DNA of 63,401 nt, filler included, from Octopus bimaculoides (Eukaryota), in the NCBI RefSeq assembly GCF_001194135.2. It is 6 parts of 6 records of this genome, joined end to end, with 100 filler letters (N's around TTAATTAATTAA, not from the genome) between each part and the next. Parts side by side here need not be neighbours in the genome. Positions count along the whole stretch, not along the records: positions 1 to 22,867 come from NC_068990.1; 5 more parts are not named here. One strand, given 5' to 3'. The notes beneath the pieces are model-generated. The model saw only the letters and a list, made by a program, of their open reading frames with translations, had not been told where the DNA came from and did no database searches. Both the position numbers and the translations under genes were made by a program. Position 1 is the first letter of the stretch. Every line of letters starts with the position of its first letter. Positions 1-63,401 of the stretch are shown in pieces.

Positions 1-109
1 GGGGGGGGGGGTCGATAAATTAAGTACCAGTTGCATACTGGGGTCGATCTAATTGACTGGCCCCCTAGAAAAGAATATTTTATTGAAGAGAAACTAGCTG
101 TTAATATTT

Positions 110-540
110 TGGCAAGCTGGCACGACAGGCAAAATGCTTAGCAGCATTTCATCTGTTTTCATGTTTTGAGTTCAAATTCTGCTAAGGCCGACTTCGCCTT
201 TCATCCTTTCAGGGTCGATAAAATAAGTACCAGTTAACACTGGAGTTGATGTAATCAACTCATTCCCTTCCCTTGAAATTGCTGGCCTTGTGCCAAAATT
301 TGAAATCAATATTTCCTACATTGTTAAGGCATCAAGCTGGCAGAATCATTAGTGTGTTGGGCAAAATGCTAATTAGCGTTTTGTTCGTCTTTATGTTCTG
401 GGTTCAAATTCCGCTGGGGTCAACTTTTCCTTTCATCCTTTCAGTGTTGATAAAATATGTACCAGTTTGACACTGGGGTTAATGTAATTGACTTGACCCA
501 TCTTCCAAAATTACCGGCTTTGTGTCAGAATTTGAAAACA
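110..540 (+). mobile_element. Two tandem family A tRNA-derived SINE copies (a further 3' part at 1-75)
   Basis: GCTGGCAGAATCATTAG head, GAGTTCAAATTC B-box-like motif, and core CCTTTCATCCTTTCAGGGTCGATAAAATAAGTACCAG repeated across the window. Confidence 0.8.
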
Positions 541-603
541 TTATTATTATTATTAATGTGCCTATGTAGAGATAGATAAACAGACTGACAGACATGCATC
601 TGA

Positions 604-650
<47 letters not shown>

Positions 651-660
651 NNNNNNNNNN

Positions 661-698
<38 letters not shown>

Positions 699-1937
699 CA
701 CACACAACTTGAGGTGCTTACAACTCAACAAACGAGTTTCTACATGATTGTCTTACCTGTGAGAAACAACAGCTAAATATCTCTTTTATCACACCCTATT
801 ATCTTTGTAAAGTAAGAACAAAATGAATAATGTATTCTTAAATGTTTCTGAATAAAAAAAACAAAAAAAAACAGGATGGTCATAGCTGTAATGCCTTCAA
901 TCATAATTCTTCTGGTTAAAGGTGACCTGGTCCTAAACAGTGGCAAATTTGGTATATTTTACTTTTTTTTTCATAACCTTTTGATTATTTTTTTCTCTTT
1001 GTTTGTTAGGTTGTTTTTGATTTATAAATAGTTATGAATTTATTATAAAATTTGTTTGCCAAAGCAAGAAAATATTTTGTGTCATTGTAATTTTAAAAAT
1101 AAATCTCTTTATTTGTTTATTTATTTATTAACCATTAATATATAAATGACATTAAAATGGTACAGTGAGAGCAAGCAAGTATCCATGACATCATCATCTT
1201 CCAGACTTAGGACTCAAAGGGCCAGTTATCCAATTTTTATGGTGCATAAGTAACTGAGATTGCAATATTCCCTCTAAATGGGATTCCAGTACATTGTAGG
1301 GTTACTCATTTACAGGGACCAAAACTGCAATGTTGCAATTATGAGAACAATACCCTAACCACCAGGTCATGCAAGTTCACAAACCAGTGAGAAGAGGACC
1401 TCTAAGTGGCCATTTGATATGCCAGAAGTGGGGCAATCTGGACTACTCTATAACTAATAAAAATAAAGGTGGAATAGTTATATTTGGAATGCCTTATAGG
1501 TCTACCCAGTTAGAACTTATCTGTAGCCAAACAACAATATAAAAATGCCATTAACCTGAGAAACCTAACCCTCATTCTATCTTGATGACATTTCAAAGGA
1601 ACTACCTTGCAGAGGTAAAACTGGATTTGCCAAATATCACAATTCACTCCACCCACCTACCTCAATTAGTTTCTTTTCTTTTATTTCTGTTTTCATTTCT
1701 GACTCTATTTCTCTCTTTCTTATATTAATTTTGAAAATACCTCCTTGCAATGCAACCAGTTCATTATTTATTGTTTTATGTTGGAAACAATGATGGGTAT
1801 GTGATTAGTAGCATTTGATCTTTTCTTCACCCCCTTCTCTCTCTCTTTCCCTTTCTTCTCTACTGTCACCTCTCTCTATATCTACTGCCTACCCTCTCTC
1901 TCCTTCTCTCTCTCATGCTATATCTCTAACATTCATT

Positions 1938-2322
1938 GTGGAGGCGCAATGGCCCAGTGGTCAGGGCAGTGGACTTGCGGTCATAGGATCGCAGTTTCGA
2001 TTCCCAGACCAGGCATTGTAAGTGTTTATTGAGCGAAAACACCTAAAAGCTCCACGAGGCTCCGGCAGGGGATGGTGGCGAACCCTGCTATACTCTTTCA
2101 CCACAACTTTCTCTCACTCTTAATTCCTGTTTCTGTTGTGCCTGTAATTCAAAGGGCCAGGCTTGTCACACTGTGTCATGCTGAATATCCCCGAGAACTA
2201 CGTTAAGGGTACACGTGTCTGTGGAGTGCTCAGCCACTTGCACGTTAATTTCACAAGCAGGCTGTTCCATTGATTGGATCAACTGGAACCCTCGACGTCA
2301 TAAGCGACGGAATGCCAACAAC
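1938..2322 (+). mobile_element. Full-length family C tRNA-derived SINE with 10-bp TSD
   Basis: tRNA-like head GGAGGCGCAATGGCCCAGTGG...GTTTCGATTCCC and AAC-repeat tail. AACATTCATT is duplicated at 1928-1937 and 2323-2332. Confidence 0.8.
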
Positions 2323-2663
2323 AACATTCATTAAATTTATCTAAGCTTGACTGAGCTCAGACAGAGGCAGCTTGGAAGTCACAGGATTTAGTAGTAATTT
2401 CTGATATAGACACAAGCCCTTGAATTTTGGATAGGAGTACTATTAAGTGACCTCTTCATTATGTGAGCCCTTCAATCCCCAATACTTGTACTTTATTTTA
2501 TTGACCCTAGAGGGATAAAAGGCAAAATGGGATTCATCTTAATTATTCTTCCATTGTTATCCTCTCATCTTGATTATCTAAAAGTGTTGTTACAAATTTG
2601 TTTCTATCCAGTCAGGTGACTTGCCCAGACCAATGCAACTCTTCCATGCCAAATGTCCCCATA

Positions 2664-3072
2664 GGCGCAGCAGTGGCTGTGTGGTAAGTAGCTTGCTTAC
2701 CAACCACATGGTTCCAGGTTCAGTCCCACTGCGTGGCACCTTGGGCAAGTGTCTTCTACTATAGCCTCGGGCCGACCAAAGCCTTGTGAGTGGATTTGGT
2801 AGACGGAAACTGAAAGAAGCTTGTCGTATATATGTATATGCATATATATATGTGTTTGTGTGTCTGTATTTGTCCCCCCAACATCGCTTGACAACCGATG
2901 CTGGTGTGTTTACGTCTCCGTAACTTAGCGGTTCGGCAAAAGAGACCGATAGAATAAGTACTAGGCTTACAAAGAATAAGTCCTGGGGTCGATTTGCTTG
3001 ACTAAAAGGCGGTGCTCCAGCATGGCTGCAGTCAAATGACTGAAACAAGTAAAAGAGTAAAAGAGTGAAAGA
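2664..3072 (+). mobile_element. Full-length family B SINE (tRNA head + CORE-like ACCTTGGGCAAGT segment), young copy
   Basis: Same sequence recurs at 4630-4865, 5089-5700, 10302-10492, 12191-12593(-), 14377-14757(-), 15385-15570, 19712-20290, 22611-22760, 37655-37803(-), 43680-44080(-), 44535-44900(-). Ends in a GTAAAAGA-type tail. Confidence 0.85.
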
Positions 3073-3119
3073 ATAATAATGACTAAGTTATTTCTCAAGG
3101 TCGTTATCTGACAGGTTTA

Positions 3120-3310
3120 TGGTTGAGCCTATGGCAGTCGAGACCCCTGGTGTTCTTGGTCCCTGGAGCATATTCCCGTTCACTGCTATCAAAGCAGAGA
3201 TTACTGTCTGCAAATGCGAGCCCTGCTAGTCAGATTGGCTGTTCCAATGCATCTCCCTTGCTATCGTCCAGGGTAATACCTTTTCCATGCTGTCTGTTGA
3301 GGCCATGAGT
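3120..3310 (-). mobile_element. Possible old LINE reverse transcriptase fragment
   Basis: Minus-strand translation GKGITLDD...LAGLAFADS resembles a degenerate L.FADD motif and contains a stop. Confidence 0.3.
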
Positions 3311-3669
3311 CCTTAAAATAAGATATAAGCACTGTAAAGTGGTTGTTAATAAGAATGGCATCCACCCATAGAAAGCAGTTTTCAAAATTAACTGAAACAA
3401 AGATGATATATTTTGGCAGAAATATTGTAATAAAAGGGCTTAAGAGTAATGGATTAGCAGAATCAGTAAAGTAATTACGAAGTACCTTGTGGTATTTGTT
3501 TATACTTCTCTATATTATGAGTTCAAGTTCCACCAGGGTTCAATTTGGCTTTCATCCGTACAATGATTGATAAAATAAAGTACCTGTTATGTATTGCGAT
3601 CAATGTGTGTGCTTATGTTAGAAATCATTACCATAGTCCTCTCAGATGATGAATTATGTTTCATTACAG

Positions 3670-3723
3670 GATTATTAGATGTGGCTCGCAGGACTTACAC
3701 AGAAATTATTGATGATATTGCAG
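3670..3723 (+). CDS. MSH4: MSH4 internal exon (54 nt): (G)LLDVARRTYTEIIDDIA
   Basis: ttacag acceptor and GTAATT donor at 3724. Peptide matches the MSH4 motif LD.ARRTYTEI.DDIA. Phase 1 at both ends. Confidence 0.92.
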
Positions 3724-4207
3724 GTAATTAAAAACGTTTAAGAATACATTATCAAAATATCCCAACAAGATGTCTTCAACAAAACTTAAATAATAATTGT
3801 GTGTGTGTGTGTGTGTGTGTAAATTTATACAACATGAAGATGTAAAAAACAAGTTTTAATTGTAAATTACATCATTTGTTTCCACATCAGACACACCAGT
3901 TTTAAGTTACTGAGTTTTCATTCATGTACTATTACATAAAATTATTTTATAACATAATTACATAAATAAATATGATTCAGCAACAGCTGTGTGTCAGTTG
4001 TTCACCGGGTAGAATGGGTTTAAAGCATTATGTTATAAAATAATTTTATATAATAGTATATGAATGAGAACTCATATAGTAAGCTTTACTTTTGTTCTCC
4101 TAGGGATGATAAAATAAATCCAAGTGTGTACTGTTGTTTGGTTCAACCAACTCAATCAAATGTTTGGCCTTGTGCTAATCATAACAGCCCTTATTATATT
4201 TAATTAG

Positions 4208-4392
4208 AATTGGTTCGACAGTTATCAGAAAAGTATAAATTACCCTTAAAAACCAGCTACAATTCTACACGTGGTTTCTTCATGCAACTGTATTCTGGGA
4301 ACAAAGACAAATATATGGTTGATTCACTACCTTCGATCTTCATTAAAGTCGGCAAGCACAAAAATACTTTGAGTTTCACAACTACTGATCTT
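4208..4392 (+). CDS. MSH4: MSH4 internal exon (185 nt): (E)LVRQLSEKYKLPLKTSYNSTRGFFMQ...SIFIKVGKHKNTLSFTTTDL
   Basis: aattag acceptor and GTAAGT donor at 4393. Lies in ORF 4210..4473. Resembles MSH4 QL.EKY.LPL.TS....RGFF.Q and FT..DL. Confidence 0.93.
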
Positions 4393-4996
4393 GTAAGTCA
4401 TTGCACCATTTCTAAACTGCCATTGGACATTGTTTTTGTTTATGATAAAATCTTTTACTTGAAATATTGTTGAAGAATTATTATATTTGACGGCATGTAA
4501 GAAATATGTTTTATCAAAAAAAAAGTATCTCAAAAAATCATTTGTGTGTGATATTTATATATCCCAGCCCTGGTCAAAACGTCCCGCCCATGCCAGCATG
4601 GACAATGGACATTAAATGACGATGATGATGTGTGTGTTTTTGTGTTTGTGTTGTGTTTGTCCCTCGCCCCACTGTTTGAGAACTGGTATTGGTTTGTTTA
4701 TGTGACCATAATTTAGCAGTTTGGTAAAAGTGCCTGATAGGATATATATTAGACTTAAAAAATAAGTGCCAAGATCGATTTGTTCAACTAAACCTTTTAA
4801 GGAGGTACTCCAGCATGGTCAGAGTGCAATGATTGAAATAAGTAAAAGATAAATGATAAGATATAAAGGCATTTAGAACTTGTCTTTTCAGTTTTAATGT
4901 TCTTGTGAGAAAACAATTTGTTATTGATGTTATCAATAATTTTACAACTAAATTCTATATAAATATATTCATTTTATTTTATTTATTTTTTTGCAG

Positions 4997-5009
4997 ATAA
5001 AACTCAATG
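4997..5009 (+). CDS. MSH4: MSH4 13-nt microexon ATA AAA CTC AAT G: IKLN(D)
   Basis: Long T tract + TTGCAG acceptor and GTAAGT donor at 5010. Supplies the IK.N residues expected between DL and R..ESL. Converts phase 0 to phase 1 as the next exon requires. Confidence 0.88.
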
Positions 5010-5174
5010 GTAAGTCGTTTTCTTTTTCCCCATTAGTCAACTGGTACTCCACTAGGCAAGCTAAATGATTGCTTAAGGCACCAAAATAGGTGCAAGTGTG
5101 GCTGTGTTGTAAGAAGTTTGCTTTCCAACCACATGGTTCTGGGTTCAGTTCCACCATGTGGCACCTTCTATTAA

Positions 5175-5395
5175 CCCTTTTGTTACTGTATTTGTTTTGA
5201 GATGCTTTGTGTTTCTATCAATTAATTTTAAATATAGCAAAGAATTTAGTAAAATAACTTAGTTATCATTCAGCTAGTGTTAGGTACATAAATTGTGACT
5301 AAGGTTTGGTGGAAGATTTTAATTCAAAACTTATGAAACAAAACATTTGTACTACAGAGCTAGAGCTGGTTACAGCCGGATTGGTAACGAAAGGG
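5175..5395. mobile_element. piggyBac-like MITE (221 bp) inserted in a family B SINE
   Basis: TTAA on both sides (5171-5174, 5396-5399). Terminal inverted repeats CCCTTTTGTTAC / GTAACGAAAGGG. Confidence 0.8.
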
Positions 5396-6454
5396 TTAAA
5401 GCAGCCTCCTTGTGACTGGATTTGGTAAATGAAAACTGAAAGAAGCCTATTGTATATACATGTGTGTGTGTGTGTGTGTGTCTATGTGTCTGTGTCTGAC
5501 CCCCACCACTGCTTGACAACCAGTGTTGGTGTGTTTATGTCCCCATAGCTTAGCAGTTCAGCAAAAGAAACCAATGGAATAAGTACCAGGCTTAAGATGA
5601 AATAAGTACTGAGGTTAATTCACTCAACCAAAATTCCTCAAGTCAGTGTTTCTGCATAGCCACTGTCAAATGACTGAAACAAATAGAAGATAAACAAAGA
5701 TACCACACAAATTCTGAACAACATGAGTGAAATTTCTTAATCTAACTAAAGATACAAAATTTAGTAATAAATAAACAGGTGAGGTCACACCCAGAATAGA
5801 GGAGAATTGAGGCGAGAGAGAGCAGAATGGGGCAAAGGAAACAAGGGAATCGTGATATACAGGATTATAAATCTATAGATTTCTTGTTTGCAAATGAATT
5901 TTAATTTTCTACAGCATTTTTCAGTTGGTTTAAAGAAGTGTGTGGTTGGTGGAAGTTGCAGATTAAAATTGGAAAAGCAGGTGGTGCACATTGTCAAGTT
6001 GATAAAAAAAAAAGTGGGGGCACACATTATAAGAAAGACCAAAGGCATTGAATATCCTAGTCCTGGTCTTGTCACAAAGTATCAGATTCAGCCACAATCT
6101 CAATCTCTTCTTTATTTTATTATTATCACTAACTCTAATGTGGTGAGCTGGCAGAGCTGTTAGCATGCCAGACAAAATGCCAAGTGGCATTTCATTTGTC
6201 TGCATGTTCTGAGTTCAAATTTTACCGAGGTTGACTTTACCTTTCATCCTTTCAGGGTTGATAAAATAAATACTAGTTGAACACTGCGGCCAAAATGTCA
6301 GTCCTTGTGCCTCTAGTAGAAAGGGTTATGGTCACTGACTTTAAGGTAGCAAGTTATGAGAGTGGACAAAGTGCTTAGTGGCATTACTTCCAGCTCTTTA
6401 TGTTCTGAGTTCAAATACTGCTGATGTCAGTTTTGCCTTTCATCCTTTCAGAGT

Positions 6455-6768
6455 CATCTTCATCATCATCATCATTTAGCGCCTGTTGTCCATGCTGGCA
6501 TGGGTTGGATGGTTTGACTGGGTCTGGCTCGCCGGAAGGCTGTGCCAGGCTCCAGTCTGATTTGGCTTGTTTTTCTACAGCTTGATGTCCTTCCTAACAC
6601 CAACCACTCCAAGAATGCAATGGGTCCTTTTACGTGCCACCAACACAGGTACCATTTGCGTGACACTGGTATTTGCCATGACTGTGATTTTGCTTATCTT
6701 GATGGCTCTTCTCAAGCACGACATAATGCCAAAGGTCTTGGTCATTGCCTCTGTGAGGCCCAGCACTC
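6455..6768 (-). mobile_element. RTE LINE 3' terminal fragment inserted into a family A SINE (6340-6860)
   Basis: Reverse complement of the 3' end of the RTE at 46303-47730, including the GLTEAMT coding tail and (GAT)n end. SINE core resumes on the far side. Confidence 0.75.
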
Positions 6769-7221
6769 AATAAAATAAAATACTAGTTGAATACTGGGGT
6801 TGATGTAATCAACTTTCCTCTCCCATGAAAATATGTCACTTTGTGCCAAAATCAGAAAAGATTGTCACACATTCTAAGGTGACAAGCTGGTAGAACTGTT
6901 AGTGCACTGAACAAAATGGTAAGCAGCATTCCTTCAAGCTCTTTATCTTATTGAGGCTGACATTGCATTTCATCCTTTGGGTTTCAGTAAAATAAAGGGC
7001 CAGTTGAGCTCTGGGGCTGTAATTGACAAGACCCCTCATGCAAAATTTCAGTCCTTGTGCCTGCAGTGGAAAAAACAAAACAATTGTTGTTATTAGTAAG
7101 GTGGCAAACTGGCAAAATTGTTAGGAAGTTGGATGAAAATGCTTAGTGGTGGCAATGATGATACCCCTACATGGGCAAATTTGGAGAAGTTGGTGAGCTG
7201 CTAAATGATGATGATGATGTT

Positions 7222-8274
7222 AAACTGGGAAAAAACACTGCTGAAACTTATAAAATCCTCCAGACTGATTATGGATTAACTTGTGAATCAAGCATCTGCT
7301 TTTTACAGGCACAAAAGATCCAAGGACAATAGAAAGGAGGTGAGAGGTGTGAGGAGGACAGGGATGTCAGGACATCACAGATGGTTGAGAAAATTTGTAT
7401 TTTCTGGATGAAGACCATCATGTATCTATAGAGACAGTAAGCACAACAGTTTAGAGTTGGTGTGGCAACTGTACACAGAATTATTCAATAAGATCTGAAT
7501 ATGGGCAAAATTTGTGCAAAGTGTGTTCCCAGGTGCTCACTGACAAACAGAAGGAGAGATGCATTGGTGACAACAGGGAGATGGTTGAGCTCATTACCTC
7601 CAATCCAAGACTACTCTAGTCTCTGCTGACCTATGATGAAAGCTGGAGCTACTGTTACGATCCAGAGACCAAGAGGCAGCCTGACTAATGGAAGCATCCT
7701 GGCTCCCTCAGATCCAAGAAAGCCAGGCAAAGCAAGTCCACAGGGAAGTTTATGATGATTCCCTTGTTCAACAGCAAGGGAATAATTTACATCCACTGGG
7801 TTCCCTCTGACCAGATGGTCAACAAAGAGTACTTTGTGGAGGTTTTGAGGGAATTCCAGAAGGGATTTCGTCACAAAAGGCAGGAATTCTTCCACTCCAG
7901 TCAGTGACAACTGCACCAGTTTACAGTCCCATCTTGGTAAGCAACTGCTTGACAGAGATGAACATCAAAAGTGTCTCTTACCCTCCCTACTGTCCAGACC
8001 TTGCTCCCTGTGATGTTTGGTTATTCCACAAGCTGAAGGAGAACCTCAGGGGCAGTCAGTTTGAAGACATTGAGAAGATGAATGAGATTGTGACAAGGGT
8101 TGTGGATATCACCACTTTGGAGGACTTCTATGAGGCCTTCACAAAGTGGCTGGAATGCTACAGCAAATGCACTGAAGTTGGAGGATCCTACTTTGAAGAT
8201 TTGAGTTTTGTACTTCTTTGAACTTAATAAATGCCTCTCCTAAAAAAGTCTCAAAACTTTTGGAATGCACCTTG
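7222..8274 (+). mobile_element. 5'-truncated mariner (DD34D) transposon pseudogene with right TIR
   Basis: KLGKNTAETYKIL N-terminus, TYDESW, DN(fs)APV and YCPDLAPCD with 34 residues between D2 and D3. ORF 7904..8221. TIR AAAAAGTCTCAAAACTTTTGGAATGCACCTTG followed by TA. Stops and frameshifts present. Confidence 0.9.
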
Positions 8275-8620
8275 TATATACATGCAGAAAATGTGTATGG
8301 GATCTCCTCGCCCATCCTCTTAAAGGAGAGGCATGTTTTGACTGTACTAGATTATTGTAATCTTAGTTTATCATTACTACACATCTTATAAGCTGACTTC
8401 CCAACTTTTATTCCAGATTGAAGGAAATGCCTGTAATAGCACTATTAATATATTTTTTTAAAGGTGATTTAAATGTATTTCTTAACTGAATGAATTTCAT
8501 GACATGAGTTTGTGATGTTGGTGAACTGTTTCTTTCTTCCTTAAATATTGTTATCTATTGGTTAGCAAACTATTATATATTATATATTCCGGTTGTTCTG
8601 GTTTTTTTCCTTTTTCACAG

Positions 8621-8666
8621 ACCGTGTAAAAGAATCTCTCCAAGAAATTTACCTAATGACTAACAT
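8621..8666 (+). CDS. MSH4: MSH4 internal exon (46 nt): (D)RVKESLQEIYLMTN(I)
   Basis: tttttcacag acceptor and GTAAGT donor at 8667. Matches MSH4 R..ESL.EIY.MT. Confidence 0.92.
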
Positions 8667-8799
8667 GTAAGTTTTTTTAACGAAGTATTACAGAATTCCT
8701 CCTGTACTGATTTGACATTGATTTTCAAGAATTTAATTTACATGTATGGATTCCCAGAAACGGTTTATAGTTCCTGTTACCTATGTGGTTTAATGTTCA

Positions 8800-9020
8800 G
8801 TAGAGGTGGGTGGTGTGAATGCATAGCAGCTTGAGAAAGTCCAGAGAGCTGACAACAGAGGATATTTTCTTTCTGGGTGAAGGGTTGTTAGTCTGAGGCT
8901 TTGTATACAAAATGAGATGTTATATGGTCGGGGAACTTAAAAATTGAATGTGGAGGATGTATTAAATGAAGGTTAGAAAGAAATGAGATGAACATGCTCC
9001 ATCGGATGTGGAATATTCAT
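8800..9020 (+). mobile_element. Old RTE LINE RT C-terminal fragment
   Basis: CIQNEMLYG and ERNEMNMLHRMWN resemble AMLHGSETW and NEASMLHWMCN in the 46303 element. Confidence 0.6.
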
Positions 9021-10580
9021 CCTTTAACTGTAAGGCAGTGAGCTGGCAGAATCATTAGTATGCCAGGCAAAATGCTTAGCAGCATTTCTTCCGTCTTTAT
9101 GTTCTCAGTTCAAATTCTGCCAAGGTCAACTTTGCCTTTCATTCTTCCAGAGTTGATAAAATAAATACCAGTTGAGCCCTGAGATTGATGTAATCTACTT
9201 AGCCTCTCTCCCAAAATTGTTGGTCCTGTGCTAAAATTTGAAAGCAATATTAACCCTTTAACTGCATGCAGAATTAAGTTTCATGGTTATTCCAGTAAGG
9301 ATGTTAAAAGATCTACCAAAAAAATAGAATTGGTATTTTCTGCTTCGGTAAACTTGACACACCTCAACAAAAAATAGTTTCAAACATGACTGTGCTTTTT
9401 ATGTGGCACCATCACTAATTTGCTTCTTATTCCTGTGTATGAGGAAAATATTTTTTTACTTTAAAGTAGGGCGTCTGGCCATAGAAAAATCAGCCTCAAT
9501 AAATCCCATCCAAGGATGGAAAAGTGGACATTAAAATGATGACAGCAGCAGCAGCTGTTATTGTAGATGGTGGTGGTGGTAGTGAGGGCAGTGGCAAGGA
9601 TGATGATCTTGACAACATGATCATAATGATGATGAGGATGAACTGTATAATTTTATTTAATTCTTTTGTTAAGGTTCACTTATTGAAGTGAATATATGTT
9701 GTAAGTGAGTCATTAAGTTTAGGACTTTATAATTTCCTTCACATTAGCAGATTTTAATTTTAACTTACATTTTGTTTATGTATACTCAAGAGTGTTTAGG
9801 TATGGTTTCAGATTTCAAAGTCAAGTGGTTGCTAGTGAAACCATCTGACTGTAAATGCTTCAGTGATACGCTACACTGGTATACACAGATATTAATTTAG
9901 GTAAAATGGCCATTAAATTGAAGATTTGATCATATATTTAGAAACTAGATTACTTTAATGTTTTACAGTGTATCATTGCAGAATATTTTAATAAGTTTTT
10001 TTATTTTATTATTTAGATTTAAAAGTATAACAGAAGTCATGGTTCATATTTTATAATTTTAGAATACAAAAAAAAATAAATTTAAGTTTATTTCCTCATG
10101 ATGCATTGTAATGAAGCATTGCTTATTTTAAACCACTTGGTTTTACTTTAACCCTTTTGCCAGGGACAAAATAACCTTTCTAGTGCTTGTGCCATGATGA
10201 AATGCACTCACTATACTCTATAAAATGGTTGGTGATAGGAAGAGTATCCAGCTGTTGAAACTATGGTAGGAATGGAGCATGCGAGTAAGGCATGATCCTT
10301 GATCTGTCCTCCATCACCACTAGACAATCAGTATTGTTTTGTTTATGTCCCTGTATTATAGCAGCATAGCAGTTTGGCAAAAAGAGATCAATAAAATAAG
10401 TACCAGAGTTGATGTGTTTGACTAAAGCTATCAAGGTAGTGCTTCAGCATGGCCACAGTCTAATGACTGAATTGAATATAAGATACAAGATATATATTTT
10501 GGAAAATATTTTTTTAATTATTTGATGTAACCTATATGTAATTTGAGACTGTAAATTAATGTAATTAATTTCTTTTTCAG

Positions 10581-10705
10581 TGTTGTTACTGAGCTTCTCA
10601 ATGACATCAGGAGCTGTATTAGTTGTTTGTACAAACTCTCAGAGTGTGTTTCCACGTTAGACATGCTGGCAGGATTTGCACATCTTTGCACATTATCGGA
10701 TTATA
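10581..10705 (+). CDS. MSH4: MSH4 internal exon (125 nt): VVTELLNDIRSCISCLYKLSECVSTLDMLAGFAHLCTLSDY
   Basis: tctttttcag acceptor and GTAAGT donor at 10706. Matches MSH4 CLYKLS..VS.LDML..FAH.CTLSDY. Confidence 0.94.
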
Positions 10706-10764
10706 GTAAGTGTATTACCATTCTGCCTTTCGTACTTGGGGAGCGGGGTGGGAGTTGGTGGGGG

Positions 10765-10960
10765 GTCATCATCATAATCACCACCATTTAATGTTCACTT
10801 TCTGTGCTGACATGGGTTGGATGGTTTGACCGGAGCTGGCAAACCAGATGACTGCACCAACGTCCACTATCTACTTTGGCAAGATTTCTTTGGCTTGATG
10901 CCTTTCCTAACACCAACCACTTGGCACAATGTACTGGGAGCTTTTTACATGGCAACCATT
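10765..10960 (-). mobile_element. RTE-type 3' tail fragment
   Basis: CATCATCAT...CATGGGTTGGATGGTTTGACC...CCTAACACCAACCAC, as in the 6455 and 48505 copies. Confidence 0.65.
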
Positions 10961-11210
10961 ATCCATTGTTGATGTAATTATAAAGCAAAACTGACATTGC
11001 ATTTTTCTAGGCTAGGATTATAGGTGCCAGAAATATGGTATATCTACAAGTCTTTTGGCAGTAAAAAGTATATCTTGGTCTCATTGACTGGTCCATTTGA
11101 AAGGATATAAACTAACAAAGTGGCTCCATTTGGCCAATTTCAGTTTTGAAATTTCCTCCAATGAAGAGAGAAATTGTAGTATTTACTATATGGCATCTGA
11201 ACTCCATTTC

Positions 11211-11282
<72 letters not shown>

Positions 11283-12665
11283 ACAGACACACACACACAC
11301 ACACACAGAGAGGAAAAAACAAACCAACCTCTCACGATAATGCCTCATATTTACTCCTCAGTGAATTGATTGGTTACTAGGGACAATGACAGGGAGTCTC
11401 CTCCTATATTTAACATCTTCCCATTTGCACCTGTCAAACAGGTGCTTCACTAATGGAATGCTATGTTTTATTTATTTATCTATTTATTTATTTATCCTTT
11501 TAGAAAAAAAACAATCACAAAACTCTTGCAAAATAAGCACAAACATTCAATTCGTGTTTAGACTGTCTAATTTGCAACAAACACTACTTTATTAAAAATG
11601 ACTTATTTATAAGCTTAATTATGTGGGAGAGGGAGGGGGAACATCACTACCACTGCCAACAACAACAACAACAGAACTTGGGGTAAAGATATTTCAGCCA
11701 ACTTTAGACTATTTAATTACATTTGATAATTATTTTGTGGGTGGGAGTAATTAAGATAAATGAATAAATAAAATTCTGCTGATGCCTGTTAAGATTCCTA
11801 ATGAATTTCTAAAAAAATCTAACGTCAAGGTTCTTGGAGATGAACAACAGGAATATTTATAATAAAACCATATTTGATTTTAATTAAAACATTTAGTTCT
11901 ATTTTTTACCTTCCTTCCTAATAAAAGCTTTCAGAATTTTATTATTCTCCATTTCTTAGTATTTTCTGTGAAATTTATTGATAAGAGAAAAGTTATTGGT
12001 GATGGCCAATAATATTATTTCTTACTTATCATTGACGGAACAATACTAAATAGCTTTCCAAATTCAAGGGCCACATTGAATGGGGAGACATAAGAGGCAC
12101 AGGGCCTGATTTCACTGGAATCTTTTGATTTCTGAAATTGTAAGAGTTCTGAAGAACTGTGGTTCTCTGTTGCATGATTCCTCAGTCTGTTATCTTTTAT
12201 CTTTTACCTGTTTCAGTCAGACGATGTGGCCATGCTGGGGCACTACCTTAAAAGATTTTTAGTTGAATGTATTGACGCCAGCACTCTTTTTCTTTCTTTT
12301 TTAAAGCCTGGTACTTATTCTGTTGGTTTTGTTTTGTTGAACTGCTAAGTTATGGGGATGTAAACACACCAATACCGGTTGTAAAGTGGTGGTGGTGGTT
12401 GGGGACAAACATGCATTAACATACACACAATACACAACAGGATTTCAGTTTCTGTCTACACCAAATGCACTCACAAGGTTTTTGTTGGCCCAAGGCTATA
12501 GTAGACGACATTTGCCCAAAGTGTCACAGAATTGACACTTTGGAACCATGTGGTTGGGATGCAGACTTCTTACCACACAGCCATGCCTGAACCTAACTTC
12601 TTACCACAAGATATGCAACTGAGTTTTCCCTCTCAACATTTTATTTTTCATTGAGAAAATTTCAC

Positions 12666-12714
<49 letters not shown>

Positions 12715-13169
12715 TGCCCTTATGTACAACTTAAGTGTGTTTACATACAACGTTGTTTGACAGTTTGAAAGCATCTCTGACAATCTTCAAGCAATAAAAT
12801 TGTCTCAGAAGTTTACATACTTCAAATATTAAATGATTATGTCTTCAAAGATATTTGGAGAGCAGCAGGTGCTTCCAATTGAAAAAAAATCAGCATCTTA
12901 CGTTACATCTACAAGTAGCAACTGATTTACCTTTTGATAATAAAACTGATTGTTGTTATTGTTGTTGTTGTAAAGGCAGCAAATTGTTACTGCTTTGGAC
13001 AATGCTTAACAGCATTTTTTCCAACTCTATGTTATAAGTTCAAATGCCACCAAGGTTGACTTTGCTTTTCATCCTTTAGGATGAAGTAAGTACCAGTTAA
13101 ATATTGAGGTCAATGTTATCCAATATTCTTCTATCAACAATTTTCAGGTTTTGTGCTTATAATATAAAG

Positions 13170-13696
13170 GATTATTATTATTATTTATTGTTGTTGTTGT
13201 TGCTATTATTATTATTGTTCAGTAGTTTTATTTTTATAACGTGCTTTCACTTCACTACCGAGCACAGCTCTGTGTACCTTGGGTATGTGCTGTGGTTTGC
13301 TGTGATGCTCTTATGGTTACTGTATTGAAAGTGTTTTGCGTAGGATGTGTACAGTGCCCAGTAGTGCAATTTTATGTATGTTATATATATTTGTAAGTCC
13401 TGGTGCTTTTGTTATGTATTTGTCTGAATATTTTTTTTATTATACCTAAGGTACCTACTATGATAGGAATTGTTTCTGTATTTAGATTCCACATTCGAGT
13501 TACCTCTATTTCCAGGTCTTTGTATTTTGAAAGTTTCTCCATTTTTTTTAGGGAAACGTTGTCATCTGCTGGTATTGATACATCAATTAGAAAGCATTTT
13601 TTTCCTTCATGATCTTTGACAACTATATCTGGTCTATTAGCCTTAATTTCTCTATCTGTGTGTATTGGCATATCCCAGAGTATGGTTGCTTTCTCG

Positions 13697-13705
<9 letters not shown>
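13170..13705 (-). mobile_element. 3' end of an RLE-type (R4/Dong-like) non-LTR retrotransposon
   Basis: ILWDMPIHTDREIKANRPDIVVKD...FLIDVSIP...KLSKYKDLEIEVTRMW is a restriction-like endonuclease domain (ORF 13381..13671). Followed by KIALLGT.HILRKTLS, a short UTR and an (AAT)n tail. Confidence 0.85.
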
Positions 13706-13761
<56 letters not shown>

Positions 13762-15596
13762 GTTTGACTTTTGATTTGTATTTGTACAAGTTGGCTCCAA
13801 GTTTCATCCAGTGACCTCAAGAGATAACAAGTTAGAAGAATCTAACGCGCTTTTCATACTTTGCTATGCAGGCAGCTTTAACACATAATTGTTAATGTAA
13901 ATGACTTACCCTCTACCCCAAAATTGCTGGTTTTTGTGCCAAAATTTGAAATCAATATTTAATTCTATCCTTCCACATTCTGAGCTCATTTCTTACTAGA
14001 AATCCTCCTCCTTTTATCCTCATAGGATTTACAAGATCAATACCTGATTTGTGCAGGGGTTTGGTTGATTCAGCTAAATTTCTCATAATATAGTGTCAAT
14101 GTAGATTAAAAAAGTAGTTGTTTGTTTCACACATTGCCCCAGATAGGAAATAACCAGAACAAGTAAAAGCATGTCTAATCTTTTTTTTAATGTCTTATTG
14201 CTATTATATTGCTTTTGTAATCCTACTTTGTCATGCTTGGATGCACAGCAATTAGTCATTGAAGAATTACTGCTCCTATTTTTAGTTAATGGCCATTTAA
14301 TTTCAGTGACTTGGAAAGTCACAGAGATTATGATTACATCTAAAATATATCAATTGCTTATGTTATTTTTTTCTGTTTTACATGTTTCTGTCATTAGGCT
14401 GTGGCCATGCTGGGGCACTGCCTTGAAGAAACTTAAGCCAAGAAATCGACCCCAGTACTTGTCTTTTAAAGCCTGGCACTTATTTTAAAGGTCTGTTTTG
14501 CTGAACCACTAAGTTATAGGGACATGAACATACTAACACCGGTTGTCAAGCAATGGTGGGGGACAAATAGACACAAAACACACACACATGCATGCACGCA
14601 AACATACATGTGTACGTGCACACACACACACAACATACACACACACACACAACACACACACAATACGCACAGACACACACATGAGGTTCAGTGGGGCTGA
14701 ACCTGAAACCATGTGCTTGGGAAGCAAACTCCTTACCACACAGCCATGCCTATGCCTAAGAATACAAGATGTTCACAGACAGGATGTTATTGGTCATAGG
14801 CTTGTCCAGTCAAAGCTGGCCTTGGGCTAAACAACACCAACCCACCATCAGATAAATAACTTTGTTTGACTATGAAGAATTTCACATCAAGAAGCTTATT
14901 ATGAAATGTTCAATAGTAATTGACTAAAACCGGTAATTGAAGAATTGAAAACTCAGTATTTTTTATCCCCAAAATATCTTATATTCTTAAATGCCTGTTA
15001 AGCTGAGTCTGTGATCCTGTTTCCACCCATCGATGATAGAATTTCTCTTACCTTACAATATTACTGAGAAAGGTGTAAATGTTGCTTAACTTATTCTTTT
15101 CTGTTACAAAACAGTTTACCTTGTAGCTACATAAAGAATTGATATTTTTGGCTACATACTTTATGCTATTTCTAAATGGTTAGAAATAAAACTCATAGAA
15201 ATATCTAGAAATGTTTACTTAATAATTTATTCTTGTTGAAGAGTGAATAGATATTTAATCTCTTATTAGTCATGAAAGTAATAATTGATATGTTTGTGTA
15301 TTCCTACGGAAATGACTAAATTAAGAAACTAAAGGTTTAATGTTTGTTTTGCTTTTTGTTTGTGTGTTTGGGTGAAAGGTTTTGGCTCAGGTGTGGCAGT
15401 GTAGTCAGTAAATTCGCTTCCAAACCACATGGTTTCAAGTTCAGTCCCACTACATGGCACCATGAGCAACTGTTTTCTGCTGTAGTTCCAGGCAAAGCAA
15501 ACCTTGTGAGTAAATTTGGTAGATGAAAATAGAAAGGCATCCATATTACACACACACATACACATAACCCATGCCAGTGTGGACAACAGACATTAA

Positions 15597-15628
<32 letters not shown>

Positions 15629-16639
15629 ATATATTAATTTAAGTTTTTGTGTTCTGTTATAACAAAAACAATTTCAGGTTTATCTGGTGGGTTACTCCAA
15701 GTACAAATTTATTATCATTAAACAGGAATATTGACAGTGACTTCTAAAGTTTTGGCCAGTTAAAGCCATCTACTCTTGGTTTTATATTGTCTCTATTGAG
15801 TTAGAAGTGTTTTGGATAAATTTTTATTGATTAAATTTGGGGTTATGTTCTTGCCTAGAATTTATTGGTGTACATAGAACTTCATAAGCAAGTGTATATA
15901 TATTTAGGTGTGTCTCTTTTGTTAGGTAGGCACAGAATGTGTCAGTAGTTTTAGTTATTTTTAGTTTTATTGGATTTAATCTTTTGTTTTAACAATGTAA
16001 AGGTCAAAGGTACAAAGTTGAGTATTTAAAACTTAGTAATTAGGTGTGTCAACTTTTTCATAATGGAAGTTTTTAGGGGTTCACAAAAGAATGTAAATAG
16101 GTTGTATGTTTTAGCTGGTCAGTTTCTTCACTTGTTCCTATTTAAGTATTTCCTGTTTTCATTTCGAAGGTAGGAGTCATCAGTCAGGCATCCCATGGTG
16201 TTGTTGGCATAGAAAATTATTCCTTTTGTGTTTTGATGTTCACAAAAGGATTTGGGTAGTTGTAAAAGTTTGTTTCTCTCTGGGTGTTAATTTGATTAGT
16301 ATATAGAGATTTTAACTTTCGTGTTTTATGGAGGTAGAATTTGTGGGCTGTGTGCTTATAAATATTTCTTGGCATACTCTCAAATAATGCTACTCCAGGA
16401 ATCCTATGGAACAACCCTATTCCAGTGGCTTGTATTTACAGTCATATTGTTTTCGTTATTACCTGACTAATATAATAAAAAAATTCTCCACAGAACTTGG
16501 TAGAGTCACCTACACTCCAAGTGTTGGTTATCATAGATGATGACGAGTATAACTGGAGTACAACACCCCCACATATGAAGGGAAGCTGAAAAGTTCCTGG
16601 CTTTGGGTAGCAGGAAATATGAGAGAACTAGTGGAATGT

Positions 16640-17057
16640 TAAAAGCACCATCTGAGCGTGATGGCTCCCATGCTGGTGGCACGTAAAAAGCACCATTCGA
16701 GCATGATCATTACCAGCATCACCTTACTGGCACATGTGCCGGTGGCATGTGGAAAACAACATTTAAGTGTGGCCGCTGCCAGTGCCGCTGGACTGGCTCC
16801 TATGCAGGTAGCACATAAAAAAAACCTTTTGAGCATGGTCGTTGCCAGTACCACCTGACTGGCCCTCGAGCCGGTGGCATGTAAAAGCACCCACTACACT
16901 CTTGGAGTGGTCGGCGTTAGGCAGAACATACAGCTGTTGAAACTTTGCCAGATCAGATTGAGCCTTGTGCAGCCTTCTGGCTCGCCAGTCCTCAGTCAAA
17001 TCGTCCGACCCATGCCAGCATGGAAAGCGGACGTTAAACGATGACGACGATGATGAT
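16640..17057 (+). mobile_element. RTE LINE 3' UTR fragment with internal tandem repeats
   Basis: Repeated GGCACGTAAAAAGCACCATTCGAGC units and terminal CATGCCAGCATGGAAAGCGGACGTTAAACGATGA, matching 47300-47730. Confidence 0.8.
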
Positions 17058-17908
17058 AATTTTATTGAACATATTCCCTTCTCAGATTCACACACTTATT
17101 GCAGCAGTCCATCAGTTTTTCTAAGCCCTGTAAAAGAACTCTTAAGGTTAGGCCTCCAACCAGACCTTTCACAATACTTTTAAAGCCGGGAACTTTTCAG
17201 CACCACCTCATATAAAGTTATAAGAATTCTTATTTATTTGTTTATATTTAATGATTCAGAAATGATTCTATCTTCATTATTTTCTATTTATGTGGACTAT
17301 TGTACTGTCTACAAAACATTTTATTGAACGTTTCAAATTGGATGTTATCATTCCATTTCCTGGATGCCAAGTTGAGCATCTGGACAGGAAATATAGATGT
17401 CTTAATGCTTGTAGTTATTGTTATGAAATTTCAAACTTGTATGGGCACATTTTAAATTCATTAATTACATTGGCAAGAACACGCACACACACACACACAC
17501 ACACACTCTGTCTCTCCTGATTTGCAAAAGTGTATTTGAAATCTGAGGAGTCAAAGGATTCCATGAATTGTAACTTTGAGTTTGTGGCTCCAAAGAAGCT
17601 CCTACATAGTTCCTTGAACCTCTCGGTGTCTCATGCATGTTTATTGCAACAAACTATATTATTAAATGGGATCCATATGTTTAACCCTTTTGATAACAGC
17701 TGTTTCCTTAATAAACAAATCACCTATATCATTGCCTTCATTGCTTTAACTTTACACAGATAACTGCTCACACACACACACACACACACACACAGTGTGC
17801 CAAACACTTAACTCTTTTGTTACTGTTTAAATACACTGATTTTGTTTCATAGAAAAATATTATTTGTAAATCTCTCAATGAGAGATATTCAGTAACAGTA
17901 CTCTAGAG

Positions 17909-18100
17909 TAAAGATTATTTGCCAACACATCATGGCAGTCGTGGTTAGGAAGAATGTTACTGTTTTTTAGCTCGAGGAAACAGCGTCTCCAGCTGGCTAG
18001 TGTGTTGTATAGCCAGCTGGAGATGATATTTTCTAGAGCTAAATAACAGTAACATTCTTCCTAACCAGGACTGCCACAGTATGTTGGCAAATAATTTTTA
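17909..18100. repeat. ~190-bp imperfect palindromic (hairpin) element
   Basis: Left arm TTATTTGCCAACA...GGTTAGGAAGAATGTTACTGTT...TCTCCAGCTGGCTA is the reverse complement of the right arm. Loop is about 10 nt. Confidence 0.8.
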
Positions 18101-18635
18101 CAATTTTGTTTCAATTAATTTGGAAAATAACAAAGAATTTATAAGAATATATTTGTCATAATGGAGCTAGTATTTCAAAAATAAATAGAATTTTGACAGA
18201 AGGTTTTTATTTAGATAACTGTAAAACAGAGACTTTCTATTGAAACTAGATGTGGTCTTATGCAGGCTGGAACCAAAAGGGTCAAAGAGCCTGTGGCTAG
18301 GAAACCTTGTGACTCTTCCAAAACAGTCACAGAAGTCTAGAACAGGCTTCAGCCTGGCCAGCTTTTGTGGTACTGTGCCACCCATGCTAGCATGGAACAC
18401 AGATGTTAAATGATGATGATGAAGATGATGACATTTTACCATACAAGTGAAACTTGATGTTTTTGAGGCCTAGGAATCACCTGTTGATGCTTATTGACAA
18501 TATATTGGTGCTATACATAACTACAGCACATTGACAATTAAGAAAACTTCAATCGTTTTTATTTATTGTACAACTTAAACATTTTATGTTTCTCTTTCTT
18601 AATTTTTCTTATTCATGCTCAATATTCCATTTCAG

Positions 18636-18730
18636 CTCGTCCAGAATTTACAGACACTGTTGCCATTAAGCAAAGCCGACATCCCATTTTGGAAAAAATT
18701 GCAAGGGAGCCTCCTGTTCCAAACAATACT
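18636..18730 (+). CDS. MSH4: MSH4 internal exon (95 nt): (T)[31 protein letters not shown]
   Basis: catttcag acceptor and GTAAAT donor at 18731. Start of the MutS ATPase domain (RPEFTDT.AIKQ..HPILEKI). Lies in ORF 18566..18781. Confidence 0.94.
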
Positions 18731-19270
18731 GTAAATATACTTTTAACTATTCTAATAAGCGAAAAATATTCCTTATTTTAATGGGTGAGCTGAACTTCTT
18801 AAGAACTTGGTTGGATCCGCCTAGCTATCTGATTTTTAAAAGATCTTCTTATATTTTTTATAATTAAATATTATTATGAAATGTGTAAAAATAATTATTA
18901 AAAATTTTCTATGTATTGTAGAAGTATAACCAATTTATTGCAGAAAAATTTTAACAATAAAATCTTATATGGACCCTGCTTTAGATGGTAGGAGAATGAA
19001 ATACATTTAAAATTTTCTCAAACAATAAACAAAATTAAATAGTTTCAGCTAGGATTTGAAACTGTATCACAAAATCATTCACTGTGAGATTACTTATTGT
19101 CCTATAGTTTATAACAATATTCATTTATCTCATTTTTATGAAAGTATTTTCGTATAATATTCAAAGTGGCAACTGTTTCAAGTGTCAGAATGTCGAAATA
19201 GAACTTTAAGATATTAATAAAAATCCTTTCCTTTTTTTACTCTGAAAAAATTTCCACACAATAGTTTTAA

Positions 19271-19511
19271 CCCTCTCAGACCTGGCCCACTGTGTTTAAC
19301 TTTACCCTTCATCTGTCACACCAGTTTAAAAAGCCTACCTGTTTTGTGCTCAAACTAGTCAGATCCAGCCTCTCACACCTACCCTATGATATTCTAAAAA
19401 TAAGCAATGACGTCTTTGAAATACCAAAGCCACTTGACAAGGCCTGATTAATTCCAAACACCATGTATAAATAAGCATTGACTTTGACAGAGGAATCTGA
19501 ATTCTAAAGGG
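19271..19511. mobile_element. Second piggyBac-like MITE family
   Basis: Flanked by TTAA (19267-19270, 19512-19515) with CCCT...AAAGGG termini. Left TIR is degenerate. Confidence 0.6.
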
Positions 19512-19864
19512 TTAAGATCATGTCAATGACTATTTCGAGTTCAGTAAACTCCTTCTTATTTGGTACCACTGGCATTGGGGGGTTGTCAGATAACTGAATG
19601 TTTTAGATATCTGATTACTTTTAAAATTACCACAGCACCTTGCTAAACTCATTAAATCTCTCTCTATATATATATATACATCAATACTATCATTAATATT
19701 CTGAATATAGATGCAGGTATGGCTGTGTGGTTAGAAGCTCATTCCCAACTGCATAGTTCAGGGTTCAGTCCCACTGCGTGGCACCATGGGCAAGCGTCTT
19801 CTACTATAGCCTTGGGCTGACCAATGCCTTGTGAGTGGATTTGGTAGACAGAAACTGAAAGAAG

Positions 19865-20077
19865 GCAGCGAGCTGGCAGAAACGTTAGCATGCCGCGCAA
19901 AATGCTTAGTGGTATTTTGTCTGCCGATTCCACCGAGGTCGACTTTGCCTTTCATCCTTTCGGGGTCGATAAATAAAGTACCAGTTATGCACTGGGATCG
20001 ATGTAATCGACTTAATCCCTTTGTCTGTCCTTGTTTGTCCTCTCTATGTTTAGCCCCTTGTGGGCAATAAAGGAATA
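19865..20077 (+). mobile_element. Young family A SINE inserted in a family B SINE, 15-bp TSD
   Basis: AGAAACTGAAAGAAG at 19850-19864 and 20078-20092. Family B sequence continues on both sides. Confidence 0.88.
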
Positions 20078-21787
20078 AGAAACTGAAAGAAGCCTGTTGT
20101 ATGTGTATGTGTGTTTGTCCCCCCCCCTCACTGCTTGACAACTGGTGTTGGTTTGTTTACGTCCCTGTAACTTAGTGGTTCTGCAAAAGAATAAGTACTG
20201 CGGTTGATACATTCAATTAAAAATTCTTGAAGGAGGTGCCCCAGCACGGCCACAGTCTAACCAAATGAAACTAATAAAAGATAAAAGATAACAGATAGTA
20301 AAAATGAGAGAAATAGGAAGGCATAAAAATATGACTTATGTAAAGAACAAGCTTTAGTAACCTAATGAAATATAGGTACTCTAAGTGCCACAAAATAATA
20401 TACTGTACTATACTTTGGGAAGCAACAGTCATAAAATTTCTTTTAATGATAAGTGATTAATTAACACAAATTAGCACACATTCTTTTGACTCTAATTAGC
20501 ATTTTCTTTAATTTGTTTCTGGTTGCTGATTGTTTGAGTTCCTGTTATTTAAGTAGCAGATAAGAAGGAGTCCACTGTATATTTAATCTGTGAGTCTATA
20601 GACAAAGCATATAGCATTAGTTTGAAACAGTTTTATGAAATTTTAATAAGTAGGAGAAGGTAAATGTTGTTTAAAAAAAACAAATAAGAATAAATAAAAA
20701 AAAAAGCGGTTGATAAATCTAACAGAAAAACAATTCTCATTAATCATTAAATACCATAGAGTTATTTAAACATTCCATGCATATTTATAGAAGTAGTAGA
20801 ACCTGATTTGGTTTTGAAAAATTGCAGAAGTGAAAAGCAACAGAAATTTGACAAACACTACAGAAAAAGTGGTAGCTATATGAGGTTAATCAAAACAATT
20901 TTTTTTTTTTTTTTGGCAGCTTGTTTTTTCTTTTTTTCTAATATGGGTTTGATTTTCCTGCAAAGTTTTGTATTTGCATTGATACTTTTCTTTTGATAGC
21001 AACTTAATTTTGATTAATTGATATATTGCAGACTATTTATTAAAAATATATCTTCTGTAACATATGCATACATGTGTGTATGTTTGTTTGTGTGTTTATG
21101 TCTTTTGTCTTATGTCAGTGAAGGTTGTATATAGAATCAAAAAACAGCACTCTTCAAATAAAATTCTTCAAGTTATAGATGCTTGTCTGTCATTCTTTCC
21201 ACCACGAATGCAAAACCACCAGAAACTGGAAGGCGGCGAGCTGGCAGAAACGTTAGCACACTGGACGGAATGCTTAGCAGTATTTTGTCTGCCGTTACGT
21301 TCTGAGTTCAAATTCCACTGAGGTCGGCTTTGCCTTTCATCCATTTGGGGTCAGTGAAATAAATACCAGTTACTCACTTGGGTTTATGTAATTGACTAGC
21401 CTCCTCCCCCAAATTTCAGGCCTTGTGCCTTTAGTAGAAAGGGTTTTTTATTATTGACTAAAGCACTTTTTGTTGCATTCGGAGTCCAAATTCCGCCAAG
21501 GTCACTTTCACCTTTCATGGTCAATAAATTAAGTACCAGTGAAACACTAGGGTCAATGTAATCAACTATTCCCCTCCACCAAATTTCAGGCCTTAGGCTT
21601 CCAGGTGAAAGGATTATTATTATTGTTATTGTCATTATGTTGATACTATCAGATCTTAATATTTAAATCAAATTTTTTGTAATTTAGTACTTACATAATA
21701 TCTTGTAACATATTCATATTTTATACATAGTATATTTTATTATCAGGAAATAACTTAATCATTCTTTTGTTTTTGTTTTTTTTTCAG

Positions 21788-21835
21788 TATGCTTCTAATG
21801 ACAGCAATTTTATTATTATTACAGGACCAAATATG
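21788..21835 (+). CDS. MSH4: MSH4 internal exon (48 nt): YASNDSNFIIITGPNM (first half of Walker A)
   Basis: Long T tract + CAG acceptor and GTAAGT donor at 21836. IITGPNM is the MutS P-loop prefix. Confidence 0.93.
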
Positions 21836-22813
21836 GTAAGTATTAAACGCTCATTCAATAATATTTGGAAAAAATAATTTGATCTAAAGATAAAAATCCT
21901 ATTAAAATCTGTTTGTAAACTTTACAGGATACTCTTAGTTAAGAAACACTCTACTAAAGTCATGTTCTAAGACAGATTAGTCTTAATCTGTTTTTCTTTA
22001 TGAACAGCATATTCTTCTGAAATGGTTCTTCAAAATCAGGAGTAAAGTATTCATTTGTGACCATTTCTGCTTTTGTCAAAAGACTCTCCCTCTCTCTCTC
22101 TCTCAGACACTCACATACACAAGCACACACAAATTCTTGCTCTCTCTCTCTTTCACACTCACACACACACACACATACACAAATTCTCTCTCTCCTTCTC
22201 TCTCATATGCACACACACACACACACACTCTCTCTCTCTCTCTCTCTCCACGCACACACATATACACATTGTTATAAAATACATTGACGTTAAATATATA
22301 GATGTATGTTGAAAAGCGACCATATATATAGCCTTCATTTTCTGTCATATTCTGAAAGAAGATCAACTTTTATTATTCACATTATTGTGCTGGACAAAAT
22401 GTTTATTTCTTCCAGCTCTTTAAGTTCTGGGTCCAAAAGCCACTGAGGTCAAATTTATTTTTCATCCTTTTGGGGTCAACAAAATAAGTACCAGTTGAGC
22501 ACTGGGGTGCTATCAACTAGCTCCCTCCTCACAAAATTCCAGGCCGTGTGCCTATAGTAGAAATAGTAGAAAGAATTACTCATTGATATTTTAAATCTTG
22601 AACATACGTAGGTGCAGGTATGGCTGTGTAGTAAGAAGTATGCTTCTCAACCCCATAGTTCTGGGTTCAGTCCCACTACATGGCACCTTGGGCGAGTGTC
22701 TTCTAGCCACTCATTCGTGAGTGTATTTGATAGACAGACACTGAAAGAAGCCCAACACACACACACACACACTCACTCATGTGAATGCTGCCTGAAGGAT
22801 GACTTCAAGGCTA

Positions 22814-22849
<36 letters not shown>

Positions 22850-22867
22850 TGTATATATATATTAAAG

Positions 22868-22967
22868 NNNNNNNNNNNNNNNNNNNNNNNNNNNNNNNNN
22901 NNNNNNNNNNNTTAATTAATTAANNNNNNNNNNNNNNNNNNNNNNNNNNNNNNNNNNNNNNNNNNNN
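22868..22967. other. Artificial scaffold join: 44 N + TTAATTAATTAA + 44 N
   Basis: Identical 100-bp spacer with a six-frame-stop core, found five times in the window. Confidence 0.95.
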
Positions 22968-23029
22968 GTGTGTGTGTGTGTGTGTCTGTGTAAATATTTA
23001 TATACATATATACATATATATATATACAT

Positions 23030-23090
<61 letters not shown>

Positions 23091-23679
23091 AAATTTGGTG
23101 TAACTAATTTCATATATTAGCGGGCAGATGGGGCTCCTTAACCGTGGTGAAGGCATCCCATCTAGGTGAGGGAAACTCTGATGTTTAACCAGATCCTTGG
23201 TTGCTCAGGATCTCCCTAACAAGGCTGTACTATCAGCAATCTCTGACACATGGGGTACACTAAGCTCTTCAGTTTGTCTATAGCGGCTTGTCTAGGGGAT
23301 GGAAACCTCTAAACAAAAATGCCGAGGTGTATTGTTTTTGGTATTGTGGCACATATGTGCACCATATTCTTGCTATCATTACTTCCAAAAAGTGTGGCTG
23401 GCTCTACAAAAGCGTGCGACACTCAAATCAAATCATTTGTGTAGGTTTTCTGACAATTTAGATTTACTCATTCGATGCGGCACAGCTTGAACTTCTTAAA
23501 ATCAATAATTCCTCTAGGGAGAGTGTAACCGACAGGGACAGCTAAATGATATTAATGGAAGTCTCTTGGTGGATCTTTATACAGTCGGTTACTGTTGGGT
23601 TATGGCCGTTCCAGCACAACTTTTGAGTAACTGTATTGCCCATGTCCTCCAGTTGTGACAAGGCAGGTCTATCTTGACA

Positions 23680-24062
23680 CAACACTGCTTCAAAGCCAGA
23701 ACACTACTACTCACCAGTATCATTCGTGGCCTACTTTTTGCAGCGCAACCTCTTTAGAGGAAGCTTAGGATCTTCTAGACCGGTTTTCTGCTACATGTTA
23801 AGTCTTTAGTTTGATCATCAGCATAAAAAAGACTGAAGTAATCCACCAACCTTGCACTACTCCTAAACAAAATTTCCTGACACACCTATAGAGGTTGAAG
23901 GGAAAAACCTAAATTATGTGAAATCATTTACTTATTTTGCTAATAAAGTACATCCGAGCGCTTCCCTTGATGACGAAATCGTCCACCGTCTTGCAAAGGC
24001 AACCAACGCATTTGGCAACTTCCGTCATCGCCTATGGATTTAAAAGGGGCATCAAACTTGAC
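23680..24062 (+). mobile_element. Degenerate RTE-clade (BovB-like) RT fragment
   Basis: IIRGLLFAA, DLLDRFSATC, IISIKKTEVIHQP, SLDDEIVHRLAKATNAFGNFRHRLW and KRGIKLDT, with stops and frameshifts. Confidence 0.75.
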
Positions 24063-24184
24063 ACATATATGTGTGCATGTAATATATGTGTGAGTGTATG
24101 TATACCCCATGAATGTAACCGATAAGCTACTCAGAGAGAGTGATAGCTTTATTTGAAAGATCCTACATATCCTGTGTAGAGGGA

Positions 24185-24400
24185 ATCCATTGTACTACAA
24201 TAATTTGGGATTCAAAGGTTCATAGCTATTTAACAACTTGCAAAGAAACCTGAGCGATTTCACAGCATGAGTCGGTGTTTTCAAGAACCGTCTTGACGTT
24301 CTGTTGTCCAAAATCCCAGATGAAGTTACATTACAGCAGGGCAACTGAAGCCAGTTGAGCAATAAAAACTCATTCATTCACCAAAAGCCAACTATGTGAG
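24185..24400 (+). mobile_element. CR1-like LINE 3' fragment
   Basis: LFNNLQRNLSDFT and GVFKNRLDVLLSKIPDE resemble the ORF2 C-terminus of CR1-type elements. Confidence 0.6.
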
Positions 24401-24737
24401 ATTGGCCATTAAAAAGGTGATGATACTGGTGGTGCCACATCATGACCACAGGCATAAAAGAAATCTACCAAACAAATATATGGCGAAGGGACTCTGCCAA
24501 ATTTTTTGAAAAGCTACGCCGGTTGAGTGATCACCTTGCAGGTGAACATCTCTGATCTTTGAAGATGTAGGGTTATCTCACTTCACACCATCAAGCAATT
24601 TTATGATCGAAGAGCGGGGTGATGATGCAGCTAGTCGGAGAAGTAGAGAGAAGGAGGGAGAGGGAGGGAGAAAGTGAGAAAGAGAGAGAGAGAGCAAGAT
24701 TTCGGAAATGACTGCAATAAAGTAACGAACGTGGTGC

Positions 24738-24769
<32 letters not shown>

Positions 24770-25570
24770 TGTATGTATGTATGTATGCATGTATGTATGT
24801 ATCTACGTATGTATGTATGTATGTATGTGTGCATGTATGTGTATGTGTGAGTGTGTGTGTGTGTCTAAAATAAAATAAACCTGTGTGTGTGTTTGTGTGT
24901 GTGTATTCGCTTTTCACACGAAAACGGCCGCGCCAATTGCTTCCTGACTTGGGATGCATGAATAATTTGACCTTGGATACATAATAGGGTCTTCAGATTA
25001 TGTTGTTTTTTTTATCAAAAATAAATAATATTGCTTTATATATATATGATTCACTTCTTTAAAAAGGTTTCTCGATGTNNNNNNNNNNNNNNNNNNNNNN
25101 NNNNNNNNNNNNNNNNNNNNNNNNNNNNNNNNNNNNNNNNNNNNNNNNNNNNNNNNNNNNNNNNNNNNNNNNNNNNNNNNNNNNNNNNNNNNNNNNNNNN
25201 NNNNNNNNNNNNNNNNNNNNNNNNNNNNNNNNNNNNNNNNNNNNNNNNNNNNNNNNNNNNNNNNNNNNNNNNNNNNNNNNNNNNNNNNNNNNNNNNNNNN
25301 NNNNNNNNNNNNNNNNNNNNNNNNNNNNNNNNNNNNNNNNNNNNNNNNNNNNNNNNNNNNNNNNNNNNNNNNNNNNNNNNNNNNNNNNNNNNNNNNNNNN
25401 NNNNNNNNNNNNNNNNNNNNNNNNNNNNNNNNNNNNNNNNNNNNNNNNNNNNNNNNNNNNNNNNNNNNNNNNNNNNNNNNNNNNNNNNNNNNNNNNNNNN
25501 NNNNNNNNNNNNNNNNNNNNNNNNNNNNNNNNNNNNNNNNNNNNNNNNNNNNNNNNNNNNNNNNNNAACA

Positions 25571-25611
<41 letters not shown>

Positions 25612-25789
25612 GGAGTGTATACCTGTGTCTGTGTGTCTGTGTATTTGTACGTGAGCATCTGTATATTTGTCTGTCTGTCAGTCTCCCGCCAGCGTAACTA
25701 CCTTTGTATATTAGCTCATACAATCACAAACTCAAAGAATTGCTTCTGATGACGTCTGGTCTCCTACGTCTTACTGTTTCCCCCCTCTG

Positions 25790-26174
25790 TCTACATTTCA
25801 TTCTCTTTCCTTCACTCCCACCTCTCTCTTTCTCTCTCTCTCTCTCTGTCACTCCCTCCCTCTCTCTTAGTCCCCCTCTCTGTTACACATACACACGCGC
25901 GCTCTCGAACGTTTATCTATGTCTGTCTCCCATCAAACCAATTTACATTTAGCTTGTTACAAACCTTTTCATTTCCACTATAAACCCGTGTTTGTCTCCG
26001 CTTCACCACCTAATACCACCACCATCAATCTCACCGATATCCACACCCCGACACTTCCAATGCTCTCTATTGCACTCATCGACACTTTCCACTCCATCTA
26101 CCATCTTCCTTTTCCCGCCTTCCTATACACCGCCACTCGTTATGCTCTTTTCAGTCTCTCTCACCTTCTATCAG

Positions 26175-26210
<36 letters not shown>

Positions 26211-26461
26211 TCCGTCCCTTGGTTTCTCTCTGCCTTTTATATTATATTTTGTTCACCTCATTCTCTTTCACGCTGTTTCTTTAAATCTGTAGCTCTCTCT
26301 CTCTTTCTTTCTCCTTCTCTCTCTCTTTGTCTCTCTCCTTCTCTCTCTCTTTTTTTCTCTCTCCTTCTTTCTCTTTCTCTCTCTCTCCTTCTTTCTCTCA
26401 CTGTCCACGCGCTCTCTCTACGCTTTCCTACTGTTCTGTTTTAATTCCCTCACACACATCT

Positions 26462-26498
<37 letters not shown>

Positions 26499-27010
26499 CT
26501 TTGTAGCTCTCTAGCTCTCTCCTTCTCTCCCTCCCTCTCTCTCACAGACACTCCCTCTTTCCTTCCCTCTTCCTCTCCCCTTCTCTTTCTCTCTCTCCCC
26601 ATCCGTCTTTCGCTCCCTCACACACTCTGTAGATATTTCTGCTTGACTCTCTTTATTCTCTCACACAGTATTTTTCTCGTTTTTTTTTCCTTTCTTTCAC
26701 AGTCTCTTTATCTCTCATTTTTCTTCTGCTCATTTATATGCTTTTTTTATTTATAGTTTTTAATCAGCCTTACTTTTTTTTTACAAAGCCCTTCTCTGTC
26801 TCATCTCTCTCTTCCTCTTTCTCACTATCCTCTTTCTCTCTTTCACTATCCTCTTTCTCTTTCTCACCCCTCTTTCTCTCTTTCATTCCCCACTTTCTCT
26901 CTCTTCTCTCTCCTTCTCTCTCTCTCTCTCTCTCTTTCTCTCCCCCTCTTTCTACTTTCCCGTTGTGTCAAATGCTTTCTCTCAATGACATCTCTATTTT
27001 CGTCCTTCTT
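25790..27010 (+). repeat. ~1.2-kb degenerate (CT)n pyrimidine-rich tract
   Basis: Visible CT/TC low-complexity sequence. It generates the spurious LSLSL ORFs. Confidence 0.9.
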
Positions 27011-27577
27011 TTCTTCACACCCAACCAACCACCTCTACGGTCACCCGCCATGTATTATTATTGCCATCACCTCCGCTATCGCCAGTATAATCAACATCAC
27101 TACTACTAACGTCATCATCATCATCATCATCATCATCACATTCAATGCTACCTTCGTTGTTTCCTGTTCCTCTTACCGCTCCCCCACAACCAAAGATCGC
27201 CTCGCCCTTTTTGTTAATTTCTTTCTTATTTTATATATATATATATATATATAATTTTTAGGTTTTTTTAGCTTTGTTTCCTGCAATTTTTGTTTTGTTT
27301 TAGTTGTTTGTTATCGTCCACCGGTGCCCTCTGTCCAATTTCATACTCTCTAGCTGCATAAATCAAGCAAGAGCTTACATACGGTTATTTGACATCAAAG
27401 ACATTCGGTATAACAAATAAATAAATAAGAAAATAAATAAACAAATAAATGCTAACAATAACATCGCTAATAATATTAGTAGTATTAACATCACCAACAC
27501 TACCAACAACAACAACAACAGCAACAATAATAATGATAATAATAGTCATGATGACGACAACGACGACGACGATGACG

Positions 27578-27610
<33 letters not shown>

Positions 27611-28470
27611 TTGAATGACAAGGAAAAAATAAATAACAAACGGATCATTAATAAAATATAAAATCAAAGACAAATGAATAAAATTAATGACAAATAGTAA
27701 AAATATATATTTTTCATTTTTATTTATTTTTATTTATTTTTATTTTACTTTTTGAAGGCGGCTCTACATCAAAAGAAACCTGAGTTTTTTGGTGAAAAAA
27801 AATAAATAATAAACGAGCAAATTCTACTACACTACATTCCGCAACACACGCACGAACATGTATATATATATATATATATATANNNNNNNNNNNNNNNNNN
27901 NNNNNNNNNNNNNNNNNNNNNNNNNNNNNNNNNNNNNNNNNNNNNNNNNNNNNNNNNNNNNNNNNNNNNNNNNNNNNNNNNNNNNNNNNNNNNNNNNNNN
28001 NNNNNNNNNNNNNNNNNNNNNNNNNNNNNNNNNNNNNNNNNNNNNNNNNNNNNNNNNNNNNNNNNNNNNNNNNNNNNNNNNNNNNNNNNNNNNNNNNNNN
28101 NNNNNNNNNNNNNNNNNNNNNNNNNNNNNNNNNNNNNNNNNNNNNNNNNNNNNNNNNNNNNNNNNNNNNNNNNNNNNNNNNNNNNNNNNNNNNNNNNNNN
28201 NNNNNNNNNNNNNNNNNNNNNNNNNNNNNNNNNNNNNNNNNNNNNNNNNNNNNNNNNNNNNNNNNNNNNNNNNNNNNNNNNNNNNNNNNNNNNNNNNNNN
28301 NNNNNNNNNNNNNNNNNNNNNNNNNNNNNNNNNNNNNNNNNNNNNNNNNNNNNNNNNNNNNNNNNNNNNNNNNNNNNNNNNNNNNNNNNNNNNNNNNNNN
28401 NNNNNNNNNNNNNNNNNNNNNNNNNNNNNNNNNNNNNNNNNNNNNNNNNNNNNNNNNNNNNNNNNNNNNN

Positions 28471-28515
<45 letters not shown>

Positions 28516-29137
28516 CATGTAAATATGAATATTTATGTTACACCCCATATATATGTGCATATACATGAATATATATGCATTTATATATATCAAAATCATT
28601 AAGATTATTATTGTTGTTGTTGTTGTTGTATTTGGTATTGTTATTGTTATTATTACTATAACTGGGTTGACTGTCAGATGATACGCGAAATTTCTCGAAT
28701 GTCGTTGATGGCCTAACATTGAGTTATGCGTTGTGTGTCACTCGCGAAGCTCGGAGTAGCAATAGAGTCTAGTCATAACATTACGATAACTATGAGTAGG
28801 GACCCGTCGTTTGGAGAGTTAACGCTTCGTACTCATATACATACATACATGCATGCATTTAAGTATATGAGAGAATGTCTAGATATGCAAGTATATGAAT
28901 GAGAAGACATACATAAAACAAAACATACAATCTGCACGTATACACACATACATACGTGCGTACATACATACATACATATATGCATACATACATACATATA
29001 TACATACATACATACGTACAAAAATACCCTGTTGTAGATGTTGAAATTCCAATGAAGGAGCCTTGATTCCGAATTAGAAACCGTCTTTTTCTCTATTGGC
29101 AAGAAATTTTGAAATGAAATAATGACATACACACATA

Positions 29138-29231
<94 letters not shown>

Positions 29232-29614
29232 CAAATATGTGTGCTTGTATATATGTGCATATATGCATATATGTATGTATGTGTGCATGTATATAATATA
29301 TTGAAAGTACGAATATGCAAACAGCTGGTTTCTATTAAGATGCTGGCATTTATGTATTTAAGTATAATTACTTGGTAGTTACAAAGACGTTGGTCATATT
29401 ATATAAGGAAAAACGTGAGCTGATACTCTGTTACAGCTGTTTCCAGAATAGTTGTGCATATGGTGCATTTCCTTGTAAATGAAGGAAAAACTATCCGTAT
29501 AGCAGCTACCTATTACATCTTCAGAAGAAAAGAATGCGGTAGATTCTTAGGAGAAGATTTTTTTGTGGTTATTTCTATCGCTGGAGTGAGAGACTGTTCA
29601 TACATTCATTATTC

Positions 29615-29645
<31 letters not shown>

Positions 29646-30559
29646 NNNNNNNNNNNNNNNNNNNNNNNNNNNNNNNNNNNNNNNNNNNNNNNNNNNNNNN
29701 NNNNNNNNNNNNNNNNNNNNNNNNNNNNNNNNNNNNNNNNNNNNNNNNNNNNNNNNNNNNNNNNNNNNNNNNNNNNNNNNNNNNNNNNNNNNNNNNNNNN
29801 NNNNNNNNNNNNNNNNNNNNNNNNNNNNNNNNNNNNNNNNNNNNNNNNNNNNNNNNNNNNNNNNNNNNNNNNNNNNNNNNNNNNNNNNNNNNNNNNNNNN
29901 NNNNNNNNNNNNNNNNNNNNNNNNNNNNNNNNNNNNNNNNNNNNNNNNNNNNNNNNNNNNNNNNNNNNNNNNNNNNNNNNNNNNNNNNNNNNNNNNNNNN
30001 NNNNNNNNNNNNNNNNNNNNNNNNNNNNNNNNNNNNNNNNNNNNNNNNNNNNNNNNNNNNNNNNNNNNNNNNNNNNNNNNNNNNNNNNNNNNNNNNNNNN
30101 NNNNNNNNNNNNNNNNNNNNNNNNNNNNNNNNNNNNNNNNNNNNNNNNNNNNNNNNNNNNNNNNNNNNNNNNNNNNNNNNNNNNNNNNNNNNNNNNNNNN
30201 NNNNNNNNNNNNNNNNNTATATATATATATATATATATGTATGCATGTACGTATATATGTAAATATGTAAGCATACACCATGCACACGCATACATACATA
30301 CATACATACATACAAACATATACTGAAAGGGCCACGGCTAGAAATGCGGCTTGATATTTTTATTTTTATTAACTGGTAATTGTTGCTTAAATTGCTCATA
30401 ATATCTCTTCTTTAATACAAAGACACTATTCAAAGTAAATTTCGTAATAAGCAATACATCGCGCCACCGTCGAACCTAAGTCTCAAATCTTCTATAAAAT
30501 AATTCAAGTGAGCTCAGTCGTAGCACCTTCTTCACAGCCACCACCATCTCTTTTTGTCA

Positions 30560-30960
30560 ACAGATTTTTGTCCACGAATATTGCTTTTGTTTGGACTGAA
30601 CAGATGGAAATTAGGCGACACCAGATCGGGAATTTACTATGAAGGACAATTGATCGTCTTAATTTCCGATTGCCTGGTTTGTGTGAAAGGGGTTAACAGT
30701 CGTGCATTGCCATGGTAAATGGGGGTAGTTTTTATATTCTTGTTTAGTAACTTTCTTCTAATGTGTTCTTTTATATTTTTCAGTATCTTCATCCATCTGT
30801 ACACATTGCTCGTATCAACGGCGTCACCTCTGAAACAACCTGTTGCCTTCTGCAGATATCGGACAACCTGCACAACTTACTTCCACAAAATTTGAATGGC
30901 AGCACTTTGCTTTTGATTGAAAAACATTATTTAACTGCAATGAAGAATGACATGAAGAAG
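30560..30960 (-). mobile_element. Internally deleted mariner transposase relic
   Basis: GDAVDTSNVYRW (HTH), HGNAR (HDNAR-like) and PDLVSPNFHLFSP (PDLAPSDFHLF-like) on the minus strand. Confidence 0.6.
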
Positions 30961-31134
30961 GGCTACAAAAGTTAGTCTACCAACATATGCAATTTAAACA
31001 ACATAAGGCAGGTGTTAAAAAGGGTATGCTACCTTCAGCAGTCTTTTTTCTTTGCTTCTATTATATACTGTATATATGTATACATACACATGTACATGAA
31101 CACACCCACAAACACACACAGTAAGATACACACA

Positions 31135-31218
<84 letters not shown>

Positions 31219-32311
31219 GACCACCATATGTGTGTGTGTGTGTGTGCGTGTTAGTATATATATATGACATTATTAACGTCCTCGATCGCATTTGGGCGGA
31301 GGGTTCACTGCTCTAATTTCCCGTTTGTTCATTAAGTATTTCTGAACTCTCTCCTTATTTTTGCAATGCGAAACATAAATATCGAAACGTAGCGTGATGC
31401 AACGGCCCCGGGCCCAAGATAGCCCGCACTCATTCTTAATATGAACTTCATCTCTAAAATAACAGAAAATACGTCTATACCTTAGTACCGCATATCTTAT
31501 GCGTATATATAAGTTACGTAAGTATGAGCGCATGGACGTCTAAGCATAACTATGTATGGTTATGTATAAATGCATACGTATTATTATACAAAGTAATCGA
31601 ATCTACAGAGCCGAAAGTCAGCAGCGAATAAAGTGAAATTTAACTCTTGTAAAGTAGCTATACTGAAAATAGAAATTACTCAGTGCTCTGTTATCTGGTT
31701 TTTGTCATGTCAATCCTCATAATAATAATTTATTAAAATAAGGCTTAAGGTCAATATTATAATGATAGTTATTGTCGGGTTAGATGACAGTAATCACTTA
31801 CTTTTATTATTTGCAGTTTGGTGTTTGCTGATTGAACTTGAGAATCTTAGCAGTGAGAAGCTAAGGTAGAAAAAGATCATGGAAACATAGTGTTTCGTGT
31901 GAAGTTGGGTATGAGACAGAGTAACGATAATGACTGGAGGGAGGGTTCAATCACGGGATCTTGATTTAGTAAGGGATCAGTTTTCGAATCCAGAGAGGCA
32001 GAGGCTGTATTAATTACAGTAGAAAGCGCAGAACATCCACAAGTTTATTATGAGTGAGTGCGTGTAATGTGTTGATAGGTGAATCGTTATAAGTCAATGT
32101 TACAGTCCAAGAACTTCTTTATACAGATAGATAACCACCCAAACGAACCTCATAATTAAATTTTCGCATCGTTTAATATAAATAACAGTCTATTTAACTT
32201 CAGCAAATGTTCACCTACAGGTGAAACTCAAAGTAGCAAGAGAATCACTCGACTAAAGTATAGTATATTATTTAGGATATTATACTCACAAAATGGTGAG
32301 TATAATAGTTT

Positions 32312-32771
32312 TCGCAAATTACTAATCGAACACAGACCGTGTCTCGTTAACCAGTTGGAGGAGATGTCTTCCTGGGGCTAAAACAACAGTAACACCGTCC
32401 TCTATAGGACCGCCACATTTAGTTGGCAAATATATTTTACGATTCCGTACTGTTTCTGTTTATCTCCCACTCAGAGATCTAATATAACTTATCTCCCGCT
32501 TTACGAGGTCAGCAACACTATGTCGCTAGAAAAAGGATAGAGTATTTTACGAGTGGAATGAGTTCTTCATTACTAGCCAGTGATTAACATACACTGAAGA
32601 AACCCGGGTCTGTGTGTATCACGTAAGGGTAAAGATAGGAGCAGAGGCCTCCCTCGCAAATACTAATCGGACACAGACTGTGTGACGTTGGCCAACTGGA
32701 GGAGATGTCTTCCTGGAGCTAAAATCATCAGTAACACCCTTCTCTATATGACCGCCACATTTAGATAGCAA

Positions 32772-32777
<6 letters not shown>
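32312..32777 (+). repeat. Two ~120-bp direct repeats (32312-32436 and 32654-32777)
   Basis: Shared TCGCAAAT.ACTAATCG.ACACAGAC...GGAGGAGATGTCTTCCTGG.GCTAAAA...CAGTAACACC...GACCGCCACATTTAG...GCAAATAT. Confidence 0.8.
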
Positions 32778-32819
<42 letters not shown>

Positions 32820-34081
32820 GAGGGAGGGAGAAGGAGAGAATGAGAAAGATGGAGGGTGAGACAATCAAAGAGACAGACAGATACATACAGACGTACGTAC
32901 GTACGTACATACATTATATATTCTCGATTCTTTTGACGTCACCCATTACTATTCAAAAGAAAATCTTGGTATTTTCAGTTTGACTGGGCAAATGGATTTT
33001 ATTGATCACTTTGTTGGTATTAGTACAACACCTACTTTCTGGACACTGATGTTTCGGACTCTCTTATAATCATCAATAATTTACGAACAGGAACTTCAAA
33101 TTCCCGCAGATCCCCAGAAAAGTATACTGGTATCTTTCTCAGACTAATGCTTTGCATAGTATAGTATTAATCTAGGGTTAGTCGATTACATCGGCCCCAA
33201 TGCTTAACTGGCACACATTTCATCGGCTCTGGAAGGGATGAAAGGCTAAGCTGTCTTCGTCTGAATTTGAACTCAGAACGGTAGGACAGATTGAATGCCG
33301 CTAAGTATTTAGCCCGGCGTACTAACGATTCTGACAGCTCATGGCATCATAGCATGGCATCATAGTGGAGTACATATGAACTTTACTATAATACAAATGA
33401 ACTTATATCATTGGTACTAATGTACAGGTACCTATATTTCATTTGATTATTCAAGTAAATTTAATATTTGTCTAATTTAGAGAGTGTTCACCCATGTGAC
33501 AACAACTGCTTCGGAAAAGTCGACGTTGTAACCTATTCTTTATCGTATCGATCCCGAGAGGATGGAAGTCGAATTTGATCTCGGCATGGTTTGAACTCGG
33601 AACGTAAACAACCAAAAGAAACACCGCAATTTATTTCGTCACATGCTTTAAAAACTCTACTAAATCATCGCCATCGTACATTTAGTTAAATGCGATGAGA
33701 AAACAGAGTTTGTCTCAATATAATTCCCCTTTTCTTCGCCATAGTTTTCGAGAAGTTCAACACTAGCAGCTACAGAATTCGGTGTACGATATACTGTAAC
33801 ACGACAATTTGTCTACTCGCTTTTCAATCATTTCAGCTTATAGAAGAGCTAAATAGTAATTCTATACATTAATTTCAGAAGCATGAATTCGCGTAAAATT
33901 AGAGATTCATTATGTTTTCACAGAACAGTTGCAACTTCACTGGTTCTTAAGTACTTGCAATGTGCCTCTTCTTCGAAAATGAAAACCTTATCGCCGAAGA
34001 ATTCATTCAGTGATGCAGTTATCTTGAGAGAGGAGGTTAATTAATTGTTAAATATGTGACGAGTTTATTGAAACGTCATGT

Positions 34082-34083
34082 AT

Positions 34084-34120
<37 letters not shown>

Positions 34121-34149
34121 GCTACTGTTGCTGCTGCTGCTGCTGCCGC

Positions 34150-34180
<31 letters not shown>

Positions 34181-34433
34181 ACTTCTACTACTACTGCTGC
34201 TGCTGCTGCTGCTTTTACTGCTATTACTGCTGCTACTACTACTACTACTACTACTACTACCACTACTACTACCACTACTACTACTACCACTACTACTACC
34301 ACTNNNNNNNNNNNNNNNNNNNNNNNNNNNNNNNNNNNNNNNNNNNNNNNNNNNNNNNNNNNNNNNNNNNNNNNNNNNNNNNNNNNNNNNNNNNNNNNNN
34401 NNNNNNNNNNNNNNNNNNNNNNNNNNNNNNNNN

Positions 34434-34469
<36 letters not shown>

Positions 34470-34624
34470 CTACTGCTGCTGCTACTGCTGCTGCTACTGC
34501 TGCTGCTACTGCTGCTGCTACTGCTGCTGCTACTGCTGCTGCTACTGCTATTACTGCTGCTGTTACTACTACTACTACTACTAGTACTACTACTACTACT
34601 TGTACTTCCACGCTGCTGCTGCTT

Positions 34625-34670
<46 letters not shown>

Positions 34671-34712
34671 CATTGCTGCTGCTGCTGCTGCCATTACTAC
34701 TACTCTGCTGTC
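34082..34712. repeat. Compound (CTA)n/(CTG)n/(CCA)n trinucleotide array spanning a gap
   Basis: Directly visible. Produces the poly-Y/C, poly-L and poly-V/A ORFs. Confidence 0.95.
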
Positions 34713-34992
34713 AAATAGCTGATCACGAGCCAATGATGATACCTGACAAATTCTCCGTCCATTTGCCTGAAATAGCAGCAGAACCTCACTTAAAATACAT
34801 TCAACCATTTTAAAAATATAAAGCGGATGGACACAGATACCTTAAAGTGGCCGGATCGCCATGGTTGGAAAGTCTTTGATTGTGATTCTCTTCGCTCAGG
34901 GTTTAACAACAACAACAACCCATTGCTCTACATTGGGTTCATTGATAAGGTAGCTATCCCCAAATGCACTGCAAACACACGTAGATGCACGT

Positions 34993-35046
<54 letters not shown>

Positions 35047-35132
35047 ACAGACATACACCATGCATACATACACAAAGACGCACTTATTTGCACTGTTGTA
35101 CACATTAACGACATCACCATCAAGAAAAGCAA

Positions 35133-35192
<60 letters not shown>

Positions 35193-35729
35193 TAAAGAAA
35201 TACTGAAAAAAGTTACATCAATGGTATTAGAAATATAAAATAAAAATAACAACGACAGCAATAACAAGAACAACAACAAAAGAGATGAGGCACCGGCAAT
35301 AAATAAATAGAGAAACATCAACAACCGCAAAATAACGAAAATAAAAGGCAACAATTACTATATTGAAAGCATTAAAAAAAGACGGAAAAAACGAAGAAAA
35401 CAAGAGAAAAAAAACAGTAAGAACATGAAGACGACTAGGCGAACATTAAAAAGCAAGAGGAACACCGTTGAATAGATCAAAGACTATCTGATATAACAGC
35501 AGCTTGAGCAAGTACCATCTTCCAAATGTACGAAGCATATTTCAATGGCTACAGCAGGCTGCTGTATAGAATAACATCAATCATTATTTTATACAGCATT
35601 CTACACACACAACTCACTCATTCATATGGTTCATTCATTTACTCAAACATCAGACTCACTCGCCTCGCTGACATCATCATTCTATAACATAATGAATGTC
35701 ACTGATCACATTTCATTATGATTATATCA

Positions 35730-36830
35730 TTATGAGCTGGCAGTGTCGTTAGTGCGCCGGACAAAATGCTTAGCGGCATTTCTTTCTGGCTATTTATGTT
35801 CTGAGTTCAAATGTCACCGAGGTCGAGTTTACCTTTCATCTTTTTCGGGTCGATAAAATAAAAAAGCAGTCAAGTATTGGGTTCGATGTAACCGACTGAC
35901 TGCATCCCCATCTAAAATGTTGGCCTTGTGCCAAAATTTAATACTATTAAGGTGGTGAACTGGCTGAATCGTTAGCACATCTGAAAAAAAATGTTTAGCC
36001 TCGTGTCTTGCGGTTTTACATTCTGAGTTTCAAATCCGCCGAGGTCGAGGTTGTTTTGCATCCTTTCAAGGTCGATAAAACAATTCTTTCTATTCGAGGC
36101 ACAAAGCCTTGAACATTTTTGGAGAAGGGGGTTACTCGATTACATCGACCCCAGTGCGTAACTGGTACTTAATTTATCGTCTCCGAAAGGATGAAAGACA
36201 AAGTCGACCTCGGCGGAATTTGAACTCAGAGCGTAAAGACGGACGATATACCGCTAAGCATTTCGCCCGGCGTGCTAACGATTCTGCCAGCTCGCCGCTT
36301 TGGTCGATAAAATAATTACCAGTTCAGGACTGGGATCTCTGTAATCAACTAAGCTAATCCCCCCCCCAAAAAAAAAAATTCCGACCTTGATCCTTTAGAA
36401 GAAAGAATTATTTTTGCAAAACACTTAGAGTGTCGAACTGGTAGAATCGTTACAGTGCTGAACAAAATTCTTTACAGCAGCACTTCCAGTTTAAATTCCA
36501 CTAAGATCGATTTTCCCTTTCATCCTTTCGGTGTCGATAAAATAAGTACCAGTTGAACCGACTAGCACCCCCGTACCCGGTTTCAGGCCTTTTCTTATAC
36601 TCCTTTCTAATATAGGCACAAGGCCTGGAACTTTGGATGAGGTGCAAGTCGACTACATCGACCCCAGTACTCAACTGGTACATAATTTATCTTCCCCGAA
36701 AGGATGAAAGGCAAAGTCGACCTCGGTGGGATTTGAACTCAGAACGTAAAGACGGTTGAAATGCCACTAAGCATCTCATCCTGCGTGCTAACCATTCTGC
36801 TAGTTCGCTGTCTTCCTTGTACCTATGATA
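35730..36830. mobile_element. Cluster of about six family A SINE copies in mixed orientation
   Basis: + copies near 35735, 35950, 36300, 36430 and - copies near 36090-36300 and 36590-36810. CpGs largely intact. Confidence 0.8.
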
Positions 36831-37480
36831 GAAAGAATCATTATTATTACGAAGTACTCCTCACTCATTGTCAACGCCACAACCGCCAAATATTTTGAAG
36901 TTGGTACCGTGTCTGCGAAAGATCAGACAGTGACTCAACCCTGTCGTATTACCGATTTCAGTTTTGTAAATTCTTCTCTTAAATTGAGATCCTCGTGCGA
37001 CATGAAGCCACCTTTCTCTTTGTATAGTATTATTAGCAGGTTATCATCGATGTTCACCTCTCTTATCGATTGATTAAATTCACATATATATATATCATTA
37101 GCAACATTTACTTAACGTATATGCTTCGTGTATACTATTGGTACGTGGGCTACTATTGGTGCGGTGGAGTGTATGCTCTTTCAAAGTGCCGGGTGTTAAA
37201 ACATTTGAAGTCATGAACAGGCGAGATAACTCACTTACACTCCCATCTAGATGTGATGGACATCGATAGGTTCGCCATTTTTGTAGCTTGTAAACTTCAC
37301 GTACCGAAAAGGATCGGAGGCGAATGACCTCGCCAGTCCAAGGTTTGCATGCTCATGGCATGCAAACCATGTACTGGTATGCTCGGCAAATGCATACGTA
37401 AGAATAGATTTAAATATGAAATAGAAGAAGCTTTATTATAGTAAATTGGTTAATGATATTTATTATACTGGAACTGCTTA

Positions 37481-37512
<32 letters not shown>

Positions 37513-37528
37513 CATACATACATACATA

Positions 37529-37628
37529 NNNNNNNNNNNNNNNNNNNNNNNNNNNNNNNNNNNNNNNNNNNNTTAATTAATTAANNNNNNNNNNNNNNNN
37601 NNNNNNNNNNNNNNNNNNNNNNNNNNNN
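37529..37628. other. Artificial scaffold join (N44-TTAATTAATTAA-N44)
   Basis: Same spacer as at 22868. Confidence 0.95.
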
Positions 37629-38129
37629 ATATATATATATTTATATATATATACAACGGGATTATTTCAGTTTCCGTCTACCAAATCCACTCACAAAACT
37701 TTAGTCGGCCCGAGGATATAGTAGAAAACACATGCCGTAGATACCACGCAGAACCATGTGGTTGGTAAGAAAGCTACTTACCACACAGTCACTCCTACTC
37801 CTATAATTCCTATATCTGTTGTTTGGTTTATGTGATCTAACTGATACATACATATATATAGAATTAACATAAACAACATTTTCTAATGTTTCTTCAAGCG
37901 TGAGAATTACAAATGTCACTAAATGTGACTAGGGTGTTACAAAACACCTATATTGCTAGAAATAAGAGCTAAATCGCTCTAATACTGTAGTTAAGGCACA
38001 GGAGCATAGTCGTCCGAAAAGTGCCGATCGAGAAGTCTTAATACTGTACACCATCACAACGTTACGGTATGAGAACTTAGTCAGGTGAAGCGTACGGGCC
38101 AGGAAGAATTGCCCAAGGCAATGTACTAC

Positions 38130-39010
38130 CAACAAAAACTGATAGATCCACACGTAACAATAATCCTACTCCTCATAACACATCAGATTTTTCCAGCCCT
38201 TTACAACAAGCTAGATCATATAAGTCAAACAGCAGATATTGGAATTATGATGTCCTCGGGTCCAAAACAATTTTTCTGTTTGCATGATTCAACTAAGATC
38301 GCTGGAAAACTTTTTGCCGCTTTAGAAAAATGTTTTCCTAAATTTAATAAGGTCCATGATATTCTTAATCGGCACACCACGAAGCTATCCTACGCTAGCT
38401 CTACTAATTTGAAGCAACATATGCACCGCATAAGCAATAAGAAAGTGGAAGAACAGTTCAATAACCCACCTACTGGACATAGCAAACATGCGCATCTAAA
38501 TTCCAACGAAGGAGATGTACATTTTAACGAAAAGGAACAAATACGGCCACATTGTGATAGTGGAAACGATTGATATAACTAACGCGGTAACAACGTCGGA
38601 AAATGAAGTCAGAACTGCCGTATATGCAAATAAATATAATAAATGCTCATGAAGGGAGACATCAAAATGCCCATTGATGCAGCTCTGTATGAGTACAAAT
38701 CTTGAATACAAATGTACCGTGCACACAAGAGGAGGGCAGTATGTTTACATCCGGCAAACAGCTTATTCATTCACGAATCGTTACGCAAGCATCTCACCAG
38801 CTTCAAGAGAAACAATAAGAGACATTCAACATCTTTGGCTGAATTTGTGTGGCGACTGAAGGAAGATTAAATTAAGTATAGCATAACGTGATCTATAGTA
38901 AGGCATGGGAAACCATACAATATGATTTCCAGGATTGCCAACCTTGCTCCGCGGTATCCTTGTCTAATCTGTGCACTAGGGAGAACATCATTAACAGAGT
39001 TTTTGAAACA
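38130..39010 (+). mobile_element. Degenerate Penelope-like element (RT thumb + GIY-YIG endonuclease)
   Basis: KCFPKFNKVHDILNRHTTKLSYASSTNLK (ORF 38085..38573), then CPLMQLCMSTNLEYKCTV...YVYIRQTAYSFTNRY (ORF 38674..38859). Confidence 0.75.
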
Positions 39011-42000
39011 CTCTCAAGATGCCTACACGCATATAAATGTACTGTCGCACAGTGCAGTGGGAATGAATTTGAGTAACTGTTAGCATAGTTTAATTTAAGG
39101 CATGGATGAATTAAGTTTAGCTTTAACCTCCCCGTTCTTATTAACACGAAGTAGATATTTAATTTGTCATGTGCGCATGCTTGCGATTTCGTGGGTACTT
39201 GAATGAGCGTGTGTACATGCGCCAAAAATGGCTGAAGTGCAGCTAAGCATTTTGCCCGCTGTTCTGATTATTCTGGCAGCTCCCTGCCCTAGATTATATT
39301 AATGTTATAATGTACATAATATATCAATATTAGCATAACTTTAGAATTGGTGAATGCTAACTTCATCTCTCAATCCGATAGTAACTGGAATTATTCCAAT
39401 AGAATCATCGTATCAATAACGAAACAAAGACATAGTTGCTACTTCTGCGATTGGCTTGCATGAAATAGTGACTAGCATTATCTCCTCACCCCTATACGTT
39501 GTGTATATTAAAATAGTGCGTTAAGTTAGAAAGAAAATGTGCAAAGTGACGTTTACATTAGGCCACAAAGAAAATGGGCACCTTAACAGTTACAATTCCT
39601 TCATTATAATTCTGTTGGATCAAGCTTTTTATTATGTTTCCAAAAAAGAGGAGAACAATAGTAACAACGTCGATAATAAGGGCACATATCGTTGTGTTGT
39701 TTATGCTTTATCCTGATGATTTTCTTCGCATCTTCTATATGACTCTTTCCTGTTCATGTGCTAATTGTAAACAATATTGGAACCACTATCTCAGCCTGCT
39801 ATACCTGTTTCTGTCCATTTGTATCCTTCAAATATTTCATGTATTTTGTCAACAGGGCTCCAGATACACGCAATCGTTCATTTCATGTATTTAAATATTA
39901 TAGAAACACACTTTCAAAATATAATCCTCAGCAGGAAAATGCCTGGTATTATTCCATTATGTTAAGTTACAATATTTCATATTTTAGTGCCAACTCAATT
40001 ATACAATGATCTAAGTATTCAGAATTATATATATATGTCCTAATTGTTTCATTTAATTTTGTTGAATGAGCACATTTGTATAATAACGAAATCAGAAGCT
40101 AAAAGTTATTTCTAGTCTACAGCAGAAGGAATATGTCTCATATTTATTACATAAAGCTTTACATAAAGCATTTTATGTATTTTTGAACCGTGTGCATACT
40201 TAATTGTCAGGAGAAATTTAGTTTACAAAAGAAATTTCAATAGACTTCCTCAAAGATTTATACGACTACGCTTCAATTCCTGTATGATTCATGAGTGTCG
40301 AGAATAATATTGCATTATAGAAGGAAGATCGGTTTCAAAGAATAATTTTCATTTCAAATCTTGTTGGAAACAGAAAATTGCTACCATTTTTCTTTTTTTT
40401 ATTCAATGAATATCAACATCTCAGTTGCATATTTTTTCAGCAGATTACTCAATTATTTACCGGCAAGTATCATTTTATCTCCGAAGTTATGTAAGGCAAA
40501 TATTTTGCCTAAACGTGTATGTACATACACATACACACAAGTAAATGTTTTCACGTGAGCATGTATATATTTTTATATATGTGATCATGAGTGTTATGTG
40601 CATGCATGTCACTGTACGTACAGTAACTTTAGGTATCTCTTTTCGGAACAAAGGCCATGTATATCATCTACACTTACCTCCTTTCCTATCTTTCATCACG
40701 AACTTGGCGAATTTTCTGCCGTTCTTCTTTGCATTTTTATGGTATTACATTTCCCTGTAAATTTCACCCAACAAGAGTTTTAAATTTCAGTTTCTTGTTC
40801 TGCGTAGTTTTATGGATTCATAGATCCGAGCTCCAATATCGACTTGTTTCTCTTTGTCCAAAGGCATATGAAATAAATTACAAGTAAAAACATGTGTCGC
40901 ATTGCCTGTATTAAAGAGCAACGTTAGTAATCAATTTAAAGAACAGTAGTTGTAGTAGCAGAAATATGAAATTCATTAACGAATAGCAGCTTGCATATCT
41001 GCGTCCAGTTTGTCAGGAGCTAGAATAGTCCATCGTTGAATGATTTTTCTTGTTACTGTTTGTCTCAGCCATCGCCTACGACAGTAAGTTTGATTACAGA
41101 AGGAGAAAGTAATATATTGGAAGAATAAAAGATTCCCATTACTCAAAAAGCTATATTAGCAATCGAACTACATTGGAGAAGATTATGCTTATATTGTATT
41201 ATAGCAATAAATTGATTGCAAATATTTTATGCTTATTTATGATTTTCTATTCCCACAGTGTACAAGTTCGTGACATCCAATATACCACCTATTCTTAATC
41301 AACCTCTTGTTAATATTGTTTGAAAGCTATTTCTCGAAAACAAACACTTCAATCAATTACAGATATTCTTTGATAATTTGATATTATCTAAGGATAATAT
41401 CAAAACGTCCACCAATGGGATTTTATCTCATAAATCTGTTGGAGAGTGGCAAGTAAAATGGTCACCATTGGTTCATGACACAATGAAAGAATTCTTTTTT
41501 TTAAAGGAAACATCTAAGTGAAATTCTAATGTCATTAAATACTGTGCCAATCACACTTTATTTGCCAATATTTGATTAAAATTACACATGAATGTAAAAA
41601 TTTAATGAATGAAAATCGAAATAATCTTTGCAATTACCTGTTGCAAATATATTTAGTTTCGTACTCTTATGCATATGTCCGCATTCTCTTTGGACGTACT
41701 TATTCGCTACTAAGGACTTCGTATGTTACTGATGGATCTATAATATATGCACAAATGATCCCATTAATGTTTCAGATATTTTAACCATTCACTGACTTAC
41801 CCTAACATACACGAACTCGCTTTAAGAAATATGAGTACATTGATGATATATTTCTTAAGTTAACAGGTTAATATTTGGGAAATATTATATTATACACTTT
41901 TAGAAATGCATTTCAAAATCAAATGAGATGTGTTAGATTGGATTAAAGTATTAAATACTATTATTCACCACGTATTTGCTTCCGATTTTAAACAAATTCT

Positions 42001-43679
42001 AGGCATTGAAGATGCGATGGAATACTAATCTATAGTATATTAAGATGAATACATTTTGGTGCTCAATTCAGATAACGCATTACTGATACAATAATATGAG
42101 TACATGTTTGAAACATATACAATATAAAATTAATAAGCCAGCTATTTCTGTCAATTAATTTAACGTTTTTATATGTGCATATGAGTATGTATACGCTGTG
42201 TGTTTGTGAGTGGGAATATGCGCGGGTTCGTGTCTTCGCGCTTCTGTATGTACACATATTAGTTTATGCTTCTAAAAGAATGAAACCATGTAATAATATC
42301 CGATTATTACATGGCAAAAGTGTAAAATAGTTCATGCTTAAGAGAGATACATCTATCTCTCGTTTGAATGCATATCACGTTCTTTCTGTATAAGCGTTTA
42401 TTAATTACTGAATGAAACCGCCCAGAAAACCTGGAATGCGTATTCGTAAAATCAGCACAAGTGGATTGGAGCCCGTTTTTGATTGAAATAAGTACCGATG
42501 AGAGTGGAAGAAAGGCGAGAAGAAACATCTCAGAAATGTAACACATCTTTTCTCATATGAAACATAAAAACAGTAGCTTCAATCGTGTCAGGTAGAAACT
42601 ATGGCAAAACCTGTCACCGAAGTGATGAACAATTACAGAAGTACCCTTGCCTTTCTAACAAGAGTTTCAGGGAAGCTGCTTGTTGTGCTATATCTTGTGA
42701 CATTTACCTCATCCTATTTATAGACCACCGGAGATCAATACTGAAGCAGAAGCTAGTGCCCCGCCATATCGTTTAATAACATAGACAAACTTCTTCAAGT
42801 GTCGACATGTCTTTGCATGTCCGAGTTGATCTTTGACTACTTCACAAATATGTATTCCTTCAGAAATTGTCGACCGCTTGCAACTAATTGGCAACGGGCA
42901 TCATGATCATGAGTTACTTCCATGTTCACAATTTTCCATTCCATATGTTGACTGTTTCAGTTGGAGAGTTAGCAATTTTAAAAACGTAGGGGAGGCAAAG
43001 TCGACAGACAAGCAGAGAAAAAAAAAATGAGACTGAAACTACATCAGCTGGAGCAGTACAAGTAAATCAATGACAGAAATCAGCACAGCAATGGCGATGA
43101 ATGTTTTCAAGTGACTGAACATTGTAGGTAAGAGAGAGAAAAATGTATCCAAAACTGATAATCACTCATACAATATGTAAGAATGAGCCCGCTTAAATTC
43201 CTTTCATTCCAACGGGAAATTAAACGGGCCAAATAAAAACGCAGGAACTATTATCTTTTTCACATGGTGTCCTCCATGGTTTCCAAACATGATTTCTTAT
43301 TACAAGTCTTAAACAAAAGAATACCCGATATAAAGCCCAAACCAATAGCTCAAACAGGTTTTTAATGTCGCTGCCTATTGATGCAAAAAATTATTTGTGA
43401 AAATATCGTTATCCATTGCATGAGTTGATTGATCATATATCATTTCATTCAGTAGATTTTTTTTTGCTAGTTCGAAAACTAGCGTGGCCTTGATTTATAA
43501 GCTTAGCTACATCTCTGAATCAATGATATCGATGTAAAGAAATACTACACTGATTTCAAGTAACTTCTGAAATACACAATGAGAAGTAAACAAATTGCGT
43601 CTTTTTCAATATTCATTGCTGCAGAATTTGGAAACCTATAACAGCACTCCTGCACTTATTCCGAATATGTTTCACTTAC

Positions 43680-44080
43680 TCTTCTACTTTTTTACTTGTT
43701 TCAGTCATTTGACTGCGGCCATGTTAGAGCACCGCCTTTAGTCGAGCAAATCGACCCCGGGACTTATTCTTTGTAAGCCTAGTTCTTATTCTATCGGTCT
43801 CTTTTTGCCGAACCGCTAGGTGACGGGGACATAAACACACCAGCATCGGTTGTCAAGCAATGCTAGGAGGACAAACACAGACACACAAACACACACAAAC
43901 ATATATATATATACATATATACCACGGGCTTCTTTCAGTTTCCGTCTACCAAATCCACTCACAAGGCTTTGGTCGGCCCGAGGCTATAGTAGAAGACACC
44001 TGCCCAAGGTGCTACGCAGTGGGACTGAACCCGGATCGATGTGGTTGATAAGCAGTCTACGTACCACACATCCACTCCTA
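43680..44080 (-). mobile_element. Full-length family B SINE, CpG-intact
   Basis: Near reverse complement of 2664-3072. Confidence 0.85.
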
Positions 44081-46052
44081 GTTATATATTCCCTATTGTC
44101 CGGAAAACTTTTGGATGCATATATTTTGTCTTTTAATTTTTATTTTTCCAGTAAAATTAAACTTCAATTATTCGGTGAATTCTTTTCAAAGATTCAGTCC
44201 AACATATTCCTGTTATAATTTAGACACACAATTAGCTTCTTAATTGTTGTTTTCCAAAGTTGTACATATATGTATTTTTTCAAGTAGAAAATTTTATAAA
44301 TAAGATATTTTTATAGATTGATGATTCATATCTTTAGTGTATCAGCAACGTGAACGATTGATTATGAATAAATTCAATCAAGGAGATGAGAAAAGATAAT
44401 GCTGTAGCTGGACTCCAATACAGTGGCAAATAGCAAGCCAATCCGTTTGAGGTGATACGCCATCATCGTTTGAAAAGTCGCCCATTTACACCCGAGAGAA
44501 ATGTGAAACAAGAAAGATAAAATCATTATCTGTTATCCTTTATTCGTTTCACTCATTGGACAGCAGCTATGCTGGGGCACCGCCTTGATTTCGTTTTAGT
44601 CGAATGAATCAACTATGGTACCTATTTTCTAAGCCAGGTACTTATTCTATCGGCCTCTTTTGCTGAGTAGTGAAGTTACGTTGATGTAAACACACAAATA
44701 CTGGTTGTCAATCGGGCACGGGGCGGGGGGAACTCCGACACTAACACACACACATATATACGACGAACGTTTTTCACTCACAAGACTGGTCAGCTCGAGA
44801 CTATAGCAGAATACATTCGCTGAAGGCGCCCCAAAATGGGAGTGAACTCGGAGACGAGTGGTTGGGAAGCATGCTTCTTAACACACAGCCACACCTACAC
44901 TTCCTCTCAGGTCCCCTTTAGCAGTACCTAAGTAAATTTTAAGCAATTGCGTGTTCATATTTTCTAACGAAATACCCATTACTATCGGATTTGTGCGTAT
45001 ATAATGTTTTACGTATTCAGTCATCAATTATAAATTTATGACAATTTTTTGGTGATACAGGCCAGTGTTTGTCTCTTATGAAACGATCAGTATTAAAGTT
45101 TAATACAAAATATCCTGCAGCCTTGCAATAAATTTTACATATACTTTTATTAGTTTCCGCACTGTTATCACTCCTACTTGTCCGTTTCGAATATCAGTTA
45201 TTGGTTTTTGATTATTTGGCCAAATCTCATATTTCTTGTGAATCTCCTTCAGGTTTTCCATTTTAATGATGGCTTGCTTATTATACCGAATTATCCGTTT
45301 CATTCTTCGCTGATTTAGACGCTTCGGATCCGTTTATTAATACTTAATCATAATTTCCATATATAGATGGATGAACAACATACGTCGTGTGATAATCTGC
45401 AGATTGTAGCAACATTACGTTAGCTACTTGCAATTTCCCATCCCACATTGTTGCAAACTTTTACGCAACAAAAATATACAAAACACTTCAATTGAGATGA
45501 AGGGAGTGTTTTAGGTAATGATTCGTCATTACTTACATTTGGCATTTCAATTAATATTAAAAATAATTTCATTTATATTTGCCAGGGTTTAGAATAATGT
45601 AGTATAGCTTAATTGCTTTACTCAATTCTGCAATCATATTCATATTGAAATTTTAAATATCATATTATATCTTATGTAGTAGACCATAACAGCATATTAA
45701 AATAGATATAGGGAAAGTGATTTATACATACATGTAAACGTGTGGATAATGGTTAGAATGTCGCACTCATGATCGCGAGATCCTTGGTTTGATTCAGGGA
45801 CCGAGCAGTATGTTCTATACTTCAGTATAGTACTTCATTGCATGTTGCTCCAGCCCACTTAACTATCGATGGTTATCACCGCAACGAGCTTGAATTTCAG
45901 TCGGGAGTAATGTTGGCCTGCAGTCTTAGCCACCAGAGTGGCGTTATTCTAAAGCTAATACATTAAAAAAATCAAAGAGGACATCGTGCCTCGCGATTCA
46001 TTAAAAATACCATAGTCTGAGTAATCACGGTTCATGTAACATTACGCCCCCC

Positions 46053-46091
<39 letters not shown>

Positions 46092-46202
46092 AGAAATGAG
46101 GGCAGGGAATCGTCAATTAATAATAGAACTAACAATTAACAATTTTGCCAAGCAGTTCAGTATGAAATAAACCTTTATCGGTAAGACCATTTATCATCAT
46201 AA

Positions 46203-46302
46203 NNNNNNNNNNNNNNNNNNNNNNNNNNNNNNNNNNNNNNNNNNNNTTAATTAATTAANNNNNNNNNNNNNNNNNNNNNNNNNNNNNNNNNNNNNNNNNN
46301 NN
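46203..46302. other. Artificial scaffold join (N44-TTAATTAATTAA-N44)
   Basis: Same spacer as at 22868. Confidence 0.95.
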
Positions 46303-47730
46303 GAGTCAACCTAACTAAAACCAAAGTCCTAATAAGTAGGAAAGCAGACAAACCACAAATCCCTTCAGGTAGATGGCCCTGCTCAATCTGTAGAAAAGGC
46401 GTAGGTAGAAACTCTATAAGATGTTCCCAGTGTAAGCTATGGACACATAAGAGGTGCAGCAATATCAAAGGAGGGCTAACTGGGTAGATAGTTTTTGTAT
46501 GTGGTAGATGCTGAGGAGCAATAAACACTGAAAATGTGTAGAGAACAACTTCCACCACATTCCAGGGAGAAAAAAGTAGAAGTAGTTGATAGCTTCCATT
46601 ACCTAGGTGACCAAATCAGTAACGGGGGAGGGTGCGCTGAAAGTGTAGCTGCTAGAATAAGAATATCCTGGGCAAAGTTCAGTGAGTTCCTACCTCTGCT
46701 GGTGACAAAGGGCCTCTCGCTCAGAGTAAAAGGCAGACTGTATGACGCATGTATATGAACAGCCATGCTACATGGCAGTGAAACATGGGTCGTGACTGCT
46801 GAGGACATGTGTAAACTCGCAATGAATGAAGCCAGTATGCTCCACTGGATGTGTAATGTCAGTGTGCATACTCGACAGAGTGTAAGTACTGTGAGAGAAA
46901 AGTTTAACCTAAGATGCATCAGATGTGGTGTGCAAAAGAGACGACTGCGCTGTTATGGTCATGTGGTGAAAATGGATGAGGATAGCTGTGTGAAAAAGTG
47001 CCGCACTCTAGCGGCTGAGAGAACCTGTGGACCCAGGAAGACCTGGGATGAGGTGGTGAAGCACGACCTTCGAACATTAGGCCTCACCGAGGCAATGACT
47101 AGTGACCGAGACCTTTGGAAATATGCTGTGTGTGAGAAGACCCGTCAATCCAAGTAAGACCATTACCCATGGCCTATGGCAGGGGTGTAACCAGCCCACT
47201 TATGCATACCTTTCCTTCATTGGACACTAAACTCTGCTTGCGAAGACCTGTTGAGGCAAGTGAAATCGAATTCAAATGAAATTCGATGACTGCCCCCCGT
47301 GCCAGTGGACCACTAAGAGCACCGTCCGAGCGTGATCATTGTCAGAGCAGCTGTCTGGCTTCCGTGCCAGTAGCACGTAAAAAGTACCATTTAAGCGTGA
47401 TCGTTACCAGCGTTGCCTTACTGGCACGTGAAAAAAACACTCGAGCGAGGTCTTTGCCAGTGTCGCTGGACTGACTCCTGTGCAGGTGTCATGTAAAAAA
47501 CACCATTTGAGCATGGCCTTTGCTAGTACCATTTGACTGGCCCTCGTCCCGGTGGCACGTAAAAGCACCCACTACACTGCCGGAGTGGTTGGCGTTAGGA
47601 AGGACATCCGACTGTAGAAACTCTGCCAGATCAGATTGGAGCCTGGTGCAGCCATCTTGTTCACCAGTCCTCAGTCAAATCGTCCAACCCATGGTAGCAT
47701 GGAAAGCAGACGTTAAACGAGGATGATGAT
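46303..47730 (+). mobile_element. RTE LINE 3' half: RT C-terminus with PHD finger, 3' UTR tandem repeats, (GAT)n tail
   Basis: RVNLTKTKVL, VDSFHYLGDQIS, ARIRISWAKF, AMLHGSETW, RRLRCYGHV and KTWDEVVKHDL (ORFs 46534..46758, 46765..47157). Stops and frameshifts present. Confidence 0.92.
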
Positions 47731-47913
47731 ATATATATATATATGTATATGTGTATATANNNNNNNNNNNNNNNNNNNNNNNNNNNNNNNNNNNNNNNNN
47801 NNNNNNNNNNNNNNNNNNNNNNNNNNNNNNNNNNNNNNNNNNNNNNNNNNNNNNNNNNNNNNNNNNNNNNNNNNNNNNNNNNNNNNNNNNNNNNNNNNNN
47901 NNNNNNNNNNNTT

Positions 47914-47951
<38 letters not shown>

Positions 47952-48419
47952 TAGATAGATGAATAACTAAACTTGTGTATGTGTATATGCATCTGTGTAT
48001 ACTTAAATGATAGGTGTGTGTGTATAAATATGTGTATATATAAACGTCTGCATTGTGCAAATAAACTGGTTATAGAATGGAATAGTTATAGATTTAAAGC
48101 TCTGAATTTTCAAAATTTCAGTTAGATTATTTACTTATTTATGATTAAGCTTTTTCATATAGCTTCTATGTAAAGATTTAGAACTTATAAATATTTTCAT
48201 TTGATATTTTTTGTGAAATAGTTAAGAAGGCATGTTAATCAGATGAAACATCATTGCATATTTAAATGGATTCGATTATTCTTGAAAAACTTCGTTTTAT
48301 TAATGAAACTGAAACAGCTGTAATTTATTAGATGTGTCATTTGTTTGTATAAAATATTTAAATTGAATTGAATTCATAATTGTTCAATATAGTTTTGATT
48401 TCCCATTTCTGATTATATA

Positions 48420-48473
<54 letters not shown>

Positions 48474-48504
48474 TGTGTCTGTGTGTGTATGTATATATAT
48501 TCTC

Positions 48505-50400
48505 GTTATCATTGTTGTTTAACATCCGCTTTCCATGCTGGCATTGGTTGGACGGTTTAACTGAGGACTAGCAAGCCAGAAGGCTACACCAGGCTCCAAT
48601 CTGATCTGGCAAAGTTTCTAAAGCTGGATGCCCTTCCTAACTCCAACCACTCCAAGAGTGTTGTGGGTGCTCTTTACGTGCCACCAGGACAAAGGCCAGT
48701 CAGGCAGTACTGGCATGAACCACTTATGAATGGTACTTTTTACATGCCACCGGCGCAGGAGCCAGTCAGTCGGCACTGGCAATGACCATGCTCGAATGGT
48801 GCTTTTTATGTGCCACCAGCATGGGGGCCAATCAGGCAGCATAGGCAACAACCATGCTCAAATGGTCCTTTTTACATGCCACTGGCACGGGACCAGTCAG
48901 GGGGCACTCGCATCGACCACGCTTGAATGGTGCTTTTTGTGTTCCACTGGCACGGGTGCCAATCAGGCGGTACTGTCATCAGTCATGACATTGACTTGAC
49001 TTGACTCCACAGGTCTTCACAAGCGCAGTTTATTGCCCAATGATTGAAGGGAACTCTTAAATGGGCCGGTTATGCTGCACTGGCATAGGCCAAAGTTGCT
49101 GTCTCACTTGGCTTACCAGACCTTCTCAAGCACAACATATCTCCAAAGGTCATGGTCATTTGTCAACGCCACCGTGAGGCCTAACATTCGAAGGTCATGC
49201 TTCACCACTTCATCCCAGGTCTTCCTGGGTCTACCTCTTCCACAGGTTCCCTCTACTGCTAGGGTGTGACAGTCATGGCCCATGTTTCACTGCCATTTAA
49301 CATAGCTGTTCACACACACGCATCACACAGTCTACCTTTTACTCTGAGCGAGAGGCCCTTTGTCATCAGCAGAGGTAGGAGCTCTCTGAACTTTTCCCAA
49401 GCTATTCTTAATTTAGCAGCTACACTCTCAGAGCACCTACCCCTGCTGCTGACTTGGTCACCTAGGTAGCGTAAGCTAACAACTACTTCTACTTCTTTCT
49501 CCTGGCATGTGACGAAATCTGTTTTCTGCACATTTTCAGTGTTTATTGTCCCGACCATTTTCCACACACAAAAACTCTCTTCCCAGTTAGCCTTCCTTTG
49601 ATATTGCTGCACCTCTTAACTGTCCATAGCTTACACCGGGTACATCTTATGGAGTTTCTACCTATGCCTTTTCTACAGAACGAGTAGGGCCATCTACCTG
49701 AAGGGGATTTGTGATTTGTCTGCTTTCTTACTTTTTTCTGTCTGCCTGTCTCTCTCTCTTTTTTACTTTTGTGAAGTCTCGGTAGGTAGGTAGTAGCAGG
49801 TCTGAAGAAATATTTAATATGAGGGATGTGGGTTCTTGGCTGAGGACTGATCTTTGGTGGACCTATGCCCCTACCCAGAATTCTTCGCTATACTCATTAC
49901 CAACCCTCACCTTACTGACAGCATCCCTGTACATGATTTGTACAGCTCTTACTAACCACTCATCTATCTTTAGTTTCCGCAATGACCACCAGATAAGTAA
50001 TAGGGAGACCCTGTCAAAGGCTTTCTCCATAGCAACGAAAGCCAGGTACAAAGGTTTATCTTCGGTTAGATATTTCTCCTGCAGTTGCCTTACCAGAAAT
50101 ATAGCATCAGTGGTGCTTCTGCCTGACACAAAATCAAACTGTATCTCATCTAAACTAACTCTCTCCTAAATTAGTTGGCCTGTGACTTTCATTACCTGAT
50201 CCAACAACTTGATACCTCTGTAATTATTCATATCTAATGCATCACCATTACCTCTGTAGCAGTTGACTATGGTGCTGCTACACAAGTCATTGTGTATGAT
50301 TCCTTCATGTATCACCTGATTGACTATACGAGTGACTAGGGCATAGCCAACACCGCCAGATATTTTAAGCATCTCAGCAGTGATTCCTGATGGATCAGGG
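48505..50400 (-). mobile_element. Second RTE LINE copy of the same family, 5'-truncated, RT core deleted
   Basis: APDPSGITAEMLK and YRGIKLLDQVMK (ORF 50166..50453), GRSTTDAIFLVRQLQEKY (49863..50129), YLGDQVSS (49310..49612) and the 3' UTR repeats. The FADD/YADD region is absent. Confidence 0.9.
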
Positions 50401-50678
50401 GCTTTGTATATATATGTATATGTATACCTGCAGAAGGTTGAAATGTAACACACGAGTTGATATGTATAAGGAAAATAGGAAAAGGTAGAAAATGCTAAAA
50501 TAATTTTATCATGAAGTACATTTTAGTACCTGTTTAGAGTAAAGCATGGGAAACAATTAAACTGTGGAAAAATTAAATGAAATGTTTTTTAAAAATATTT
50601 CCATAGTTTTCAAATACTTGGGACATTTTCCTTTTTTCTGTCTGTCTCTCTTTTTTTCTCTCTCTCTCTCTCTTTCTA

Positions 50679-50770
<92 letters not shown>

Positions 50771-50774
50771 TGTT

Positions 50775-51922
50775 ACTCTTCTGAAGTCTCGGTTGATAGG
50801 TGGTAGCAGGTCTGAAGAAATATTTAATATGAGGGATGTGGGTTCTTGGTTTTGATTGTTTAAGCAGCTGTAGCCAAGGAAGAAGAAGAGAGTAGGAAAA
50901 AGGAGAGAGAGAATAAGAAAAAGACGGGAGTGGTATAACAGTAATAGGCTGTTAGTAGAGTCTTCTTAACTGGTCAAGTGATCTGAAAGTGACCTGTTGT
51001 GGTTATAGTAGTAGTGATTGGAATTGTTCTGAATGAATTCATGGGTAGTGACTGCTTTTAATATTTGTGTGGGTATTATTCTAAAGCCCTTGTAGTTGTG
51101 TCATTTGTGGTGGAAGCATTCAAAAGGGGTTTATATTTTGCAATAAAATATGACTCTTTGCTAATGAGCTGATTATAGGTTGCATCGTCACTGAATTTAT
51201 AGAGGGGAAAATTCTGAAGTTGGGTTGTTCGTTAGTGGCGAAAATGTCGATGTTTTCACTGAATGCTATTTTTCTGTATTCCTAAATTTTAATCTGGGAT
51301 CTATGTAGGGTCATCTTTTGGCATAGATTGTTTTTGGTTTGGCTTTTGTATTGCTCTCGACACCCTGAGCAAGTTAACATATATATTAGATTTTCCAAAG
51401 CACATGTGAAGTTGTTTTTCACTGTAAAACGTTGACCTTGTTTAAAACAGAACTTCGATCCCGCAATTAGGTCTTCCTAATTAGGTCTTCTACATTTTTT
51501 ACTAACAGCTTCAGTGTTGTTGCCAAGTGTACTTGGGCTTGTGTTAGGAGACTTTTCATAGACTTCGGTTGTCTTTTACTCTTTATGATGGTGTGTGTTT
51601 GGACGATTAAATACAATCTGTGGTCCCTTTATAGTAGAGGAATGTTCTGGAGGATGGTGTTGAAGACTTCATTGTTGAGGGGGTTGTGTGTGGAGATGTA
51701 TGGTAGAGCTTTTGGTTGTAAATCCTTCTTTAGTTTGGGATGTCTGAGTTTGTGGATGTTGAGTTGTAGAGCATGTTGAAAGCCTATATCAGTTAGTGAT
51801 GGTGGGTGAGTGTATTCTTCAGTTCATGTAGTCGTGTATCCCTGGTGTTTGTCTTAGAAACTATAGTACAACTCCTTTTTGCCAGGTGGAAGGAGATATT
51901 CATTCTAGTGTGTCTTGGGTGG
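50775..51922 (-). mobile_element. Penelope-like element 3' part (thumb + GIY-YIG endonuclease), degenerate
   Basis: Minus strand reads HPRHTRMNISFHLAKR, LPYISTHNP, MLTCSGCREQYKSQTKNNLCQKMTLHRSQI and KESYFIAKYKPLLN. Confidence 0.85.
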
Positions 51923-51923
51923 C

Positions 51924-52190
51924 GGTATTCCTAAGATACACAAAAATGAGATCATAAGTAATGCATGCAGGAGAGCCTCAGACATTATAATCAAGGTACC
52001 TACTCCTAATGACCTTAAATTAAGACCTATAATAGCAGGTCCCACATGCGAAACCCACTGCATCAGTAACTTTTTAGATACCGTCTTAAAACCATTCTTC
52101 AATCATGTCAAAAGCTATATAAGGGACGACCTAGATATACTCAATCACCTCTCTAAAACAATAAATTTTAAACTTGTCTAACTGGTTGTA
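51924..52190 (+). mobile_element. Penelope-like RT fragment, inverted relative to the adjacent 3' part
   Basis: GIPKIHK...LRPIIAGPTCETHCISNFLDTVLKPFFNHVKSYIRDDLDILNHL (ORF 51915..52181). Confidence 0.85.
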
Positions 52191-52209
52191 CTTTCAGATA
52201 TATATATTT

Positions 52210-52255
<46 letters not shown>

Positions 52256-52832
52256 NNNNNNNNNNNNNNNNNNNNNNNNNNNNNNNNNNNNNNNNNNNNN
52301 NNNNNNNNNNNNNNNNNNNNNNNNNNNNNNNNNNNNNNNNNNNNNNNNNNNNNNNNNNNNNNNNNNNNNNNNNNNNNNNNNNNNNNNNNNNNNNNNNNNN
52401 NNNNNNNNNNNNNNNNNNNNNNNNNNNNNNNNNNNNNNNNNNNNNNNNNNNNNNNNNNNNNNNNNNNNNNNNNNNNNNNNNNNNNNNNNNNNNNNNNNNN
52501 NNNNNNNNNNNNNNNNNNNNNNNNNNNNNNNNNNNNNNNNNNNNNNNNNNNNNNNNNNNNNNNNNNNNNNNNNNNNNNNNNNNNNNNNNNNNNNNNNNNN
52601 NNNNNNNNNNNNNNNNNNNNNNNNNNNNNNNNNNNNNNNNNNNNNNNNNNNNNNNNNNNNNNNNNNNNNNNNNNNNNNNNNNNNNNNNNNNNNNNNNNNN
52701 NNNNNNNNNNNNNNNNNNNNNNNNNNNNNNNNNNNNNNNNNNNNNNNNNNNNNNNNNNNNNNNNNNNNNNNNNNNNNNNNNNNNNNNNNNNNNNNNNNNN
52801 NNNNNNNNNNNNNNNNNNNNNNNNNNNNNNNN

Positions 52833-52990
52833 AAATTTCCATACAGCACAATCCACAGCCATATCTACTATTTCTATAAGGTTGTGCTCTCCTGACAATT
52901 TCCCATTTAAGATTAAAATCGATACCATTTTCCTTCAATTCCCAAATTTTATTAGATAATGATGTGCTATTGGCTTTATGTTTAAGTCTA
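52833..52990 (-). mobile_element. Fragment of another Penelope GIY-YIG C-terminus
   Basis: KENGIDFNLKWEIVRRAQPYRNSRYGCGLCCME, cut by a gap. Confidence 0.6.
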
Positions 52991-53267
52991 AATGAAGAAA
53001 AATGATTATATAATCGTTGTTTAAGGTTGATTGTGCAAACAACATAAATGAAATTATTAGTTGGAGTAGTTACTGTACATTTATAGACTACATTACGGGT
53101 TAAACAACAGCCAGATACCGGACAGTGGGCTTTAATTCTACAATTGCAATTAAGGGGCTTATTAGCTATACATATATTGCTATGTTGATTATTGATACAA
53201 GTATCTAAATTAGTTACATCAGTATTGTTGGTTGTATTACTGGATATGCAATTGATATTGTTTGAGC

Positions 53268-53367
53268 NNNNNNNNNNNNNNNNNNNNNNNNNNNNNNNNN
53301 NNNNNNNNNNNTTAATTAATTAANNNNNNNNNNNNNNNNNNNNNNNNNNNNNNNNNNNNNNNNNNNN
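53268..53367. other. Artificial scaffold join (N44-TTAATTAATTAA-N44)
   Basis: Same spacer as at 22868. Confidence 0.95.
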
Positions 53368-53420
<53 letters not shown>

Positions 53421-53674
53421 CGTGTGTGTGTATGTGTGTGATTGTGTGCGTGTGTGTGTATGTGTGTGATTGTGTGCGTGTGTGTGTATGTGTGTCTGTG
53501 TTTGTGTGTGTGTGTTTGTGTGTACGTTCATAAATGTATGTCGCAAGATTCCTGTAGTGAACAAATGTGTTGAAACAGATATCGTTGTATTTCGGGGCGG
53601 ACTTATTTTTCTTTTTCCACATAAGCACACGCACTATATATTAGTTCTTCAACGAATATATAGGGCGTGTCAGG

Positions 53675-54100
53675 TGGCGAGCCGGTAGAAACGTTAGCAC
53701 GCTGGGCGAAATGCTTCACGGTATTTTGTCTGCCGTTACGTTTGAGTTCAAATTCCGCCGAGGTCGACTTTGCCTTTCATCTTTCGGAATCGATTAAATA
53801 AGTATCAGTTACGCACTGGCGTCCATATAATAGACTTAATCCGTTTGTCTGTCCTTGTTTGTGCCCTCGGTGCGTAGCCCCTTGTGGGCAGTAAAAAATA
53901 AGAAACGTTAGAACGCGGGGCGAAATGCTCAGCGGTATTTGGTCTGTCTTTACGTTTCAAGTTCACATTCCGCCGTGGTCGACTTTGCCTTTCATCATTT
54001 CGGGGTCAATTAATTAAGTACCAGATGTCTAATAAGCTCGATGTAATAGACTGGGCACGCCGCCCCAAAAAGTTCGGTCTTTGTGCTTAGAGTAGAAAAG
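53675..54100 (+). mobile_element. Two tandem family A SINEs with different 3' tails
   Basis: First copy ends in the GTCTGTCCTTGTTTGT...GCCCCTTGTGGGCAGTAAA tail, second in the CCCCAAAA...TTGTGC..AGAGTAGAAAAGAA tail. Confidence 0.75.
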
Positions 54101-54661
54101 AATGTCTAATGTCTCTGTTTATTTGCTAAAAGAATGAAAGGGAGATCCCGAAATAGAACAATANNNNNNNNNNNNNNNNNNNNNNNNNNNNNNNNNNNNN
54201 NNNNNNNNNNNNNNNNNNNNNNNNNNNNNNNNNNNNNNNNNNNNNNNNNNNNNNNNNNNNNNNNNNNNNNNNNNNNNNNNNNNNNNNNNNNNNNNNNNNN
54301 NNNNNNNNNNNNNNNNNNNNNNNNNNNNNNNNNNNNNNNNNNNNNNNNNNNNNNNNNNNNNNNNNNNNNNNNNNNNNNNNNNNNNNNNNNNNNNNNNNNN
54401 NNNNNNNNNNNNNNNNNNNNNNNNNNNNNNNNNNNNNNNNNNNNNNNNNNNNNNNNNNNNNNNNNNNNNNNNNNNNNNNNNNNNNNNNNNNNNNNNNNNN
54501 NNNNNNNNNNNNNNNNNNNNNNNNNNNNNNNNNNNNNNNNNNNNNNNNNNNNNNNNNNNNNNNNNNNNNNNNNNNNNNNNNNNNNNNNNNNNNNNNNNNN
54601 NNNNNNNNNNNNNNNNNNNNNNNNNNNNNNNNNNNNNNNNNNNNNNNNNNNNNNNNNNNNN

Positions 54662-54746
<85 letters not shown>

Positions 54747-55481
54747 CATATATTTAAAAATACCTATATATGTGTGTTTCAGTGACTAAACCATAGATGG
54801 AAGCATTTTTATATACTGAATCACTAAGAATATTCTAAAATGGTATACACTTCCTGTGGTTCAATTTGACTCTCTCTAACACATTCTGTATAGTTAACAA
54901 TGGGACACAATCTCTAGTTGTATTGGTATACATGTATGTATTTGTATGTATGCATATCTATATGCGTGTGTGTACATACGTGTGAATGTATATATGTGTG
55001 AGTGGATAGAGCTTACTATGCCTGTTTCAATGGAAAGTAATTGAATACGCTTTACGTATCGGAAAACGCGCGTAGATAATACTATTAAAATCCTATCACG
55101 GTTTTATACATAAACGCTAAAAATAATGAATTGGCGCCATTCAGCATTTCTTTTTAAATGCAGCTTTTGGAAGGAGCCAATTTCATTATTACGATATATT
55201 TATCTCACTAAATACAAGCCAAAATGCATTCTTCTATATTTGACATCTTATTCAATTACTGTTGGTCGAATACCGAATGACTACATACAGGGTCTACAAA
55301 CACACACTCAAACGCAGACACACACACACACACACACACCCACACACACACACACACACACACACCCACACANNNNNNNNNNATATATATATATATGTAT
55401 ATATATGTATGTATGTAAGTATGTATGTATGTATATATATAATGTTTATGTACATTTAAACACAAAAAGTAGTGACCGTTG

Positions 55482-55962
55482 ACAGGCCGCCTTACATGAT
55501 AGAAGGAGCAGTCAAAACGTCCAAAACCACATTTAAGAGCAATTTCGAAGGCAATGAAAAATTAAAAAAAAACTTTTACCATATTTTTTCAAGCCAGACC
55601 TAGGTTTCGAACTTTGATTAGCAAATAAAAAAAAAATTACCAAGTTTTTCTACCCTATATTAATTTAAGAATATGATTTTAGTAATTTCTGAAGTTAGTC
55701 GGTTTGCGCGGTGAATTTGAAAAATTATAATATATAATGATGAGATGCATGTTATTCTGTCGCTAAATTAGATGTTAATGTATGGCGTACCCAATGATGA
55801 GAACTTCGCCTAGCACATAAATTTATTCGCTAATTAAATTTCGAAAACTAGGTCTGCCTGTAAAAAGCATGGTAAAAGTTTGTTTTTATTCCCTTCTAAA
55901 TTGCTCTTAAATGTGCTTTTGGACGTTTTTTACTGCTCCTTCTATCATGTAAAGTGGCCTGT
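55482..55962. mobile_element. MITE with ~145-bp terminal inverted repeats
   Basis: ACAGGCCGCCTTACATGATAGAAGGAGCAG...ATTAGCAAATAAA (55482-55630) mirrors TTTATTCGCTAAT...CTGCTCCTTCTATCATGTAAAGTGGCCTGT (55820-55962). No clear TSD. Confidence 0.8.
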
Positions 55963-56399
55963 TTAAGGGTCACCTCCTTTTGTGTTTAAACGTACACTAA
56001 TTTTATATGGAAAATATGTTGTCTTTTGACTTTTTATACATGCTAGGCCACTGTGGTGTTGCAGGTGGATGAAGCGGGCCTGCCCGAGCGTGGACATCCA
56101 GAGGTGTCCTTTGCTGGCATGGTCTGCTGTCCTGTGGGTGTTGTATCGCTGTTGCAGGCGATAAATGGTGCTGATATTGTACATTGTAATTTTTCCCAAC
56201 AAACAGGGCACGGTGCCCTACTTGTATGCATGTTAGTATATCTGCAGGAGCTGAGTTGCGGTCAGTGTTTGGTGTGGCAGGATGAGTGCTAATGTTTGCG
56301 GACGTAGGCTGGGTAGAGTGGGGTAGAGTGGGAGTAGAATGGGGTGGAGTGGGGTAGATTGGGGTAGGGTGAGGAAATAGTGTGGGTTGAATGAAGCCT

Positions 56400-56700
56400 A
56401 GTATCAGTGGGGTGGTGTTTCTAGTTTTTGGTCTTTCTCTTGGCAACTGTCGTCCATACGTTCTCTTTTGATTCGTCACTTGTCTTCTTTTCCTCCGCAT
56501 TTCTCGTTGCAGTCGGCAGATCTGCGATTTCCTTCACCACTGGTGTTTTTACGGGAGGTGAAAAGCATCCTGCTCTTATCTGGCACGTTTCGTCACACTT
56601 GAAACAATGAGGCTTTCTGCCATTTACCACAACCTTAAACCTTTATTCACCTACCAGTGACTTGAGTAGTATTAGGAGAAAATGTGTATATATGATTACA
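56400..56700 (-). mobile_element. Probable LINE ORF1/gag-like relic with degenerate CCHC zinc knuckle
   Basis: VNGRKPHCFKCDETCQIRAGC (ORF 56421..56630) fits C-x2-C-x4-H-x4-C with the His lost. Confidence 0.5.
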
Positions 56701-57749
56701 TGCACCTTCTTCCAGACAAAGTGCTCAATCTACAGAGATCGAAATGTTATCAAATGTTGGTGTGTAGTGTGAGATGTCAATTGGGCATGAAGTAACTTCT
56801 TATTAGGTCATGTTTCTATTGAGTAATATCAGGCAAATCTCCTTTAACTTGAAGTTTATTACATAGCGAGAATATCAGTTGAATGGATTTATTAAACTGA
56901 TTTATATTTTCGTGTTAAAGTGAAGGAATCAGAATAAAATATTAAAAATTATTTAGTAAGAGATTGCTTCCAATGTTACATTTTGATAAGGCGGTAAGCT
57001 GGTAGAAACGACACCACACCGGGCAGATTTCAAATTTCTCCGAGATCGACATCATGTCGATTAAACAAGTACTAGTTGAGCACTGTTGAGCATTAAGTTT
57101 GCTTAATTGCTTGGTATTGTACCTTGTTCATCTTTTGTTTGTTTTAGGCGTAATATACTGATCTTTTCTCTACATGGGTTATTCATAGTGTATGAATAAA
57201 TCGTTATGTTCTATAATTTCATACGCACGCCACTAACTAATAAAGCTATGAATTAAATCAGTGTGTGTTTCATCAATGTTGGTAAAATAACTTCTTTCAA
57301 TGGAACAAATGACACACACTAAAGGACGTGGCAAATCTAGTGGCGTTAGCCTTCGGTCTATGAAACAAATAGCCGGATGTTACTTATGCATAGTGTATAA
57401 TTATACAGAATATGCAAGTTTACGGAACATATGGCTGAATTTGCTTACAACATCCTGTGACGAATATTCTGAAGATAATAACAAACGAAAAAGTATTTCC
57501 ACAGACAAGTATTCGAATCAATATCTCGAAATATTGTTTATTCAAGTTTGACTTTGCAATACATTTCTTATTCTTTATAAAATGCAAAGAAATATGTACC
57601 ACAAGTTTCCCGTTAATTATTTATCATTGTGAATGTGAATCATATAATTGTGATATCTAGCAAAATAATCATTGAATATAAGTACTTTTTAAACAAACAT
57701 TAAGTTTGAAAATATTTAAGCGAAAATAGATAAGTTGATAGACTGTTAA

Positions 57750-58030
57750 GTCCATCTTCATTCTATTGTTCACAGAGATGTAGGATATTAGAATATATAA
57801 AAACAAATCAGTAACAATGTTTCTTTCTACTTTCGGCTTGTACTTTTGGTGCCTTTGTTTGCAGTGAATCTTTATTTTATGTGGTGGTTATCTGGTAAAT
57901 TCTCCTCTACTTTGCGGCCGATATAAAACAATTGTAATATGATGTTCATGTCTGCAATCGTAATTTAAATCACATTTGTTTTATTTACCTCTTGTAGATC
58001 TAAGGTTTTCATAGCTGTTTTAGTGCCGAT
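57750..58030 (-). mobile_element. Possible old Penelope GIY-YIG relic
   Basis: KKYYIG, HHIK*RF and KYKPK...LYIL...VNNR across shifted frames. Confidence 0.35.
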
Positions 58031-58318
58031 GTAATATTTCTTCAGTGTTATTTTATCCTTTGCAATTATATATATTGAATGATTTATTCAGTGATTGTTA
58101 TTATAGTCATTTTACTGTTATCGTCTCTTCGATGTGTAGTGTGTGTATTTTTAATAGATGTAATATTTTAAGTATTTGTTATAGTTTGAACTTGTGTTGT
58201 CTTTGTTTTATTTTGGGCCTGTTTGCATCCGGTGCATCACTTGTGTTGCCCACAACGTTATCGAAACTGCACAGACAGAAAGACGGAGAGACACACTTAC
58301 CCACACACCCGCACATAT

Positions 58319-58371
<53 letters not shown>

Positions 58372-60009
58372 NNNNNNNNNNNNNNNNNNNNNNNNNNNNN
58401 NNNNNNNNNNNNNNNNNNNNNNNNNNNNNNNNNNNNNNNNNNNNNNNNNNNNNNNNNNNNNNNNNNNNNNNNNNNNNNNNNNNNNNNNNNNNNNNNNNNN
58501 NNNNNNNNNNNNNNNNNNNNNNNNNNNNNNNNNNNNNNNNNNNNNNNNNNNNNNNNNNNNNNNNNNNNNNNNNNNNNNNNNNNNNNNNNNNNNNNNNNNN
58601 NNNNNNNNNNNNNNNNNNNNNNNNNNNNNNNNATATAGATATATATAGATATATATACATACAGATACATACAACAAAAGAGGAAATTCAAAAATGAGAC
58701 ATGTATATGTTTATAGTTCTTTCATAATTGGAATGTCTACATTGATAAAATAAAGTTTGAATGTATCCAGTAATTAGGTTTTGATAAACATATTGCAATG
58801 TATTATGTTTATCAGGAATGTTGTTACAGTAGCCATTTTGAAAATATATGGTTTTTCTTTATCTGGAATTCAATAGACAATATTTAATCGTGAATAACAA
58901 TTAAACGGATTATATCAGACATTTTCCGCACAGGATAAGCCTAATCTGATGCTATCACACTCGATATCTCACACAGTGTAAATTAATTATCTAAGTTTTA
59001 ATTACAAATGTGTTTTTAAAGTAAAAAACTACACTTAGATCATCGTGCTTATAATAGGGATGTTTATTTAACCATTCCTGGAAAGTAGAAATTACAAGTA
59101 AATTACTGGTAGTATGTGAATTCAGTCTGACCAAACTAAATTACAGTGTTTATTTATTCAGTCGACTCTAATATTCAATAATTCTGTATACTGTTATTAG
59201 AGGAAATCTGTACAATTTCATAATATTATTTGTGATAAAGTACTAGAAAGACAGATAAACTAAAGGATACAAGTATAATTATATTTCGGAATTAATTTAC
59301 AAAATTATTTTAACATACGTCTTTCCAGATAATACAAAATGATTGAATGTTTCATAATAAAACTCAGTTCACAATAAAATCCTTCTAATCTTCTTTTTTT
59401 TAAAAATGTTGATGGAAGAGGAATCTAATCAATTTATAAATACAAGACTATCTATTGAATTATTATGAATTCTAATAATATCTTTGCATTCATTACTAAC
59501 TGACTTTGCTTCCTGCTATGTTGTAAGTCATATCTATTAAATACCGTCCGTGTCTCGGATATGAATTAATATATGAAATTCTATAGATAACCTACACGAA
59601 ATATAATGTAACTTTCCAACCTATAACTTTCTCACAGCATGAGATAAAGTATAAACATGTTGCCAAATGAAATTTCATTTATGAACTTAAATATTTAGAA
59701 TCTGTTATTAATTACATATCAATTAAATACAACACCCTGGCGTCAAGTTAAAAGCAGACAAGTTAAAAAAAAACAATACCTATGGTGAGTCTTATGACAA
59801 ACGAGACATTATAGATACTGTTAAATATCATTAAAAAAAAAGGCTTGCATTCAGCAATTAATTGTATGCTTCAGGATATGGGGTTGAAATGCGATTTATA
59901 TTATCATAATTCCGTCTCGACACACTAAAGTCTTTCAGCAAGAAAAATCATAAAGAAACGCTGTTTTTTATTAAGTAATACTAAAAAAATTTCATTGATT
60001 ACATGAATA

Positions 60010-60508
60010 AAGAAGAGACCAGTAGAAAGCATAAAAACAAACCCCAAGGCTTTCTATAGATTTGCAAAAGAGACTGCTACGGTACAATATAAGATAGGTC
60101 CCCTATTCCTGCCTAATGGCTCACTGACTGCAGATCCCACATTGATAAGTGAAGTGCTCAGTACACAAATCAAGAGTGTCTTCACTTCTCCTCTGAGTCA
60201 CATGCAGATAAAGAACCCAGCTGATATCGTTGACAATAGCACTCAGCAGAAAAAAGACTGCACCCATTACCTACATTGGCATTGAAGAGGAAGATGTAAT
60301 AGCTGCCATAAATGAAATGAGCTCAAATTCGGCAACTGGCCCCGATGGTTTCCCAGCTGTCCTCTTAAAGTCGTGTAAACAAGAACTAGCAGGACCACTC
60401 CGGATACTCTTCCAGAGTTTCCTTGCAAATGGTAAACTTCCCAAAAAGCTGAAGGAAGGCATCATATCTCCTATCCATAAAGGTGGAAGCAGAGCAGAGG
60501 CTGGGAAC
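60010..60508 (+). mobile_element. CR1-like LINE ORF2 fragment (region leading into RT)
   Basis: IKTNPKAFYRFA, IGPLFLPNGSLT, SVFT, NSATGPDGFPAVLLK and IISPIHKGGSR (ORF 60230..60556), cut by the join. Confidence 0.8.
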
Positions 60509-60608
60509 NNNNNNNNNNNNNNNNNNNNNNNNNNNNNNNNNNNNNNNNNNNNTTAATTAATTAANNNNNNNNNNNNNNNNNNNNNNNNNNNNNNNNNNNN
60601 NNNNNNNN
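60509..60608. other. Artificial scaffold join (N44-TTAATTAATTAA-N44)
   Basis: Same spacer as at 22868. Confidence 0.95.
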
Positions 60609-61091
60609 TACCCAGATTACATATACTCCATCTCCACCATTTTTTTTTTCTATGAAAATTTTATTAGCGTATCTATAATTTACATCTTCCAAGACGATCG
60701 ATTCGTTAATTGCACAAATATGTAACCAGTTGGCTACTAATAAAGGCGTAGAATTGAACCGGTGAATGTTATTCATATTAGCGCAGTGACTCTCTCTAGA
60801 CAACGCGATTTGTTTCAACACACGAATTCACATAAAGAATCTTGCAAACCAAATACAAAAACGTTTATATAGCATTTCAAACGAAACAAAGTCGGGCATA
60901 CTTCCGCGTGTATGTTCCCCCATAACCACGACCACCACCACTGATTTTGTTGCCTCATACCTTCCAGAAAAATGGATATTTTTGTATGAACTTTTCAACA
61001 AATACGCTTCAGGTATTTTATTAGAATTTTAGGATTATATTAGAATTTGCTGTGTAAAAAAATATTTCGTGAATAGAAAGAGGAGTTTCGG

Positions 61092-61207
61092 GGCACTATC
61101 ATGCTATTAGCTGTCAGAAATGAAAGTGCTCACTGCCTGCATGCCTGTTGCTGGCCTGTCGATTCTTTGGCTACTGACAGCTAATACCATGACTGGCCGG
61201 AGCGAGC

Positions 61208-61250
<43 letters not shown>

Positions 61251-61660
61251 ATTACTCGAAAGTTCGCGCGTCCGCGCTAGCTAGTCGTGAGTGGTCGATC
61301 CTATTATTTTTAAACTTCAAACTTCATTTGTTTTCTATTTTGATAAATTCTCTCTGTTGAAAATTATATTTTTATATTTTAAATAATTTGCAATTTCAGG
61401 AAATATGTTTTTATATTAAATTTGTGTTTTCTACTCACGACTAGCTAGCGCGGACGCGCGAACTTTCGAGTAATAGATAGATAGAGAGATAGAGAGAGAC
61501 AGACAGACAGACAGACATATAGCTCGCTCCGGCCAGTCATGGTATCAGCTGTCAGTAGCCAAAGAATCGACAGGCCAGCAACAGGCAGACAGGCAGACAG
61601 ACAGATACTTCACTAGCAGTGAGCACTTTCACTTCTGACAGCCAATAGCATGACAGTGCC
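61092..61660. mobile_element. Foldback MITE with ~200-230-bp TIRs and 8-bp TSD, Merlin-like termini
   Basis: Termini GGCACT...AGTGCC. AGTTTCGG at 61084-61091 and 61661-61668. Arms 61092-61292 and 61433-61660 are reverse complements around a 140-bp AT-rich spacer. Confidence 0.88.
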
Positions 61661-63401
61661 AGTTTCGGAAAATTCACACAAGTCGGTTTTGTTGTCTGAT
61701 AACTTTCAGAAAAATGGGTATTTTTTAATAAAATCTTTATATAAATATCTTTTGGAGCATGAAGATTACGCTTATATTGGAATTTAATATGAAAAACAAA
61801 ATTGGTGGACTCGTACCCGTACATACTAACACACATCATATATATATCTACAAAATGAAACTGGAAGTTTCGAACAAAAATTGTGATGCATATGTGCGTG
61901 TGTGCTCACCAATTTTCTTTTTCGTATTAAGTAACGATAGAACCGTAATTTACAGACTCTGAAAGGTTTTTGTAGAATATTTCGTTTTAAAAAATACCCA
62001 TTCTTCCGAAAGTTATAAGGAGACAAGGCCGACTTGTGTGAATTTTCCGAAACTCCTCGCCTCAACACAAATTCCAATATAATTGGAATCTACACCATCT
62101 GAAGTGTATTTGTTGAAAATTTCATAGAAAATCGTCTATTTTTCTGGAAGTTATGAGGCAACAAAGTTAATTAGAGGTATACCCAAGTCGTTATTACCAT
62201 ATACATACAGACACAGGTAAAGACATACACGCGCGCGCACTCACTCACGCGTACACACACACACGCACAGGTGAGAGGTATATATAACTCAGTTAAAAAC
62301 ACTGATTCCCGCGTGCAATGGCGCACACACGACACATATAGTAATGGCACGTGGTCTATTGTTTCCGACAGTATGAAAGATGAGATGAGGTACCTAAACC
62401 CAGCTAAGACCGGTTTAAACCATCATGGACAATTGTTGCTCTTATTAAGGGATTTCTCTCGTCTGGGTCGCCTTGACCCAGAACAAAACAAAGCCAGTAC
62501 GCCTGAAAGAACCGGATGCAGGGTTTGCAATGCACACCCGCTCTTCTTTTAGGCTTGATGATTCCTTTTAGGTTGTTGATTCCTTAAGTTCATCCGGACT
62601 TCTTGACTTGCGTGTATGTGTGTTGTTGGGGTATTCATCCATCTTCCACTCTGCGGTGTAATGTGGCTGATTTTCTCGTAGGTGCGGCCCAACTTGAAGC
62701 GGTATTGGCTCACCTTTTTAGCAGATACTACGTACACATGCACGCTTACATTGTGCACCTGCGTATAATTAACAAGCCTGACTGCTTGGCCGGTGTAGCA
62801 TAAATTATAGTAATTGTTCTTTCTTTCTTTGGCAGTTTATTGCTTTTTGTTGAGAAATTTGAAAGCTATAAATCAAATGACAACACATACATATACTTAT
62901 GTATGCATACACACATACATGCATGTTGGCGGCTCGCTTTACCGAGGTGTCGGAGGATGTCCGTAAGGGTGCTTGGCTGTTCAACGCCTTAGACACGCCA
63001 TCTCCCGCGGTAATGCCGCGAGCATGATTGCTTGTTTCCGTAGGTTGCGTTGAACTTTGTTGTGTACGACCAATTGAAGCACTTACTGTTGAATTGATAT
63101 TTCTTTTCTTTCGTTTTCCTTCTTCCTCTTTTTTATTTTTCTCTCTTCGATCAGTCTGGGGTCTTCTTCGGTTTTGAAGCTGTATTTTTATATGGTTTTG
63201 TTCTATATTTGTATCATACATATGTAACAGAGGCAAAGAATTCACACACCACCCATTTTTGGCGTAACCCTAACCCTAAACGCCGAGTGCCCGTATTCAT
63301 TACCTTCGCCCGTGTTATATATGTAATTATTAAATTATCTAAATTATCAATAAAAGAAAAGGGGCGGAATTCTAGTTTAAATCCCCCATATAACTCCTCG
63401 T

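What the first reader, a model, noticed from the sequence alone, without database searches (positions are those of the whole stretch)
4997..5009. 13-nt frame-setting microexon in MSH4
ATAAAACTCAATG sits between a strong T-rich acceptor and a consensus GTAAGT donor and encodes IKLN(D). Without it, exon 4208-4392 joined to 8621 reads CTT ACC GTG TAA, an immediate stop upstream of the ATPase domain. A microexon that is not a multiple of 3 is uncommon, invisible to ORF finders, and could act as a splicing on/off switch (skip, then NMD) restricting MSH4 to meiotic cells. The regulatory role is inference. It lies between SINE copies at 4630-4865 and 5089-5700.
Basis: partly seen in the sequence, partly recalled or inferred. 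Interest (0 to 1): 0.75.

Follow-up and report, generated by a model that had tools for sequence, protein, structure and literature searches.

The report
Conserved 13-base coding microexon in MSH4
The 13-base stretch is a real coding exon of an octopus MSH4 (meiotic recombination) gene, kept at the same size and position in molluscs and a tick, but nothing shows that it works as a splicing on/off switch.

Summary
Observation confirmed. ATAAAACTCAATG at 4997-5009 lies between a T-rich acceptor (AG 4995-4996) and a GTAAGT donor (5010-5015). It joins exon 4208-4392 to exon 8621-8666 in frame as TTTDL-IKLN-DRVKESL. Skipping it gives TTTDLTV*.

It is a genuine exon.
- The joined peptide aligns without gaps to bacterial MutS and to seven MSH4 relatives, two of them (P0001, P0003) on 1.1-1.3 kb contigs; a separate tblastn shows the intron-free contig L005 encoding TTTDLIKLNDR.
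- A 13-nt exon in the same phase sits between the same flanking exons in Octopus vulgaris (identical), a cuttlefish (one synonymous change), a clam (IKYN), a snail (IQQN, GC donor) and a tick (IKMN).
- In a blastn against the cuttlefish interval, the only colinear matches with E below 1e-4 are the microexon and its two flanking exons.

A bird has these codons inside one larger exon, and banana splits them elsewhere. The split therefore dates at least to the protostome ancestor and is not universal.

Public models already contain the exon (O. vulgaris, Physella, Amblyomma). Others break or skip at this spot (clam, cuttlefish, spider).

The NMD-switch idea has no support here: no RNA data, strong splice sites, and no extended intronic conservation. 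This is an ordinary constitutive-type microexon of low novelty.

The parts
3670..3723 (+). MSH4 exon, 54 nt, encoding (G)LLDVARRTYTEIIDDIA(E)
   Evidence: Flanked by AG and GT. Same length and flanks in O. vulgaris and cuttlefish. Matches MSH4 relatives.
4208..4392 (+). MSH4 exon, 185 nt (MutS domain IV), ending ...TLSFTTTDL in phase 0
   Evidence: Pfam MutS_IV. Orthologous exon of identical length in O. vulgaris and cuttlefish.
4975..4996 (+). Pyrimidine-rich tract (16 of 20) plus acceptor AG of the microexon
   Evidence: The tract and AG fall inside the only conserved intronic island shared with cuttlefish (4978-5015).
4997..5009 (+). 13-nt coding microexon ATAAAACTCAATG. It encodes I-K-L-N plus the first base of the Asp codon.
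   Evidence: Restores the frame. Ungapped alignment to MutS and MSH4. Orthologous 13-nt exons in five other genomes. Raises the Pfam MutS_IV score from 44.2 to 49.7 bits.
5010..5015 (+). Consensus donor GTAAGT of the microexon
   Evidence: GTAAGT also in O. vulgaris and cuttlefish, GTAGCT in clam, GCAAGT in Physella, GTAAAA in tick.
8621..8666 (+). MSH4 exon, 46 nt, encoding (D)RVKESLQEIYLMTN(I)
   Evidence: The first two bases, AC, complete the Asp codon begun by the microexon. Same length in O. vulgaris and cuttlefish.
10581..10705 (+). MSH4 exon, 125 nt, encoding [41 protein letters not shown]
18636..18730 (+). MSH4 exon, 95 nt, encoding (T)[31 protein letters not shown]
21788..21835 (+). 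MSH4 exon, 48 nt, encoding YASNDSNFIIITGPNM (start of the Walker A motif)
5087..5600 (+). SINE copy with a tRNA-like head, 78 nt downstream of the microexon donor. It is an intronic repeat and not part of the exon.
   Evidence: Repeat families D4, D10 and D5

Best explanation
The 13 nt at 4997-5009 are an ordinary, obligatory coding exon of a cephalopod MSH4 gene. The window is an Octopus species close to, but not the same as, O. vulgaris.

The exon supplies Ile-Lys-Leu-Asn and the first base of an Asp codon, at the point where MutS domain IV (the clamp) returns into the long helix of domain III. Two introns, one in phase 0 before Ile and one in phase 1 inside the Asp codon, isolate these 13 nt.

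This arrangement is inherited. It is present with the same size and phase in cephalopods, a bivalve, a gastropod and a tick, so it dates at least to the protostome ancestor. A bird has neither intron.

The exon is most likely recognised constitutively through its strong pyrimidine tract and consensus donor. This step is inferred, not shown. Skipping would truncate the protein before the ATPase domain, so inclusion is required for any functional MSH4.
For: 1. Frame. Inclusion gives an open frame and skipping gives TV*.

2. Protein fit. The 189-aa peptide joined from seven exons aligns without gaps across the microexon to bacterial MutS: ftttdliklndrvkes against fitpelkafedkvlta and yiipelkeyedkvlts. 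It also aligns without gaps to the seven MSH4 relatives of alignment A1. Six of them span these four codons, reading LRMN, IKMN, IKLN, IQAD, TCLN and LQLN. Pfam MutS_IV scores 49.7 bits with IKLN and 44.2 bits without it.

3. Spliced-message evidence from relatives. The 866-bp contig L005 encodes ...FTTTDLIKLNDRTRESL... without interruption across five exon junctions. P0001 and P0003 lie on 1.1-1.3 kb contigs and behave likewise.

4. Orthologous 13-nt exons between the same flanking exons.
- O. vulgaris L001:25620-25632, identical sequence.
- Cuttlefish L002:29197-29209, ATAAAACTTAATG, one synonymous change.
- Clam L003:8424-8436, ATAAAGTATAATG, encoding IKYN.
- Physella L006:1939-1951, ATTCAACAAAATG, encoding IQQN, with a GC donor.
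- Tick L008:8849-8861, ATCAAGATGAATG, encoding IKMN.

5. Search made without specifying the exon. A blastn of window 4100-8800 against 9.1 kb of the cuttlefish gene gives, among colinear matches with E below 1e-4, only the upstream exon, the microexon with about 20 nt on each side (E 2e-5), and the downstream exon.

6. Selection on the gene. All seven exons have identical lengths and AG/GT flanks in three cephalopods. Exon identity to O. vulgaris is 97.5%, against 86-93% in the introns.

7. Public models of O. vulgaris (P0002), Physella (P0016) and Amblyomma (P0032) contain the exon's residues.
Against: No transcript from the window's own species could be examined. Inclusion in its mRNA, and whether inclusion is constitutive, are inferred from homology and conservation.

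The O. vulgaris model that contains the microexon joins it directly to the exon four positions downstream. It skips 46 + 125 = 171 nt in frame. This could be a real isoform or an annotation artefact, and it shows that the public models here are not fully reliable.

The clam donor (GTAGCT) and the tick acceptor (ccaAG) are weaker than the octopus sites.
Confidence: 0.9

Rival explanations
1. One reading: the microexon is a regulated switch. In somatic cells it is skipped, the frameshift creates a stop in the next exon, and NMD removes the message. Productive MSH4 mRNA is then confined to meiotic cells.
For: Skipping does create a premature stop well upstream of later exon junctions, so a skipped transcript would be a plausible NMD target. 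The 13-nt size, not a multiple of 3, has been held for a very long time in protostomes. Such conservation could reflect function beyond coding. One public model shows unusual splicing around this exon (P0002).
Against: There are no expression or junction data.
- The acceptor tract and the GTAAGT donor are strong, as reported for constitutively spliced microexons (introduction of PMC8831610).
- Octopus-cuttlefish conservation stops about 19 nt upstream and 6 nt downstream of the exon, with no extended intronic block of the kind that accompanies regulated microexons.
- A bird has the same codons inside a normal exon. From general knowledge, vertebrate MSH4 is still gonad-restricted, so restriction does not need this exon.
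- Conserved intron positions need no regulatory explanation.
Confidence: 0.07
2. The 13 nt are not an exon. The match is chance, and the frame is restored by other splice sites or by a different small exon in the 4.2-kb interval.
For: The interval contains 342 AG-N(1 mod 3, up to 61 nt)-GT candidates, of which 222 are open. A frame-restoring candidate would therefore exist by chance.
Against: Only this candidate encodes the family-conserved residues, against 0.027 expected by chance. It is conserved in five other genomes with synonymous or conservative changes only. It is the only intronic stretch in this interval that gives a colinear match with E below 1e-4 to cuttlefish. Homologues need exactly four residues plus a split codon here.
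Confidence: 0.01
3. The locus is a decaying MSH4 pseudogene, and the apparent microexon is a relic.
For: The introns are crowded with SINEs and a mariner remnant. Only part of the gene lies in the window.
Against: All seven exons are open, keep their splice sites and have lengths identical to two other cephalopods. Exons are 97.5% identical to O. vulgaris while introns are 86-93% identical, which indicates purifying selection.
Confidence: 0.02

Closest known systems
Conserved ultra-short coding microexons (15 nt or less), as catalogued in plants (Yu et al. 2022, PMC8831610)
   Same: Very short internal coding exon lying inside a conserved protein domain. Size and phase are conserved over very long times. 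The length is not a multiple of three, so missing it frameshifts the model. It is often missed or mis-modelled by annotation. Here the clam, cuttlefish and spider models break or skip at this spot.
   Different: This is an animal gene (MSH4) and was not part of that catalogue. I searched only for papers holding both 'MSH4' and 'microexon'; there were none. In the one plant examined (banana), the MSH4 exon boundary lies two codons away and there is no 13-nt exon.
Neural and tissue-regulated animal microexons (3-27 nt; Irimia et al. 2014, cited from my own knowledge)
   Same: Tiny exon flanked by strong splice signals in an animal gene.
   Different: Those exons are mostly multiples of 3, alternatively included, and flanked by long, highly conserved intronic sequence. 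This one is 13 nt, appears obligatory for the reading frame, and has almost no conserved intronic flank.
Alternative splicing coupled to NMD (unproductive splicing by skipping an essential exon; from my own knowledge)
   Same: Skipping would give a frameshift and a premature stop upstream of many exon junctions.
   Different: No alternative isoform has been observed. This is true of any exon whose length is not a multiple of 3, so by itself it is not evidence of regulation.
Vertebrate MSH4 gene structure (bird Pterocles gutturalis locus L007)
   Same: The same protein segment...[27 protein letters not shown]. The intron after ...MTY(L) is at the same position and phase as the octopus intron after 8666.
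   Different: There are no introns on either side of IKMN, so the codons are part of one exon of about 90-100 nt. Instead there is an intron about 14 codons upstream, inside what is the 185-nt exon in octopus.

Membership tests
MSH4 (MutS homologue 4) gene | Encodes MutS domains III/IV/V in order | tested here: met
   Pfam MutS_IV at 4.5e-13 and the tail of MutS_III (E 5.8e-4, 20.7 bits, below Pfam's 34.1-bit cut-off) on the joined peptide. The peptide ends in ITGPNM, the start of the Walker A motif of MutS_V.
MSH4 (MutS homologue 4) gene | Closest relatives are MSH4 rather than MSH2/3/5/6 or bacterial MutS | tested here: met
   The named top hits are MSH4 or 'mutS protein homolog 4' at 41-97% identity: O. 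vulgaris, Acanthosepion, Physella, and JGI-named MSH4. PDB MutS, MSH3 and MSH2 reach only E 1e-11 to 3e-8.
MSH4 (MutS homologue 4) gene | Lacks the N-terminal mismatch-binding domain I; meiotic expression | not testable with these tools
   The 5' part of the gene lies outside the window, and no expression data are available.
Conserved constitutive coding microexon | Canonical splice signals directly flanking the short segment | tested here: met
   AG at 4995-4996 after a tract with 16 of 20 pyrimidines, and GTAAGT at 5010-5015.
Conserved constitutive coding microexon | Inclusion is required for the frame, and the encoded residues match intron-free relatives without a gap | tested here: met
   cDNA-like contig L005 reads TTTDLIKLNDR.
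Conserved constitutive coding microexon | Same size, phase and position in orthologous genes of distant species | tested here: met
   13 nt in the same phase in O. vulgaris, cuttlefish, clam, snail and tick. Absent in bird and banana.
Conserved constitutive coding microexon | Junction reads or cDNA from the same species showing inclusion in most transcripts | not testable with these tools
   No octopus transcript data could be reached.
Regulated NMD-coupled splicing switch | Two isoforms (included and skipped) observed, with tissue-dependent ratios | not testable with these tools
   No RNA data.
Regulated NMD-coupled splicing switch | Extended conserved intronic sequence around the regulated exon | tested here: not met
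   Octopus-cuttlefish similarity is confined to 4978-5015, which is the exon plus its splice signals. The multi-species alignment shows conservation only at the exon and its splice sites.

The most novel reading that the evidence does not exclude
In cephalopods, and perhaps protostomes generally, inclusion of the 13-nt exon is regulated. Skipping outside the germ line would send MSH4 transcripts to NMD, making an ancient microexon a post-transcriptional gate on a meiosis gene. My data neither show nor exclude this.
Probability: 0.07. Interest if true: 0.5.

Novelty: already known. Interest (0 to 1): 0.18.

Why it matters
The main value is practical. A 13-nt exon that sets the reading frame explains why MSH4 models in several invertebrate genomes are wrong at this spot.
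- The clam Tegillarca gene is split into two models.
- The cuttlefish model skips the exon.
- The spider model lacks the residues of the 185-nt exon and the microexon, which keeps the frame.

Knowing the conserved 'tag' would let annotators repair these models. The tag is ...FTTxD[LMV] | [I][KQ][LMYQ]N + G | (A[CTA]) R..ESL...

There is also a small evolutionary point. The same 13-nt exon, with the same phase, is shared by molluscs and a chelicerate but is fused into a larger exon in a bird. It is thus a clean example of deep conservation of intron positions in protostomes, with intron loss or rearrangement elsewhere.

It does not change the understanding of MSH4 function, and the exon is already present in some public gene models.

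Tried and rejected
- An 81-aa query spanning the microexon found nothing in the word-indexed protein search. The longer 189-aa query and a profile worked.
It was not run.
- The PDB holds no MSH4 chain that matched. Only MutS, MSH2, MSH3 and MutS2 matched. The short-query PDB hits were coiled-coil noise.
- A first regular expression for the microexon missed the clam because its third residue is Tyr. A scan of all AG-Nk-G[TC] candidates found it.
- The spider protein P0053 was not on record for a locus look-up. The spider microexon is only inferred from the in-frame gap in its model.
- A literature search for MSH4 plus microexon returned no paper.
- I considered and rejected these readings: another frame-restoring exon in the intron, a pseudogene, and the same microexon in plants.

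Full report
**What is in the sequence**

The window's + strand carries the middle part of an MSH4 gene. By eye and by translation I mapped seven exons: 3670-3723 (54 nt), 4208-4392 (185), 4997-5009 (13), 8621-8666 (46), 10581-10705 (125), 18636-18730 (95) and 21788-21835 (48). Each is flanked by AG and GT.

Joined, they give a 189-aa peptide: GLLDVARRTYTEIIDDIAELVRQ...TLSFTTTDL-IKLN-DRVKESLQEIYLMTN-IVVTELL...ITGPNM.

The finding's coordinates are exact.
- ATAAAACTCAATG follows tattttatttatttttttgcAG, with 16 of 20 pyrimidines before the AG.
- It is followed by GTAAGT.
- With the 13 nt included, the frame stays open.
- Without them, the junction reads CTT ACC GTG TAA.

**Is it more than chance?**

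The interval 4393-8620 holds 19 AG-N13-GT candidates. Across all lengths equal to 1 mod 3 up to 61 nt it holds 342 candidates, 222 of them open. A frame-restoring candidate alone therefore means little.

Only 4997-5009 encodes residues compatible with the MSH4 family. Even with a permissive motif chosen after seeing the data, Markov simulations expect 0.027 such candidates per interval.

**Protein evidence**

- Pfam finds MutS domain IV across the junction. The first, 81-aa query gave 6.6e-9.
- On the full joined peptide the score is 49.7 bits, against 44.2 bits if IKLN is deleted.
- Solved bacterial MutS structures align without gaps through the microexon: ftttdliklndrvkes against fitpelkafedkvlta and yiipelkeyedkvlts.
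- The seven MSH4 relatives of alignment A1 also align without a gap here. Six span these four codons, reading LRMN, IKMN, IKLN, IQAD, TCLN and LQLN.
- Further relatives recovered by the profile search, read by eye rather than aligned, show the same kind of motif, for example IKLN, VKKN and VKRN.
- One relative, the 866-bp contig L005, encodes FTTTDLIKLNDRTRESL with no intron across five octopus exon junctions. It is therefore message-derived or from an intron-poor genome.

**Orthologous DNA**

Loci fetched through the hits show a 13-nt exon in the same phase, between the same two flanking exons, in five further genomes.

| Species | Locus and position | Sequence | Peptide | Flanking signals |
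|---|---|---|---|---|
| Octopus vulgaris | L001:25620-25632 | identical | IKLN | AG / GTAAGT |
| Cuttlefish Acanthosepion pharaonis | L002:29197-29209 | ATAAAACTTAATG (one synonymous change) | IKLN | AG / GTAAGT |
| Clam Tegillarca granosa | L003:8424-8436 | ATAAAGTATAATG | IKYN | ttttcAG / GTAGCT |
| Snail Physella acuta | L006:1939-1951 | ATTCAACAAAATG | IQQN | AG / GCAAGT |
| Tick Amblyomma americanum | L008:8849-8861 | ATCAAGATGAATG | IKMN | AG / GTAAAA |

A blastn of window 4100-8800 against 9.1 kb of the cuttlefish gene was run without specifying the exon. Among colinear matches with E below 1e-4 it returned only three islands: the 185-nt exon, 4978-5015 (the microexon plus splice signals; 84.6% over 39 nt; E 2e-5), and the 46-nt exon.

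All seven exons keep identical lengths in the three cephalopods. Exon identity to O. vulgaris is 97.5%, against 86-93% in the introns. The gene is therefore under purifying selection. The window comes from an Octopus species other than O. vulgaris.

**Where the arrangement is absent**

- In the bird Pterocles gutturalis, [28 protein letters not shown] is one uninterrupted stretch of DNA. There is an intron about 14 codons upstream instead.
- An unidentified eukaryote on a metagenome contig (L004) has the upstream exon and IRLN fused. It keeps a 59-nt GT...AG intron exactly at AATG|AT, the microexon's 3' boundary.
- Banana MSH4 has its boundary two codons away, at ELAS|LNVRN.

The microexon therefore results from two old introns. 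It is shared at least by molluscs and chelicerates, and it is not universal. Whether vertebrates lost the introns or protostomes gained the upstream one is not settled.

**Annotation status**

Public models of O. vulgaris (P0002...TTVDLIKLN-ARPEFT), Physella (P0016) and Amblyomma (P0032) already contain the exon's residues. The O. vulgaris model then skips the next two exons, 171 nt in frame.

Other models fail at exactly this spot.
- The clam gene is split into two models, L003:1-9929 and L003:10001 onward.
- The cuttlefish model skips the microexon and several exons upstream of it.
- The spider model lacks the 66 residues that the 185-nt exon plus the microexon (198 nt, in frame) encode in octopus.

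This is the behaviour described for ultra-short plant microexons, about half of which are not multiples of three (PMC8831610). No paper in the library mentions MSH4 together with a microexon.

**How it most likely works**

Shown: the 13 nt are coding, they are required for the frame, and they are conserved.

Inferred: the exon is spliced constitutively, helped by its strong acceptor tract and consensus donor. The encoded I-K-L-N-(D) lies where the clamp domain returns to the long helix of domain III, by alignment to MutS.

- Any exon whose length is not a multiple of 3 would give a premature stop if skipped.
- No isoform data exist here.
- No extended intronic conservation surrounds the exon.
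- The bird gene does without the split.

I give the switch idea about 7%.

**Verdict**

The exon is real and deeply conserved in protostomes, and the regulatory interpretation is unsupported.

It is an ordinary member of a known kind, a conserved constitutive coding microexon. It is already present in some public gene models, so novelty and interest are low. The useful by-product is an explanation, and a sequence tag, for recurrent MSH4 mis-annotation in invertebrate genomes.

Noticed in passing
window 2662-2975, 5087-5600, 15383-15540, 19707-20191, 22609-22705; partial copy at 4663-4732: A SINE family with a tRNA-like head (GGCTGTGTGGTAAG...GGTTCAGTCCCAC) and a (TG)n-containing body is scattered through the MSH4 introns. 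One copy starts 78 nt after the microexon donor.
   Followed up: partly
window 93-546, 6136-6456, 9031-9252, 19927-20018, 21229-21618, 22405-22528: A second interspersed repeat family (repeat finder D1-D3 and D7; core ...CCTTTCATCCTTTCAGGGTCGATAAAATAAGTACCAGTT...) has seven or more copies, including a tandem pair at 93-546.
   Followed up: no
window 7689-7904 (and the ORF at 7811-8218): A mariner-type transposase remnant (Pfam Transposase_1, E 3.2e-8) lies in the intron between the microexon and the next exon. The reading frame is broken across several frames.
   Followed up: partly
L003:1-9929 and 10001-23265 (Tegillarca granosa); P0008 (cuttlefish); P0053 (spider); P0002 (O. vulgaris): Public MSH4 gene models are split or skip exons at the microexon. 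The clam gene is two models. The cuttlefish model jumps from an upstream exon (...IHEDTKY) to the exon after the microexon. The spider model lacks the residues of the 185-nt exon plus the microexon, in frame. The O. vulgaris model keeps the microexon but skips the next 171 nt.
   Followed up: partly
L006:1952-1957 (Physella acuta): The snail's orthologous microexon uses a GC donor (G|GCAAGT) instead of GT.
   Followed up: no
window 17908-18101: A near-perfect hairpin lies in the long intron: 92-nt arms, 87% complementary, 10-nt spacer. It looks like a MITE or foldback element.
   Followed up: no
window 16662-16882: Three tandem copies of a 66-nt unit lie in the intron.
   Followed up: no
window 651-660: A run of 10 N, which is an assembly gap.
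   Followed up: no
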